Virus record (IMG/VR): IMGVR_UViG_3300023174_000118
Coordinates: 22,844 to 86,843 of that record
DNA: 64,000 nt
DNA from: a virus
Direction: 5' to 3' (one strand)
Shown here piece after piece: positions 1 to 64,000 of this stretch; positions within the stretch are counted from its first letter, which is position 1, and the number at the start of each line of letters is the position of its first letter. The notes below the pieces were generated by a model. The model searched no databases, had not been told where the DNA came from, and was given only the letters and a program-made list of their open reading frames with translations. A program made the position numbers and the translations under genes.

Positions 1-132
1 CTTTTTATCGGGGTAACACCAAGCAACTATCTCATCCTTTGATCTAGATGATTTAATTACCTTGTGTATCTTATCGTTTAAAAAGAAATACCGTAGTTTT
101 TTAAGGTTGCTGTTTCTTTTTTTTCTAGCCAT
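1..132 (-). CDS. Partial (3'-truncated) basic protein, possible DNA-binding protein
   Basis: Not in the ORF track. ATG at 132 reads MARKKRNSNLKKLRYFFLNDKIHKVIKSSRSKDEIVAWCYPDKK, open to the window edge, and overlaps the end of 78..263. Confidence 0.7.
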   Translation of the reverse strand, partial: MARKKRNSNLKKLRYFFLNDKIHKVIKSSRSKDEIVAWCYPDKK

Positions 133-263
133 CTTCCGAAAGCACTCGTTTCTTTATTACACATCCAGCGTTTGCCGCACATGATACAAAATAACTCTAC
201 ATGTAATTTTTGAGAAAAAACTCTGTCAACAAACACTCTGCCATTGCATTTACCACACCACAT
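78..263 (-). CDS. Small zinc-ribbon protein
   Basis: CGKC...CIMC Cys pairs; start overlaps the stop of the upstream gene (TAATG). Confidence 0.75.
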   Translation of the reverse strand: MWCGKCNGRVFVDRVFSQKLHVELFCIMCGKRWMCNKETSAFGRWLEKKETATLKNYGISF

Positions 264-1063
264 TATAAAGTAAATACCTTGCCATCAACTACACAAGAAT
301 AATCTGGTGCAATATGAATCATTTGAATATGAGGATAATCATTTACAATATGAGCAACGGCAAATCCTTTTTGCCAATCGTGGTGCTGACTATATTTCAT
401 TCCGTCACTCTTTTCATCACACATGTGTCCAATTTCATAGCCACGAAGAGTTTCTCCTTCTCCGCTGTTTCTAAGTTCATATGTTACCATATGTGAGGCA
501 ATTCTGTGTGAGTGTCCACGAATAAGAGAGACCTGTAGGTCTTCCATATCTTTTCTTACTGCGCCAGTTGCTGAAATAGAAAGTCCGTGGTGTACATGAA
601 TATCTCCAAATCGACGCTTAGGCAATTCATTATAATATATGTACTCATATCCTAATGAGTCCAGACTCCATAAGCTTTCTGGCGTAACTTCGGTAATATA
701 ATCAGGAAGCTTTGCATCTACATAATTAAATACTCTGATGTCGTGGTTTCCTAATGCTGAAAAAAGTTGTGCATCTGGAAGCATCTCTCTTGTCTTTGCA
801 TAAAAATCTCTTGCGCCCTTGGCTTCATGTCGCATCATCGGAACAATAAGATCCTTGCTATCATTCTTATGATAGTTTAAAAACTCTGCAGATCTTCCTT
901 CTGTATACTTGCTATAACATGCCTGATCATCTGTGTCACCTAGATAGTCAACAACATCTGGCTTAAACCATTTCATGACTTTAAACCATAGGGCAATCAT
1001 CTTATCATCTTGATATGGGAACTGCTGATCGGATGAAAGCATCCATTTTAAATCGTTGCTCAT
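263..1063 (-). CDS. Calcineurin-like metallophosphoesterase
   Basis: Motifs SDQQ (DxH variant), GDTDD, GNHD, HHG and GHSH in canonical order. Confidence 0.85.
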   Translation of the reverse strand: MSNDLKWMLSSDQQFPYQDDKMIALWFKVMKWFKPDVVDYLGDTDDQACYSKYTEGRSAEFLNYHKNDSKDLIVPMMRHEAKGARDFYAKTREMLPDAQLFSALGNHDIRVFNYVDAKLPDYITEVTPESLWSLDSLGYEYIYYNELPKRRFGDIHVHHGLSISATGAVRKDMEDLQVSLIRGHSHRIASHMVTYELRNSGEGETLRGYEIGHMCDEKSDGMKYSQHHDWQKGFAVAHIVNDYPHIQMIHIAPDYSCVVDGKVFTL

Positions 1064-1082
1064 TTTATACCTTAATATGTAA

Positions 1083-1105
1083 AAAAGTCACGGATACGTG
1101 ACTTT
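1083..1105 (-). terminator. Hairpin, possible intrinsic terminator or attenuator
   Basis: AAAGTCACG-TATC-CGTGACTTT with a T-run on the minus strand. Confidence 0.55.
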
Positions 1106-1117
1106 AATGTTACAGTA

Positions 1118-1145
1118 ATTGTAACATATTTATAAAACCTGTCAA
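1118..1145 (-). promoter_or_regulatory. Sigma70-type promoter overlapped by a palindrome
   Basis: TTGACA-16 nt-TACAAT with an extended TG; inverted repeat ATGTTACA-N5-TGTAACAT at 1108-1128. Confidence 0.65.
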
Positions 1146-1149
1146 GGGG

Positions 1150-1569
1150 TTAAGAGTGCTGTATAACTAAATAATAAAAGTATGTGTCTCCGCCAGTGTA
1201 TCCTGTAGGCTGAAACACTTTACATGTTGCTTTGTCTGGGCCAACTGAGCTTTTTACAACATGAGCTTCCATTGCGGACATGCCCACCTCACGAACAGGA
1301 GTAAGCAAAATTGATTTTGGCGCAGCAGTAAGTTTTGCCTCCGCATAATTAATTGTAAATGTAGACGTACTTCCTGGTTTTAAAGTAACTTTACCACTTA
1401 TTCCTCCATAAATTTGTGGAATAACTACTGTTTCAATAGCTTTATTATCCATAGACACATTTGATGTTGAAGATCCAAATTGAGGTATCTTAGATTTAAT
1501 TTCAGCTAGGGAGGTTTCTAAGGCGCCTAGTTGTGCAGCGTCAATTGGATCTCCATCATTAAATGCCAT
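1150..1569 (-). CDS. Hypothetical virion-associated protein
   Basis: SD GGGAGA; last gene of the tail-tip block; beta-rich C-terminal half. Confidence 0.7.
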   Translation of the reverse strand: MAFNDGDPIDAAQLGALETSLAEIKSKIPQFGSSTSNVSMDNKAIETVVIPQIYGGISGKVTLKPGSTSTFTINYAEAKLTAAPKSILLTPVREVGMSAMEAHVVKSSVGPDKATCKVFQPTGYTGGDTYFYYLVIQHS

Positions 1570-1581
1570 TATATTTCTCCC

Positions 1582-1755
1582 TTATGCTGGTAAAGAATCT
1601 TCAAATTCTTTTACTGCTTTTTCTTTTTCTTCTGCCGCTTGCATTTGCTGAGTAATCTCTGCACGTAATATTGCAATTTGTGTCTCATAGTTTGAGACAA
1701 TTTCGCCAATACGTTGCTGTAGTGCGGTTATAACTAGTTCGGCTTTATCTGCCAT
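1582..1755 (-). CDS. Small coiled-coil protein (57 aa)
   Basis: Not in the track: MADKAELVITALQQRIGEIVSNYETQIAILRAEITQQMQAAEEKEKAVKEFEDSLPA. SD GAGG; fills the gap exactly. Confidence 0.8.
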   Translation of the reverse strand: MADKAELVITALQQRIGEIVSNYETQIAILRAEITQQMQAAEEKEKAVKEFEDSLPA

Positions 1756-1756
1756 T

Positions 1757-1984
1757 TTATGCCTCTTCTACTGGATACTTAGAAAGTTCTGCCGTTAGAG
1801 CAGAAATTTGAATTGCGTTATCTGCAAGGAAAGCTGTATAATTTGCTAAAGCTTCTTGATCTGGGACCGCTTTAGAATTTTCAGCAACCTTATCTATTTC
1901 AAGACTAAATTTGTTGTAGTTTAAATTTTTTAGCCTTGAATTAATTATTGTTACTTTTTCTGCATTTGTTAGTGCTATTGTCAT
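1757..1984 (-). CDS. Small helical protein, possible fibre chaperone
   Basis: SD AGGAGG; helical-hairpin pattern; lies downstream of the tail-tip gene. Confidence 0.7.
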   Translation of the reverse strand: MTIALTNAEKVTIINSRLKNLNYNKFSLEIDKVAENSKAVPDQEALANYTAFLADNAIQISALTAELSKYPVEEA

Positions 1985-2011
1985 TTTGTTCCTCCTTTTA
2001 TATTATATCAT

Positions 2012-2218
2012 TTAACCCTGATTAGTCAAGGCTAACTTCTCTATTTCCAGAACATCAATGACGCTTATAATGTCATTGAGCACGGACTGCCTGGTTGGCT
2101 TTTCTGGATTATCTCCCAGAGGTTCTCTGGAAATGTCATCAAGAAGAGCAGACACATGTAAATTCATCATGTTAATTTTACTCTGTACTATCTCTATTTT
2201 TTCTATATTATTTATCAT
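2012..2218 (-). CDS. Small helical protein, possible fibre chaperone
   Basis: Likely start is ATG 2218 (MINNIEK), just after the upstream stop; pattern resembles 1757..1984 (EKxxIxxSxxxxxN). Confidence 0.65.
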   Translation of the reverse strand: MINNIEKIEIVQSKINMMNLHVSALLDDISREPLGDNPEKPTRQSVLNDIISVIDVLEIEKLALTNQG

Positions 2219-2219
2219 T

Positions 2220-4592
2220 TTATGCCCACGCCGTATATCCAGTAAAAGCACTACTAAGACCAGTGGACGTGTTATTTGCCCTTGCTCTTGTTCTAGCCCA
2301 AGGGTAGGACTGTGCTCCTGTAGTTCTTGAACCAGCCGAAGCTCCCATAAAATAGGTTACTGTGTTTTGAACTGTTCCACCATTAGTATTTGCATACTGA
2401 ACTTGAAATTCAATATTTGTTGCATCTGAAGCTGTTGCTGATAATGTAAAGTTGTTTCCTGATCCCCAACTAATAAATGGCCCACTTGTGATTGCTGGAG
2501 TAACTGGTGCTGGAGCAGATGTTGTAAAGCTATAGTTAGCAGATGCTGAATTACCAGTAGAAGAATAAACAGTAACAGTTCCAGAATAAGGTGTGCTTGA
2601 GGATAAACCAGAAAAAGTATAGCTATTAGCAAAACCAATATTTGTACCGTTTACAGTAGAATACGATTGATTACTTGACGACCAGTTGATTGTTGCACCG
2701 CTTGTAGTAATATTAGTATTTGCATTCATTGTAATTGTTGGGGTAATTGGCGCTTGAGTAACAGTAAATTGATATCCAGTGCTCCACTCGCTTATTGTTG
2801 GAGAAGGCCCTGTTCCAACGTTAGTTAAGCTTGATACTGATCTAACATAAGCATACCAGGCAGTACTGGCGGATGTAGGGCCAGTATAATCTGTTATTGG
2901 GCTAGAATAATAAGCCTCATCGTATCCTGTTCCGCCAACTCCAAGAGTCCACCAAATTTGATAGTAAGGACCAGACCCGCCATTAAAATAAACTGTTACT
3001 GGTTGTCCACTAGAATCACCAGCAGATACGTAATAAATGTTTGGGGGAGTTAAATTAGACGCAATAGAGAAAGATGTTTCATTTTCAGGGCTTACTAACT
3101 CGTCATAGTTTCTAGTTCTAATTTTAATATAATATGTTTGACCACCAGATAGTCCAGTTAAAGATATTGGACTAGAGCTGGAAGTCCACGTTCCAGAATA
3201 AGAACCACTAGATGCTCTATACTGGTATTCGAATGCGGGTGAATACAGATAATTGCTACCCTGAGTTCCTGCCGTTACTGGTATTGATGCTGTTGTTGAA
3301 CCCGTTGTAATAGTACCAAAAGTGGGCTGACCTGGGGCAACTCCTGATGCATATATATATGATCCGCCATCTCCAATTACGGTTGTAGCAGTAGATGTAT
3401 TAGATGCTCTAACTCTGGCTCTCATAAAATAATAGTATCCGTACCCGCCTACTGGTTGTGGGCTACCCCAAGAAGCAGATTGAGAAGTTGAAGAGGTGTA
3501 TGAAGATGCTGCAAATGACTGAACGGTGGTCCAACTACTATTATCATTACTTCCTTCGTATTCAATTTCATATCGAGTAGCATTTGTTGAAGCATTCCAC
3601 GATAAAGAAGTTGTTCTTACAATACCACTACTACCGCTAGATGGGAAATTTTTTGTAAATGATATTGTATTAAATGCTTTAGGTGTAGTGTCTGCCACAA
3701 TTGCAGATACTGCTGTTACCTGATTTAATCCATTAGTAAATAAATTCACGCCTATATCGTAATCTGATCCTGTGTTAAATGCGGTTTCTTCTGCAATTAT
3801 ATAACTACCAAAATCTTCTGGCTGCACAATATAAGAGTATGAACCAGAGGCGGAGTAAATTGGAGTTCTTCCTTGACCATTATATATTGATGTATTACTG
3901 TTAGATTTATACCAATAAATTGTATTTCTAGCAGCATCTGGCTTATAGGCCTCAGTTGTATTCCAAGCAGAACTTATAGATAAAGTAGAACCTACGCTAG
4001 CCGTTCCAGTTATTCCAAACGATATGTTTATAGGAGTTCTTCTTATTACTTTAATTTTTCCATAAGTATCTTTTGAATCCGCCGTATTACTATAAAGAGC
4101 ATTTGAAGCATTTGCAGTTATTTTAAAAGAAATATATTTTCCATCTGCTGCAGATGCATTTGAAAGAGTACTTATTGTTAAGGCTCTAGAAGGAGATGAG
4201 TATACTCCAGTGCCTAAATTGCCAATTAAATCAGAGTCTCCTGACTGATTTGCTGCGTCGGAATAATATGGCCAAGTGTAGTTATAAGAAGATATAGAAA
4301 ACCCATTAGCATCCCAGGTTCCATTTCTTCCATAATAGGTTGTACCTATTCTAACAACATCATTAGCTCCATAAAGAGGAGTGCTGCCACTTGAAGTAGT
4401 TGTTATGTATGGATCTGTTATGGCAAATACTCCAGATGTTGGCCATACTCTTAGCCAGCCAACAGTTGTATTTTTAATCCATATAACTTTGGCGGCCACC
4501 CATGTAGAAGAAAATCTTTTAATGTAGATATTAAGAGCTTTTCTCCATTTAGTAGTAGCTGTGTTGCTTGTTTTAATCCATATATCTGACAT
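2220..4592 (-). CDS. Fibronectin type III/Ig-repeat tail tip or adhesin protein
   Basis: Ser/Thr-rich FN3-like repeats (LSWNASTNATRYEIEY, LTGLSGGQTYYIKIRTRN, FSGLSSSTPYSGTVTV); Trp/Lys-rich N-terminal segment. Confidence 0.75.
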   Translation of the reverse strand: MSDIWIKTSNTATTKWRKALNIYIKRFSSTWVAAKVIWIKNTTVGWLRVWPTSGVFAITDPYITTTSSGSTPLYGANDVVRIGTTYYGRNGTWDANGFSISSYNYTWPYYSDAANQSGDSDLIGNLGTGVYSSPSRALTISTLSNASAADGKYISFKITANASNALYSNTADSKDTYGKIKVIRRTPINISFGITGTASVGSTLSISSAWNTTEAYKPDAARNTIYWYKSNSNTSIYNGQGRTPIYSASGSYSYIVQPEDFGSYIIAEETAFNTGSDYDIGVNLFTNGLNQVTAVSAIVADTTPKAFNTISFTKNFPSSGSSGIVRTTSLSWNASTNATRYEIEYEGSNDNSSWTTVQSFAASSYTSSTSQSASWGSPQPVGGYGYYYFMRARVRASNTSTATTVIGDGGSYIYASGVAPGQPTFGTITTGSTTASIPVTAGTQGSNYLYSPAFEYQYRASSGSYSGTWTSSSSPISLTGLSGGQTYYIKIRTRNYDELVSPENETSFSIASNLTPPNIYYVSAGDSSGQPVTVYFNGGSGPYYQIWWTLGVGGTGYDEAYYSSPITDYTGPTSASTAWYAYVRSVSSLTNVGTGPSPTISEWSTGYQFTVTQAPITPTITMNANTNITTSGATINWSSSNQSYSTVNGTNIGFANSYTFSGLSSSTPYSGTVTVYSSTGNSASANYSFTTSAPAPVTPAITSGPFISWGSGNNFTLSATASDATNIEFQVQYANTNGGTVQNTVTYFMGASAGSRTTGAQSYPWARTRARANNTSTGLSSAFTGYTAWA

Positions 4593-4614
4593 GTTATGAT
4601 TGTATCATTTCTAA

Positions 4615-6624
4615 TTAAAATTGTATATAAATGTCGCCAATATAGGCTGAATACCCTAATGCGTTATTAGAACTACTAGTAGACTGTGTTGCTGATCCCG
4701 CTGTTATGTTTCTAAATTCTCTTAATGCTATTGTTCCGTTAGCACTTGAATTTACTGGACCATCAAAATAAGCTTCCCCTGTAGAACTAAGTGTTAATGT
4801 TTTATCACTTAATCCATCGCTTCCAGACCAGCCAAGGGATATGGTTGTTGGAGCTAAAGACAGGTATGCTGAACTTGTAGGGTACCCATTATATGTTCTA
4901 GAGTTACCCTGTCTAAGAATTACTTCATTACCAGAGTTAAATCCATATAACTGTCCAGTAACTGTTCCATCTCCATTAACAACTTCAAAAGCATAACTTG
5001 AAGAATTTAATCTAGCTGCTCCAAAAAGTCCTGAACTACCTGTTGTTACTATGGCTCCAGTAATTGTTCCTCCACTAATTGTTGCAGAAGATGTAATGTT
5101 TCCATTAAATGTACCACTACTAAATATAGCGTCTGTTGCACTCATATTGCCATCCATGTCAACAGTAAATTTAAAATTACTTGTAGTTCCAGCTCTAATG
5201 CCCGATGTTGGATCAATTTTAATTACTTTAATTCCAGACTCAGAACTTGCATGTGCACTTTGTCTTATTTCAAATTTAGGGCCAATAGGGTCTAATTCAA
5301 TAGTAGGAAATGCTACAGCAGTGCTCTTAAAAGCATTTTCACTAATTGACCACCCGCCAATAGATCCACTATTTGCAGTTACTGTTCCACTAAATGTAGC
5401 ACTTCCATCTGATGCAATATTAAAATTGGTTGAAGATATACCTGAAGTACCTATTGTGACTGGGCCAAATACCCCTGTTGATCCAGTCAAAGTTCCTTTA
5501 ATTGCTAGCGTGGGGGTTACTGCTCCGTAATCAAAACTTAAGACCTCATTGTTACCGCTGTCATATGCAGTTATTCCTCTTTTTACTGTTCTGGTTGTAA
5601 GAGAATCAGTAAAATTATTAACCCCGCTTAATTCTAATCTTCCTCCCCCAGATGTTGAACTAGATCCAACTCTTAGGTAAGAAGAAAAATTGCCATTACC
5701 TGCAACTAAATTTTCTATAGATATAATTCCGTTAGTCAAATCAACAAGGTTGGCTTGTGTTGGATTTACTGTTGAAGAATTTATTCTAGTATATGTTGGA
5801 GTTCCAGAAACAGAATACAATGCGTCTTGAGAGTTTCTTGTAATATAATAAAAAAACATTGGAGATGTATATGCTAATGTATTAGTTGCTAATGATAAAG
5901 CCTGTCTTAAATTATCTAAACCAATGTTTTGCCTATTAGTTGTTCCAGTTACTGTTAGGGATGCTACTTGAGTAGTTGTAGAAAATCCAGCAGTTGCGGT
6001 TGATCCTACATCAGATCCACGAACGTGAATGTCAATTGATTTAAATCCGTCAAAATCTGCTGACGAGTAAGTTCCAGCCCAATTTACTGAAACGGCAAAT
6101 GGCTCTGAATTTATAGTTAGTCCAGATGCCAGTGTTGGTGCTTCTACTTGAAAGTTAGCCGCTGGATCCGTAACAATAATTGTATGTGTTGTTCCAACCG
6201 TGCTTGTTCCGCCAGTAGAATTTGTTGACCTAAGTTCAACTACGTAAGTACCAGCTGATGCTGCAATTGTTGCTTTCCCTGCAGAAAAAAATGTGTACGC
6301 AATTTTTCCTGTTCCAAACATTCCATTGGCAACAATAACATCTACCTTTTTAGATCCAGTAGGAAAAGTTGGAAGCTCTACTGGAATTGATCCTGCAAAC
6401 GTAGATGGGACAATTGTTCCAGTTGGAACTCCTGGAGCAGATTCATTTGATGTTCTTACAACATATGAAGGAGACCAATCACTTGTTTGATCATCAGAAT
6501 AAATCCATTTAAATTGAGTTGCATAAGTTTTATTTAATTTTAAATTTTTAATAGTTACATTAAAATAGTTTTTATCTGAACTAGTTTGAGCAACTATAGA
6601 CAAGTCATTAAATGCATCTGCCAT
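4615..6624 (-). CDS. Minor tail / tail fibre protein
   Basis: N-terminal Ig/FN3-like domains, then beta-helix-like repeats (DGSATFSGTVTANSGSIGGW, FTVDMDGNMSA); position after the baseplate genes. Confidence 0.75.
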   Translation of the reverse strand: MADAFNDLSIVAQTSSDKNYFNVTIKNLKLNKTYATQFKWIYSDDQTSDWSPSYVVRTSNESAPGVPTGTIVPSTFAGSIPVELPTFPTGSKKVDVIVANGMFGTGKIAYTFFSAGKATIAASAGTYVVELRSTNSTGGTSTVGTTHTIIVTDPAANFQVEAPTLASGLTINSEPFAVSVNWAGTYSSADFDGFKSIDIHVRGSDVGSTATAGFSTTTQVASLTVTGTTNRQNIGLDNLRQALSLATNTLAYTSPMFFYYITRNSQDALYSVSGTPTYTRINSSTVNPTQANLVDLTNGIISIENLVAGNGNFSSYLRVGSSSTSGGGRLELSGVNNFTDSLTTRTVKRGITAYDSGNNEVLSFDYGAVTPTLAIKGTLTGSTGVFGPVTIGTSGISSTNFNIASDGSATFSGTVTANSGSIGGWSISENAFKSTAVAFPTIELDPIGPKFEIRQSAHASSESGIKVIKIDPTSGIRAGTTSNFKFTVDMDGNMSATDAIFSSGTFNGNITSSATISGGTITGAIVTTGSSGLFGAARLNSSSYAFEVVNGDGTVTGQLYGFNSGNEVILRQGNSRTYNGYPTSSAYLSLAPTTISLGWSGSDGLSDKTLTLSSTGEAYFDGPVNSSANGTIALREFRNITAGSATQSTSSSNNALGYSAYIGDIYIQF

Positions 6625-7710
6625 TTAAAACTCCAGCGCTAGCTTATATTCTATATCTACTTGTCTTCCCGAAGGCTTTGTAAGTATACTTCCTCCAGTT
6701 AAAACAGACCTGCTGATAAGTCCAAAATAGGGATCAAATGTGTCTTCATCATTAATTCTTATTCCATCAAAATAAACAGTTGTTGCGCCGCCCGATGAGG
6801 CAGTAACTTCTACACCAATTTTAATAATAGATGATAGATCTGGTGGAGTAGCACTTACGTTACCAAAAAGATTATTTAATGTTGATGATTGAATTCTATC
6901 TCCCGTCCCTGATTCTGGTGTAAAATCAATCCAACAGTACGATGTGCTTGAACTATAAAATTTAATTCTTATTTTAGATGTGTTTGCATCTGCTTTTTTA
7001 TATGCAATTGAAAGACTATCGTTAACACTGTAGCCAGAAATGTCCAAGGTAGTATTTGAATTTGTGTACTCTTTTGCTGTACTAGTTGTAGCAGTAACTT
7101 CAATCATATTATCTCCTATTTTAGGAATAAATGAATCAGTCTTATAAGCGATTACTGGATTAAAAGATCCATCTGTCCAGGATAGGTTGTTATCGAATGA
7201 TGTTATAAACTTACTATCAAAATTATTAATTGATTTTCTAGATCCAGGGTAGAGGCCGATCTCAGATATTACTCCAGATATGTCTTGTGGAATTGTTGCC
7301 TTATATATAACAGAATATGATGAGGCATATCCTCCAGATGTATATGTACCCGTAGCCGAGTTAGTTATTGTAAATTGAGTATTTGTTGCCGACGCAATTA
7401 CAGCACTTGATAAATTATATTGTGATGGAGATATGCCAGTTATTTTAATAGTCTGCCCCGCAGTAAAATTATTATCAGCAGTATATGTAATAACTGTTCC
7501 GCTTCCTGTGGCACCTGTTATATTTGCAGATCTTATGTCTACGCTGCTTAATGTTGCTGGAAGTCTATAAAATTCAAAATTTAATTTTGTATCATTTCCT
7601 TCTGAGTTGACTGCAGTACTTCCTATGCCTAGGGCTAGGTCTTTTGTAGTAAAATCTACCATGCCAGCCATGTGGCCAGTTAAAAATCTTTTACCAAATT
7701 TTGTTATCAT
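6625..7710 (-). CDS. Minor tail protein with an inserted ~60-aa beta module
   Basis: MITKFGK...LALGIG...ISEIGLY baseplate-type pattern; insert ITYTADNNFTAGQTIKITG...FTITN. Confidence 0.7.
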   Translation of the reverse strand: MITKFGKRFLTGHMAGMVDFTTKDLALGIGSTAVNSEGNDTKLNFEFYRLPATLSSVDIRSANITGATGSGTVITYTADNNFTAGQTIKITGISPSQYNLSSAVIASATNTQFTITNSATGTYTSGGYASSYSVIYKATIPQDISGVISEIGLYPGSRKSINNFDSKFITSFDNNLSWTDGSFNPVIAYKTDSFIPKIGDNMIEVTATTSTAKEYTNSNTTLDISGYSVNDSLSIAYKKADANTSKIRIKFYSSSTSYCWIDFTPESGTGDRIQSSTLNNLFGNVSATPPDLSSIIKIGVEVTASSGGATTVYFDGIRINDEDTFDPYFGLISRSVLTGGSILTKPSGRQVDIEYKLALEF

Positions 7711-8105
7711 AGTAGCTCTATTCTTGCGTTTATCGCTTTTAGATTTTGTGCACTTGAATTTTTAATTTTAAAAACTAATTCTACTGATGGATTTCCTATT
7801 GCATCATATACTACATTATTTGAAACGACTTGAATATCAGATAAAGATGGAGCTGATGGATAAAGAACAGATGTTACTGATTCTGTTACATTTTGTTCTG
7901 CTGTTTCATTTTCTGCAATTACTAAAGCTCCATCAATTTCATCATAACCTATATCTGGAGACCCCATATATAAAGCCCCTACAACATTCCCAGGAATTAC
8001 TCTTCTATAGTTTGGGCCTAGGTCATTTGCCTCTGGAGAATTAGAGTATATTACAATAGGAGCGTCTGCTGCTACGCTTGTTGTTGATGGCTTATTTGAT
8101 GTCAT
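7707..8105 (-). CDS. Minor tail protein
   Basis: Within the tail module; ATGA overlap with the next gene. Confidence 0.6.
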   Translation of the reverse strand: MTSNKPSTTSVAADAPIVIYSNSPEANDLGPNYRRVIPGNVVGALYMGSPDIGYDEIDGALVIAENETAEQNVTESVTSVLYPSAPSLSDIQVVSNNVVYDAIGNPSVELVFKIKNSSAQNLKAINARIELL

Positions 8106-8128
8106 TTTTTTATTATACCATTTCTTGG

Positions 8129-9922
8129 CTAAAGAGTCCTAGCCGTAATGGAAGTCTCCAATCCTTGATTAAATGAATTTGTCACATTCATAACTACAAA
8201 CTTTTTAGTTCCGTCTAAATCATTAGATGGGTAATTTATAGTGACTATATCTCCCACAGAAATAAGTGGGTTTCCAAAAACTTGCATAGATACCACTGAT
8301 TGCTGCTTAGACCATAAGTCTTTAATCCAGGTAGATATAGATTTGGCATCTGATTCTTTCTGTATCCATTTTGATTCAAAAATTACTGGCTCTGGATTAG
8401 TATACTCATTAATAGTACTGTCCATATATTCATGCTGACCTGAAGTAACTAAATAGTTACCAATTATACTAAATGAGTTTAATGAGGAATCATCTAATGG
8501 TACCCATGTTCCCGCATTATTTATTAAATATACTTCTGCTCCAAATGAAGTAAGCCTAGACCCCAACACACTAACAAATTTATTTATTCCTAAACTTGGG
8601 TATAGTGGATACCCTGGCCTAGATTCATATTTAATATCTACTTTTCTTAACTCACGAGCAACAGTTCCAAATTCTTCAAGATAACCATTTTTTAAAGTAG
8701 TTTTATTAAAATTACTTAATACTTTTTCTCCATATAGGAAATTTAAAACCGTATCATTAAATTGGCCATTGTATACATTTTGTAATATACCAGAGTTATA
8801 CTCACTTTCTTCAAGCGGAAGAGCATAGACATAATCATAATATGCTGATCCTGTAGTAGCACACATAGATATGTTTGGTGTAACTGGAAGCACTTTATTT
8901 CTTGGATCAGTGCTAGTAGTAGAATCTGTATCAACTGCACTTATTTTAAAATTATTTATATACACATCAATTGTTCTTGAGCCAGATGCTACTTTAACTT
9001 TTATGTCGACCTTATAAGAGGTTGCCCCTAAAATTCCAGTAAGTGATTTTGCTGGATTGTTTTTTTGGCTATCATTTAATTCAACCTTGTTTCCGTTTAC
9101 TACTTTTAATATCTTAACTTCTCTATCTGATGTATTTGAAAGATTAGAAGTTGTTTGCATTAAAACATAGTACCCAGATTTTCCAGCATCGTCTGTAAAA
9201 AATCCTATTCCTCCAGCCGCATCAACATTTGTAGCGCTGCTTTGAAAAAATACTGCCGTACCAAATGAGTAATAGCTATATGAATTAGATATTGCAGTAT
9301 TTTTTGTAGCAATTGAAAAATTAGTTGGATCTTTAGAGTTGTTTGTAACTCTAAATAAAGATTTTTCTACTTGTCTATTACCGCTTGTAGCAAATGAAGA
9401 CCCAGTAACTGTTTGCACTGGTACACCATCGTCTGCTCCAGAATCAAAAGCTGAGTTGTTTACAACTACAGGTGAAGCTGGCTTTGTTGATGAAGGGGCT
9501 CCTGCTGCATCTCCTGTTGAACCAGGGGGAACTAGTACTGCTGTAGTAGTTGATGTTACCCCCGACAGTGGGTTATACTTAGGCATAGTAAAACTTTCTG
9601 TAATATAAGGACCAAATGTTCCTGTAGCTCCCGCTCCTGTATATGCTCGTGCCCTAACTGTATACTTTGCACCTGGAATTAAACCTTCACGAACATGCAC
9701 TCCGCTTGATGTTGTAAATGTAAAATCTGGATCATTAAATGTTCCAGTGCTAACTGCTGATCCAGCGTAGCTTCCTGGCGTTTGTGTTGGAGTACCTAAA
9801 GTTATAACTGCTCTTGTTACAGATGTAGTTTGAATTGAAATCCAAGGGATAACAAGATTTCCTGGTGAAGGAGTTGGAATTGGTAAAAATGAACTATCCC
9901 AGTAATTGTATGCGTATGCCAT
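8129..9922 (-). CDS. Minor tail protein (FN3 domain plus hub-like C-terminus)
   Basis: Start ATG 9922 (TAATG coupling); FN3-like GLIPGAKYTVRARAY; C-terminal GNPLISVGDIVTI typical of hub proteins. Confidence 0.7.
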   Translation of the reverse strand: MAYAYNYWDSSFLPIPTPSPGNLVIPWISIQTTSVTRAVITLGTPTQTPGSYAGSAVSTGTFNDPDFTFTTSSGVHVREGLIPGAKYTVRARAYTGAGATGTFGPYITESFTMPKYNPLSGVTSTTTAVLVPPGSTGDAAGAPSSTKPASPVVVNNSAFDSGADDGVPVQTVTGSSFATSGNRQVEKSLFRVTNNSKDPTNFSIATKNTAISNSYSYYSFGTAVFFQSSATNVDAAGGIGFFTDDAGKSGYYVLMQTTSNLSNTSDREVKILKVVNGNKVELNDSQKNNPAKSLTGILGATSYKVDIKVKVASGSRTIDVYINNFKISAVDTDSTTSTDPRNKVLPVTPNISMCATTGSAYYDYVYALPLEESEYNSGILQNVYNGQFNDTVLNFLYGEKVLSNFNKTTLKNGYLEEFGTVARELRKVDIKYESRPGYPLYPSLGINKFVSVLGSRLTSFGAEVYLINNAGTWVPLDDSSLNSFSIIGNYLVTSGQHEYMDSTINEYTNPEPVIFESKWIQKESDAKSISTWIKDLWSKQQSVVSMQVFGNPLISVGDIVTINYPSNDLDGTKKFVVMNVTNSFNQGLETSITARTL

Positions 9923-11817
9923 TATGCCCAATTCACCTCGTATCCGCTCCATGAATTTAATATTGTTGATGCTGCTGCATAATGATTTGCTACTGTTGTA
10001 TTAAATGCACCTCTAGATTTAATTCTATATCGGCCACTTGGTTGATAATTTTTAGCACCCACTACGCCTGCTCCTAAATATTTTAATACATCTGACTCAC
10101 TTGTTACCCAAACTTGAGTTTTTGTATTGTTTTCATTTAAATATTCATATTGAATTGCATCGTATTCAATAATTTCTGAATCAATTACTAAATATCCACT
10201 GTACTCATAAAGAACCTTGGTCTTTGACTGATACGTATTAACAGTAATAGGGGAAAGAGAAATATAACCACCTGCTACAATGTTTGAGGGCAAGTCTTGT
10301 TCTAGAGAAAGTGCACCCATAGATGTGGTGCCAGATTTCCATAGGGGCTGTGAGTTTCCAGTGTACTCTGATGTAGTTACACTATTCCATAGAACCTTTA
10401 CTTGATTTGCTGAAGCTAAATCATTTTTAGATAAAGAAATAATGTTTGAAAGATTTGATCCATCTGCTGCATATCTAAAAGACCAATTTGTTGTCTTAGC
10501 CAAATCAAACATATAGTCTCTTGTGTAAAATTGTAATACATTGTTTTCATCAAATACTGCAGTCATTTGTGAGTCTCTACATAATTCTTGTATTGCATTC
10601 CAAGCTGTCTTTGAATCATCCGTCCACCAAAATCGGGGAGAGAATACAGAAGTGTCTGTAGCGGTTGAATTAAAATTATAATTAGTGAATCCAACCGAAT
10701 CTAGAAGTCTTCTTAATATTGCAATAGCTGAGTATCCTTCACATACAATACTTGGAGCTATAACATCTTGTAATATCTTTGCTCCATCTAATGCTGTAAT
10801 TGATATATCTCCAAATTCAGATGTTGACCAATTGTCTAAGTAAAAAGTTCCTTGATTAATTTTTTCGTATGTACCGACAGAATCTGTAAGTGTACCAAAA
10901 GATCCGTACAATTTAAAATATGGTTTAACTTCTATTTTTTTGTATAAATAAATTTTTGAAGAATCAAAAGTATAAGTTTTATCAAAAGATATAATTTTTC
11001 TTGCTGCTTCATATGATACAAGATTCATAGACAATGAGTTGGCTGAAACTTTTCCAATAGGCAAGATATCCTCAGCACTTGTAGAAGATTCTTTTGAAAT
11101 TGAAATATCTGTAACATAATCACTTACATCTAGAACTAATCTGGGAGAAAATTCAATTACACCAATATATTTACCAGACACTGCTCCTGTAGTCAATCTA
11201 ATAGATGTTATGCTAACTGGACCACCTAATGTTGCTGGCTCTGTAGTTACCCACGCTGTTCCATTATAATAAAGTGTTAATGTTCCAGCATCATATTGTC
11301 CAGAGGCAAATGGCTTTATTTGTGTGTTTGTTCCATTTGCAATAGATGAGCCGTTTGCATATATGTTCCAAGTTGTGGGGGTGGAATGAGATATTTCAAA
11401 TCTTGCTATAATTTTATTAGTCAGCATTGTCTTTGGGTAGGTAATAGTTAAATCTACTCCCACGCCTTTTGCTGCTAGCCAATATTTGTAGTATGTATCT
11501 GCTCCTGGATAATATGTTCTGTAGTTGATTGAATATATGCTTGATCTGGGATCTCTATATGTGCCAGTTCCTACGTCTCCTGTAATTCCATACTTTACTC
11601 CCGCCCCAATTGGCCTAACTGGTTTAATTACAGAGTCTATTGGAAAAAGTTTTTTAAATGGCTTGCTTCCATCGGCTTTTGTTATATCATCACCAGCAAC
11701 AGTTATGTTATCTACCATACTGTTTATATTGTATTCAAACGTACAGCCAGTATTTAATTTTATAGATGTGTTTTGTTCAAGGGCAGTTTTTGCTGAAGTA
11801 GATGCTGATACTGGCAT
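9922..11817 (-). CDS. Minor tail / baseplate hub protein
   Basis: Second gene after the tape measure; GTFYLDNW, ITALDGAK, AVFDENNVLQF hub-type segments. Confidence 0.7.
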   Translation of the reverse strand: MPVSASTSAKTALEQNTSIKLNTGCTFEYNINSMVDNITVAGDDITKADGSKPFKKLFPIDSVIKPVRPIGAGVKYGITGDVGTGTYRDPRSSIYSINYRTYYPGADTYYKYWLAAKGVGVDLTITYPKTMLTNKIIARFEISHSTPTTWNIYANGSSIANGTNTQIKPFASGQYDAGTLTLYYNGTAWVTTEPATLGGPVSITSIRLTTGAVSGKYIGVIEFSPRLVLDVSDYVTDISISKESSTSAEDILPIGKVSANSLSMNLVSYEAARKIISFDKTYTFDSSKIYLYKKIEVKPYFKLYGSFGTLTDSVGTYEKINQGTFYLDNWSTSEFGDISITALDGAKILQDVIAPSIVCEGYSAIAILRRLLDSVGFTNYNFNSTATDTSVFSPRFWWTDDSKTAWNAIQELCRDSQMTAVFDENNVLQFYTRDYMFDLAKTTNWSFRYAADGSNLSNIISLSKNDLASANQVKVLWNSVTTSEYTGNSQPLWKSGTTSMGALSLEQDLPSNIVAGGYISLSPITVNTYQSKTKVLYEYSGYLVIDSEIIEYDAIQYEYLNENNTKTQVWVTSESDVLKYLGAGVVGAKNYQPSGRYRIKSRGAFNTTVANHYAAASTILNSWSGYEVNWA

Positions 11818-12287
11818 TACACTTCATCCATACTTAAAGAAACATTCCAGTGTGGCTGTATACCACGCTTGGCAATTACAAAATTACAATCAGTAAATAT
11901 AACATTATACTCTTCATATCCTGATGACTCTTGAGATACACCATTTTGGGCTATATTAAGTCTAATCTTAAAAGTGCCTTGCCCTTCTTCTCCTAAATAA
12001 AAAGATTTTAGATCTTCGGCTCCCCATGCTCCGTCTACCGTTAAACTTCTATATGATGGAAGCATGCTCCATGATGTTGAAAATTTTCTTTTATCCGCCA
12101 CAAAATTCTTTCGTAGTGTTCCATTTGAGGTTCTAACAACTTTTTCAATTCTTTCAACATTTATGCTAAACTCACTTCTATTATGTTCTGTAACTTTGTT
12201 CCATACCTTTGTAGTTCCAGCGGGAGTTGCAAGAAGATCTTTAGCCTCTATACTAAAAATTGATCCTCTTGGTAATGTCATTGCCAT
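11817..12287 (-). CDS. Distal-tail-like minor tail protein
   Basis: Immediately follows the tape measure; RTSNGTLR...KRKFSTSW and a terminal VSLSMDEV strand. Confidence 0.65.
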   Translation of the reverse strand: MAMTLPRGSIFSIEAKDLLATPAGTTKVWNKVTEHNRSEFSINVERIEKVVRTSNGTLRKNFVADKRKFSTSWSMLPSYRSLTVDGAWGAEDLKSFYLGEEGQGTFKIRLNIAQNGVSQESSGYEEYNVIFTDCNFVIAKRGIQPHWNVSLSMDEV

Positions 12288-15200
12288 TATATTGATCCTC
12301 CAACTGTTCTGCCTATTCCTTCTTTTGCATTAACTAATGCAAGCTCTTGCTTAAATCTTTTTACTACATCATCGGCAGTAACATTAGTTCCATTTAATGC
12401 AATACTAATATTATAACTATTATTGTTGTATGAACTATTTACTCCACCACGCATTCCAGTCACCTGTCCGCTGGCAATATTATATTTAGGCATAGTATCC
12501 GCATTTGGACGTATAATTCCACTCATCTGTGGAGTGAATGGTGTAAATCCTTCTTGTTGATACCCTAGAGGAGTAAGTCTATCATTTACAGCATAGGTTT
12601 GTCCAGCAACTACTGGTCCGCCTAAAGCTTTTTTAACTGCTCTGGATCTCATCCAGCCGTCTTCTCCTCTTTTAACTACGTAAGTTCTATCATCATAAGT
12701 AAAAGTATCGCCTTCTTTTAATTTATATTTATCAATAATGCGTTCTCTTGCTTCATCTGTAAGGTCTCCTTGAGTTGAGCCCTTAGCTGTCTTTTTTAAA
12801 GCGTCAAGATTAAAACCTTTATTAGCTGATAAAACATCTGCGGTTACAAGAGATTTTGTTGCTTTTGCACTTCCACCCATTGCTCGTACAACATCAGTTA
12901 AAGTTGAGCCACCCTTGATACTTTCAGCCATGGCTGCAAAGTTTGCTTTTGCTCCGCCTTGTATTTCTGTAACAAGTTTAGAAAATGCTTGATTGCCTTC
13001 TCCAGCGGCTGTTGGAACAAAAGTGGAACCCTGATAGCTTCCGCCTGCTGCCAGTTTTCCTTTATTTGTTTTTGAATCTACATATTCTGGGAATGCTTTT
13101 TGAACAACATCTGATGCTTTTTCAAGGCCAGCCACAACAGTCTGCAATCTTCCGTCTAATGATTTTTGGCCTTCTGCTTTTTTAACAGGGTCTTTTAAGT
13201 TATTATTTTCAATTTGATCAATTGCTAGTTGCGATAAAGCTGTCTTAACGGCATTAATTTCTGATAACTGTTCTGCAAAAGTTTGTCCAGATTTATTATA
13301 TTTATTAATAGTATCTTGCTGTTTATCTTTTTTAGCTTGATCATCATCAAGAAGTTTTTGTTGTGCAGCTTCTTCTTTTTTAGCATTTGCATCAATTTTA
13401 TCTGATGCTTTTCTTAACTGAGTTTCTTTAGTTAACTGTTCTATAGATAGATTTGCTGCTTCGTAAGCATCTCTATCTCCACGAGCAAGGGCTGATTGTG
13501 CTTCTAACTGAAGCTTCTTTAATTCTAATTCTGTATTTTCTGCGCTTACAGAATCTGATAGAGCTTTCTTTTTTGCATCAGCACGATCTCTAATTGCTTT
13601 AATTTCATCTTGAATTGCTTTTATTTTAGCCTTGTTAAAACCTGCTTCTGTTTTTTCAGCAGACTTTATAGCATTTTGACCATTTTTAATACTTGTTGTT
13701 AATTCATTAGTAGCTTTATTTGCAGTTCCCAAAGCACCTGCAGTATTTTTATTATCTATTGCTGATGCTGCCGCCATGCTTAATGCTTCTTCATATGCAG
13801 CAATTCCCATTGCCTGCTCTGATGTTATATTTCTTAAATCAATATTAACCCCAGCAAGAACAACACGCCATTTAGCATATACTCCAGCAATAGTATCTGA
13901 GCTTTTAAGTATGCCTGCAAGCTCTGGTCTTTCTTTTTTCAAATGTTCTAGTCCTTTTTCCCCAATTTTTTCTCTATCTGCGCCTAACGATTTTAATTTT
14001 TCAAATTGAGTAATAAGTGCATCTGCTTGTGTTATTGTTTTTCCTTGTGCATCTTTTGTTCCTATTAAAGCAGTTGCTGCAGAATCAAGACTAGATATAA
14101 CTGTATCTATGTTTGAAGCAAAAGCTTTAGAATCTACCTTATCAATTTCTTTAAGGCTACCTAATAGTGTATTAATTATTGATGTTGCAGCAGAACCTCT
14201 ATCTGTAATTGCTTTAAATCCTGATGATGCAATAGCACCAAATCCCTGACCAACTTTATTTGATGCTTCTATAATTGCATAAATTTTATTTGTTGCATCT
14301 TGTGCACTCATTCCAGCGGCAACAAATTGTGCCTTTAAGTTAACTGCAAGATCGGTAACCTTAGAAGAATCAATACTATTAAATGTTCCTACTAATTCTG
14401 GCATTGTTTCTTTTGCTGTTTTCTTTAATTCTTTTAATTGAGCAATTGTTAGTGTAAGTCCACCTACTCCTGAAGGAGTCATTGAATCATATGCAGAAAG
14501 CCCAGCTTCTTTTTGAAGTTTTAATTGATCTCTAACGTCTTTAATAGAGTTTCCAATATTCTTATAACCTATACCTGCTTCTTTAGCACCCTTTTCGGTA
14601 ATACCATTAAGCATAATATGCTCTCTGCGTGTGTCTTCAAGTGATTTTTGCCACATCTTGACGCCTTTGTACAAAAGTAACAATGTAGTAATTGCAGCGG
14701 CACCTGGAAGCATTCTTGTTAATAGACCTGCTGCTTTTCCAGCAAGACCTAATCCATGTGTAAATAATCCAACACTCTTGTCTGCTCTACTAATTAATGG
14801 TATAATTTTTTGAAATGGCAACATTGGAAGAATAGTTGAAGCAGCAGTAATTGCAGTTCCTACTCCTCCACCAATACTTTGTCCTAACATTGATCCGCCC
14901 ATCATTATTCCCATTTGAGTTCCCATGCCAAGGCCGCCGCCTTCTGGTCTGCTCATAAGACCTTTACCCAAATAACCTTTATCAGTCTGAGATTGAAATC
15001 CTGCTCTAAATCCTACTGGGCCACCACCTTCATTAAAGTATTGAACCATTCCACCTTTATTGTATCCTGGCACCATTCCACCATTTGCCATATAAACTGG
15101 TCCGCCATTTGCAAATCTTCTTCTTTGAGCAGCCCAACCTTTATGAACAAATCTTGATTCTGTAGCAGTAATACCAGCAGTCATTAATCTTTTTAAAAGA

Positions 15201-18200
15201 GGAGCTGGAGTTGTTGCATGTGCAAAAAATCCTTGCGAACGTGTTGCCTTTAATGGATCAAGTTCTATTGTTTTACCATTATGAGAAATTGATCGTAACT
15301 CCATACTAGGGCTACGCATCATATCGCCATTGCTTCTTCTATTTTCTGAAACTATATAAGCTGGCTCAGATGAAAATTTATTCCAAAAACCTAAAGCGTC
15401 TGGGTTATTGTATAAATGTTTTTGTATTACCATATCTGATGCCTGATGATATGGATTTCTTGCGTCTGTTACAGTTGCAAGATTTCTAATTCCTCTTCTA
15501 TAAATAGTGTCAATTTCTTTTTGTAAACCTTCAGCATCTTTTCCAGTAATAATTCCAGCTTTTGCTAAAGAGTTTAAAAACTGATCTGTTGATCCTACGT
15601 GTGGGTGTCCTGATGCTTTCATTGCAGCTTCATAAACTGGCGTTGGAACACCTGGTCTTCCAGCCAACAAAGCATTCAGCTTTTCTCTTGATATACGCCC
15701 ATTCTCAACAAGATGTGGGTATTTTGCTAAGATTGCAGGATCTGTAACATCATTTAAATATACTCCCGCTGTTCCTCTTAATCTGTATGAACCAATACTT
15801 CCTCTTCCTCTAAACCTATCTGGAAAAGTTGTTTGCATCTCTTGTTGTGTAACACCAGTTAATCTAGGAACAGTTACATCTTCATTTGCTCCCATTAAGG
15901 TTGCACCGCCATTTATTGCTTTAAGAAGAGGCATATTTTGTTTTGCAGCATCTGCATTAACAACAAACTCTCCTTCTGTAAGCATTGCGGGAACTGTATC
16001 TGTACCCATTGGCGTAAACTCTGGGCCGTCACTTCCTTGTTGTCTATATACAACTCCACCTGTTGCAAATCTTTTTGGAATTGTTGTCTCTGTGCTATAT
16101 CCAGCGCCAAATGTTTTTACGCCTAGACCTCTTGCAATTTTATTAAGAAGATCTCTTGTTCTTCCTGGACGAAGAAGTTCTTTCATATTAGATTTTCCAG
16201 CATTATTTACTACTGGTTGATTTAATAGAGGAACTGTTGTTAGACCAATTGATCTTCCTTGTTGCCCCGCAATGTCTACTGATGCTTGTGCAATCATAGA
16301 TTCTACTTGTGCATTTAATTGAATAATTTTAACTCTTGCCTGATCTACTGTTATTTTTCCTGCCTGTAATTGTGCAACAATTGCTGCTGATTCAACTGCC
16401 GCATTTGCTGTAAGCTTAGTCATTGTTGGAAGTAATGCTTGATATGAATCAGATAGCGATGCTGTTATTAATCCAGTGCTGGCAACTTCTTTTTTAAGTA
16501 ATGCAATTTCTGCTTGTGATTGCATTGCAAGTGCGCCTGTCATTGCATGCCACTTTGCTGCTTCTGCCGCAACAATACCTGTTGATGCTCCGTTTACTGA
16601 AGTCAACCCTGGAATCTTTGGAAGATCATCAGCCATATACATCTGAGGATTATTTCCAATCTTTTGATTGACTTTTGGTGCACCTGGAACTACTCCAAAA
16701 ATTGTTTGTGCGGCTTTTTGATCACTTGTCATACCTGCAACTGGATTAAGATGAGACATTGATCTAGTGTCTTGTGGACTGATTAATGGGTGGCTTGGAT
16801 TAACAACTCTTTCTCCACTGCCCTTAACAATATTTCCAGCCACCGTTGAAATTGCTGGTGCAACAGATACTGCACCTGTCATTGCTTTAGACTGTAAGAT
16901 TTCAAATTCTGTTACAAGTCCTGCAATTGCCGTCTTTAATACTGTGGCTGCTTTAGCATCACTATAAAATGTTGCTTCAACTAATGATCCAGCTTTTTGT
17001 GCCGCCAAAATTTCTGGAGTAAGCATTTTCCAGCCTTCTCCACCTTTAAATAATGATTTAAAGTGTGAGGCGCCCTTAATAATATATCCAAAGAAGTTTG
17101 CAAGCACACCAGTTAGCATAATAACTGGTCCAATAATTGCTGTTAAGCCTGTAACAAAAGTTAGAATAGTTTTAATAGGAGCTGGCAATTTATTAATAAA
17201 CTTAAGAATACCATCAGTAACATTAATAAAAAATGTTTGTACTTTTAAAAATTCTTCTCCCATACTTGCTAAATCTGCTTTTAGTCCTTCAAGAGCTCTT
17301 CTATATTTTCCAGATGCTGATTCTGTAACCATACTTAATTCTCGACCCGCCACACCAGCTAATTCTGCTGAACTTGCTTTCATTAAATCTAATACTTGTA
17401 AAGTCTGACTTCCTTGCTTACCTAAGTTTGCAAATAAAGCATTCATACGAGCAAATTGAAATTTACCAAATAGTTGCTCAATTGCTTGTTGTTTTTGTAA
17501 TGGATCTAAATTATCTAAAGCTTTTTGTAATTCTAATATTGTTCCTGTAAGATTTCCTGCATTTTTAGTTACAATTCCACCAAGATCAATGCCCATAGAT
17601 GCAAACTTTTCTGATGCTACTTTTGTTGGATTAATTAATGAAGCAAGTGCTGATTTAAGAGCATTTGCTCCTTCTGCAGCATTTACTCCACCTTCTTTCA
17701 TTGCTGTTAAATATAATGCTAAATCTTTTACACTTCCGCCCATGCCTTGAATAACTGGGCCTGCTTTTGGAATTGCTTCAATAAGATCAGCAAGACTTGT
17801 TGATGTCTGGTTTTCAACTGCGTTAAGAAAGTTAATAGATTCTGAAAGTTGATCTGTATTTTGTTTAAATGTGTTTTGAATTGCCAGGGTTGCTTTCATT
17901 GCATCTTGTCTGTCAACTTCTCCAAGTACTGCAAGTCTACTTGTTTCTTTAACAGAATTTAGTAAATCGTTACCTTGCTTACCTGTTGCTGCAATATCTG
18001 CAGCAAGAGTGATGGTATCTTTAAAAGATACGCCATACGTTTTTGAAATATCTTTTGCTGTTGCAGAAACTTCATTTCTAACTTTGCTTAATTCTGTTGC
18101 TGATGTTGCTGCAATTCCACCATAAACTTTTGTAAGTCTTGTTAATTCAGCATCTGCTTCTCTAAAAGCTTTTGATGCTGCTGTACCAAAAGCTGCTAAT

Positions 18201-18778
18201 GGGACTGTAAGACCTACTGTTAGTTGACGTCCTGCCCACTGAGTATTTTTACCCCAGTTAATCATTTGAACTCCACCATCTTGAATAACTTTATTCATGA
18301 TCTGAAGTTCTTGTTTAGCAAGAGCAGTTTTATTTTTTATAGAATCAAGACCCTGTGGAATATGTACGCTATATTGCATAAGACCTTGAGCATTTTTGCC
18401 CATAGGCTGTATAATTGCATTTTGTAAAGCCACTTGCTGTTTAGCAAGTTCTCTAATTAATCCACCTTGAGTTTTTGTATGCTGTTGAAATGTCTGAAAA
18501 TATTGCTTCAGTTTCATTTGGCCCTTGTCTAGGTTGGTACCAAACTTTTCAACATCCGATGTTAAAGTAACAAAGTGTGTTGCAAACTGTCCAGTTCTTC
18601 TTAGGTTTTCGCCAAAAGATCTGTTCATCGTAGCAACTTGACTTGCAAGTCTTGCGTCCGATTGAATTATTTGTGCTTGAAGTTTTGATAGAGAGGCTGC
18701 AACCTTATTGACATCTGCAATAAGACCTGAGAAATCTGCATTAGCAACTATATTAGTTACAATATTTTCATCAGCCAT
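12287..18778 (-). CDS. Tape measure protein (TP901-like core)
   Basis: 2163 aa, Ala/Gly-rich helical; LTVGLTVPL, AAEGANALKS, GTDTVPAMLTEGEFVV; follows the tail chaperones. Confidence 0.95.
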   Translation of the reverse strand: MADENIVTNIVANADFSGLIADVNKVAASLSKLQAQIIQSDARLASQVATMNRSFGENLRRTGQFATHFVTLTSDVEKFGTNLDKGQMKLKQYFQTFQQHTKTQGGLIRELAKQQVALQNAIIQPMGKNAQGLMQYSVHIPQGLDSIKNKTALAKQELQIMNKVIQDGGVQMINWGKNTQWAGRQLTVGLTVPLAAFGTAASKAFREADAELTRLTKVYGGIAATSATELSKVRNEVSATAKDISKTYGVSFKDTITLAADIAATGKQGNDLLNSVKETSRLAVLGEVDRQDAMKATLAIQNTFKQNTDQLSESINFLNAVENQTSTSLADLIEAIPKAGPVIQGMGGSVKDLALYLTAMKEGGVNAAEGANALKSALASLINPTKVASEKFASMGIDLGGIVTKNAGNLTGTILELQKALDNLDPLQKQQAIEQLFGKFQFARMNALFANLGKQGSQTLQVLDLMKASSAELAGVAGRELSMVTESASGKYRRALEGLKADLASMGEEFLKVQTFFINVTDGILKFINKLPAPIKTILTFVTGLTAIIGPVIMLTGVLANFFGYIIKGASHFKSLFKGGEGWKMLTPEILAAQKAGSLVEATFYSDAKAATVLKTAIAGLVTEFEILQSKAMTGAVSVAPAISTVAGNIVKGSGERVVNPSHPLISPQDTRSMSHLNPVAGMTSDQKAAQTIFGVVPGAPKVNQKIGNNPQMYMADDLPKIPGLTSVNGASTGIVAAEAAKWHAMTGALAMQSQAEIALLKKEVASTGLITASLSDSYQALLPTMTKLTANAAVESAAIVAQLQAGKITVDQARVKIIQLNAQVESMIAQASVDIAGQQGRSIGLTTVPLLNQPVVNNAGKSNMKELLRPGRTRDLLNKIARGLGVKTFGAGYSTETTIPKRFATGGVVYRQQGSDGPEFTPMGTDTVPAMLTEGEFVVNADAAKQNMPLLKAINGGATLMGANEDVTVPRLTGVTQQEMQTTFPDRFRGRGSIGSYRLRGTAGVYLNDVTDPAILAKYPHLVENGRISREKLNALLAGRPGVPTPVYEAAMKASGHPHVGSTDQFLNSLAKAGIITGKDAEGLQKEIDTIYRRGIRNLATVTDARNPYHQASDMVIQKHLYNNPDALGFWNKFSSEPAYIVSENRRSNGDMMRSPSMELRSISHNGKTIELDPLKATRSQGFFAHATTPAPLLKRLMTAGITATESRFVHKGWAAQRRRFANGGPVYMANGGMVPGYNKGGMVQYFNEGGGPVGFRAGFQSQTDKGYLGKGLMSRPEGGGLGMGTQMGIMMGGSMLGQSIGGGVGTAITAASTILPMLPFQKIIPLISRADKSVGLFTHGLGLAGKAAGLLTRMLPGAAAITTLLLLYKGVKMWQKSLEDTRREHIMLNGITEKGAKEAGIGYKNIGNSIKDVRDQLKLQKEAGLSAYDSMTPSGVGGLTLTIAQLKELKKTAKETMPELVGTFNSIDSSKVTDLAVNLKAQFVAAGMSAQDATNKIYAIIEASNKVGQGFGAIASSGFKAITDRGSAATSIINTLLGSLKEIDKVDSKAFASNIDTVISSLDSAATALIGTKDAQGKTITQADALITQFEKLKSLGADREKIGEKGLEHLKKERPELAGILKSSDTIAGVYAKWRVVLAGVNIDLRNITSEQAMGIAAYEEALSMAAASAIDNKNTAGALGTANKATNELTTSIKNGQNAIKSAEKTEAGFNKAKIKAIQDEIKAIRDRADAKKKALSDSVSAENTELELKKLQLEAQSALARGDRDAYEAANLSIEQLTKETQLRKASDKIDANAKKEEAAQQKLLDDDQAKKDKQQDTINKYNKSGQTFAEQLSEINAVKTALSQLAIDQIENNNLKDPVKKAEGQKSLDGRLQTVVAGLEKASDVVQKAFPEYVDSKTNKGKLAAGGSYQGSTFVPTAAGEGNQAFSKLVTEIQGGAKANFAAMAESIKGGSTLTDVVRAMGGSAKATKSLVTADVLSANKGFNLDALKKTAKGSTQGDLTDEARERIIDKYKLKEGDTFTYDDRTYVVKRGEDGWMRSRAVKKALGGPVVAGQTYAVNDRLTPLGYQQEGFTPFTPQMSGIIRPNADTMPKYNIASGQVTGMRGGVNSSYNNNSYNISIALNGTNVTADDVVKRFKQELALVNAKEGIGRTVGGSI

Positions 18779-18789
18779 TTATCTTTATG

Positions 18790-19167
18790 TTACTCCTCTG
18801 TATAGCCTAGACCTGCTCCAATTCCAAACCCTGCTTGTGCTGCAAAGCTTCCCTGAAGAGAAACTATATCATCACCTGAAGCTTTTATACCAAGAGCTTG
18901 TCTCTGTACATCTTCAAAAGTTTTTCCTTGTGGTGCTGCGTCTTCCTCATCTACATCTAAATCTATTCCTTTAAGACTTGCCGTAAACTTTCTGTCTTCC
19001 GACTTTTGTTTCTTAAAAGATTTCAATGTTTGAATAAGTTCTGGCATTGAAAGACTTTCTTCTAGTTCTTCGTAATTCTTCCAGTGACCCAGAAGAAATA
19101 CTTCACCCTCTAAAGCGGCTAAATCTAGTTCTGACCAGCCAGAACCGCTGCCGCTAGAAGGTTTGGG
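18790..19167 (-). CDS. Tail assembly chaperone, -1 frameshift extension (gpGT-like)
   Basis: The -1 frame is open from the slippery site (KPSSGSGSGWSELDLAALEGEVFLLGHWKNYEELEESLSMPEL...) to the stop at 18790. Confidence 0.8.
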   Translation of the reverse strand, partial: PKPSSGSGSGWSELDLAALEGEVFLLGHWKNYEELEESLSMPELIQTLKSFKKQKSEDRKFTASLKGIDLDVDEEDAAPQGKTFEDVQRQALGIKASGDDIVSLQGSFAAQAGFGIGAGLGYTEE

Positions 19168-19457
19168 TCGTCCATCTTAATCCCACCACATACTTCAAGT
19201 ATGCGATTAATTGTGGGGACGTCAAGTGCATCTTCTAGTGCATCTCTATCTGCTACCAATTCTGGTAGTTGTTTTTCAAGTGCTACTGCAACTGCGTCAA
19301 TTAATACGTTGAGTGTTTGCGCCTCTGTAGTTGAATCGCTTGCTGCTTGTAGTACGAGCATAAACTTTCTTAGCTCTTTGATGCTTAGGGGCTTCAACTT
19401 AACTGTTGAGCCATTCTGAAGCGTTACTTCTTCTACGCTATATACTGTTGTTGCCAA
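19125..19457 (-). CDS. Tail assembly chaperone (gpG-like)
   Basis: TTG start at 19457 after SD AGGAGG; lies between the major tail and tape measure genes. Confidence 0.85.
   Translation of the reverse strand: MATTVYSVEEVTLQNGSTVKLKPLSIKELRKFMLVLQAASDSTTEAQTLNVLIDAVAVALEKQLPELVADRDALEDALDVPTINRILEVCGGIKMDDPNLLAAAVLAGQN
19161..19167 (-). other. Programmed -1 ribosomal frameshift site C CCA AAC
   Basis: X XXY YYZ heptamer in the correct phase near the chaperone 3' end. Confidence 0.8.
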
Positions 19458-19519
19458 TTTAATCCTCCTAGGATCTAGTCTCAATTATTATAACATATAG
19501 GCATTATCTATACAAATGG

Positions 19520-19543
19520 AAAGCCCCCAGTTTCCTGGGGGCT
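19520..19543 (-). terminator. Intrinsic terminator after the major tail gene
   Basis: AGCCCCCAG-N4-CTGGGGGCT followed by a short T-run. Confidence 0.7.
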
Positions 19544-19564
19544 CTCATTAATAAATTAAATTTA

Positions 19565-20281
19565 TTATGATGATACTGTTAGTACACGGTCAATAATCTT
19601 ACCGTATTCTGAGCCAGAGTAGTTAGCATCTGGGAGAAGACGGAAAGTCACTGGGAATGTAGTTGGAGTAGTACGTGCAAGAGAGTGCTGTGACTGTTGT
19701 ACAGACAAAACACGACGTGCATAATATATACGCTCTGCGGTTGCTGTAGTGCCAGCTGTTGGAGCTTGTCCAATTGCAATTAATTGACGCTCTGTTGGAG
19801 CTTGTCCCAAAGAACCTGCTTCAATTTTAATTGTATCAACCTTGCTTGTTCCAGTACCTGTTGTTGATAGTGATGTTGCAGATTGTCCGAATACGGTTAC
19901 AATGTTTTCTAAAGTACCTTCTGACATTTCTGTTGCAATCATAACTTCCATTGCAGACTTGAACAGCTTAGCTGTATCAAGTAGCTGATCAACAGTTACT
20001 GAGTCGTATGTTGGGTTATATGTAATCTGAAGACCGTTGTTAGTAAAACCAACGTTACGATATCCAAATAATCCTGATGTTTGATCTACACCATTAAGTG
20101 TAGTTGTGTATGAAACTCCAGTTGAAAAAGCTGGAACTGCTACGTTTTTTGCGCTGGAAGCAAGGCCTGCGCCTGGCTCAACATTTGAGATGTAATCTGA
20201 ATCATTAATGTCAACGTTCGACAAAAACAATGGAGATGCACCAACTAAAATGTTTTTAGCATTACCTACGGATTGTGCCAT
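19565..20281 (-). CDS. Major tail tube protein
   Basis: NILVGA, VGFTNNGLQITYNP, VDQLLD, FPVTFRLLP; strong SD AGGAGG; own terminator. Confidence 0.9.
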   Translation of the reverse strand: MAQSVGNAKNILVGASPLFLSNVDINDSDYISNVEPGAGLASSAKNVAVPAFSTGVSYTTTLNGVDQTSGLFGYRNVGFTNNGLQITYNPTYDSVTVDQLLDTAKLFKSAMEVMIATEMSEGTLENIVTVFGQSATSLSTTGTGTSKVDTIKIEAGSLGQAPTERQLIAIGQAPTAGTTATAERIYYARRVLSVQQSQHSLARTTPTTFPVTFRLLPDANYSGSEYGKIIDRVLTVSS

Positions 20282-20367
20282 AGTTATTTTCCTCCTATTT
20301 ATAAAAATATATATATATTGTTGTAAATCATTAAATCTTGGCTGGCTAGGCCCTTCCCTCTATGTAT

Positions 20368-20397
20368 AATAATAGAGTATAATGCCCCCAAAGGCAA
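20368..20397 (-). promoter_or_regulatory. Promoter for the major tail gene
   Basis: TTGCCT-17 nt-TATTAT; the same TTGCCT-17-TAAAAT arrangement lies upstream of the protease gene. Confidence 0.5.
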
Positions 20398-20398
20398 A

Positions 20399-20908
20399 CT
20401 AAAGAAATCTGCCTGTTGTGTTTAGATGTCTTGCGTATTTAACCTCAAGGATTACATCGGTAGACAAAAACCCTGCTAATTCTTCAGATGGGGCTGTTGG
20501 AGAAATATCGGCTATAAATATGCTAAAGAATTTGAACTTCTTTGATATGCCAGAATAGGCATTTGCATCTCTAGCCGAATCATCCATTCTTCTAAACAGG
20601 TCTGTCATCAAGTTTCTAATCTCATTTATTTCTGAAACATCTGTTGAATATATAGTAAACAAAATCTGCTCACAGCAGATTGCCCAGTTGTCCTCATATG
20701 ATAGCCCTATCTTGTCATAGACTATATGTTTCTTCCCGCTCAAAAATTGATTCATTTCTGGAGACTGCTGAACAGGTATGATTGGAATAATCTCTTGCCC
20801 TATATTATCTGAATAGTAGTCGGTAGATTTAAAAATGCTATTAGCCGTTAATTCAGACCAAAGGTACTTTCTTAAATCAACCATTATGTCTGCCTTATAA
20901 TCTGTCAT
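20399..20908 (-). CDS. Tail terminator / completion protein
   Basis: Position directly before the tail tube; size and IIPVQQ...IVYD pattern. Confidence 0.65.
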   Translation of the reverse strand: MTDYKADIMVDLRKYLWSELTANSIFKSTDYYSDNIGQEIIPIIPVQQSPEMNQFLSGKKHIVYDKIGLSYEDNWAICCEQILFTIYSTDVSEINEIRNLMTDLFRRMDDSARDANAYSGISKKFKFFSIFIADISPTAPSEELAGFLSTDVILEVKYARHLNTTGRFL

Positions 20909-21687
20909 ACCACACCTCCAAATGCTGAAGCAATTGCTGATTCTGCATGCATATTTAATGTGTTAGCATTAAATGAATATTTAACCTTTTTAATATCTGA
21001 TGGAAGTTTCATTGATTTAGTTAATGATGAATTAAATATTTGTTGAAAACCTGATTTTTTAATTGATAAGTTTATTAAATTACCTGTAAAAAATTGTGCA
21101 TATGCTATTTTGAACCTTCCAGTCGCTTTGCCTCCACCAGGCCTTGTAACGGTCACAGAGGCTCCTTTAGGCATATATACTACTCCAGTACTAGTTTCAA
21201 ATACTAATCGCTCTGCGAACCTAGGACGGATTACTAGAGGCACTCCAGCTTCCATCACAGACGCTTTATTAATAAATACGTGTCTTTTATTTCCAAAGTT
21301 ACTTGGAACAACAGATTTAGAAGGCAAAAAATCAGATGTAATCTTAAATGAAAGTCCATCTGTAGATAGCACTTTTAGCTTAAATAGTCTTGCGCTTTTA
21401 TTGCCAGTCTTTTTCCACTCATATACATGATGCAAAGATTTAGGATTTGTTCTTGATTTTGAATCTATATATAAGCCAAAGTCTTGTTCTATTTGTTTAA
21501 ATATTACAGACTGAAATTTTTTTTGAAATTGTTTATTTGTTGTAATTTTAGAAATAACCTGTGCCTGATAATATATTGCTGCTGATATTTGAGCAACTGT
21601 ACTATCTTTTAAAACGCTGCCAGAGGTGCCAGCCATGCCTTTTTGTAGTCCGCTGGCTGCTGTAACTAATAATGAGCTATTGTCCAA
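20905..21687 (-). CDS. Neck/tail completion protein (basic)
   Basis: Lys-rich; LHHVYEW motif; position in the neck module. Confidence 0.6.
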   Translation of the reverse strand: MDNSSLLVTAASGLQKGMAGTSGSVLKDSTVAQISAAIYYQAQVISKITTNKQFQKKFQSVIFKQIEQDFGLYIDSKSRTNPKSLHHVYEWKKTGNKSARLFKLKVLSTDGLSFKITSDFLPSKSVVPSNFGNKRHVFINKASVMEAGVPLVIRPRFAERLVFETSTGVVYMPKGASVTVTRPGGGKATGRFKIAYAQFFTGNLINLSIKKSGFQQIFNSSLTKSMKLPSDIKKVKYSFNANTLNMHAESAIASAFGGVV

Positions 21688-22105
21688 TTGTCTGATTTTC
21701 CGATCTCTTGACGGTAGAGTTATATCCTAATATTCCGCCTAGCGGATCCGTCATTGGAGTTACTCCCATTACCTCAAATACTGTAGGGGTATTACTAGGA
21801 AAATTTAATTCTTCCCAGATAACTGTTCCTTCTGAGTCTCTAATGTTTGTTATTTTTTCTCTTAGTATAATTTTTTCTGATGTTCTAATTTGTAGCATTT
21901 GCTCATTAACATATTTGTTAGACAATGTTTGTCTATCGCTAGTTCTGCTTGAGGCAGAGTTACTTATAACACCTTTTGCACTGCAAGGTACGGTCCTATC
22001 AAATTGCCATTCTTTTTTTATTGAGCCTGTGTCTGCATCTTGTAAATCAGATTGCTTGTAGACATCCATATACATAGACAAAATAGAGTCAACAAGATCA
22101 TACAT
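21677..22105 (-). CDS. Head-to-tail stopper
   Basis: Follows the adaptor; beta-rich; QDADTGSIKKEW. Confidence 0.7.
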   Translation of the reverse strand: MYDLVDSILSMYMDVYKQSDLQDADTGSIKKEWQFDRTVPCSAKGVISNSASSRTSDRQTLSNKYVNEQMLQIRTSEKIILREKITNIRDSEGTVIWEELNFPSNTPTVFEVMGVTPMTDPLGGILGYNSTVKRSENQTIGQ

Positions 22106-23085
22106 TAGATTACAACCATCTTGTTGATAACATATGGAAGAAGTAATTGATCTGCATAGAGATTACCAGTTCCTGAATATGTACCAGAATTGTACTCGAA
22201 TTTCCAGTCAAATGTCTGTATTGACTTCATATACTTATTACGCCAAACTTTATCTTTTGAAAAATAATCTTTCATTAATTCAATACAGGCAAGATCAACT
22301 TCATCAGGAACTTCTTCCCAGCCAAATCTACCTTGTACTCTATAGGTTATTCCATTTGCAAATACTCCGTTATAGGTATCATTCATTGGAGGAGGAACCA
22401 TTCCATTTGCTGTATACACTGTATTGTCAAGCATATTAGCTCTATTAATTCTTATTCCAAATCCACTTTCTGAAATAATTGTATTATAGTTCCAGTTACT
22501 GACATTAGTTAAATTATTTAAAAGCAGTATATCATTCATATATAACTCATGAAGTTCTGCTAACTTATAAGGTAAAGGCAAAACGTCAGAACCTGATCCA
22601 TATGCTATTTGAACATCGTCATACAAATAGAACTGTTGCTGAGTATATGCTTCAATTAATTTTCTGGCATATCTTTCAGCATTACACAATTCAAAATATG
22701 ATTTAGAATTAGGGTCAGAATAATCAGACCCTAATCCCAAAGCATCAATTGCTTGACTCATATCTGTATATGGAGTTTGCACGTAAACCTTATGGCTTTT
22801 TTCTGTAGATACTGAGCCAACTGTGTATGACCAATTTAGTCTAAGCTGTCTCTGTCTTGTGGTATATGATACTGGAATATATACTACGTATGTACCCGCA
22901 TCTACTTCCGACTTTATTGCCGTTAATGTTGCAAGTATTGTTCCAGGGTTAATAGGTGGAGATATTGCTGGATCTTCTGTAATGTCATATAGCCGAACAA
23001 CTGGAAGACTATCTGAGTCAGTTAGCTTTCCTTGCCAAAACACTTTATGTGTTACTGGTGAATTTGAACCTACTAGAATTTCCAT
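22105..23085 (-). CDS. Head-to-tail adaptor
   Basis: ARKLIEAYTQQQF, VQGRFGWEEVPDEVDLAC, TGNLYADQLLLPY gp6/gp15-like motifs with an N-terminal Ig-like extension. Confidence 0.8.
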   Translation of the reverse strand: MEILVGSNSPVTHKVFWQGKLTDSDSLPVVRLYDITEDPAISPPINPGTILATLTAIKSEVDAGTYVVYIPVSYTTRQRQLRLNWSYTVGSVSTEKSHKVYVQTPYTDMSQAIDALGLGSDYSDPNSKSYFELCNAERYARKLIEAYTQQQFYLYDDVQIAYGSGSDVLPLPYKLAELHELYMNDILLLNNLTNVSNWNYNTIISESGFGIRINRANMLDNTVYTANGMVPPPMNDTYNGVFANGITYRVQGRFGWEEVPDEVDLACIELMKDYFSKDKVWRNKYMKSIQTFDWKFEYNSGTYSGTGNLYADQLLLPYVINKMVVI

Positions 23086-23095
23086 TTAATAAAGG

Positions 23096-23503
23096 TTAAG
23101 CGTAGTACTCCTGAACTTCCTTTGGAGTTGCTAAGCGAAAACCCTCCTCCTTGTCAAAAATTTCTTGAGCATCATCTGCTGTCATTGCAACAAAAGGATG
23201 CTCTTTTGTAAACGTAAATCCAAGAATATCATATCTATAATTCTCTCTAGTCATTCTGACTAGCATTGTGTTTTCTGGTTGAGAATCAAGATTAAATCTT
23301 GGAAGAATTTCTTCAGCGTCTTCGCTAAATTCATCTGCCGCCTTTTCAATATCTTTAATAGTCTTTTGATAAACAGACCAAGTTACTCCCTCTTCGGCAA
23401 GAGCGGCAACAATATCGGCCTTATTCTTTAGTCCATCAGTGTCAACTGCAAAGTCCTCTGCAACTTTTCTGAGTTCTGCTACTTTCAATGTCTCAAATGA
23501 CAT
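23096..23503 (-). CDS. Rho-N-like domain protein next to the capsid gene
   Basis: LKVAELRKVAEDFAV...KNKADIVAAL helix-extension-helix pattern. Confidence 0.65.
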   Translation of the reverse strand: MSFETLKVAELRKVAEDFAVDTDGLKNKADIVAALAEEGVTWSVYQKTIKDIEKAADEFSEDAEEILPRFNLDSQPENTMLVRMTRENYRYDILGFTFTKEHPFVAMTADDAQEIFDKEEGFRLATPKEVQEYYA

Positions 23504-23553
23504 ATATTCTCCTTTGTTAGGTTCTTCAATTATAGCATTGTTAAATTAAAATG

Positions 23554-23579
23554 AAAAGCCCCCAAAATTAATTGGGGGC
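23554..23579 (-). terminator. Intrinsic terminator after the major capsid gene
   Basis: GCCCCCAA-N6-TTGGGGGC followed by TTTT. Confidence 0.8.
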
Positions 23580-23604
23580 CTCTCTGGGGCTAATTCTTAA
23601 TTAA

Positions 23605-24654
23605 TTAAGAAGCAACCTTAACGTTCTTTACGACAACCCAAGCATCTGCTTGTTCGATCTGGACGCCAACACGAGTATACATTGTGTACTCGATTGAGTC
23701 CTTACGTGGCCAGAAGAAACGGTAAACAGTTACATCACGCTTGATTCCAATAACAACGTTATTTGGGAATGACAAGTGGATATCTCCGTGTGAACCTGAA
23801 GCTCCTGAGTGTGTTCCAGTCTGTGTCTCGTTAAGAAGTGGTACTTCAACAATTGGAATACCAAATGCGAATGGTGCCACATATCCTGCTGGGCCACCTA
23901 CTGGTGCTGTTCCTCCACGGATAATGCTTGAAGCGATGTCCTGTGGAATTGTCTGATTTGTTCCAATGCTGTTAGCATATAGGAAGTCCTGAATCAAGTT
24001 TGATCCAGCAAGGAAGCGAAGGTCTGCACGACGTTGCTTGTACTTACGTGGCATAGCCTTAAGTGCCTTGTTGAATACTTCACGAGAAACTCCAGCGCCA
24101 GCTGCGTCTACGACACGACCTGATGCCTTTGCCTTCTTTACAACGCCATCAAATGACTTGTAAAGAGCGTCTGAAGAAAGTGATGTGTCACCGTTAAGAA
24201 TAACATCTTCGATGTCATTTCCTGCTTGTGTTGCCATCAAACGTGCAATATGATCTTCTAGATCTGCACCTTCGATGTTATCTTCTAGAGACTCTGTTGA
24301 AAGCTCCCAATCCATGCGGAGTTTCTTTGTTGTTAAAGAAATTTTTGAGAAAGTTACGGCACTGTTAGCACCATCGTTATCTCCTTCGGTTGCAAGCTTC
24401 ATAAGCTTCTCACCAACGGACATACGGTCGATCTCGGCTGTGTCTGACTTCATACGAACTGTACGTGCAACTTTACCGATTACGGTTGCGTCGAACATAT
24501 AGTCAAGGAAGCGAGCAGATTGTTCTGGGTTTAGAAGACCACCATTGCCATTTTCAGACGCTGTGTGTACTCCTGAACCACCAGTTGTTGAAGCAAAAGT
24601 ACCACGAGCTGTTGTGCCTGTAGCAATTGCTTTTTCTAATGTTTCATTACTCAT
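23605..24654 (-). CDS. Major capsid protein (HK97 fold)
   Basis: GGLLNPEQSARF, ELSTESLEDNIEG, EDVILNGD; biased codon usage; follows the protease/scaffold gene. Confidence 0.92.
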   Translation of the reverse strand: MSNETLEKAIATGTTARGTFASTTGGSGVHTASENGNGGLLNPEQSARFLDYMFDATVIGKVARTVRMKSDTAEIDRMSVGEKLMKLATEGDNDGANSAVTFSKISLTTKKLRMDWELSTESLEDNIEGADLEDHIARLMATQAGNDIEDVILNGDTSLSSDALYKSFDGVVKKAKASGRVVDAAGAGVSREVFNKALKAMPRKYKQRRADLRFLAGSNLIQDFLYANSIGTNQTIPQDIASSIIRGGTAPVGGPAGYVAPFAFGIPIVEVPLLNETQTGTHSGASGSHGDIHLSFPNNVVIGIKRDVTVYRFFWPRKDSIEYTMYTRVGVQIEQADAWVVVKNVKVAS

Positions 24655-24670
24655 TTATTTTTCACCTACC

Positions 24671-25219
24671 TTAGTTAAATATTTCGTTCACGGAACCGAG
24701 GAAAGAACCGTTCCATTTAGATTTTTTGATTGTTACCTCTTCTGATCGGCCAAGATCTGAAGACTTCTTAATTGCAGTCTCTGATTCTACTGCATCGACA
24801 CGCTTTTGTACACCATCAATCGTGCTCTTGATATCATTTACAGCACTTGAAAGCACTGTGTGTTGTTCTGCCAACTCTGAAATTCTAGCATCTACGCTCT
24901 TGCTGAAAGATTCAACAGTCTCTTGGATTGTTGTTACCTGTGCTGCATTTGCTTCTGATGCCTTGTTTAGAGTTTCTGAGAAAAAGCCTTTTAGATCGCC
25001 TAACATCTTCGCAAAATCAGGTTCATCAACCTTATCTTCTGATACTTCGGCTGCTTTTTCCAGAGTTTCGGCAGGAACGTCTTCTGCTACTGCATCTTCT
25101 GCAGGCGCCTCAGCTGGAGCTGCATCTTCTGCAACAACTGCTGTCTCTTCAACGGCTACTTCAACTGCTGCATCTACTGCAACGTCTTCAGCAACTACGT
25201 TTTCTGTGTTATCTGACAT
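24671..25219 (-). CDS. Nested in-frame scaffolding protein
   Basis: Internal GAAGGAGGT SD a few nt before the in-frame ATG 25219 (MSDNTENVV...), at the compositional boundary. Confidence 0.7.
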   Translation of the reverse strand: MSDNTENVVAEDVAVDAAVEVAVEETAVVAEDAAPAEAPAEDAVAEDVPAETLEKAAEVSEDKVDEPDFAKMLGDLKGFFSETLNKASEANAAQVTTIQETVESFSKSVDARISELAEQHTVLSSAVNDIKSTIDGVQKRVDAVESETAIKKSSDLGRSEEVTIKKSKWNGSFLGSVNEIFN

Positions 25220-26008
25220 TTCATTACCTCCTTCTGCGTTTGCCTGTTTTGCAATTTTTTGTGTATCAGGCAACGTAAATCTTGAATGCTTGTACGCATC
25301 AAGAATCTTATCAATCTCTTTTGCTTTGTTAACATCTGAACTCTCAACCCAACCAATTAGTTGTGCTGGCTTACCAGATACTGGTGAGTCATATGTTTTC
25401 TCTGTTGAGATAAAAACAGAGTTACTGTCTTCACAGTAAAAAATATTTTCGGTTACAACATCTACTGCTATACCCTTTGCAATGTATTGTCCATTTACTT
25501 TCTGAATAGAAAGAATGTTACAAAGCTCATTTGCTGGAGAGTCTACAATTGATAGTTCCATCAATTCATAGTCTTTAATAAATCTTACAGTTTTACCCGT
25601 AGCCTTATTAACTTCATTATCTGACTCTTTAATCTTTCCGCCGATTGAGAATCCTGAAAGAGTTCCATCTAGAACTTTTTCCCAACTGTCCTGTGCGCCT
25701 TTTGAAATGTATGCTGTGACATAAACTCCGTTATAAAATTCTTTAGTTGCTGGGTCATAGAAAGTTTCTGGCTTAAAAGAAACCATTTTTCCAACTGCAA
25801 GAGATCCGTGCATTTCACGAATGTTTCCACGGAAACTTTCAAATGCTTTTACGCTTGCTTCTGATGTTACAACATCGCCTGTTTGATCAACATTGTCTAG
25901 TGTTGCAAAACCAGAGACAGTTCTTTTTTCACGGTTAACTTTAGTGAAAGGAACAGACAAGTTAATGTCGTTGCCATGGCTAGTCCATAAAGACTTTTCA
26001 ATATTCAT
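24671..26008 (-). CDS. HK97-type prohead protease fused to an acidic scaffold
   Basis: RTVSGFA, DQTGD, REMH, GFSIGG, ELSIVDSPAN; Ala/Glu-rich coiled-coil C-terminus. Confidence 0.9.
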   Translation of the reverse strand: MNIEKSLWTSHGNDINLSVPFTKVNREKRTVSGFATLDNVDQTGDVVTSEASVKAFESFRGNIREMHGSLAVGKMVSFKPETFYDPATKEFYNGVYVTAYISKGAQDSWEKVLDGTLSGFSIGGKIKESDNEVNKATGKTVRFIKDYELMELSIVDSPANELCNILSIQKVNGQYIAKGIAVDVVTENIFYCEDSNSVFISTEKTYDSPVSGKPAQLIGWVESSDVNKAKEIDKILDAYKHSRFTLPDTQKIAKQANAEGGNEMSDNTENVVAEDVAVDAAVEVAVEETAVVAEDAAPAEAPAEDAVAEDVPAETLEKAAEVSEDKVDEPDFAKMLGDLKGFFSETLNKASEANAAQVTTIQETVESFSKSVDARISELAEQHTVLSSAVNDIKSTIDGVQKRVDAVESETAIKKSSDLGRSEEVTIKKSKWNGSFLGSVNEIFN

Positions 26009-26061
26009 ATGCTTAATTTTATCTACTTATAGATAAAAAGGCAAATAACAGTTGAGTAGAG

Positions 26062-27645
26062 TTAGTCAACCTGTCTGCCATCGCCCTTAGCATTTCTTCC
26101 CTCTCCAGAAATATCTGGGGTGGTTGCTTGGCGATTTTGGGATCTTTGTCTGGTATTTCCAGCCACGGCTGTCTGCTCGGCCTTTGCTGGACCCTTAAGT
26201 TCAATAACATTATCTCCGCCATCTAGCGGGATCATGCCTTTTCTAATTCTAACTTCATTAGGGGTAATTACCTGCATTCTTAAATATCTTTCGTCAATTT
26301 TAGACTGAGTATCTTCATCAGTTAAAGTTAATTCATTAAATTTAAGTACTAGGGCATCTGTCTTTTCCTCAAATATTTTATTTACTTTTTTCTCTAAAAT
26401 CATTTGGGCTGGACGACAAACCTGCTCTTTAAATGTTTTATCAGCATCTCTTGCTACCGCTAAATTGACTCCTTCTGGAGTTCCAATTTTATTAATTGGG
26501 ACACGGTGGGCCAATAGAATTTCATCTCTATTTGATTTACGATAAATATTAAATGATGATTCCTGTGGATTTGCTTCCACTGGCTCCATTTTAAATTCTG
26601 TCTTTGAGTCGGGGGTATCTCCTGGAAGTGGTATATATAGGGATCTATGATTCTTTCCCTTTAATCCGACCTGGAAAAACTCAAGCAATTTTCTCTCTGA
26701 CTCTGGAGAAAGCTTTGCTCCCTTTACTGTAATAATATATCTTGGGACCGCTTTGTTTTCAAAATAATCTAGGTTGTATCTGCCAGATAATTCATTACCT
26801 GCAAGGGCTACCTGTGCGGCAATAATGTCTGGGATTCCGTAGTAGTTATTCATGGGGGTATATTTCTTCAAATGAATAATTTCATTTGGACGATCTTCTT
26901 GTCCAGCGATTGGATTTTCTGTTTCTGTATCTCCAAAGTTATTGAAGAATACTGCCTTGCCATATAGCAATTGAATAAATCCATCTCTTAGTCTACGCAC
27001 ACGCATTGTCTTTGCTGGGATATGACCAATATATCCAATGTTTCCGCCAGTGGTTCTTCCTATTTCAATATAGCCATTTCCTGTTGCTTCTAAATCTGTA
27101 TAAGTCTTTATTAAAGTTTGAGTAAATGTATCTTCTTCATTTGTTGTATCAAGCCATGCGTGAATATCTTGGCGTAACTTACTTATTTTTCTACGTGCTC
27201 TTTCAAGAGACTTATCATCTGTAAGTCCATCGAGGGCATCATTTGTTTTCTTTGTTTCTACAAAATCATATCCTAGGCCAACTATGTTGGCAACCTTTGC
27301 ATTAATTGCTGCGTAGTTATATGTTGATGTTTCATACACTACCGAAAGGTATTCAAGGTTATATGTTGGCTCTACCAAATCGAACATAGCATATCCTGTA
27401 ATAGCTTGTGCTAATAGGTTTTGCTGTGTTCCCGTTCCTTCTACGCCAGTAAACGATTTAGAAAATTCTCTGCTTATTTTTCTCTTAAATGAAGAACCCA
27501 GTCCTCTAACTTTTTTTAATTCATCTATTCCTGCAGCAAATGGGTCATTGCTTACTTGATCCTTTTTTAAGGAGAACCAGTCTGCTGTGTTTGAAATATC
27601 AATTATATTTTCAGAACTTTCATCATCAATAAATTCTACGGTCAT
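26062..27645 (-). CDS. Portal protein (PBSX/HK97-like)
   Basis: DLEATGNGYIE, NEIIHLK, YYGIPD, YFENKAVP, EILLAHRVP, ITPNEVR. Confidence 0.92.
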   Translation of the reverse strand: MTVEFIDDESSENIIDISNTADWFSLKKDQVSNDPFAAGIDELKKVRGLGSSFKRKISREFSKSFTGVEGTGTQQNLLAQAITGYAMFDLVEPTYNLEYLSVVYETSTYNYAAINAKVANIVGLGYDFVETKKTNDALDGLTDDKSLERARRKISKLRQDIHAWLDTTNEEDTFTQTLIKTYTDLEATGNGYIEIGRTTGGNIGYIGHIPAKTMRVRRLRDGFIQLLYGKAVFFNNFGDTETENPIAGQEDRPNEIIHLKKYTPMNNYYGIPDIIAAQVALAGNELSGRYNLDYFENKAVPRYIITVKGAKLSPESERKLLEFFQVGLKGKNHRSLYIPLPGDTPDSKTEFKMEPVEANPQESSFNIYRKSNRDEILLAHRVPINKIGTPEGVNLAVARDADKTFKEQVCRPAQMILEKKVNKIFEEKTDALVLKFNELTLTDEDTQSKIDERYLRMQVITPNEVRIRKGMIPLDGGDNVIELKGPAKAEQTAVAGNTRQRSQNRQATTPDISGEGRNAKGDGRQVD

Positions 27646-27983
27646 CTCATACCTTTCAACTTTTTCATCTCGTCTTTATAGTTTCCAATATCTAATGGAT
27701 CTGGAACTAATCCCCAGTCAAGTCTTTGTTTTTGGTGTTGGAATTCCTCATCGTCAATCTTCCTTCTTCCAGAAAGAAATTTAGGCCCGCCTTCATATAT
27801 ACCGAATGAGCGAACTTCTCTAGCCAAAGCATCGATCTTGGATCTATTTCCTTTTTTGGCCGTGATTGAAAGAAAGTTGCCATCATCGTCCCCAATCCAT
27901 CTACCGTCAGGCATTTGCCAAACATATATTCCGAGAGTTGTTTCTTCTTCAAGAATCTTGGTATTTATACGATTAATATCCAT
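27642..27983 (-). CDS. Conserved-looking hypothetical protein coupled to the portal gene
   Basis: ATGA overlap with the portal; GIYVWQMPDG, GLVPDPLD. Confidence 0.75.
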   Translation of the reverse strand: MDINRINTKILEEETTLGIYVWQMPDGRWIGDDDGNFLSITAKKGNRSKIDALAREVRSFGIYEGGPKFLSGRRKIDDEEFQHQKQRLDWGLVPDPLDIGNYKDEMKKLKGMR

Positions 27984-28046
27984 AGTGATTTATTTTACCA
28001 TTATTTCTTACTCAAGTCCAGCTTTTTGTCACAAGATTGGACAATT

Positions 28047-29897
28047 TTATATACTTTGCAACACAATCCAGTCATTGTTATATGATTCAATTCCTTTTTC
28101 TGTCATAGTAATTGCCAAATCTTGTACTGAAATAGCAGGTCTTCCGACATATAAATCATAATGAGTGGCAGCAATAGTGGATGTCAATTCCTTTGCATAT
28201 ATAGCAATATTGTTATATAGACAGGATGGGCCTCCTGAAACTAAATAATTAAATTTTAATATGCCTGAAGCAGGTTGTGTTAAAACTATTATAATATGAT
28301 GAAGTTGATTTACCGAGAATACGCCTGATATATTTGTCTGACTTGTTTTGTCTATTCCGTTTACGTATATCTTTAATATATTGGTCTTTGTTATGGTCCC
28401 ATCGTTTGTCCAAGAGTACCTAGAAGCTGCGTACGAGCCCGTAGAGACGGTATCTAACAAGGTGTTAGCAGTAAGTGCAGAAGGTGTTAAAAACATCTCT
28501 AATGACTTTACAGAGCCTGTAGTGGTCAAATTAAAGCCTGCTCCCGCCTTGGTTCTTATTCCATTGTCATAATGCCTAGAAAGAAGAGGGTAATTTAATG
28601 ATCCAAGGTAATACTCAGTTGAAGATGAAATTATGTCTCCATAATTATCTGCATAAACATCTTTGTTGGTATAAAAACTAACTGCAAAATATGCCAGTCT
28701 TGGCAAAAATTTGCTAGCATCTGTAGTAGCCATAGTTATTTTAATATGAACCACACCCGTGCTGCTAAATGAATCTTTTGTATATTGAGCTAATGGCTGT
28801 CCATTTGAACAATTTTGCCAGTTTGTTCCATCTACACTTGATTCAACTGTAATACCCAGATCATTTCTCCATTCAACCTTTGAGCTTACAAATGGAATTT
28901 GGCTAGGTATTAAAAATGAATCTTGTAATATAAATGTTTTTGACTGTACTGATTCTGTTTTATAAAAAGATATATATCCTGCAGACTCATTGTAGTAGGT
29001 ATTACTATCAATAAATTCCGACCAATTTCTATTTACTGGATAAGAATATTGAAACTGTGCTCTTATAGAGGCATCTGTGCAAGAAAAAAGAATTCCCTCA
29101 TCGGGGGCAACAACTTGAATGGCTGGAGCAGAAAAATTACCATCTGCATAATGTCTTTGAATAGAGGCATTAGAAAGGGAATGTCTATAAATTGCTGGTC
29201 CATCAATTATAAAAGAATCTCCAGAAGAAGCGGTTGGCCCAACAGAAATAGATAATGTTGTATTTGTAAATTTAAATCCGTCGACTAAAGATTTATTTGC
29301 TACCAATCTTCCATCGACATATAAAGAAATTGAATATACGGAGTATACTCCTACTAGGTGTAGTGCTCTTTTAGAGTATGTTACTGGATACCTAATTGAT
29401 TCTGTAGCAGATGCCTTAAAAACAACATCTCCATTTTCCCAGTACAGTCCTATATTATTTGCACTATCTGACATAATTGGAGTTTGAGATGTTGAAACAA
29501 TTGAAGGGTATATCCAACATTCTATGGTAAAGTCATTATCAGATGAATATTTAGTTCCCATACCTTGGGTTGTTGAAATTCCGTAATAGTTTTTATTTAT
29601 AGGAAGAGTAATTGATGAGCTGCTATTTATTGTTGTTCCAAAAACTCCGCCCGAAACTAGGGGTAGGGCATCTGTATATATATCTCCAACATATGTTCCA
29701 TCGTTTCCGCACCCAGAAACATCATAAACTACAGTGTCTATAACATTTAAATATGTTAAAAAATCATTTTCAAATGCTTGATATGTTGCATAATTATCTT
29801 TAACGTCTTGATATGTTTTTATCGTTGCATTATGTATTTCCGTTAATGGATAATATGCAATAGGATGATCTTTTAATACTTTTAATTTATATGACAT
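28047..29897 (-). CDS. LamG/concanavalin A-like domain structural protein
   Basis: LKDHPIAYYPL, DFTIECWIYP, HLVGVY...LYVDG, IYRHSLS; second LamG-like C-terminal domain. Confidence 0.8.
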   Translation of the reverse strand: MSYKLKVLKDHPIAYYPLTEIHNATIKTYQDVKDNYATYQAFENDFLTYLNVIDTVVYDVSGCGNDGTYVGDIYTDALPLVSGGVFGTTINSSSSITLPINKNYYGISTTQGMGTKYSSDNDFTIECWIYPSIVSTSQTPIMSDSANNIGLYWENGDVVFKASATESIRYPVTYSKRALHLVGVYSVYSISLYVDGRLVANKSLVDGFKFTNTTLSISVGPTASSGDSFIIDGPAIYRHSLSNASIQRHYADGNFSAPAIQVVAPDEGILFSCTDASIRAQFQYSYPVNRNWSEFIDSNTYYNESAGYISFYKTESVQSKTFILQDSFLIPSQIPFVSSKVEWRNDLGITVESSVDGTNWQNCSNGQPLAQYTKDSFSSTGVVHIKITMATTDASKFLPRLAYFAVSFYTNKDVYADNYGDIISSSTEYYLGSLNYPLLSRHYDNGIRTKAGAGFNLTTTGSVKSLEMFLTPSALTANTLLDTVSTGSYAASRYSWTNDGTITKTNILKIYVNGIDKTSQTNISGVFSVNQLHHIIIVLTQPASGILKFNYLVSGGPSCLYNNIAIYAKELTSTIAATHYDLYVGRPAISVQDLAITMTEKGIESYNNDWIVLQSI

Positions 29898-29938
29898 TTT
29901 TTATACCTCCCTTCTTTTTGTTAATAAGTACAGCAAAA

Positions 29939-29969
29939 GTACCTACGAATGAGTTATCATTTTAGGCAC
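29939..29969 (-). terminator. Bulged hairpin followed by TTTT
   Basis: GTGCCTA-A-AATGA-TAAC-TCATT-CG-TAGGTAC-TTTT between 30006 and 29897. Confidence 0.45.
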
Positions 29970-30005
29970 TATTGTTTATAAAACATTTAGATATTCTATT
30001 TATAT

Positions 30006-30305
30006 TTACAAAGATTGTAAAACAGTAAGAATAGCTTTTGCTTTATTCATTTCTACAGTTTCAGTACGAATTGCTGCATAGCATTGATCTGCATACCATA
30101 ATTGTGATAGAAGCTCTACATCTTCCATATCATGAACTGTTGCAATTGTTGCATGCTTATCAGTTGCTCCACGATATTCAAGAAGGCGTGTAGGCCATTC
30201 TTGTGGAAGTGTTGCAAGGATTGCTGTATACATGGCAATGTTTGCCTCATATTGTGCAACTTCTGCTTCTCTTGCCTGTAGTGGTGTCATTGGTGTATCT
30301 GTCAT
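30006..30305 (-). CDS. Small helical protein, possible tip chaperone
   Basis: SD AGGAG; closes the fibre-adaptor-propeller cassette. Confidence 0.65.
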   Translation of the reverse strand: MTDTPMTPLQAREAEVAQYEANIAMYTAILATLPQEWPTRLLEYRGATDKHATIATVHDMEDVELLSQLWYADQCYAAIRTETVEMNKAKAILTVLQSL

Positions 30306-30327
30306 TTTATTTCTCCTTTTCTATTTT

Positions 30328-31437
30328 TTAATTAAAATTGATTCCGCCAGTAAAGCTTCCTGTTGCAAGTAATGATGATGGATTATTATATTTTGTTCCA
30401 AATCCAGTTGTTTCTGAAAAACTATAAGCATGAACATATGGGGAATCAGTTGCAAGCATTGCCAATGCTTGTGCATTATAACTAAAAGCAATGGTATTAT
30501 AATACGGTGGCGCTGTCGGCAAAGTGGCAGGATTGCTGAATTTTGAACCAAACCCGCCTGCAATTGTAAATTGATAGGCGTTTATAAATGGACTATTTTG
30601 GTTTACAAAAGCTACAGTGTTTCCAGTTGAAGAAAAAGCTACTGAATACGCATATGGGTCTCCTGATGGTTGTGCATATTTTGTTCCAAATCCGCTTGAT
30701 CTTGACCATGCATATGCATAACAACCAGATATGCCCTGAGTTGTTACGGCATCTCCAGAAGGGTGCACTTCGGGATTACCATATCCTCCATATGTAGGAG
30801 TTGTTGTTGGATTTGCGTACTTTGTACCAAATGATTGATTTGATATTGAAAATTGATAGGCATGTAAAAATGGAGTTGTAGATGAATTTAAAAATAATGT
30901 TTCATTAAAATATTTAACTCCTGTTGCCGCACTTGACAATATTGTTGCTGGATCTGAAATTTTAGTTCCGTATCCCGCATATCCAAATTGATATGCTGAA
31001 ACATACGGACTTCCAGAATGCGCTATAAAAATAAGAGAATCATCAATTTGTAAATCAACACCATTTCCATCGGATCCTGCTGGTAAAGTTAATGGATTAG
31101 AATAAGCGGTTCCAAATCCTGTTGAATTATTAAACGCATATGTTCTAAATAATGCGCCGCCGCCGTATGCTATAGATAGATATCCTTTACCACGACTCCA
31201 TGAAGCGTCACGAACATAACTAGGTGGCAATGATGCTGAATCTGCATATTTGCTATTAAAACCAGTAGTGGTTCCATTAAACCAATTTTGTACCTGCATA
31301 TATGGGCTAGCATAAACTGGAAGGAACACAGCATCAGAATTAGTTGTAGGTAAGTATGGTATATTGCCAGCCAACATATTTGCATATCTACTTAAAGAAG
31401 ACATGCCACCTATTGTTCTAAGTTTTTTTATAAACAT
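30328..31437 (-). CDS. Beta-propeller protein (candidate receptor-binding tip)
   Basis: About seven repeats of SPY/FxxAYxF...GFGTKYxNP. Confidence 0.8.
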   Translation of the reverse strand: MFIKKLRTIGGMSSLSRYANMLAGNIPYLPTTNSDAVFLPVYASPYMQVQNWFNGTTTGFNSKYADSASLPPSYVRDASWSRGKGYLSIAYGGGALFRTYAFNNSTGFGTAYSNPLTLPAGSDGNGVDLQIDDSLIFIAHSGSPYVSAYQFGYAGYGTKISDPATILSSAATGVKYFNETLFLNSSTTPFLHAYQFSISNQSFGTKYANPTTTPTYGGYGNPEVHPSGDAVTTQGISGCYAYAWSRSSGFGTKYAQPSGDPYAYSVAFSSTGNTVAFVNQNSPFINAYQFTIAGGFGSKFSNPATLPTAPPYYNTIAFSYNAQALAMLATDSPYVHAYSFSETTGFGTKYNNPSSLLATGSFTGGINFN

Positions 31438-31742
31438 TATGCTATTTCAACTCCTGAAATATGAATATTAACAGATGTTGCTGAGGCTCCACCTGCAATA
31501 ATTTTTGTTGCTCCCAATACCTGCTTCATATCAATTACAATTGAATCTGTTGCTGATATAGCTACTGCTGCCGCAATGCTTACTCCATCAAGTGATAAAG
31601 AATAAGTCTGAAGAGAGGCAGAAGTATTTGTAATTACAATATTTGTAATTACTGCTGTTGTTGCAGCGGGAACTGTGTAAAGAGTAGTAGCAGTATTAGT
31701 TGTTGCAGCACCTCTATATAACGCTTTAACTGTTGTTGCCAT
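31437..31742 (-). CDS. Small beta-sandwich fibre adaptor-like protein
   Basis: TLYTVPAATTAVITNIVITN...NIHISGVEIA; SD GGAGG. Confidence 0.7.
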   Translation of the reverse strand: MATTVKALYRGAATTNTATTLYTVPAATTAVITNIVITNTSASLQTYSLSLDGVSIAAAVAISATDSIVIDMKQVLGATKIIAGGASATSVNIHISGVEIA

Positions 31743-31775
31743 TATTTAACCCTCCTATCTTTATAGTATAGCATA

Positions 31776-33683
31776 TTAGAATGCTCCCATAATATTCATT
31801 AGTTCTATATCTTTTCCGTTTAATTCAAATGACCCATTGGAATTTATTTCAGCTAAAACTGTTCCTGATGAATTTTGCCATTGTGTAAGATCTGCGGTTT
31901 GAGAAACTGCGCCTTTAATAATTAATCCAATTGTAGATGCGGCAGGGGTTACAGAAGCTTGAGTTCCACTTAAATAGTTTCCTATTGATAATGTTCCGCT
32001 AGTTTGAAATGAACCATAAGCATTTATAGATGCTGCTATTGAGCCCGTATAATCTTGCCACTCTTGCATACTGGCAGTTTGTGAAGCAGTTGCTTTAATA
32101 ACTAAACCTTTATTTGCTGCTGCAACAGTAGTAATTAAAAATCCACCAGTGTCACCATTTGTTGTTAACAAAGCTTTGCTTGCTGCTTGAGATGTTAAAG
32201 CGGGAAACTTTAAAGTTGCATCTGCTGCCATTGATCCTAATACTGTTGAATATGCCGAATTTCTAAATTCAAATAAATCTCCTGTTTGACCTGATGCTTG
32301 CTGTATTCTCATTGCTGGAAGTCCACTGCTAGATGCTACAAAATATCCTGTTCCAACAATATTCATTCCTGAAGATGAATTTGTACCTATATTAAGTTGT
32401 CCACCAGAGGTTATGTATCCTAAAAGATAGCCGTCGCTGTTATACCATTGCATTATATTATTTAGTCCTGCAACCTTTAAAGTTGCGCTGCCTACATAAG
32501 TATCTGAAGTAGTATTTGCGACTGTAATAGATGTAGCTGTTGCTGATAATATTGTTCCACTTGAAATGTTAAAAGTTGTTGGGTTGGCACCAGTAATACC
32601 TACTGTTTCTCCCGCCATTGGAGGAGTAAGGCTAGATCCAGCAAAATTATAAGTTACTGTAGTTCCATTTCCTGTAGCAGAAGTAACTGCTGTAGTAAAT
32701 GCAGGTCTATTTCTAATAGTTAACGGAACACTTCCGCTATGTTTTGATTGCATTGTAATTGCTCTATATCCATCCCAATCAAATGGAAGGTTTCCTTCAA
32801 TTCCTGTTGCATCCCCACCTTGATCTCCTGCACGATATGAAAGTAATTCTATATTTGCAAGTTGAACAGATGAAGTTGCATGAGTATTTTGCATTGTAAT
32901 TCTTATATATCCGTCACTACCAATATCTGTTGTTGCAAATATTCTTCTTGTTACCGCAGATGAAATTCCAGACCAAGTTCCTCTTGAGTTCCAGCTTGAG
33001 CCGTTTGAACTTGATTCAAATGTTAAGTTATATGAGGGACTTGGTGATGTATAAGTACAAGTAACTCTTAACCATTTATTAAGCATGTAATTAAAATTAA
33101 GATTTGAAAATGTCCATCTATAATATGTCGATGGCGGGATAGCAATTACACTATAGTTTCTTCCATCAAAAGGAGATGAATTAAATGTTGTATTTGTCCA
33201 AGTTGTTCCATTTGTAGATGTTTCAAATGCTCCATTTTGAAATCTTAATCTATCAAACCAAACATCGTTTGGTAAAAATGAAATATTGTTTGCTGATGCT
33301 TGTGCGCTTATATCATTGGTGTCATAAACGCCTGAAGTGTAAAGTTTTCCAGTAAATGTATTATCTACGTTTAATAATGCTACGTTAGATGGAGTTAAAC
33401 CTTGAATTCCTTGAGTACCTTGAGTTCCCGTAGTTCCTTGAGTTCCCGTCGTTCCTTGAAGTTGATTAAATCCTCCGCCTTGTAAACCCTGAACACCTTG
33501 AGTTCCTTGAACGGATCCCGCAATACCTTGAATACCTTGACCAGTTAAACCTTGGGTTCCCTGTAATCCCTGAACGGTACCAACAGATTGCCATGTTGTA
33601 CCATTCCATAACCATGTACGACCTAAATATGTGTATGTGCTTACACCTGACGTTAAGCCTGTTGTTGGAAAATTAATTGGCAT
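31776..33683 (-). CDS. Mosaic fibre protein with a short collagen segment
   Basis: MPINFP N-terminus, GxQ triplets, beta module, QTADLTQWQ repeats, C-terminal IMGAF. Confidence 0.75.
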   Translation of the reverse strand: MPINFPTTGLTSGVSTYTYLGRTWLWNGTTWQSVGTVQGLQGTQGLTGQGIQGIAGSVQGTQGVQGLQGGGFNQLQGTTGTQGTTGTQGTQGIQGLTPSNVALLNVDNTFTGKLYTSGVYDTNDISAQASANNISFLPNDVWFDRLRFQNGAFETSTNGTTWTNTTFNSSPFDGRNYSVIAIPPSTYYRWTFSNLNFNYMLNKWLRVTCTYTSPSPSYNLTFESSSNGSSWNSRGTWSGISSAVTRRIFATTDIGSDGYIRITMQNTHATSSVQLANIELLSYRAGDQGGDATGIEGNLPFDWDGYRAITMQSKHSGSVPLTIRNRPAFTTAVTSATGNGTTVTYNFAGSSLTPPMAGETVGITGANPTTFNISSGTILSATATSITVANTTSDTYVGSATLKVAGLNNIMQWYNSDGYLLGYITSGGQLNIGTNSSSGMNIVGTGYFVASSSGLPAMRIQQASGQTGDLFEFRNSAYSTVLGSMAADATLKFPALTSQAASKALLTTNGDTGGFLITTVAAANKGLVIKATASQTASMQEWQDYTGSIAASINAYGSFQTSGTLSIGNYLSGTQASVTPAASTIGLIIKGAVSQTADLTQWQNSSGTVLAEINSNGSFELNGKDIELMNIMGAF

Positions 33684-34957
33684 TAGATGTTAAACCTTCC
33701 TCTTACTGCATTAAAATTTTGTAGAACTTCAGCAGCTGACAATGCTTTATTATACTGTCTTATATGTCCTATTTTACCAGCAAATCGATCTATACCCGTT
33801 CCAATTCTTTGTCCTAAATATATTGGGCTTGTTGGTGAGCTAAATCCTGTTCCTGAAAGTGTTGTTGTTGCTGTTTGTGTGCCATTTACATAAACCCTTA
33901 AAATACTATTTGGCCAATCATAAACGGCAGTTACATGTGACCATGCATTTACTGTTGCGCTTGATCCAGCGGTAATGCCTGTTGTTCCATTATAAGCAGC
34001 AATAAACCAAGAAGGTGTGGGTCCCAAGCTACTTAATCTAATAGCATATGGGTATCCTACTGTTCCACTATAATTCCATTTTTCTAATATTACTGCTTCA
34101 CCAGAGTTTGCTCCGCCCGAACCATTTGGTTGATTAGAATATGGGTATGCTGTAAAATCAATTGAATATGCAGCGGCCTCTGAAAAATTTATTGAAGTAG
34201 CATTTGGAACTGTACCTACATCAGTAGTTGAGTTTCCATCCCATTCAAAGTATCCCTGCTCATTAAAATATGGCATATTTAAAGTAGCATTATTTGAATT
34301 GCCCGAAAGGTCATTCCAAGTGTTGCTTCTATTTATTACAGCTCCAGTAGTTGGAGTATATGGTCCTGGAAAAACTCCTCTTTCAAGTTGAGGTCCCCAT
34401 AAATAACAATTTGTTCCACCACCTAAAGCTGTATAATAAGTTGGGGCAATTGAGCCAGTACTTCCAGCAAATGTACTCCAAAATCTATACCAACCATTTC
34501 CACAATTAATGGAACCAGAGTTAATTATGTTGCTTCCGACAGATGTAACTGTTCCACCATTACAATCAACAGTCATCAATCTATTATTTCCTGGATCTAC
34601 CCAAATTGATCCATTATTACCTGAACGTGGGGAATTTCCATAAATACTCATAACATAAATTTTGCCAGAAGCTGGGACACCTGATGTATAGTTTGAGTAT
34701 GGCCCTACATATTGACCGCCTGCCGCCCACTGAACGCTAGTCTGTGTTCCATCTGGAGCATTAGAATAATTAAATGTAGGAGTCCATCCATTTATTGGAG
34801 GGTAGTACGTTGTGTTACCAAAATACCCAGGTCCGCTGGTGGGAATTAAATTTTCTGAACCATCATAACTTTGTTTTACAGAAGCATCAAGATTTAATAC
34901 TAAATTATCTCTTACGTAATTTTTTCCTTGTCCAGCAAATCCAATAACCGCTGTCAT
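33683..34957 (-). CDS. LamG/concanavalin A-like lectin-fold protein with inserted carbohydrate-binding-like domain
   Basis: NLVLNLDAS, WNDLSGNSNNATL, WSHVTAVY, YVNG, YNKALSAAEVLQNFNA; insert with GNGWYRF and WGPQLE. Confidence 0.8.
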   Translation of the reverse strand: MTAVIGFAGQGKNYVRDNLVLNLDASVKQSYDGSENLIPTSGPGYFGNTTYYPPINGWTPTFNYSNAPDGTQTSVQWAAGGQYVGPYSNYTSGVPASGKIYVMSIYGNSPRSGNNGSIWVDPGNNRLMTVDCNGGTVTSVGSNIINSGSINCGNGWYRFWSTFAGSTGSIAPTYYTALGGGTNCYLWGPQLERGVFPGPYTPTTGAVINRSNTWNDLSGNSNNATLNMPYFNEQGYFEWDGNSTTDVGTVPNATSINFSEAAAYSIDFTAYPYSNQPNGSGGANSGEAVILEKWNYSGTVGYPYAIRLSSLGPTPSWFIAAYNGTTGITAGSSATVNAWSHVTAVYDWPNSILRVYVNGTQTATTTLSGTGFSSPTSPIYLGQRIGTGIDRFAGKIGHIRQYNKALSAAEVLQNFNAVRGRFNI

Positions 34958-36426
34958 TAGCTCAACCCCGAACCAGATATAACAAAAACATTAGAGGCAA
35001 CACATAAAATACTTGTTAAGCCGTATTGGGATAATGTTCTATTTCCAAAGCTTGAAGTGCCTGCAAGTCTTAATGTTACACCGCTTCCTTGTGTTATAGT
35101 TTGGCTGGAGGATGAGTTGTTGTAAATCATAATATTATCACCTGAGCTAAATGTTGAAGAAGGAACTGTTACTCCACCTGTTGTGATGGAAACATGTTTA
35201 CCTACGTCTGCTAATGCTAGAGTATATGAGGCTGTCTGTGCATTCTGTGGAATTGTAGGTGGACCATAAATACCTTGAATTCCTTGAATTCCTTGAAGCC
35301 CAGTCAAATTATTATAAGGCTCAAACCATTGAGTTCCACTCCACACATAAAGTCTTGAATCTTCTGTATTTAGCCACGCTAGTCCTTGTAATGGAGAAAC
35401 TGGTGCTGTTGCACTTGTTATATAAGTTCCTTGGGTTCCAAGAATACCTTGGATTCCCTGCACACCCTGTGTGCCTTGAAAACCTTGTAGCCCTGTAACT
35501 CCTTGAGACCCTATAGATCCTTGTGTACCCTGTGCACCTTGCACACCCTGTGTGCCTTGAATACCTTGTAACCCTGTAACTCCTTGAGATCCTACAACCC
35601 CTTGAAGTCCCGTTGTTCCCTGTACACCAGATGCAAATGTAATTAAAACTAATTGATGATTATTTGGAAAACCAGTTACACCAATTCCACCTGCTCCAAT
35701 GTAGGAAACTGGAATTTGAACATAAGTATTATTTCCAATATCTGGTGTTCCAGTTATTTTAAATTGTTGATAATTATCAGAATTATTTGCATCTTGTACA
35801 TAAATTTTATCTTCTTGTTTTAATATTGCAAGAAATAAATCAATATCAATATTATCTGATGTTAAATGATTAACATATAAACTTGTTGCAGAAGTTTGAG
35901 TTGCATTATTCCATCTTAATTTTCCATCGGCTGGTTGTGAATTTGTTTGTGAGTTTGCATCTGCTTTGTAATTAAAATATGAAGAAGAGCTTCCACTAGC
36001 TCCTGTTATTCCTTGTACTCCCTGTGTTCCAGTTGCACCCTGCGCTCCTTGAATACCTTGAGTGCCTTGAATACCTAATAAACCTTGTGTACCTTGTACG
36101 CCTTGTGCACCTTGAAGACCTTGCACACCTTGTGTGCCTTGATTACCAAGCAATCCTTGAGTTCCTTGTGTACCCTGTGCACCTTGCACACCCTGTGTGC
36201 CTTGTATGCCAATTAATCCTTGAATACCAGTTGTGCCCTGTACTCCTTGAACTCCTTGTACGCCTTGTCTACCCTGAGTTCCTTGAGTTCCTTGAGTTCC
36301 TTGAGGACCTGGGTGTGTAGTTAAATAATCATCTATGTCTTGAGCTAGCAAACCCATGTCTCTTGGAACATCTGGAGACATGTCAAGAGTTGGATATCTA
36401 AAATTTTTAGCAGTACTGTTGCTCAT
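34957..36426 (-). CDS. Collagen-like fibre protein
   Basis: Two long Gly-X-Gln triplet runs plus a short third, separated by globular domains. Confidence 0.85.
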   Translation of the reverse strand: MSNSTAKNFRYPTLDMSPDVPRDMGLLAQDIDDYLTTHPGPQGTQGTQGTQGRQGVQGVQGVQGTTGIQGLIGIQGTQGVQGAQGTQGTQGLLGNQGTQGVQGLQGAQGVQGTQGLLGIQGTQGIQGAQGATGTQGVQGITGASGSSSSYFNYKADANSQTNSQPADGKLRWNNATQTSATSLYVNHLTSDNIDIDLFLAILKQEDKIYVQDANNSDNYQQFKITGTPDIGNNTYVQIPVSYIGAGGIGVTGFPNNHQLVLITFASGVQGTTGLQGVVGSQGVTGLQGIQGTQGVQGAQGTQGSIGSQGVTGLQGFQGTQGVQGIQGILGTQGTYITSATAPVSPLQGLAWLNTEDSRLYVWSGTQWFEPYNNLTGLQGIQGIQGIYGPPTIPQNAQTASYTLALADVGKHVSITTGGVTVPSSTFSSGDNIMIYNNSSSSQTITQGSGVTLRLAGTSSFGNRTLSQYGLTSILCVASNVFVISGSGLS

Positions 36427-36517
36427 TTTTATATTATAGCATTATCGAGATTATAAGCCTTTTATATAAGACTAACTACAATGCCATTCCTTTCATTAAA
36501 ATTAATGGTAAAACTGA

Positions 36518-37189
36518 CTATTTAACCCAGATCATCCCTACATCTGCTGTTTGTCTAAGATTATACTCTAGCCACCCGCCGTTTTCCCAATCATTTTTAG
36601 TATCCTCAATCCAAGCGGGCAAAGTATCAAACAAAGACATAGAGCGATATTCTGCAGGCTCTACTAAATGATCAGTAATATACTGAAGAGCAAACTCTGT
36701 ATAACCATTAATTTCTTTAAGACGTTTTAATTGTTCTACGTGTTGATCTAAAGTAAATAAACTCCATTCAAAACATAATTGTTTTGGCTTGCAAGTCATT
36801 CCGTTAAACACTTGAGACTCTGCACCTTCAACATCTATTTTAACTAAATCTGGTAATCCATATTTTTCTACAAGCCTGTCTATTGTGCAAGTAGTAGCAT
36901 TAATAGTTCTAAATTCTTTTCCTTTATATAAAGCGTTTTCTCCAGTAAGCCATGACTTTTCTATTGTAGAAAGGCCATCTTCTACACATTCATAAAATTC
37001 AATCTTTTTACCATTAGAATCAGATACGGCATACTTAAGCGGAATAACCTTTTGGTCATTCTTAAAATTATTATAAAGCATATAAAACATTTTTGGGGCG
37101 GGCTCTAAAGCAATTATTTTATCAAATCCTTTTTGAAGTCCTGCATATACTGCATCTCCTCTATTAGCACCAATATCAAATAATAACAT
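36518..37189 (-). CDS. FkbM-family methyltransferase
   Basis: FDIGANRG, ALEP, AVSD, LVKIDVEGAE. Confidence 0.9.
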   Translation of the reverse strand: MLLFDIGANRGDAVYAGLQKGFDKIIALEPAPKMFYMLYNNFKNDQKVIPLKYAVSDSNGKKIEFYECVEDGLSTIEKSWLTGENALYKGKEFRTINATTCTIDRLVEKYGLPDLVKIDVEGAESQVFNGMTCKPKQLCFEWSLFTLDQHVEQLKRLKEINGYTEFALQYITDHLVEPAEYRSMSLFDTLPAWIEDTKNDWENGGWLEYNLRQTADVGMIWVK

Positions 37190-37748
37190 TTTTACCCATT
37201 TTTTCTAAATTATATCTGACTGTATTCTTGTAATCTTCTCTTATATCTTGTTGTAATAATTGAGTAAAGATATTTAATGATTCATCTTCTCTTCCTATCC
37301 ACCATCCCGATACAGCTTTTTCAAAAGATAAAACATACATTCCAGGAAAATCTACATCTACTGGTAAAGGATCCATATCTTGATTAAACATTAATCCTAT
37401 TTCAGCAAATGTATATGACTCCTGCCATTTTTGTGATCTTTCATAAAACCTAGACATTAAAAAGTATGCTTCTGGTCTGTTGGGTAAATATTGTATTGCT
37501 TGTAGTATTACGTTGCTTACTGTATGTTCCCGCCCAGACTGGTCTTCAAAGCAATGAGACATTCTTAACAATGAAGCATATACTATTTCTGGATGAGTCT
37601 CATGACCATATTCTGCTGCTCTTAAATAAAATGAAACGGCAGAAGCAGTTTGTCCTAATTGCTCATACTTAATGGCAATATTAAAGTTATGTTCTGGATT
37701 AAGCATATCATGAGAAACAGTCTCAATTAATTCTTCAATTGAATTCAT
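37176..37748 (-). CDS. TPR-repeat protein
   Basis: AVSFYLRAAE, QAIQYLPNRPEAYFLMSRFYE helical repeats. Confidence 0.75.
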   Translation of the reverse strand: MNSIEELIETVSHDMLNPEHNFNIAIKYEQLGQTASAVSFYLRAAEYGHETHPEIVYASLLRMSHCFEDQSGREHTVSNVILQAIQYLPNRPEAYFLMSRFYERSQKWQESYTFAEIGLMFNQDMDPLPVDVDFPGMYVLSFEKAVSGWWIGREDESLNIFTQLLQQDIREDYKNTVRYNLEKMGKNVII

Positions 37749-38745
37749 TTAGTAAAGCTTCCGCTATCATCTCTTCAACTACAATATTTGGCACCTTAAG
37801 CACAAATGCTGCATTGTCTTGAAATCCAAAAGATATCAATAAGTCATTATTGTATACTGCTGCTCCTGCAGCAAATTCAATACGTGCATCTAAAAATGAA
37901 AATGCTTTGTGAGACATTCCAACAAGATTTAAATCGTCATCCCATACACATAGTCTGTGACGATATACACCATCTTTTTGACTAAGGTAGTTATTAAATA
38001 AGTTTGCCTCATGGGTTATAGATAGATATAGATTATTCCAGCGAATTAGTTGGCTTCCGCCTCTTTGATCAGCAGGAACTTTTATATTCTCAGTATGAGA
38101 TATTTGATCACATCTGGCGGGAAGATCTGGATAAGTTCTTACAATCTCTGCTGGAGAAGTCCATTTAACAAAATGATAGGGCTTGTCTAATATTGGATAC
38201 CAATTCTTTTCACAGTATGAATCATCTTTCCCAGGAGCTGGTATTCTAATACGGGATACTTCTTTTGCAGACCAATTAGATTTATCTAATTCTATCTTGC
38301 ATAATTCCATTCTGCCCACGCCATTTGTTGTTGTATCTCTTCTTACTCCGATACAATAATAGTCCCCGTCCCATTGAACAAGGCGGGCATCCTCAAGACC
38401 TACAAACTCCCATAAAGGTTCTACATCTAATTTACTAGTATCAATAACAGTATGATCTGTCATTACAAGGTCTTTATCTAATCTAACAATATAATTAGTT
38501 GTACGCAAATGCATATCTTTTTCTGGATGTAGATATGATAATGGTCCCCATCTTGATGGAAACTTTTGAGTATTTTCAGAATGATATAGAGTATAATTTA
38601 CATGTCTAAGGTTGACTAGTATTTCTCCGTCATTATCTACAAAGATGGAAGGATTCATTAATCCAGTCCCAGATGTAAGACCTTTAGATATAACTAATGG
38701 CGCTAATTTACCGCCGTTGGACACGGCTCTTTGGACTAGGTTCAT
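37735..38745 (-). CDS. Five-bladed beta-propeller glycoside hydrolase/phosphorylase-like protein (GH130/GH43-like)
   Basis: MNPSI, GLEDARL, EKNW, RGGSQ, IEFAAG, ISFGFQD. Confidence 0.7.
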   Translation of the reverse strand: MNLVQRAVSNGGKLAPLVISKGLTSGTGLMNPSIFVDNDGEILVNLRHVNYTLYHSENTQKFPSRWGPLSYLHPEKDMHLRTTNYIVRLDKDLVMTDHTVIDTSKLDVEPLWEFVGLEDARLVQWDGDYYCIGVRRDTTTNGVGRMELCKIELDKSNWSAKEVSRIRIPAPGKDDSYCEKNWYPILDKPYHFVKWTSPAEIVRTYPDLPARCDQISHTENIKVPADQRGGSQLIRWNNLYLSITHEANLFNNYLSQKDGVYRHRLCVWDDDLNLVGMSHKAFSFLDARIEFAAGAAVYNNDLLISFGFQDNAAFVLKVPNIVVEEMIAEALLNEFN

Positions 38746-38759
38746 CTACTGATTATATC

Positions 38760-39050
38760 TTATTCAGTAGGGTTTTGTAAAGACACCTGTGCAGCAAGTG
38801 CTGCAATTTCTTCTTGAGTTAATCCTGCTGCAATTAATTTATCATTTGCTGCTTGAGCTGGATCAATTTCAACAGGTTCTGGTTGTACAAATTTACCTGT
38901 TTCTTCATCATATGTCCAGCCAATTCCTGCTGGATTTTCAGATGTATATTCAATTAAAGTTGCATGTAAAACATTTGATGCATCTTCTACATCATCTGCA
39001 ACTATTACATTACTTACTGTGTTGCCACTCATTACTGCATATGTTCCCAT
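38760..39050 (-). CDS. Small protein closing polyglycine array 1 (possible chaperone)
   Basis: YAVMSGNTVSNVIVA...AGIGWTYDEETGKF; SD AGGAG. Confidence 0.7.
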   Translation of the reverse strand: MGTYAVMSGNTVSNVIVADDVEDASNVLHATLIEYTSENPAGIGWTYDEETGKFVQPEPVEIDPAQAANDKLIAAGLTQEEIAALAAQVSLQNPTE

Positions 39051-39059
39051 TTTATCTCC

Positions 39060-39920
39060 TTAGTAGTATAAATAAACAATTCCGTTTCCGCCAGTTCCTG
39101 ATGTGCCGTTAGCAGGACAAGCACCGCCTCCGCCACCGCCTGCGCCGCCGTTGCCTGCAGTTGTTCCTAAAGCATTAGATCCAACACCCGTAAAACCGCC
39201 TCCGCCGCCGCCTGCTCCAAAACCTGCTCCTGTGCCTGATGAACTAGTACCGCCTGCGCCGCCTCTTCCTGATCCTCCAGCGCCGCCAGTTCCTAATCCT
39301 GATGCTGTTAATGCGCCTCCACCGCCTCCGACAAGTCCTGAACCGCCTGCTCCAGCATTACCATTACCAATATTGCCACCACCGCCACCGCCTGAAGCAC
39401 CAGAACCACCTGCAATAGGTGTTGCGCCACTTGTTACTGCATTTCCACCTCCGCCTGCATAACTATTTCCACCATTACTGCCACCAGGTGCTCCTGTGTA
39501 AGAAGTGCCTCCACCTGTTGAGCCACCTGTTCCGCCTCCGCCTCCGCCTCCGCCAGTTCCTACTGATCCAATAGGTGTAATTGATCCTTGACCACCAGCA
39601 CCTCCGCCACCAATAACCATTCCATAAACACTTGGACTACCAGCATTAGAACCCACAGAAGCCGTACCACCTGCACCGCCAGTTCCAACAGTTACTGTGT
39701 TAGAAATATAAGTCCACCCAGCAGAATATCCTCCTGCGCCGCCGCCACCTGCTCCAGTGACTGCATATCCTCCACCGCCGCCGCCGCCAATGCAAATTGC
39801 ATAAACTCTATTAATTCCTGCGGGAATGGTAACAGGACCTGATATAGTAAAAGTTTGTTGCAACTTTAAACCATAAGGTGAGTCGCTAAACTTTGAATTT
39901 GAATATATATCTACGCTCAT
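39060..39920 (-). CDS. Polyglycine protein, class A
   Basis: IYSNSKFSDSPYGLKLQQ, RVYAICIGGGG, SAGWTY, YGMV, ends IVYLYY. Confidence 0.85.
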   Translation of the reverse strand: MSVDIYSNSKFSDSPYGLKLQQTFTISGPVTIPAGINRVYAICIGGGGGGGYAVTGAGGGGAGGYSAGWTYISNTVTVGTGGAGGTASVGSNAGSPSVYGMVIGGGGAGGQGSITPIGSVGTGGGGGGGGTGGSTGGGTSYTGAPGGSNGGNSYAGGGGNAVTSGATPIAGGSGASGGGGGGNIGNGNAGAGGSGLVGGGGGALTASGLGTGGAGGSGRGGAGGTSSSGTGAGFGAGGGGGGFTGVGSNALGTTAGNGGAGGGGGGACPANGTSGTGGNGIVYLYY

Positions 39921-39947
39921 GTTATCTCCATTTTATATCTTATTATA

Positions 39948-40868
39948 TCAGTAAAATAGGTAAAGTATACCTGCTCCACCTGATGAACCACCACCGCCGC
40001 CGCCTGCACCGCCGCCGCCAAGACCGCCAGTACCGCCAGAGGCACCTGATGCGTTAATACCATTGCCAGCGATTCCAGCACCGCCACCGCCTGCACCCAG
40101 TCCAATTCCTGATGTACCTGTGCCACCAGTAGTTATTGCCCCAGTTAAAATGTTTATTCCGTTACCACCGTTACCGCCTGTACGAATTCCCGTTGTTGAA
40201 GAAGCACGACCGCCACCGCCGCCTGCCAAACCTGACCCACCATTACCGCCTGTATTGGTTTGACTTCCTGGAAAATATGTTGAACCGCCTCCGCCTCCAG
40301 AGATTCCATCCCCACCATTACCCGCCGTTGCTACTGCGTTTGTTCCACCACCGCCACTACCACCACTACCGCTATTTATTATAGTCACTACGTTTGCTGT
40401 TACGGCTGCTCCACCAGGCATACCCCAATAATTTGTAGCGCCTGCTCCTGAATTAGCATCTGGTAATCCTCCTGATCCTCCACCGCCAAGAAATGCTCCG
40501 CCGCCTTGACCACCTCCGCCACCGCCTGCTATTATGTTTCCATATTGTGTGTATCCTCCGCTAGTCTGTGTTCCTCCACCTGAACCTACAACACAAGAAG
40601 AAACTGCAATAGTCCAACCCCAAGCAATTCCACCTGCTCCACCTGGCGAATTACCACTAGCTCCGCCGCCGCCGCCTGCTGCGATAGCATAAACAAATGT
40701 AATATTGGCGGGAATTGTAACAGATCCGCTAGATGTAATTACTTGTTGACATTTTAATCCATAAGGATTTACAAAAGATGTAAATGATGTAGGAGTATTA
40801 CTACTATTAGCAGTATGCCAATTAGACACTTGTGTGCCTGATTTATTTTTTCCAAATACATTTGTCAT
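39948..40868 (-). CDS. Polyglycine protein, class B
   Basis: QVSNW, PYGLKCQQ, AWGWT, YTQYGNI, TNYWG, GINILTG, ends ILYLFY. Confidence 0.85.
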   Translation of the reverse strand: MTNVFGKNKSGTQVSNWHTANSSNTPTSFTSFVNPYGLKCQQVITSSGSVTIPANITFVYAIAAGGGGGASGNSPGGAGGIAWGWTIAVSSCVVGSGGGTQTSGGYTQYGNIIAGGGGGGQGGGAFLGGGGSGGLPDANSGAGATNYWGMPGGAAVTANVVTIINSGSGGSGGGGTNAVATAGNGGDGISGGGGGSTYFPGSQTNTGGNGGSGLAGGGGGRASSTTGIRTGGNGGNGINILTGAITTGGTGTSGIGLGAGGGGAGIAGNGINASGASGGTGGLGGGGAGGGGGGSSGGAGILYLFY

Positions 40869-40877
40869 ACATACTCC

Positions 40878-41798
40878 TTAATAATAAAGATAAAGAATTC
40901 CTGCTCCACCTGCTCCGCCAACAGTATTTCCACCACCACCTCCGCCGCCGCCTGCGCCGCCATTACCTCCAGTATAACCTACTCCATTTAAACCATTGCC
41001 AGCTGTGCCACAACCGCCGCCGCCAGAGCCAGCTACGCCAAACAATGAGCCTACTCCGCCTAATGCGGTTACACCTTTTTGAATATTAAAACCATTTCCT
41101 CCAAAACCACCTGGTCGAGTGGCCGTGCCTGCACCTGCACCGCCGCCTACTAAACCACTACCTCCGTTTTTACCATTATTACCTCCTGCGCCCCCGCCTG
41201 ATATGCCATCTCCGCCATTACCTAAACCTCCGCCGCCTCCTGCGCTACCTGCGCTACCATTTGGCGATGTCGTTATATTTCCATTAACGCCGCCAGGTAT
41301 TCCCCAATAATTAGTGCTACCTGAAGCACCATTTGCACCACCCTGACCACTGCTGCAGCCGCCACCGCCGCCGCCTAAAAAACCACCACCTGCACTATCA
41401 ATACCATTATATCCGCCTTGACCACCACCGCCAGAAATTATATTACCGTATTGCGTATAACCGCCACGACCAGGAGCAATTGAAGTAGATACCCCAGCAA
41501 TTCCGCCTGCAGCAACAATACAAGATGAGCTTGAAAGAGTCCAACCCCAAGCAACGCCGCCTGCACCACCGCCTGCACCACCATACCATCCGCCGCCGCC
41601 TCCTCCGCCTATGCAAATTGCATATACAAAAGTAATGTCGGCAGGAATTGTAACAGAACCAGTAGATGTAATTACCTGTTGAAGTTTTAACCCATAAGGA
41701 GTTATAAAAGATGTATTTATTGCTGGGGTATATGTATCATTTTGAGCCCATTGTGATACTTGAGAGCCTGATAATCCACGTTCAAATGAGTTAGCCAT
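40878..41798 (-). CDS. Polyglycine protein, class B
   Basis: QVSQW, PYGLKLQQ, AWGWT, TNYWG, ends ILYLYY. Confidence 0.85.
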   Translation of the reverse strand: MANSFERGLSGSQVSQWAQNDTYTPAINTSFITPYGLKLQQVITSTGSVTIPADITFVYAICIGGGGGGGWYGGAGGGAGGVAWGWTLSSSSCIVAAGGIAGVSTSIAPGRGGYTQYGNIISGGGGQGGYNGIDSAGGGFLGGGGGGCSSGQGGANGASGSTNYWGIPGGVNGNITTSPNGSAGSAGGGGGLGNGGDGISGGGAGGNNGKNGGSGLVGGGAGAGTATRPGGFGGNGFNIQKGVTALGGVGSLFGVAGSGGGGCGTAGNGLNGVGYTGGNGGAGGGGGGGGNTVGGAGGAGILYLYY

Positions 41799-41813
41799 TT
41801 ATACCCCTCCTTT

Positions 41814-42644
41814 TTAATAATATAGGTAAACAACACCGTTACCGCCTGAGCCAGCAGTACCACCAGTAGAGGCACCGCCTCCACCACCACCGCCTGAACC
41901 ACCATTACCGCCATTGTTAGCAGAAGCATTTGCGCCAGCGCCTGTGTAACCTGCTCCGCCACCACCACCGCCAAAACCTGTTCCTGTTCCTGATGAGCCA
42001 GTTCCACCAGCGTAGAAATCTCCAGTTCCACCAGCACCGCCTGTGCCTGTTCCTGCTGTTCCTGCTGCTCCACCGCCACCACAAATAAGTCCACGACCGC
42101 CAGCACCAGCAGTTTGAGTTCCTGTTGTAGTTGCTGAACCACCACCGCCGCCAGTATTTACACCTGCTGCACCAGCAGTACTGTTAGCACTCGGGCCACT
42201 TGCATAGCCAATTTGGCTTTGACCAGTATTTGGCGCACCTGTGTAAGAAATACTATTTGAGGAGGAAGCACCACCGCCGCCACCGCCTAATGTTGAATTT
42301 TGTCCACCTGTACCACCAGCAGCCATCACCATTCCATAAATTGATGAACCGCCGTTTGCACCAGCAGCCGCAGATGATGAACCAGTACCACCTGCGCCAA
42401 CAGTTACGGAAGTTGAAACATAAGTCCAGCCAGCAGAATATCCTCCTGCTCCACCACCACCACCACCGCCTGTAGCCTGTGTGCTTCCAGCACCACCACC
42501 ACCAATTACAATTGCATAAACTCTTTGAATACCAGCAGGAATATCTGTGATTGATGTTGTTCCTGTTGCGGTAATTGTGCGTTGCAGTTTGAGTCCATAA
42601 GGTGAATCGGTAAATTGTGAATTGCTATAAATTGATGCGCTCAT
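41814..42644 (-). CDS. Polyglycine protein, class A
   Basis: IYSNSQFTDSPYGLKLQ, SAGWTY, YGMV, ends VVYLYY. Confidence 0.85.
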   Translation of the reverse strand: MSASIYSNSQFTDSPYGLKLQRTITATGTTSITDIPAGIQRVYAIVIGGGGAGSTQATGGGGGGGAGGYSAGWTYVSTSVTVGAGGTGSSSAAAGANGGSSIYGMVMAAGGTGGQNSTLGGGGGGASSSNSISYTGAPNTGQSQIGYASGPSANSTAGAAGVNTGGGGGSATTTGTQTAGAGGRGLICGGGGAAGTAGTGTGGAGGTGDFYAGGTGSSGTGTGFGGGGGGAGYTGAGANASANNGGNGGSGGGGGGGASTGGTAGSGGNGVVYLYY

Positions 42645-42653
42645 AATTATCTC

Positions 42654-43553
42654 CTAGTAGAAAAGGTAAAGTATTCCTGCGCCGCCTGAGCCAGCAGTAC
42701 CACCAGTTCCAGCACCGCCTCCACCGCCACCGCCAAGACCGCCAGCACCACCATTATTTGCAGAAGCCGCAGTTCCATTACCTGCAATACCAGCACCGCC
42801 TCCACCTGCGCCGTTTGAGTTTGTTCCAGTAGTACCTGCTCCACCAGTTGTTTGTGCGCCAGTTAGGATATTTATTCCAGTACCACCTGAGCCACCTGTG
42901 CGAGTGTTTGAACTACTTTGTCCAGCAGCGCCACCGCCACCGACTAAACCTGAACCACCATTACCGCCCGTTGAGGTTCCAGTAGAAACTTGGCAAAAAG
43001 CGCCACCGCCTCCTGAAATTCCATTTCCCCCATTACCTCCTGCAACTCCAGCGGTAGTTGAAAAAAAACCTGAACCACCACCAGCACCATTTCCTCCATT
43101 GAGGTTGGTTCCACCTCCAGCACTACCACCTGGTATTCCCCAATAATTTGTTCCAGCACCGCCAGTACCACTTGCTCCAGCACCAAGAAATGAATTACCA
43201 CCACCACCGCCAGTAATAATGTTTCCATAGCGTGTATAATTACCACTACCTGATGAGCCACCAGCACCAACTATGCAAGTTGAGTTTGCTAAAGTCCAAC
43301 CCCAAGCAACTCCACCTGCTCCGCCACCATAACTGCTGCCACCACCGCCACCACCGCCAACTGCAATAGCGTAAACAAATGTAACTCCAGCAGGGATTGT
43401 TACTGATGTTGTTCCAGCGTTGATTGTCTGTTGTAAGCGCAATCCGTAAGGAAGAACAAAATGAGTATTAGATAAAGATGTTGATGCAGGAGAAGATGGG
43501 TGCCAATCGCTGACTTGTGAACTTACTTCGCCTCTAGGTAGATATTGATGCAT
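42654..43553 (-). CDS. Polyglycine protein, class B
   Basis: QVSDW, PYGLRLQQ, AWGWT, YTRYGNI, TNYWG, ends ILYLFY. Confidence 0.85.
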   Translation of the reverse strand: MHQYLPRGEVSSQVSDWHPSSPASTSLSNTHFVLPYGLRLQQTINAGTTSVTIPAGVTFVYAIAVGGGGGGGSSYGGGAGGVAWGWTLANSTCIVGAGGSSGSGNYTRYGNIITGGGGGNSFLGAGASGTGGAGTNYWGIPGGSAGGGTNLNGGNGAGGGSGFFSTTAGVAGGNGGNGISGGGGAFCQVSTGTSTGGNGGSGLVGGGGAAGQSSSNTRTGGSGGTGINILTGAQTTGGAGTTGTNSNGAGGGGAGIAGNGTAASANNGGAGGLGGGGGGGAGTGGTAGSGGAGILYLFY

Positions 43554-43563
43554 ATTCTACCCC

Positions 43564-43926
43564 TTATGCTATACGATTTACGTAACCTGAAATTGTAACT
43601 ACGTTAGTTGTACCAGCATATGCATATACTGAAGTTGCTGCTGATCCAGTTCCCGTCAAAATTAATCCAGGGACAATAAGCGTCAGACCTGATTGTGAGG
43701 GGACCGTAATTTTAATATCATTATTTGGTGAAGTTGTTCCACCATATTGAATAGTTAAAAGCACAGCTGAAGAAGATGAGTTATAGGCATAAAGCCAGAC
43801 CTCATCAAGGACAGTTGCAGAAATTCCAGTTGCATGGATTGTTGTACCTGTAGAAGCTGTTGCCGCTACTAAAATCGGGGCTCCTAAAGAGCCGCCTGAG
43901 AGTTGCTGTTTGCTATAAGTTGCCAT
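43564..43926 (-). CDS. Small beta-sandwich fibre adaptor-like protein
   Basis: GTTIHAT...DEVWLYAYN...ISGYVNRIA; similar size and terminal ISGx strand to 31437..31742. Confidence 0.7.
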   Translation of the reverse strand: MATYSKQQLSGGSLGAPILVAATASTGTTIHATGISATVLDEVWLYAYNSSSSAVLLTIQYGGTTSPNNDIKITVPSQSGLTLIVPGLILTGTGSAATSVYAYAGTTNVVTISGYVNRIA

Positions 43927-43965
43927 TTATATCTCCTTGTTATTTATATAGTATACCATTATTTA

Positions 43966-46140
43966 TTAAAAAATCTGACCTGCTAGCAATAGTTGATCGC
44001 CATCGCCTTTTGTAAAATTACCTGCTATGTCTATTGCTGATAATACTGTACTTGACGAATTTTGCCATTGCATAAGATCGGCGGATTGAGAAGCTGCCCC
44101 TTGAACCATTAATCCAATTCTTGCAGCAGTTCCATTAACTACTTGTACTTGATAGGTGTTATTTAAACCATTTGAGCCAAATGAGGCGGGTGCTACTGAA
44201 TATAGATATCCAGCAGTACCTATTAACTGATTAGATACAAATGCTCCTACGTTATTTATATAGGCTCTAATATTTCCATTTTGATCTTGCCATTGTGTAA
44301 GATCGGCTGTTGGGGCTACTACTAATGATCCACCTGATGTATATGTATCAACAAGAGAGTTAGTTACTGTAAATTGGGTAGGTGACACTGTTGCAATTGT
44401 TGCAGAAGTTAAGTTAAATCCTGATCCTGATGTAGCTCCTGGGTTTCCAGACGAGACTACCCCAGTGATTGTAATTGATTGCCCAGCAACAAGGAATCCA
44501 GCAACATTTGTTGTATAGGTTATAGTTGTTCCATTTGCTATAGCAGCAGTAATTGATCCAGAGGTGTTTGTGGATTGAATTACTAATGGTAATCCATTTG
44601 CAGCCCTTGGTCTTATTCTAAGAACACCAGTATTTATTGTATTATTAGTATTTGAATTCATTGCTATATATGCGCCACTTGAGTTTGGATCCATTAATCC
44701 TAAACCATAATAGTTTCCATTACTAATTACATTTCCACCAAAAAATGAAGATCCAGTTGATGTAACATAAGCAAGTAGGCCTCCGCTATTATTTCTCCAC
44801 TCTTGGAGATTAGCAGTTTGAGTAGAGTTTGCTGTAATGGTAAGACCAATTATGTTTTGATTATTAGCAATAGCCATTGTATTAGTCCCGCCATAATTAC
44901 CTTGAACTAATAATCCACCAGATATTACTGTATTTCCAGTAAATGCTGCACCACCTGCTGAGGTTACTCTTGCAACAACAGAGCTATTACCATTTTGCCA
45001 TTGTTGAATATCCCCAGTAGTTGTTGCTGTTGCAACACCGCCAGATGTATAGGTATCTACTAAAGAATTTGTTATAGTAAATTGTGAGCCCGTTACAGAA
45101 GCAATAGTTGCACCTGTTAAGTTAAATCCAGTTCCAGCAGTGGCAGATAAATTTCCAGTAGATACTACACCAGTAATTGTTACTCCCATTCCAGCATAAA
45201 TAAAATTTGGATCACTGCTTGTTGTATATGTTATTGTTGTACCATTTGCTGTGGCAGCAGTAATTGTAAAAACAGTAAATGATGATCTTACAGTTAGAGC
45301 TTGTTGATTTGCTCCAAGTGCTCTTATTAACATTCCACTTGAATTAAAAAGATTTGATGTATTTGATACAGGAACTATTTGTGCACCAGTTAAAGCAGCA
45401 TCTTGAATACGATTAGGCCATAATGCAGTTAATTGAAGATTTCCTGCGTTATCCATTCTAGCTAAGTTTGTACCACTTGAATTTTGCCATTCAGTAAGAC
45501 TATAAGATTGAGATGCATGTCCTCTTATAGACAATGGTACTTGATAAGGAGTAGGTGATGTTATAGATACTACTGAGTGGGGTCTTGTCTGTCCTAGCGT
45601 AGTAGCAACTCCTCCAGGAATAAATGTTCCAGCGGAATTATATACTGTATATGTGTATATATTTCCACTTCCGCTAACAGATTGAACTATAAAAGTTCCA
45701 TTAAAATATGATGGCAACATATTAACAACTGTTATGTATGAACCTGAAGCTACAAATTGAAAATTTATATTTAAAGTATATGTTGCAATAGTTGAAGATA
45801 ATGCAGTTGCTGAAATAATTGCAATTGAATGTGAATAAAATGAATTTGCAACACTAGAAGATCCAAAATACATATGTCCTGCTGCATTTATTCCAGATGC
45901 GGGTGTACCTAATAAATTTTGATTTTGTATTAAATCAGAAGTTTGTTGATTATTAGGTTTTGTAGTTAATGCAATAGAGGTTCCAATTGCTGGAGATATA
46001 ACTTCTGCTTTAGAATTAACTGTAGTTGTATTTAGTGTAGTTGTATTTATAGTATTAGTTACGTTTAATACATCGTCAACATTTAACTGAGATACCTTAG
46101 AAGGATCTTGATATGTATACTTTAATTTATCTAAAGCCAT
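43966..46140 (-). CDS. Mosaic fibre protein
   Basis: Three beta modules alternating with QTADLxQWQ repeats; ends DQLLLAGQIF. Confidence 0.75.
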   Translation of the reverse strand: MALDKLKYTYQDPSKVSQLNVDDVLNVTNTINTTTLNTTTVNSKAEVISPAIGTSIALTTKPNNQQTSDLIQNQNLLGTPASGINAAGHMYFGSSSVANSFYSHSIAIISATALSSTIATYTLNINFQFVASGSYITVVNMLPSYFNGTFIVQSVSGSGNIYTYTVYNSAGTFIPGGVATTLGQTRPHSVVSITSPTPYQVPLSIRGHASQSYSLTEWQNSSGTNLARMDNAGNLQLTALWPNRIQDAALTGAQIVPVSNTSNLFNSSGMLIRALGANQQALTVRSSFTVFTITAATANGTTITYTTSSDPNFIYAGMGVTITGVVSTGNLSATAGTGFNLTGATIASVTGSQFTITNSLVDTYTSGGVATATTTGDIQQWQNGNSSVVARVTSAGGAAFTGNTVISGGLLVQGNYGGTNTMAIANNQNIIGLTITANSTQTANLQEWRNNSGGLLAYVTSTGSSFFGGNVISNGNYYGLGLMDPNSSGAYIAMNSNTNNTINTGVLRIRPRAANGLPLVIQSTNTSGSITAAIANGTTITYTTNVAGFLVAGQSITITGVVSSGNPGATSGSGFNLTSATIATVSPTQFTVTNSLVDTYTSGGSLVVAPTADLTQWQDQNGNIRAYINNVGAFVSNQLIGTAGYLYSVAPASFGSNGLNNTYQVQVVNGTAARIGLMVQGAASQSADLMQWQNSSSTVLSAIDIAGNFTKGDGDQLLLAGQIF

Positions 46141-46162
46141 TTAGACCTCCTCCCGCCTTTTA

Positions 46163-49100
46163 TTAAGCTTGAGCTTCAGTCCAACCTAGTCGTCCGAACA
46201 CTGTAGCTGATGCTGAACCTAGATTACGAATAACAATTGTCATTGTATCTGGCCCATCTGGATAAATGTTAGCATTAGAGTTTGCAGAACCTCCACCAAG
46301 AACAGAGTTACCCAGATCACGAACTGATGTTAAATCAAGTCTATCTGTAACGCCTCCAGTAAAGAATCCACCTGCAACTTCACCACCAGTTATTGTAGTT
46401 GAACCAGCAGCATATGAAACAATTTGTGCAAGAGATGAATTTTGTGCTCCAGAATCTCCAACAGCATTTGTCCATGCAGTTGTTGATGAGGGGGTTCCAT
46501 TAAGTACTAATGTAACAAGAAGAGGTTGTGCTGTTCCAGTTTGAGTTAATCCAAATGAATCTAACTTAAGCTGCATTCTATTAATAATTTCACGGTTTCC
46601 AAATAAACCAACTTGTCCATTATCTACAGAAGGACCTACACGAATTCCAAGTAGTGCAATTGATGATCCTGCTGCAACTGTAGTTGCAGAAGTTGTTCCG
46701 TAAGTAAAGATCAAAGATTTATCGTCATCAAATCTTCCATCCATAATTGCTGCTGTACCCCAGTGAGATATAGAAGGTGCAAATGTTGGATAAGCTAATT
46801 CTACAGATGTTGGAGCAGTTGCAGAATATGTAAATGTTTGAGCCGTTGATCCCAAAGGAGCAAATATCAAAGTTGGGTTAGCGGCTGTTAACGCTTCATT
46901 TAATGTAATTGTTGTTCCAGAAATTCCAGTTACAAATGTTCCATCTGGCACTGGGCTTGGAGTAGTTGAAGAATAAACACGTTGTCCAAGTTGAATTCCT
47001 GTTGCAGATGTAACTGTTCCAGAAACAGATCCTGAAGTCCATGTAGTAGCTGTTCCAGCAACTGCTGATCCTGCTTGTCCACGAGTTAGACCAGTAAATG
47101 TAGTTAATGTTTTTCCAGTGTAATTAATACCTTCATAAACTGAACTATTTCTAACAATTAATGTTCCAGTTGAAGGAAATAACGATGTGTCATTTACTGT
47201 AATAGATGTATCACCTGAGTTTAATGTTGCTGTTGTAAATGATATTGGAGACTCTGTAGTTGCTTCATAACGAGCAACAAGGTTTCCTGAACGCATATAT
47301 GCTTCAGAGTTAACGTTGTTATTTGGCATTCTGTGGCAATAAATAATATTTCCATCAGTTCCTCTAATTCCCCAACGGATTGTTCCTGCTCCATACCATG
47401 AATAATCAATATAAAACATTTGCATTGTTGCTAGGTTTAAGTTATACCCTGAAGGGCCAGTTCCATCTAATTTATCAATATTGAATGCTGACTGTGCAAC
47501 TTTTGTTTCAACCATTTTTGTAACAGTTCCAAAAGTTACGTTTGAAGCACCACGATATGATGGATTAATTGTCATTGATGTATCAGAAGCAATATTAATT
47601 ACTTTATAAGATTGACCACGAAGAGCGATAAAATCTCCAATTTTTAATTGCTTAGAAAATGATGTTGGGAATTCAGCATCAGTTTGTGTAACTGTAGACG
47701 AACCAGCATTTACAGAAACTCTTCCGCCAATTTGTAATGTTGATGATCTACGAACTGCATACAGTGTTGATCCATCATATTCCCAAAAAACACCATTTTG
47801 ATTATCAAATGCTCCAAGTCTATTTTTTGCACCTGACCAACTTGCCACTGAAACTGCAGGATCTCCAGAAGCTGGGGTTGCAGTAGGAGCTGTTAATGCA
47901 GTATAAGTAAATGTATTGTATCTTGGTGCTGCCACAACAGTAAATGTTCCATTATATGCTGTTTCTGTTGCGCCAGTAACAACAACTGTTGCACCTGGTT
48001 GAATATTATGTGCTTCACGTGTACGAACTGTAACTGTAGTTCCAGATGAAGTTAACTGATCGATTGTTGCATATGGTCTTAAAAGAGTTCCAGATGATAT
48101 CTGTAAGCCTTTACCAGATTGGTAGCGGAATTGTCTACGTGTTTGTCTTGTTGAAGATACATTTGCCGATGCGCTATTTGAGCCAAACAATACTCCGCCA
48201 TCAAATGGTCTGTGAACATATTGTGATGTTGGTCTTACATAAATAGTTGCTGATGTTGCAGTTAAAGATGCTGGGTTTCCAATTGTTGGATTTGCAAAGT
48301 ATGCAAATACTGTTGGTGAAATTATGCTTGCAACTGTAAAATTTCCATTAGGAGGATTTGTTCCAGTAATTCCAACTACAGCAATTTCATTTCCTGGCAT
48401 TAATCCATGAGGAATAGTTGTTGTTACTTGTACTCTAAGATCTGTACCAGATACTGATAGCGTTGGTGCTGCTCCAATTGCTGATTGAGAATACAATGTT
48501 CCTGGAGTTATAATTGTTTTAGAAGCATCATATAAAGCTGTAATGGTTGTGTAGTTGGTAGCTCTTGCAGTATATGTAAAGTTAGTTCCTGCAGATACGG
48601 TCTCTACAATAAAGTTTCCGTTAGCAAACAATAAGTTTGTATCACGAACAAATATTGGAGTTCCTACTGCTGGTGGAGTTGTTGTTGCAACTGTTACAAT
48701 TCTTGCATTTGCAGCCATTGTAATAGCAGTTATGTTTAATAGTGGGACTTGGTTTTCAAAAGCCCATGGACGATTATTTGTAAGAGATACGTTTTCCCAT
48801 TTAGTTGTTTGTTGTCCATATTCAAAGTCTGTATCAATTAAAGATTGTGGCTGAGATACACGAAATTTACCTACTGGATCAGTAAATGTTTCAGAAGGAG
48901 AAAACTTCTCATCATATTCATCAATAGTTATTTGTAGCGTATCTGTGGCAGACATTGCTGTAGTATTAAAATTAAGAACAATTGTTGTAGTTCCAACTGC
49001 TGTTGCTGGAGTTAGTGTATATGATGTAGCTCTTAAACTAGGGTCAGAAAAATTATAGATTACTTGATTTGTTGTTGTATTGGTAATTAATGCTAGGCGT

Positions 49101-49186
49101 TCACGTCTAATGATTCTTGGAATTGTTATTGTTCGTGTAGCTGGAACAAATGTATATCCTGTTTCAAGTAAAATTTTTCTTGCCAT
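46163..49186 (-). CDS. Large virion structural protein with beta modules and a lectin-like core
   Basis: DPVGKFRVSQPQSLIDTDFEYG, RQTRRQFRYQSGKG, YIDYSWYGAG, ends WTEAQA. Confidence 0.75.
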   Translation of the reverse strand: MARKILLETGYTFVPATRTITIPRIIRRERLALITNTTTNQVIYNFSDPSLRATSYTLTPATAVGTTTIVLNFNTTAMSATDTLQITIDEYDEKFSPSETFTDPVGKFRVSQPQSLIDTDFEYGQQTTKWENVSLTNNRPWAFENQVPLLNITAITMAANARIVTVATTTPPAVGTPIFVRDTNLLFANGNFIVETVSAGTNFTYTARATNYTTITALYDASKTIITPGTLYSQSAIGAAPTLSVSGTDLRVQVTTTIPHGLMPGNEIAVVGITGTNPPNGNFTVASIISPTVFAYFANPTIGNPASLTATSATIYVRPTSQYVHRPFDGGVLFGSNSASANVSSTRQTRRQFRYQSGKGLQISSGTLLRPYATIDQLTSSGTTVTVRTREAHNIQPGATVVVTGATETAYNGTFTVVAAPRYNTFTYTALTAPTATPASGDPAVSVASWSGAKNRLGAFDNQNGVFWEYDGSTLYAVRRSSTLQIGGRVSVNAGSSTVTQTDAEFPTSFSKQLKIGDFIALRGQSYKVINIASDTSMTINPSYRGASNVTFGTVTKMVETKVAQSAFNIDKLDGTGPSGYNLNLATMQMFYIDYSWYGAGTIRWGIRGTDGNIIYCHRMPNNNVNSEAYMRSGNLVARYEATTESPISFTTATLNSGDTSITVNDTSLFPSTGTLIVRNSSVYEGINYTGKTLTTFTGLTRGQAGSAVAGTATTWTSGSVSGTVTSATGIQLGQRVYSSTTPSPVPDGTFVTGISGTTITLNEALTAANPTLIFAPLGSTAQTFTYSATAPTSVELAYPTFAPSISHWGTAAIMDGRFDDDKSLIFTYGTTSATTVAAGSSIALLGIRVGPSVDNGQVGLFGNREIINRMQLKLDSFGLTQTGTAQPLLVTLVLNGTPSSTTAWTNAVGDSGAQNSSLAQIVSYAAGSTTITGGEVAGGFFTGGVTDRLDLTSVRDLGNSVLGGGSANSNANIYPDGPDTMTIVIRNLGSASATVFGRLGWTEAQA

Positions 49187-49187
49187 A

Positions 49188-50936
49188 TTAGTACGCTCCT
49201 AGTAATATATCCATTGCTTTAAATGGATAAGAATATGTTGTAGTAGATGTTGCAAATCCTGCTTGAATCCTGCCAACAAAAGTAGTTCCTATTGGCGGAA
49301 CTTCAGAAAAAGACATATATCCATCTGAATCTAGTATAAATCCATCATAGCTGAAAGGGGTTCCCCAAACATATTCTGGTAGACTTACACTTTGAATTAT
49401 ACCATTAAGGGTTACTAAAAGCCTAAATGGGTTTGATATTGTTTGCTTTAAGCCTTGCCAGGTAAGCAAAAATCTATTTTCAATACCGTCAAATTGATAT
49501 GTTAAATTATCTATTGGCACTATGTCTAATTGTAGGTTAGGTGCTGTTATATTTCCCGCATAATCAACTTTAGCTAAAGTGTTGTTATTGCTATCCCACC
49601 ATTGTTGTAAGTCTGCAGTATTCCCTGCTCCAGATGGGTATACTATTAGCGATGGAGTTAATAAAGAAGAAGAACGAATTCTAATTGATGATCCTAATCC
49701 ACCATATGGACGTATAATTCCATTTGCACCATCTGATTGTATTACAACACCATTATTATGTAAAAATCCAAATCCGCCAGCGGTTGGTGCCAAAAATGAC
49801 GGTGCTGAAACCTGATAATTTGAAACCACTGAATTAGATGCAACTTTAAGTATTTGAGTTGCTGATGAATCTTGAACTTGAAATATATCTCCACCAGTTG
49901 TTGTTGATGCAGTTCCACCAGATGTGTAGGTATCTGATAAAGCATTTGTAACTGTAAATTGAGTTGCACTTGCTGATAAAACTATTGCACCTGATAAGTT
50001 AAATCCAGATCCTGCAGTCGCTGAAGTATTTCCAGTTGAAACAATTCCTGTAATTGTAACTGTTTCTCCAGCAAGAAATGTATTAGTTGCTGTATAAGTA
50101 ATTATTCCACCACTTGTTGTAGCTGCAGTAATTGTTGCAGTTTTTACAGCAGTTTGTTTTACTACAACAGGCCCAGATGTATCTTTTGGTTGAATTTGTC
50201 CAGATGAATTAATTCTTAATTGTATTGCACCTGTTGAGCTTTGCCATTGCATTAAATCTGAAGTTTGTGAAGATGCACCTTTAAATATAGATGTTGCAGA
50301 TGTTGTGCCAATGGGGGAGTCTACTATTAATGAATTACTATCTGATGCTGGCTGTATATACAATCTACCATTTGATGTAAATGTAGATCCACCACGGAAA
50401 TTTATAGATCCCGCAGGACCAACATACATCATTGTTGTTCCTGAAGCATTTTGCCATTCTGTCAAATTACCATTTGGAATAACTGTGGCGGTACCGCCAG
50501 AAACATAAGATGTTGTAGTAGCAGTAACTGTTATTGTAAATTGGTCACTAAATGCTGTTGCTATAGTTCCAGAAATATTATATGTTGTTGGGGAAATACC
50601 TGATATTGATACTGTTTGACCCGCCGAAAATGTATTTGTTGCTGTATATGTAATTGAAGATCCATTATTTACAGCATTTGTAATTGTGGCTGTTAATGTT
50701 GGTCCAGACTTGATAATTAAACCTTTACTACCAACATCTGGGATTGTAATAGTTTGTGGGACTGCGGTAAAATTATTAGCAGCATTTAATAAAGCGGCAT
50801 TAGAAGATGTTGATCCAATTGGACCTTGTATACCTACTGCTCCTTGAATACCAGAAATTCCCTGTATACCTTGTGCACCAAATGTTGCATTTAGCCATTG
50901 TAGGGAACCTGTATCATAATATTTTAATGTAGAAAT
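49188..50936 (-). CDS. Mosaic fibre protein (582 aa) apparently starting at ATT
   Basis: The frame of 49188..50465 stays open 157 codons further upstream (ISTLKYYDTGSLQWLN, GxQ collagen, beta module) with no ATG/GTG/TTG. The ATT follows GGGGGTGAAATAA. Confidence 0.75.
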   Translation of the reverse strand: MSTLKYYDTGSLQWLNATFGAQGIQGISGIQGAVGIQGPIGSTSSNAALLNAANNFTAVPQTITIPDVGSKGLIIKSGPTLTATITNAVNNGSSITYTATNTFSAGQTVSISGISPTTYNISGTIATAFSDQFTITVTATTTSYVSGGTATVIPNGNLTEWQNASGTTMMYVGPAGSINFRGGSTFTSNGRLYIQPASDSNSLIVDSPIGTTSATSIFKGASSQTSDLMQWQSSTGAIQLRINSSGQIQPKDTSGPVVVKQTAVKTATITAATTSGGIITYTATNTFLAGETVTITGIVSTGNTSATAGSGFNLSGAIVLSASATQFTVTNALSDTYTSGGTASTTTGGDIFQVQDSSATQILKVASNSVVSNYQVSAPSFLAPTAGGFGFLHNNGVVIQSDGANGIIRPYGGLGSSIRIRSSSLLTPSLIVYPSGAGNTADLQQWWDSNNNTLAKVDYAGNITAPNLQLDIVPIDNLTYQFDGIENRFLLTWQGLKQTISNPFRLLVTLNGIIQSVSLPEYVWGTPFSYDGFILDSDGYMSFSEVPPIGTTFVGRIQAGFATSTTTYSYPFKAMDILLGAY

Positions 50937-50996
50937 TTATTTCACCCCCTGATGTATTTATTATATCACTTTATTAGTTTATTTAAGAATAAACAA

Positions 50997-52352
50997 TTAG
51001 TAATATAAAAATATTACTCCGTCTCCGCCTTTACCTGAAAATGCACCATTAGAAGATGCACCACCGCCGCCTCCACCAAGTCCGCCATTACCGCCAGCAT
51101 TTCCTACACCATTTTCTCCATTTGCAAGATAGCCTGCGCCGCCTCCGCCTCCGCCAAATAAAATTCCTGTTCCTGTTGATCCAGATCCACCAACAAATCT
51201 ATCACTATTACCTCCAAGCCCTGTTCCTGAAGTTACAACTCCAGTTGTACAGGCTGATCCTGCTCCGCCACCAATAGCGCCCCTACCACCGTTGGGAATG
51301 AAATATGCGCCAGTTGCTGGTATTGCTGCTCCGCCGCCGCTTCCAGAAACTCCATCAAAACCACCAGTACTTCCCGTTGCGCCTCCTGCGCCATAACCAA
51401 TTACATTATTTGATGCAGAAGGTGCTCCAGTATAAGAAGCTCCACTTGAACCACCTCCAATAGTTGCTGTTCCGCCGCCACCTGCTCCACCAATTCCTGC
51501 TCCAGGTGACGGAGAAAAACCAGCATTTCTTCCGCCTTCTCCTCCACCAGCTAAAACTTGTCCATAAATAGTTTGTTGTCCAGAGTTTGATGATGTATAA
51601 GAACCAGTACATGCTATAGATGCACCTCCACTGCCTACTATTGCTGTATCTGAAACAAATGCCCAACCAGCAGATATGCCTCCTGCTCCGCCACCGCCGC
51701 CGCCACCACCATTATATGCAGTTCCGCCAGAACCAGTTCCTGTTATAGCATTTGTAAATGAAAATTGTGTTGAAGAAGCTGCTGTAACTGTTGCATATGC
51801 ATTATTAAGAGAAGCTCCAGATATTTGAGTAATTCCAGAAACATTTACAGTATCTCCAATAACAAAATTATTGTTGGCTATATATACTGCATTTACACCA
51901 TTTCCATATGCAGAAGTTATTGTAGTTGAAGTGCTTAATCTACCTGCTCCACCTGCTCCTCCGCCGCCAATACATACTGCATAAACTCTTTTGACATTTG
52001 AAGGAATTACAACAGATCCACTAGTTACACTACCTCCAGAAGTATATGTATTTGATGAAGCTAAAGTATTTAAAATAGTAAATGATGTACTTGTAACAGA
52101 ATAAATTGTTGCATTATTTATATTAAATCCTATATTTGCAGTTGCTGATAAATTATTATTTGATACAATGCCTGTAATAGAAACAATTTGTCCTGCTCTA
52201 TAAAAATTTGGACAACCATAGGTTATATATGAACCATTTGCTACAGCACTAACAATTGAGTAGGTTGCTTTAGTTTCATATATTGTTTGTCTAAGTTTTA
52301 ATCCATATGGGGTTTCACTATATTGTGAATTTTCATAAAATGTATTTGTCAT
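50997..52352 (-). CDS. Polyglycine protein, class A, with two inserted beta modules
   Basis: FYENSQYSETPYGLKLRQ, RVYAVCIGGGG, SAGW, ends IFLYY; two ITY/VY...GQ/D.V.I.G inserts. Confidence 0.85.
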   Translation of the reverse strand: MTNTFYENSQYSETPYGLKLRQTIYETKATYSIVSAVANGSYITYGCPNFYRAGQIVSITGIVSNNNLSATANIGFNINNATIYSVTSTSFTILNTLASSNTYTSGGSVTSGSVVIPSNVKRVYAVCIGGGGAGGAGRLSTSTTITSAYGNGVNAVYIANNNFVIGDTVNVSGITQISGASLNNAYATVTAASSTQFSFTNAITGTGSGGTAYNGGGGGGGGAGGISAGWAFVSDTAIVGSGGASIACTGSYTSSNSGQQTIYGQVLAGGGEGGRNAGFSPSPGAGIGGAGGGGTATIGGGSSGASYTGAPSASNNVIGYGAGGATGSTGGFDGVSGSGGGAAIPATGAYFIPNGGRGAIGGGAGSACTTGVVTSGTGLGGNSDRFVGGSGSTGTGILFGGGGGGAGYLANGENGVGNAGGNGGLGGGGGGASSNGAFSGKGGDGVIFLYY

Positions 52353-52355
52353 ATA

Positions 52356-53165
52356 TTAATAGTATAGCAAGACTAAGCCATTGCCCCCACTTCCGCCAGT
52401 TCCATTTGGTGAAGTTCCTCCACCGCCGCCTCCGCCTGCGCCTCCGTTACCACCTGCGCCAGCTGTTCCATTTGAGCCAGGTCCTGCATAACCTGCACCT
52501 CCGCCGCCGCTACCTGGTGCAGACCCACCAGTTCCGCCAGTGTATAAATCACCAGTTCCACCGTTTGCTCCAAAACCAGTTACAGATCCACCTCCGCCGC
52601 CACATATAAGTCCTCTACCTGCAGAATAAGTATTATTAAAATTACTTACTCCTCCACCTGCTCCAGTTGTTACCCCATCACCACCGTTTCCAAAAGCAAA
52701 TCCACCTCCAGAGGCATAGCTAATTCCTGAAGCTCCTACACCTGGTGCACCAGTATATGATGTTGTTGAGCTATTACTTGACCCTGTTGTTGCTCCACCT
52801 GATCCACCAGAGCTTCCATTATTGAGAGATCCAGCGCCTCCTCCTGCAAAAACCATTCCATAAATTGATCCTGTTCCTGAAGCACCAGTTACTGGGCTTG
52901 AATTTCCAACTCCACCTGCGCCTACTGTTACAATATTAGATGCATAAGTCCATCCCATAGAAAAACCACCTGCGCCGCCGCCACCTGTACCAGTTGTTGA
53001 TGAACTACCAGCTGCACCGCCGCCGCCAATAACTATTGCCCATACTCTTTTTATTCCTGGCGGAATTGTTACAGAAAAAGTTCCTGGAGTAGAAAAAGTT
53101 TGTTGAAGCTTTAATCCGTACGGTCCATCCGTAAAGTTTGCTTGATTATATATTGTTGTTATCAT
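52356..53165 (-). CDS. Polyglycine protein, class A
   Basis: IYNQANFTDGPYGLKLQQ, SMGWTY, YGMV, ends VLLYY. Confidence 0.85.
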   Translation of the reverse strand: MITTIYNQANFTDGPYGLKLQQTFSTPGTFSVTIPPGIKRVWAIVIGGGGAAGSSSTTGTGGGGAGGFSMGWTYASNIVTVGAGGVGNSSPVTGASGTGSIYGMVFAGGGAGSLNNGSSGGSGGATTGSSNSSTTSYTGAPGVGASGISYASGGGFAFGNGGDGVTTGAGGGVSNFNNTYSAGRGLICGGGGGSVTGFGANGGTGDLYTGGTGGSAPGSGGGGAGYAGPGSNGTAGAGGNGGAGGGGGGGTSPNGTGGSGGNGLVLLYY

Positions 53166-53168
53166 AGT

Positions 53169-54056
53169 TTAATAATATAGGTAAAGTATTCCTGCTCCAC
53201 CCACCCCTCCTGAAGCTCCTCCACCTGCTGCTCCGCCTCCAAGACCGCCTGTTCCACCATTCATTCCAGAACCATTTGTTCCGTTGCCTGCAGTTCCTGC
53301 GCCACCTCCGCCAGATCCACCGTTGTTACCAGTATTAATTCCGCCTAAACCTCCATATGTTTTTTGTCCAGTACTTATATTAATACCGTTTCCACCATTA
53401 CCGCCAATGGCTAAATTAGCAGTATTGCGTGAACAACCTCCGCCTCCACCTGCTAAACCTGAACCACCATTACCAGCAATAGCGGTTCCTGCAACTACTG
53501 TATTTGGTCCTCCACCTCCTCCAGAAATTCCATCACCGCCTTCACCTGCTGGAACTGAAGCGGAACCTGAAGTTCCTCCACCACCAGCACCAGATCCTAA
53601 ATTACCTTTTAATGCATTAAGTCCTCCAGTTCCACCAGGCATACCCCAATAATTAGTTGCTCCAGAATATCCTCCACCTCCTGCACCGCCAAGCAAATTT
53701 CCCGCTATATTACTTCCTCCACCTGCCAGTATATTTCCGTAACGTGTATAGCCGCCCGAACCATTTACTGAACCACCAGCGCCAATAACACAATATGGCA
53801 CTTTAACAGACCAACCCCAAGTAATTCCGCCTGCGCCTCCTCCACCGCCATTGCCTGAACCTCCACCGCCTCCAACTGCAATAGCATATACAAAATTAAT
53901 TCCTGCGGGAATTGTAACAGAGCCTGTTGATGTAATAACTTGTTGTAATTTTAAGCCATAAGGAGTAATTGAAGACACAAATGAAGCAGCTGATTGTGAT
54001 GATCCAAAATCAGATACTTGTCCTCCAGACTGTCCTCTTTTAATTGGATTAGCCAT
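53169..54056 (-). CDS. Polyglycine protein, class B
   Basis: GQVSDF, PYGLKLQQ, WGW, YTRYGNI, TNYWG, ends ILYLYY. Confidence 0.85.
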   Translation of the reverse strand: MANPIKRGQSGGQVSDFGSSQSAASFVSSITPYGLKLQQVITSTGSVTIPAGINFVYAIAVGGGGGSGNGGGGGAGGITWGWSVKVPYCVIGAGGSVNGSGGYTRYGNILAGGGSNIAGNLLGGAGGGGYSGATNYWGMPGGTGGLNALKGNLGSGAGGGGTSGSASVPAGEGGDGISGGGGGPNTVVAGTAIAGNGGSGLAGGGGGCSRNTANLAIGGNGGNGINISTGQKTYGGLGGINTGNNGGSGGGGAGTAGNGTNGSGMNGGTGGLGGGAAGGGASGGVGGAGILYLYY

Positions 54057-54067
54057 TTGTTACCTCC

Positions 54068-54931
54068 TTAGTAATATAAATAAATAATACCATTTCCGCC
54101 AGATCCAGTTGTTCCGCCGCCGCCGTTTGCTCCACCACCGCCGCCGCCTAAGCCGCCGTTGCCACCATTAATTCCAGAAGCATTAAAACCATTACCTGAT
54201 ATCCCACCACCGCCGCCGCCACCTGCGCCGCCGTTAGGAACAGTAGCGCCTATTCCACCAGTTGTTATTTGTCCAGTAATAATATTAAATCCATCACCGC
54301 CGTTGCCACCAATGCGAGTACCAGTTGTTCCGCTTGCGCCGCCTCCGCCGCCACCTGCTAAACCGTTACCGCCGTTGCCTGCTGTGTTAGTTTGAGTGCC
54401 ACTTGCTCCTGCATATCCACCACCGCCACCTGAAATTGAGTTTACGCCATTACTTCCTGAAATAACACTACCACCGAAGGCGCCATTTCCTCCTGCTACT
54501 GGCGTTCCCCAATAATTTGTTGAGCCAGCATATGTTGAGTTATTTGTTGAACCACCTCCTGCCGAACCTAAAACTCCACCGCTATTTACTCCAGCGCCGC
54601 CGCCTGCAATTATGTATCCATAACGAGTATATCCGCCGCCTCCGTTACCTGTTCCTCCTGCTCCAACTATACAAGAAGGTGCTGGTAGAGTCCAACCCCA
54701 AGCAATTCCGCCTGCCCCTGCTAGATTAGCACCACCTGCTCCTGCCAATACAACATAAACCCATGTAATGTTTGCTGGAATAGTTACTGATCCTGTTGAT
54801 AAAATTGTTTGCTGTAATTTAAGTCCATATGGAGATGCCATAGAACTTTGAGAATAATTTAAAAATCTTTCATTTGATGGAAACCAGTTAGATACTTGAC
54901 CTACTTGCTTTTTATTAATTGGATTTGTCAT
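54068..54931 (-). CDS. Polyglycine protein, class B
   Basis: GQVSNW, PYGLKLQQ, AWGWT, YTRYG, TNYWG, ends IIYLYY. Confidence 0.85.
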   Translation of the reverse strand: MTNPINKKQVGQVSNWFPSNERFLNYSQSSMASPYGLKLQQTILSTGSVTIPANITWVYVVLAGAGGANLAGAGGIAWGWTLPAPSCIVGAGGTGNGGGGYTRYGYIIAGGGAGVNSGGVLGSAGGGSTNNSTYAGSTNYWGTPVAGGNGAFGGSVISGSNGVNSISGGGGGYAGASGTQTNTAGNGGNGLAGGGGGGASGTTGTRIGGNGGDGFNIITGQITTGGIGATVPNGGAGGGGGGGISGNGFNASGINGGNGGLGGGGGGANGGGGTTGSGGNGIIYLYY

Positions 54932-55296
54932 TAGCTAAACACCTGTGTAGATATTACTATTTGATCTGCACTAGTATCTAGTGATATAGTACGGTTGTTT
55001 GTTAAGTCCCCGCCTCCTAACAATGGTGTTGATGTGTTAATTGTTAAAGAAGATGGCGGGACGCCTAAAGTATTTGAAGTTGTATCAATCCATAATGTTT
55101 CTATAGAGGCGGGAGTAGAACTAGAAGCAACAATTCCTTGAGAACCTTTTATGCCCTGTATACCTTGAGTTCCCTGTAAACCTTGTATAGGATTAGTTAT
55201 AACAGCTTTCCAAGATGATCCCGTCCATATCCATGTTTTGCCGTCAAAAGAATAGGTGTCATTTGTTGCTGGACTATTTGGAAAATTAATTGGCAT
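54931..55296 (-). CDS. Short fibre/linker protein
   Basis: MPINFP...TWIWTGSSW, GxQ triplets, PLLGGGDLTNNRTISL, ends DQIVISTQVFS. Confidence 0.75.
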   Translation of the reverse strand: MPINFPNSPATNDTYSFDGKTWIWTGSSWKAVITNPIQGLQGTQGIQGIKGSQGIVASSSTPASIETLWIDTTSNTLGVPPSSLTINTSTPLLGGGDLTNNRTISLDTSADQIVISTQVFS

Positions 55297-55306
55297 CTTC
55301 TATTCC

Positions 55307-55711
55307 TTACCTAAATACCTGCATTGAAATAACTGCTTGATCTAAATCATATACTGCAGAACCTGTAATTCCTTGAAGTCCATTTGGTCCTTGTAGGCCT
55401 AATGTTCCTTGAAGACCTTGTATACCGCTTCCGCCTGTAATTCCTTGTGGACCTAATATTCCTTGAACTCCTGCATATCCTACTGCATTTAATTCTACCC
55501 ATGCAGATGAATCTCCATCATTTACATAAGTATATACTACTCCATCATTTGAATTTACCCATCTTGCTCCTAATGCTGGAGAAGAAGGAGCAGTATCTGA
55601 ATATATATAAGGAATGACTAAAGAACCATCACCCATAAGCTGTTGGCTTGAATTTGCTCCTTGAATAGATATAGATGGAGCTTGAATTGGTACTTTAAAT
55701 TCTCTAGTCAC
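55307..55711 (-). CDS. Short collagen-containing fibre/linker protein
   Basis: GTG start after GGAG; TAPSSPALGARW motif, GxQ run, ends DQAVISMQVFR. Confidence 0.75.
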   Translation of the reverse strand: MTREFKVPIQAPSISIQGANSSQQLMGDGSLVIPYIYSDTAPSSPALGARWVNSNDGVVYTYVNDGDSSAWVELNAVGYAGVQGILGPQGITGGSGIQGLQGTLGLQGPNGLQGITGSAVYDLDQAVISMQVFR

Positions 55712-55725
55712 TATTCTCCAATTTT

Positions 55726-55757
55726 AAAAGGGGGAGAAGTTATGTTTTCTCCCCCTC
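55726..55757 (-). terminator. Intrinsic terminator
   Basis: AGGGGGAGAA-N8-TTCTCCCCCT with a T-run on the minus strand. Confidence 0.75.
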
Positions 55758-55775
55758 TAATTATACTATTTAATA

Positions 55776-57479
55776 CTATCCTATAACAACTACTCTATAT
55801 TGATTATTTGTAGGGGCTACAGAAAATCCAAGGGTAATTTGTGAGGATGAAGTCAATGTCACATCGCAATCAACTTGTACATTAGAAGTGGCATCATATA
55901 CATTTACATGCACATATTGATTTCCTAATGAGTGTGTTACTGGAATTGCTGTTAATACACCATTTCCGACTAATGAAGTATATTTTCTAGCAACAACTGT
56001 TGTATCAATTGCTACATCATCAGTATTTACAACAATACCTGTTCCTGCGCCAACTTGTATTGTGTTGCCAGTCTTTGTGAGACCTGCTCCTGCAGTTACT
56101 TGGCCTAGACCAGTAAACTGTGTAAATACTAATGCTGTGGTTCCAACTGTTACGGCACCATCATTTGTTAATGTCCAGCCAGAGTCTGCATTTGTAGTTC
56201 CTTCTTCAACAAAAACTGCAAATGATGCTGTAATTTCTGCATCGACGTTGGCATCTGTTGAGCGAGTTGGTGCTCCAGTTGCGTTAACAGTATAAATACC
56301 GTTTTGAGATCCAGTTGCTTGATTCTTAAGAAGAATTCTATTTCCAGTAACTAATGTTACTCCATCAATTATAGACCCATTGGCAAAATCTGTTGCTAGT
56401 GTCCCTGTTGCTGTTGTTGCTGCACGTACTGATGCTTTCCAGTCAATTCCAACTACTGCATTATCTACATAAGCTTTTGTTGCTGCATCTTGTGCTGATA
56501 CTGGATCTGCAAGACCTGTAATCTTAAATGATCCTGCTGCTAAGTCTGCACCAAGAGTTGTGCTAGCGCCTAAAGTTTTATTTGTTAGCGTTTGTGACCC
56601 AGTTAATGTTGCAACTGTTGAATCAATTGCTACAGTTACTGCGGCGGAACCATTATATGATGTCCCACTTAATCCTGTTCCAATTGTTAATGCGTCTAAA
56701 TTATTTCCTAGCGCTTTACCAGAAATTGTTGAGTTTGAAAGAGCTGAGTTAGGTATATTAGTTAATGTATTAGATGAACCAGAGATTGATTTGTTTGTAA
56801 GTGTTGCTGCTTTATCATCTGGACTAATTACTCTAAGTGCTGCGCCATCACCAATTTTTAATTGATCATTTGTTCCGTCCCACGCAATTCTTCCTTCTGT
56901 TGTAGAAGTTGTAGCATCAAGTGTGAGTACTGGAGTATTTATTGTTGGAGAAGTTAAAGTTTTATTTGTAAGAGTATCTGTAGTTGCCCTACCTACTAAA
57001 GTATCTGTTGCATCTGGCAAAGTAAGTGTTTTAGCGGTTGTAAATCCTGTGGCAATTGTACCTGTAACTCCAGTTGTGCCTGCTACATCAAATTTAATTG
57101 CTTTTGTTGCATCTGTTACATCAACAATTGTTGTTGTACTATCAGAAAGCTTTTTATTTGTTAGTGTTTGTGCTGTTGTTAAATCTGCTGTTACGGCAGT
57201 ATCAATAGCAAATGTTAATGTATTGGCTCCATCATTGTAGGTCTTAGTAATACCTGTTCCGCCGACTGTAAATGCACCTACAATATCTTGTACTGCTTCA
57301 GTATCTCCTGATGCTGGGATCCATGCGGTAGCATTCCAGAAATAAAGAACATTTGTTGTTGTGTCATAATAAACTTGTCCCGCTACAGGGCTTGATGGGG
57401 CTGAGCTTAAGTTTTGAATTCTTGCATTTTGGAGCTCATTCTTATTAAGATTGATATCCGTTACAAATAATCTTGCCAT
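55776..57479 (-). CDS. Fibre/decoration protein
   Basis: QTLTNKTL repeats, KITGLADPVSAQDAATKAYVD, RILLKNQ..QNGIY; biased codons and its own terminator suggest high expression. Confidence 0.75.
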   Translation of the reverse strand: MARLFVTDINLNKNELQNARIQNLSSAPSSPVAGQVYYDTTTNVLYFWNATAWIPASGDTEAVQDIVGAFTVGGTGITKTYNDGANTLTFAIDTAVTADLTTAQTLTNKKLSDSTTTIVDVTDATKAIKFDVAGTTGVTGTIATGFTTAKTLTLPDATDTLVGRATTDTLTNKTLTSPTINTPVLTLDATTSTTEGRIAWDGTNDQLKIGDGAALRVISPDDKAATLTNKSISGSSNTLTNIPNSALSNSTISGKALGNNLDALTIGTGLSGTSYNGSAAVTVAIDSTVATLTGSQTLTNKTLGASTTLGADLAAGSFKITGLADPVSAQDAATKAYVDNAVVGIDWKASVRAATTATGTLATDFANGSIIDGVTLVTGNRILLKNQATGSQNGIYTVNATGAPTRSTDANVDAEITASFAVFVEEGTTNADSGWTLTNDGAVTVGTTALVFTQFTGLGQVTAGAGLTKTGNTIQVGAGTGIVVNTDDVAIDTTVVARKYTSLVGNGVLTAIPVTHSLGNQYVHVNVYDATSNVQVDCDVTLTSSSQITLGFSVAPTNNQYRVVVIG

Positions 57480-57491
57480 TTCTATTCTCCT

Positions 57492-57953
57492 TTAAGACAG
57501 ATATGCTGTCCCACCGAATGGTTGAGCCATTATCAGTGTTATTTTATTAATACTATTATAATCTATTCCAGTCTCTAATACGTCCCCAGCGCTATTTTTT
57601 ACTGTTACATTAGGGTTGTGTCCAAGATTATGGGTTATTTCCAAATAGTGGTAAGATCCAGCATTAACAAGCTGTCCAATTGAAAATGGATAGGTTAATG
57701 TTGCATTTAAAGCAAAGCTTGCTGATCCTGACCATGTTATATTTGAGGTCTTTGGCCCATAAAATTTTGTTGTTTGCTTGTCGTAATAAAAATCGCCTTC
57801 AAGACCTAAATTTTCTGAAGGTACTCCGTCACCATTTAATATTGATTTTCCTCTAGGACCTTGTGAGCCTGGGGATAGAACATTAACGCTGTTTGTAGTT
57901 TCTTGAACTATTACAGAGTTGATTTGTTCATTTACTACTACTATTTCTGACAT
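57492..57953 (-). CDS. Virion accessory protein
   Basis: GPRG...GLEGDFYYD...YGPK and ITHNLGHNPNVTV motifs. Confidence 0.65.
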   Translation of the reverse strand: MSEIVVVNEQINSVIVQETTNSVNVLSPGSQGPRGKSILNGDGVPSENLGLEGDFYYDKQTTKFYGPKTSNITWSGSASFALNATLTYPFSIGQLVNAGSYHYLEITHNLGHNPNVTVKNSAGDVLETGIDYNSINKITLIMAQPFGGTAYLS

Positions 57954-58300
57954 TAAATAGTCACACTCCTGCTGAGGGTCATATATCCTTCTATTAATTT
58001 TATTTTATTAGAGTTAGAATCTGTAATCATAATGTCATACTCGGATTTAGGATAAAAAAGTTTATTTGTTTGATCGGGAGTCATTTTAATTGTTACTTTG
58101 CCAGCAGCCCCATCTATTGTTATTCCGCTTGAAGGTGAGGTAAGAGTAACGGCTAATTTTGATCCGCCTTTTGTATCACGAACCTGCATTTTAGCAGAAG
58201 CACCAGTTAGATTAATGGCTGCTCCAGCTGCATCTTTATACTCTACTATAAAACTAAAAGTAGCATTTTGATCTACTTCAAAATTTTTTTGACCTGCCAT
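57953..58300 (-). CDS. Ig-like (BppU-N-like) fibre attachment protein
   Basis: DQNATF, INLTGASAKMQVR, YDIMI...LIEG; first gene of the accessory block. Confidence 0.6.
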   Translation of the reverse strand: MAGQKNFEVDQNATFSFIVEYKDAAGAAINLTGASAKMQVRDTKGGSKLAVTLTSPSSGITIDGAAGKVTIKMTPDQTNKLFYPKSEYDIMITDSNSNKIKLIEGYMTLSRSVTI

Positions 58301-58372
58301 TTTATAACTCCTAAATAGGAAAACTCCTATGCTTATTTTAGCATAAGAGCGGTCCTAATAGTAATTGTTAAA

Positions 58373-58615
58373 TTACTTGTTTGTAAACCCAAATTCTTTG
58401 TTTGCTGGGCTTAGAGCCTTAAGAATAACTGGAGCCACTGCGGCAAATCCACCCATCAAAAGATCTCTTGGGCTTGTATTACCAGTCATATATAGAGCGA
58501 TTGCTGCTGAAAGAAATGCACGAGCATAAGTTCCAAGTGCTGCTAAAATCTGTTCTGTCATAACTACTTTCCCATCCTTGTTTAAATCGGCCTTGTCAAA
58601 TTTTTTTGTGGCCAT
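58373..58615 (-). CDS. Holin-like membrane protein with an EF-hand-like N-terminal loop
   Basis: Two hydrophobic segments, TYARAF...ALSP.NKEFG; DLNKDGKV. Confidence 0.55.
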   Translation of the reverse strand: MATKKFDKADLNKDGKVVMTEQILAALGTYARAFLSAAIALYMTGNTSPRDLLMGGFAAVAPVILKALSPANKEFGFTNK

Positions 58616-58681
58616 ATTATCATCTCCTAACAGGACACGGTGCCCTGTAAATTTGGCTTTTACGCCAATACTATTCTACCA

Positions 58682-60616
58682 CTAAGCCAAAATATCCACA
58701 AGTTCACAGTTTCCGTCTGAACTGCAGGCAAGCGTGGCATTTGTGGAAGTACCATCTTCTGTCTCATAAAAAGATAAATCTTCCCAACGGATCTCCTTTG
58801 GCATTTTAGCAACAAGAGCTTCGTATTCTTCTTTTTCTACTTCCTGATAAGGAGCCTGCTTATAGGAGTGATCTGAATGTGGCAGGAATGAAATACCTGA
58901 GACCTCATCAAAATGCTTATAAACCCAAGCACCTACTTCCATCCATTCATCTTCTTTTACTGAAACTGTAATTGAAGGCTTATGCTCACACCATGCACGT
59001 TGGTAAACTAACCAAATATTTAAGTGTTCAATAGCAGTTAAATCATTTCTAACAATTGCACCTTGTGGTGCTTTTACTGGAAATGAAAAAACGTATGTAT
59101 CGTTTGGCTTCATTACATCATCTTCTACGGGAATTCCGACTTCCTTTAAAAATGTAGAAATTGGATCTCCTTTTGAACCACGTACTGTGCGAATATAATA
59201 TGGAGAATGCCATGCATGCATTCCTGAAGACACCCCGACCAATTGAGATACTGTTCCTGATGGCTTTACACATGTAATAGCAGCAGACTCTGGAATCCCA
59301 ATTTTCCCAGCCTCATCTTTATTCTTTGCTCTTGCTGATTCTCTAAGAGTCATCAAAAATGCTTCTAACGAAACAAGGTCTTCTTTTCCTGACATAAACT
59401 TGTGCCCAAATTGTCCAGTTAAAGATACTCCTAGTAAGCGTTCTTCTTCTGTATTATCTTTCCAAATTTTACGAAGGTATTTGAAGTCTGTAAGTGTAGA
59501 CTGCCATGTTCCAAGAATGGTTGCAAGTTCTACCTTACGCTCAATATCTTTCTTTGTATCATTTTCACGTAATACGACTTCTGAAAGATTACAAAACTGG
59601 TAAGGACGTAAAATAATCTCTGAACATGGGTTAGTTCCGTAGTGTATATCTGGATCTCTTCTTCCATACTTGGCTGCTTGGGTTTGAGCTGCGGCCACAT
59701 TGTATATACCTCGTTCTCCCGATTTTGAATCATATAAAGATTTCCATTCTGCAATAAATTGTTCCATATCTGGTTTGCGTGAATACGCAACAGAGTTATT
59801 TGATAATGCACGTTGTGGACTTGCTTCCCACCAGTTTCCTGATTTAGCCTGCGCCATTTCAATGTCATTAATATTTGAAAGAGAAATCATTGCTGAGCGA
59901 CGTACTCCGCCAACTACAACAACTTCACCAATCTTGCACATAATGTCATGGCATTCAATTGGCTTAAGGTTTCTTCCTGTAGCATTTTTAAATTTTGCAA
60001 TTGTAAAATCAAATAGGTTAACAAGTGGTTGTGGTCCTGATGAACGACCACCCATTGTTTTAAGTCTTGCGCCTGCGGGACGAACTTTAGTAACATCTAT
60101 TGCTGGAATTTGTCCAGACCAAAGAAGTGCTAGAAGTTCACGATAAGCTTTTGCCCAACCTTGCTTTGAATCTTCTACTGTAATTACTGTAGTTGATTTT
60201 TCTAATGATTCTGGGACGGGGGGAAGTTTATTAATGTATTTATACTCAACAGAAAACCCTACACCTGTTCCGCACATAAGAATATACATGGTTTCATCAA
60301 ATGAACGTGGAGAATCAACTGGAAGAAAAGCACAATTGTATCCTGCAACATTATCTCTTTCCAATGCTACTCCTGAAGTCATAACAGAACGCATTGACGG
60401 CATGACATTTCGTTCGAATACACCATTTTTTAATTCCGCAACAAGCTTCTCATCTGGAATATAATTATGATTTGTTTTTAAAGCATTGAGCATAAACTCA
60501 AAATATCTATCTACTGTTTCACCCCACGTTTCACGACGGTTCTCTTCTGGAATCCATCTAGCGTAACGTGATAACGCAATAAAGTTTTCGTATGGGTTTG
60601 CAATAGTCTTAGACAT
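58682..60616 (-). CDS. nrdJ: Adenosylcobalamin-dependent (class II) ribonucleotide reductase
   Basis: PSMR, YNC, GTGVGF, GGVRRSA, TNPCSEI, CNLSE, KPSGT, C-terminal CSSDGNC; no adjacent beta subunit. Confidence 0.92.
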   Translation of the reverse strand: MSKTIANPYENFIALSRYARWIPEENRRETWGETVDRYFEFMLNALKTNHNYIPDEKLVAELKNGVFERNVMPSMRSVMTSGVALERDNVAGYNCAFLPVDSPRSFDETMYILMCGTGVGFSVEYKYINKLPPVPESLEKSTTVITVEDSKQGWAKAYRELLALLWSGQIPAIDVTKVRPAGARLKTMGGRSSGPQPLVNLFDFTIAKFKNATGRNLKPIECHDIMCKIGEVVVVGGVRRSAMISLSNINDIEMAQAKSGNWWEASPQRALSNNSVAYSRKPDMEQFIAEWKSLYDSKSGERGIYNVAAAQTQAAKYGRRDPDIHYGTNPCSEIILRPYQFCNLSEVVLRENDTKKDIERKVELATILGTWQSTLTDFKYLRKIWKDNTEEERLLGVSLTGQFGHKFMSGKEDLVSLEAFLMTLRESARAKNKDEAGKIGIPESAAITCVKPSGTVSQLVGVSSGMHAWHSPYYIRTVRGSKGDPISTFLKEVGIPVEDDVMKPNDTYVFSFPVKAPQGAIVRNDLTAIEHLNIWLVYQRAWCEHKPSITVSVKEDEWMEVGAWVYKHFDEVSGISFLPHSDHSYKQAPYQEVEKEEYEALVAKMPKEIRWEDLSFYETEDGTSTNATLACSSDGNCELVDILA

Positions 60617-60704
60617 TTTATAATACCTGTTTCTCCGCCTGGCGGTTAATTTAAATTTAGTGTGAAGATCCTATTCTACCAAAGAACGCTTAAAAGGGGA
60701 AGCC

Positions 60705-61709
60705 CTAAGAAAATTTTTTAGATAATCTTTCAAAAGCTTTCTTGGTCAACTGATCCCAATTGTAATCTTCATGTATTTTAGTTGATTGAGCAAAATAATA
60801 GCCAGAGTAAGCTTTATAGTTATTTGATACATTTAACATTAGTTCTTCTAAATGTTTTGCATCTGGCTTAAACATTTTTCCAATGTGCCCATCAGATATA
60901 AAGTTTGGCATAGTCTCATCTGTAAGTTTAGAGTCTAATTTAAGCGGTCCCATATAGTCCATATAGTGAGACCAATCATATGTTGATATAACTGGCATAC
61001 CTGTTGCTAAACCTTGAAGTGGTATAAAACCAAAACCTTCTCCCCATGTTGGATAAACTAAAACATGATGATCGTGATAAAGTTTTACAAGATTTTCTTC
61101 GCTAATTTCATCTGTAATTAAATCAATGTTGCTATAAAGTTCGTGGGGAACTCCAATAATACTATCTTCATGATCATAGACTCTAACTGTACTAAACTTA
61201 TGCGCTTTAATCGTTAAATGATAATTTGGATTATTCCCAAATAGTTTTATGAAGGTATTTACTACTAGTTGCCCGTCTTTTCTAGGGGAAGGCTCTCCAA
61301 CATGCAAAAATTTTAATGGTTCTCCTTCTTTAACAAATCTTTTCTTTGGAACCCAAATGCTTTCAATCCCATGTGGATAAACATATATTGGTTTAGTTAT
61401 TCCATTGTCTTTAAATACTTTAGCGCACCAATCTGATGTTGTCCAAACTTCGTCACATTCATTAAAACGTTCTACCCAGTCAGGATTCATTTCTGTAGAT
61501 TCCCAGGGAGTATATGAAACTTGATATTGTTTTCTGTGTAATTTAAAATGTTGTGGCTGAGTAAAACTTAATTGAATATCAGCTTTAGGATCAGCAAATG
61601 TTACGTAGTGTCCTAGTTTATTTAAAGATTTAACTATATTTTTTCCTGCATAGCCGTAGCCAACTGCGGGATTAAGCCCCGACTGAATAGTATAATAAGA
61701 TATATTCAT
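60705..61709 (-). CDS. Glycosyltransferase, GT-B/GT4-like
   Basis: GYG, TPWEST, PHGI, RKDG, EGFGFIPLQGLATGMPVI. Confidence 0.9.
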   Translation of the reverse strand: MNISYYTIQSGLNPAVGYGYAGKNIVKSLNKLGHYVTFADPKADIQLSFTQPQHFKLHRKQYQVSYTPWESTEMNPDWVERFNECDEVWTTSDWCAKVFKDNGITKPIYVYPHGIESIWVPKKRFVKEGEPLKFLHVGEPSPRKDGQLVVNTFIKLFGNNPNYHLTIKAHKFSTVRVYDHEDSIIGVPHELYSNIDLITDEISEENLVKLYHDHHVLVYPTWGEGFGFIPLQGLATGMPVISTYDWSHYMDYMGPLKLDSKLTDETMPNFISDGHIGKMFKPDAKHLEELMLNVSNNYKAYSGYYFAQSTKIHEDYNWDQLTKKAFERLSKKFS

Positions 61710-61731
61710 GTTTTCTTTCTGGTTGACTGGC

Positions 61732-61761
61732 TTGACAGGCTTATCCTATCAATGTTATGAT
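61732..61761 (+). promoter_or_regulatory. Promoter of the plus-strand island
   Basis: TTGACA-18 nt-TATGAT with an extended TG; divergent from the glycosyltransferase gene. Confidence 0.6.
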
Positions 61762-61794
61762 TGTAGTTCGTTATCTCTAGAGGAGGAAATGCCA

Positions 61795-62346
61795 ATGGAG
61801 AAAATAAAACAACAGGTGAGTGATCTGGCTCATAACATAGTTACAATAGTAATGATAACATTATTTTTGTTTCCTGTACAGCCAGTGCAAGCCTTAGAAG
61901 TAAAACCTTTAGTGAAAACTGAAGCCCAATTAAAGCAAGAAGTCTTAGATAGTTTTAGTAAAGAGATTTACAAGCCATCTGAGATGCTTACAGACGAAGA
62001 GTTAGTTTTACTACTTGAGACTGTAGGATTCGAAGGATCAGGCCTTCAAAAAGCTTGGTCAATAGCAAAGCGTGAATCTAATGGAAGACCGCTTGCATAT
62101 AACGGGGATAAGAAAACTGGAGATAGTTCCTATGGAATATTCCAGATAAACATGATCGGAAATCTTGGTCCTGCAAGACTTGAGAAATTCGACCTAAAGA
62201 GTAACAAAGAGTTATTCGACCCAGTAACTAACGCAGAGATAACGTACTACATGACTAATGGCGGTTTAGATTGGTCAAGCTGGAAGGGTATGACCCCGAA
62301 GGCCAAGGAATGGCTTTTGCAATTCCCAACTAATGTAAAGAAGTAG
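61795..62346 (+). CDS. Secreted lysozyme-like / SLT-type transglycosylase
   Basis: SD AGGAGG 8 nt before ATG 61795; signal-like hydrophobic N-terminus; IAKRESNG, SYGIFQIN, LFDPVTNA, WSSW. Confidence 0.85.
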   Translation: MEKIKQQVSDLAHNIVTIVMITLFLFPVQPVQALEVKPLVKTEAQLKQEVLDSFSKEIYKPSEMLTDEELVLLLETVGFEGSGLQKAWSIAKRESNGRPLAYNGDKKTGDSSYGIFQINMIGNLGPARLEKFDLKSNKELFDPVTNAEITYYMTNGGLDWSSWKGMTPKAKEWLLQFPTNVKK

Positions 62347-62352
62347 GAAGTA

Positions 62353-62562
62353 ATGCAGATACAATACGTATCTAAGTACATAGCCTTATCACAAGAGGGC
62401 CTTGTTCCAAGACTTGAATGTCCGATGGATCAGGGTCCTCTTTTCCCTAATCAAAACGGGGAGGATAGAGTCTTTGTTTATTGTCTATCTTGCCAATATA
62501 AGAAAATCCTTGGAACAAAAGATTACGATGATATCGTGAAAGCGGTGGACAATGTCAAATGA
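62353..62562 (+). CDS. Small zinc-ribbon-like protein
   Basis: CPMD...CLSC; SD AGGA. Confidence 0.65.
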   Translation: MQIQYVSKYIALSQEGLVPRLECPMDQGPLFPNQNGEDRVFVYCLSCQYKKILGTKDYDDIVKAVDNVK

Positions 62563-62755
62563 ATGTAAAAGCGGGCAATGCGCCTGCGAGCAAGAAGAAA
62601 ACTTCTTTCATGTTAAAGTGATTCCGCAAAATAGTGCAAAATTAAGTGCGGCGGAAGAAGAGACCTTTTCTTCATATGAGTTTGAATCAAATGCCCTATC
62701 TGAGAAAGACGCTATGGGAAGAGAAATATTTTGGGAAGATATGGGGAGGCCATAA
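62552..62755 (+). CDS. Hypothetical acidic protein
   Basis: Overlaps both neighbours; N-terminal CxxGxCxC. Confidence 0.55.
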   Translation: MSNECKSGQCACEQEENFFHVKVIPQNSAKLSAAEEETFSSYEFESNALSEKDAMGREIFWEDMGRP

Positions 62756-62958
62756 TGGAAGAAAAAGAACCTCAATCAATAGAAGATAACTTACCTATGG
62801 TGAACTATATAATGCTTCACCGTATTTACGACATGCTAACAATTATGGCAAACAAAGCAGATCCTGAAAAGACAGCTAAAATGATTGAATACCATGAACA
62901 AGGATTTCTTCTTGGGCCTGCGCCATCATTTGCTCCATCTGAAGATCCTGTTGACTAG
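62755..62958 (+). CDS. Hypothetical protein
   Basis: TAATG coupling and SD GGAGG give start 62755; YIMLHRIYDML. Confidence 0.7.
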   Translation: MEEKEPQSIEDNLPMVNYIMLHRIYDMLTIMANKADPEKTAKMIEYHEQGFLLGPAPSFAPSEDPVD

Positions 62959-62963
62959 AATGC

Positions 62964-62992
62964 TTGACATATAAAATATTCCATATTACAAT
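62964..62992 (+). promoter_or_regulatory. Near-consensus sigma70 promoter
   Basis: TTGACA-17 nt-TACAAT. Confidence 0.8.
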
Positions 62993-62997
62993 TAAGA

Positions 62998-63090
62998 TGT
63001 GTAGGTGATGGCGGCAACGTCTCCCTATATAATGTGTAGCAATACACTAGAAAAGCCCAATCGGATCCGCCTCTGATTGGGATTTTTTCT
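62998..63090 (+). ncRNA. Candidate ~90-nt small RNA
   Basis: Lies between the promoter and a terminator; two GCAA-tetraloop hairpins; no SD-led ORF. Confidence 0.6.
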
Positions 63091-63092
63091 TT
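63056..63092 (+). terminator. Intrinsic terminator
   Basis: CCCAATCGGA-N6-TCTGATTGGG followed by ATTTTTTCTTT. Confidence 0.75.
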
Positions 63093-63303
63093 TATATAGA
63101 TAGTATATGGACAATACGGACATATAGTGCATATAGTGCGAAAAAAGTGCTTCGGCGAAAGAAGAGCCATACTAGCACATACAACAATTTGTAGAATATA
63201 CCTTATAAGCCCTCTACGGGGGTTCTAAAGCCCTGAAGGGCCATATTTGGTATCTCCGATAAGAAAGGCCCTTAAAAGGGCGGGAGATAAAAAGCTGTGA
63301 ATT

Positions 63304-63384
63304 TTATATAGTAATAATCACCAATAAATAATATGCGCCAAGGATGATTATTAATGACCATAGGAATGATTTAGAACTGTTCAA
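63304..63384 (-). CDS. 26-aa single-TM microprotein
   Basis: TTG start; MNSSKSFLWSLIIILGAYYLLVIITI; overlaps the upstream gene. Confidence 0.4.
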   Translation of the reverse strand: MNSSKSFLWSLIIILGAYYLLVIITI

Positions 63385-63517
63385 GGTCTATATCTTCATT
63401 TAGGTCAAAATCAAAGAAATCTTCTTGCTGTCCCGCCCAATTTAAAAATTTAGACAAAGCTACACCTGACAGGATTGCTGTCGCAATTAGCATTATAAAA
63501 GCTGAGATTTTTTTCAT
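63371..63517 (-). CDS. 48-aa membrane microprotein with an acidic tail
   Basis: MKKISAFIMLIATAILSGVALSKFLNWAGQQEDFFDFDLNEDIDLEQF; ATGA coupling. Confidence 0.65.
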   Translation of the reverse strand: MKKISAFIMLIATAILSGVALSKFLNWAGQQEDFFDFDLNEDIDLEQF

Positions 63518-63591
63518 TTGATATCATCCCAAAATGCTATTAATAGAACCAATATAGGTCCAAATATTACTGTTGCTTGAATCCAATTCAT
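63514..63591 (-). CDS. 25-aa single-TM microprotein
   Basis: MNWIQATVIFGPILVLLIAFWDDIK; ATGA overlaps at both ends; SD AAGGA. Confidence 0.6.
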   Translation of the reverse strand: MNWIQATVIFGPILVLLIAFWDDIK

Positions 63592-63734
63592 TTAGATTCC
63601 TTAGATTTCATGATCATTGCATATTCCATGCCATGTGCCATGCAGTATCCAATAGATGAATCATCTTTTCTTGTTGCAAATACTGGCAATCTGCATGTTG
63701 GCGTATTGCATTTCATATCTTTTAAATTATTCAT
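63588..63734 (-). CDS. 48-aa Cys/His microprotein (possible Zn finger)
   Basis: CNTPTC...CMAH; TGGTATAAT lies 6 nt upstream of the ATG. Confidence 0.6.
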   Translation of the reverse strand: MNNLKDMKCNTPTCRLPVFATRKDDSSIGYCMAHGMEYAMIMKSKESK

Positions 63735-63758
63735 ATTAATATTATACCATAATCCTAG

Positions 63759-64000
63759 TCAACTAGCTTTTATTCCATGTTTTCTCATATGAGTTCTTAC
63801 TCTATGGCAATTAGAACATACTATCTCACACTTAGCTATTTCTTCATCCAGGCGTTTCTTAGATAGGGTATTTATTAGTTCCGCCACATTTGCTTGCTTC
63901 CGCCCACGAACATGATCAAAATCCATCATATAATACGGATAGGATATTTTACAATCCATACATGGGTTTTTTTCTTTTAAGTCTTTTAAATAACGTGCCA
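63759..64000 (-). CDS. HNH endonuclease (5'-truncated by the window)
   Basis: PCMDC...DFDHV...KCEIVCSNCHRVRT; frame open to the window edge. Confidence 0.85.
   Translation of the reverse strand, partial: ARYLKDLKEKNPCMDCKISYPYYMMDFDHVRGRKQANVAELINTLSKKRLDEEIAKCEIVCSNCHRVRTHMRKHGIKAS

Follow-up and report, generated by a model that had tools for sequence, protein, structure and literature searches.

What is known of phage-encoded small RNAs comes mostly from a few enterobacterial phages. The short OOP RNA of phage lambda, which has a promoter and an intrinsic terminator of its own, is antisense to the gene it overlaps, and the c4 RNA of phages P1 and P7, processed out of a longer transcript, acts on one operon in the immunity of temperate phages. 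RNAIII of Staphylococcus aureus, a 514-nt host regulatory RNA with 3′ hairpins 13 and 14, pairs with the ribosome-binding regions of its targets through C-rich loops, including that of its terminator hairpin. The 6C small RNA (B11; Rfam family RF01066) of Actinobacteria is chromosomal and not phage-borne. As set out in the c4 passage of a 2025 review on phage small RNAs, c4 blocks translation of a phage mRNA through complementary stretches in its loops, which anneal around the ribosome-binding site (PMC12197685). The C-rich loops of 6C need no chaperone to pair with G-rich single-stranded sites in mRNAs, of which dnaB is one (PMC6486639). The article text of the review contains none of the terms 'actino', 'mycobacteriophage' and 'Streptomyces', and neither a term search of it nor our literature searches returned a description of the RNA reported below (PMC12197685).

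Here we report a predicted small RNA gene in a window of 64,000 nt (the whole stretch of DNA that was analysed), which forms the last 64 kb of an 86,843-base IMG/VR phage record that is ~70% complete. In working principle the RNA comes closest to c4, 6C and RNAIII, and it is a member of none of them, since it matches no model and differs in architecture and genomic setting. Like c4 (Rfam family C4), it is a phage-encoded small RNA for which we propose action in trans; in contrast to c4, it has its own promoter and terminator, its proposed seed is the terminator loop, its target word stands at several scattered genes, and it has no Rfam match even at E values up to 10. It resembles 6C in being short and highly structured, with a C-rich loop and a replication gene among its candidate targets, but the loop sequences differ, only one of its loops is C-rich whereas the other two are GCAA, and no 6C match was obtained at E up to 10. 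The C-rich terminator-hairpin loop, proposed here to face ribosome-binding regions, recalls RNAIII, which belongs to another lineage and whose UCCC loops fit the ordinary Shine–Dalgarno sequence rather than a private word. Like OOP RNA it has its own promoter and intrinsic terminator, but there is no gene that it overlaps, and tens of kilobases separate it from its candidate targets.

The small RNA gene and its genomic setting

The genes of the record lie nearly all on the minus strand. The RNA closes a short plus-strand operon (61792–62958) that encodes a 184-aa lysozyme-like protein (Pfam SLT_3), a 69-aa protein with paired cysteines and two 67-aa proteins, and converging minus-strand genes lie downstream. 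Pfam gave no match for the two 67-aa proteins and no RNA-binding family among the neighbouring proteins. The portal protein is 60% identical to the portals of large Streptomyces phages, and the relatives of the 67-aa gene in the phage collection belong to Streptomyces phages only (110 of 110 records), among them Jay2Jay, which is classified in Stanwilliamsviridae. The host marker WhiB had no match in the record, 70% of a genome. A Candidatus Saccharibacteria and a Bacteroidia metagenome-assembled genome from GTDB (L082, L083) were considered as hosts and rejected: their contigs carry the whole phage locus, with the reductase, the glycosyltransferase, four small genes and the RNA, and are probably mis-binned phage contigs.

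A sigma-70-type promoter at 62964–62992 of the plus strand (TTGACA at 62964–62969, a 17-nt spacer and TACAAT at 62987–62992) agrees with the consensus at 11 of 12 positions and precedes a predicted plus-strand RNA of ~93 nt (62998–63090), its 5′ end placed from the promoter and its 3′ end from the terminator. Hairpin 1 (62998–63031) comprises an outer stem, UGUGUAGG/CCUAUAUA (62998–63005/63024–63031), which includes G–U pairs, a bulged U at 63006 and an inner stem GGCG-GCAA-CGUC with its GCAA loop at 63014–63017; hairpin 2 (63034–63047) reads GUGUA-GCAA-UACAC. The intrinsic terminator (63056–63090), scored in the terminator/promoter scan as ten pairs with a loop of six, has the stem CCCAAUCGGA-UCCGCC-UCUGAUUGGG (63056–63065/63072–63081) and a U run at 63083–63088, and its helix can be extended by the flanks (63049–63055 with 63084–63090). 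Promoter, hairpins and terminator thus stand where a first-pass annotation of the sequence had placed them. In the predicted fold of the window's RNA nearly everything is paired, the exposed stretches being the two GNRA loops and the hexaloop only.

The plus strand folds at −38.3 kcal/mol, compared with −20.6 ± 3.2 for shuffled sequences (z −5.48; 0 of 200 shuffles as low), and the minus strand gives a z of −1.98 (9 of 200 shuffles as low), which supports the plus-strand orientation that the annotation had favoured from its G–U pairs and GNRA loops. Promoter-like sites are no commoner than chance in the region 58000–64000 (23 against 20.4 expected), so the case for an RNA gene is built on conservation and not on the scan. 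The single internal plus-strand frame (22 codons from 63009) is, by eye, broken in relatives, where its start is lost or a stop is gained, leaving no conserved ORF, and indels of 1–2 nt separate close relatives. ARAGORN found no tRNA or tmRNA gene in the window. Across the 64-kb window no Rfam 15 family reached its gathering score, and at E up to 10 the best match within 62700–63500 was MicC on the minus strand, at 20.5 bits against a cut-off of 90. The annotation's statements that the locus holds no credible ORF and no tRNA are borne out, and the Rfam search that it proposed found no family.

The locus therefore has its own promoter, its own intrinsic terminator and no coding frame, together with a secondary structure kept by compensatory changes (below), and we are highly confident that the self-contained plus-strand small RNA gene first annotated here is real. 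It represents a new, uncatalogued phage small RNA family that would merit an Rfam entry. A riboswitch or attenuator was ruled out, as the downstream context is variable and the next gene has its own promoter; resemblances to a preQ1-I aptamer, a tRNA T-arm and the 16S 3′ tail found no support from any tool.

Conservation and covariation of the RNA family

IMG/VR contains at least 595 relatives of the 67-aa protein encoded beside the RNA. From 36 distinct sequences we built a covariance model, which at a threshold of E 1e-3 matched 72 of 80 loci found via this neighbouring gene. Among the eight loci without a match, one (L041) is broken off by the contig end, four (L054, L034–L036) carry by eye shorter forms with the same loop, and in three (L056, L058, L060) no RNA was seen within the locus. 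Searching with the terminator pattern returned at least 119 IMG/VR stretches and, from GTDB, 2 contigs only; each of the 82 loci fetched in this way gave a full-length model match, and in 79 of them the 67-aa gene lies upstream on the same strand, a fixed gene order. The family thus spans well over a hundred contigs of uncultured freshwater phages, whose nearest cultured relatives infect Streptomyces, and its covariation is clear.

In alignments fitted to the model, for which most terminators of the set had been chosen by pattern, 70 distinct sequences had 95.4% of cells paired compared with 80.3% in shuffles, and both-sided changes occurred in 19 of 30 pairs, a number that 0 of 500 shuffles reached (16 of 30 pairs in the other alignment). 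The compensatory changes affect all eight pairs of the hairpin 1 outer stem and all five of hairpin 2, so that the covariation proposed as a check by the first-pass annotation is present. On an unfitted MAFFT alignment, RNAalifold predicted hairpin 1 and the extended terminator with eight compensatory pairs and missed hairpin 2, which MAFFT misaligns. Stem pairs of the terminator covary in distant variants (CUCAUACGAA/UUUGUAUGGG and others). Identity across relatives is 95.4% in the RNA and 87.6% in the adjacent coding sequence, with the RNA higher in 27 of 27 loci; the RNA evolves more slowly than the neighbouring gene.

The hexaloop UCCGCC is the same in every family member seen, even above wholly different stems. 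Hairpin 1 keeps GG, the bulged U plus one base, GAG...CUC and CC, with CUCCC conserved, and its cap is a C-rich loop (CAUCCCAC or CCACCA) in most variants and A/U-rich in others. The two GCAA tetraloops named by the first-pass annotation are not the defining feature: GCAA on hairpin 1 is confined to the window's subgroup, and hairpin 2 carries GCAA, GUAA, GAAA, UUCG or UUAG among relatives and is absent in short variants. A TTGAC −35 element, a spacer of 17–18 nt and a TAnnnT −10 element recur in nearly all variants, whereas the distant variants L088, L137 and L141 showed no obvious promoter. The constant features are accordingly the promoter, the base of hairpin 1 and, above all, the hexaloop, and not the GCAA loops. 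Dimerization by a kissing palindrome, GGAUCC, was considered and ruled out: short variants have GAAUCC with a compensating UUU opposite, which makes GGA/UCY a stem. As a separate observation, a second UCCGCC terminator hairpin follows a protein-coding gene directly at L019 4319–4356 (equal to L156 1365–1454) without hairpins 1 and 2, so the hairpin module can also occupy an mRNA 3′ end.

Beyond these relatives, an exact IMG/VR search for the window's own two hairpins, a pattern that is too strict, gave no match. Among cultured phages, blastn with 62300–63400 gave no match, and with the RNA alone no match was longer than 29 nt or better than E 0.4; the model reached no more than 8.3 bits on the region of Streptomyces phage Jay2Jay that is syntenic with the locus.

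Contigs from three of four RNA-library runs, which come from separate studies, cover the RNA and show that its sequence is present in RNA libraries; such contigs give no ends, strand or level. Two short contigs of run X1 (65 and 68 nt) lie wholly within 62984–63091, and other contigs bridge from the 67-aa gene into the RNA, crossing the predicted 5′ end. At loose contig ends, variant hairpin-1 sequences are joined to a common 3′ part, which points to several family members in the libraries. In run X6 the flanks are covered and the RNA is without cover. Summed contig depth in X1 is 134–194 over the RNA and ~10 beside it, figures that are unusable as an expression level, and the earlier description of the RNA as abundant therefore finds no support here.

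The loop complement GGCGGA at ribosome sites

The UCCGCC loop is the exact complement of GGCGGA, an atypical ribosome-site word in a genome whose other genes mostly use AGGAG or GGAGG. The dnaE gene, which encodes the 1093-aa DNA polymerase III alpha subunit and lies outside the window at 15135–18416 (−) of the record, has the ribosome site AAGAGGCGGAGAGUUAA-AUG. Within it, AGAGGCGGA is a 9-nt complement of UCCGCCUCU, that is, of the exposed hexaloop at 63066–63071 (+), the proposed seed, together with the adjoining UCU at 63072–63074. Among 99 start regions of this genome, dnaE ranks first for duplex formation with the 12-nt apex of the terminator hairpin (−17.4 kcal/mol). In 75 of 80 related loci GGCGGA occurs at most 20 nt before the dnaE start; these loci fall into three groups, and their spacers otherwise differ.

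The word recurs at a few further starts. Upstream of a 121-aa early gene, which belongs to the right arm and is missing from the window's truncated record, it stands 4–5 nt before the AUG in 40 of 42 loci and in 60 of 66 further ones (100 of 108). It also precedes a 123–141-aa gene in all three RNA-bearing genomes concerned (G011, G015, G016), although the proteins are only 44% identical, and a small zinc-ribbon-like ORF, of ambiguous true start, has GGCGGAGUAAUG in this record and three others. A gene-start scan of this genome found GGCGGA at 5 of 99 starts, 2–3 of them credible. Matching of the C-rich hairpin-1 loop of other members to a second ribosome-site class, GUGGGA, was rejected: in 3 records this word showed no excess over a reversed-pattern control.

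The ribonucleotide reductase leader (60632–60648, −) is a different case. It has GGCGGA at 60639–60634, and the word is found in 126 of 136 leaders, where it makes up the 3′ side of a small hairpin (CCGC-NRG-GCGG) that precedes GAAAAGG. The hairpin is conserved in most of the 136 loci, with compensatory changes in L150 and full replacement in L126 and L138. In L126, L138 and L150 another sequence takes the place of the word but the RNA loop is unchanged; G004, a genome that lacks the RNA, keeps the word. The leader is at most a weak candidate target, and its hairpin may be a regulatory element in its own right.

Within coding sequence GGCGGA is common. Its 85 occurrences on the coding strand rank 35th among hexamers, and 79 of them are in-frame Gly-Gly pairs, 1.5 times the expectation; nine glycine-rich paralogues (39060–43553 and 50997–54931, −) make the word so frequent. 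A freely pairing loop would consequently meet many off-target coding sites. As coding sites dominate, raw counts of GGCGGA with a start codon are uninformative and do not separate RNA-bearing from RNA-lacking genomes. The notion that the loop is a double glycine anticodon, or targets Gly-Gly codons, was dropped, the word being enriched only 1.5-fold and not being the commonest Gly-Gly pair.

Genomes without the RNA offer a comparison. The model finds no match in G004, a complete genome of 114,966 bases that has terminal repeats; where the RNA would stand, behind the 67-aa gene, there is a plain terminator. GGCGGA occurs at 0 of 179 gene starts in G004 compared with 6 of 167 (3–4 credible) in the complete RNA-bearing genome G016, and where G004 has orthologues of the word-bearing genes, it shows GGUCGGGGA before dnaE, AGCAGA before the 121-aa gene and GGUGGA before the 141-aa gene. 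G004 and five near-identical records, which make up a single clade, account for the six loci that lack the word before the 121-aa gene. The RNA is missing from all four searched records of this clade (G004 and G025–G027); in G025–G027 the only matching 10-mer falls inside a 499-aa coding frame. Two of two sister records with the word at the 121-aa gene carry the RNA. Since all RNA-lacking genomes belong to one clade, their joint absence of RNA and word is close to a single evolutionary event. The dnaE word is kept in three of the four RNA-lacking genomes (G025–G027) and lost in one, so it persists without the RNA, at least in the short term. The outgroup Streptomyces phage Jay2Jay has neither RNA nor word, its dnaE site being AAGGAAGG. 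Nine further records (G001, G002, G003 and G005–G010) do not include the RNA locus and are uninformative.

Our preferred reading, to which we assign a probability of roughly 45%, is that the RNA is a trans-acting anti-ribosome-site RNA. Host RNA polymerase would transcribe the ~93-nt RNA from its near-consensus promoter, and its own terminator would end the transcript. The working part would be the top of the terminator hairpin, where UCCGCC and one to three neighbouring bases would pair with GGCGGA, 5–7 nt ahead of the dnaE start codon and of those of a few small right-arm genes. Such pairing would mask the ribosome-binding site and change how these few genes are translated, more likely by repression; hairpins 1 and 2 would provide stability, and in other members hairpin 1 could offer a second C-rich loop. 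We infer the pairing of loop and word, the direction of the effect and its timing from the comparisons above. Against this reading stand several findings: with an invariant loop, no covariation of loop and target can be demonstrated; core complementarity extends over only 6–9 nt; GGUGGA at the 141-aa gene of G004 could still wobble-pair with the loop; and the reductase word belongs to the leader hairpin and behaves independently of the RNA. Moreover, with GGAG inside it, GGCGGAG might be no more than an ordinary ribosome site.

The main rival, that the RNA is a decoy, sponge or scaffold for a phage or host protein that recognizes the hexaloop together with the hairpin 1 core (GG, bulged U, GAG...CUC, CC), its match to GGCGGA being coincidental, seems to us unlikely. 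It would account for the conservation of bases inside paired regions and of the bulge, and for the persistence of the dnaE word in three of the four RNA-lacking genomes; an almost fully paired RNA with few exposed loops suits a protein ligand as well as a seed, and the RNA always lies beside the same small genes (67 and 69 aa). It leaves unexplained, however, why an exact loop complement is conserved within variable spacers before at least three genes, and the neighbouring proteins match no Pfam RNA-binding family. The sponge and the other roles that the first-pass annotation had suggested (antitoxin, decoy or primer) are not indicated by anything we found.

Returning to the anti-ribosome-site reading, we tentatively consider a broader form of it, a private translation code that we hold possible though doubtful as a whole. 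A handful of genes, including that for the replicative polymerase, would use GGCGGA in place of the normal Shine–Dalgarno sequence, and one strongly transcribed RNA, presenting the exact complement on its terminator loop, would stand in for the anti-Shine–Dalgarno tail of the ribosome, gating the set and timing replication; after loss of the RNA the words would begin to decay, as in the G004 clade. The target rule, loop UCCGCC against the ribosome-site word GGCGGA at dnaE, is testable. If it holds, an abundant group of environmental phages has a replication gene set whose translation is under the control of a single small RNA; if it fails, the invariant loop still flags a specific partner worth finding.

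The operon end and the sequence downstream

The position of the RNA allows another explanation, that it is a structured, mainly cis-acting 3′ end that would both terminate and stabilize the short rightward operon (61792–62958) and shield it from the leftward genes that converge on it, with a secondary role for the promoter. Its place at the operon end in 79 of 82 loci fits this, as do the RNA-library contigs that bridge the 67-aa gene to the RNA and the L019/L156 hairpin directly after a protein-coding gene; in addition, the helix can extend through the U tract and past it, and the stem stands between A and U tracts, an arrangement known from two-way terminators. A near-consensus promoter is nevertheless kept immediately upstream in nearly all variants, a plain terminator requires neither an invariant loop nor two extra covarying hairpins, and the RNA-lacking clade has an ordinary terminator at the same place. 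Taken together, these points make a mainly cis-acting role improbable.

The surroundings hold further features. Two copies of a ~35-nt motif (GTGC, A-rich spacer, GTGC, GGCG, AAGAAGAG) point the same way on the plus strand, one at 62634–62668 inside the first 67-aa ORF and one at 63136–63170, past the RNA. Many relatives have kept this second copy, in some cases at a distance of kilobases with inserted genes in between, and it overlaps a promoter-like sequence, TGGACA-18-TATAGT (63108–63137); the motif could be an operator, iterons or the start of a second RNA. Many related contigs end a few hundred to ~3000 bases past the RNA (L003, L007, L012, L020, L041 and others), the record itself stops 910 bases past it, and in Streptomyces phages the homologous 67-aa gene lies 10.7–11.7 kb from the left genome end. 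The contig ends and this gene position suggest a terminal-repeat boundary or a hypervariable region nearby.

The RNA might also be an origin-associated transcript that activates or primes replication at the iteron-like GTGC repeats and A-rich DNA (63108–63170), a reading that draws on the conserved motif with three GTGC repeats just downstream and on the many contigs that end close by, and that we regard as very improbable given the strong terminator between RNA and repeats, the genes inserted between them in several relatives, which mark them as separate modules, and covariation in three helices that priming does not need. A decoy or RNA antitoxin directed against a host system, which would suit the strong conservation of the RNA and has general precedent in phage RNA decoys, is likewise most unlikely, as there are no repeats like those of known RNA antitoxins, no adjoining toxin or defence gene and no Rfam match.

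Three minor features complete the picture of this region and its relatives. The converging leftward operon of small genes probably terminates at a terminator-like hairpin on the minus strand (63268–63281), GCCCUUUUAAGGGC with a U-rich tail. More hairpins of the form GCCC...GGGC lie at 63210–63250. In two relatives (G015:70400–86979, L291; G011:86000–104003, L292), many small plus-strand genes share the leader AACGAAAGG-N-AA before their starts, which is a second private ribosome-site class in these relatives, located beyond the end of the window's record.
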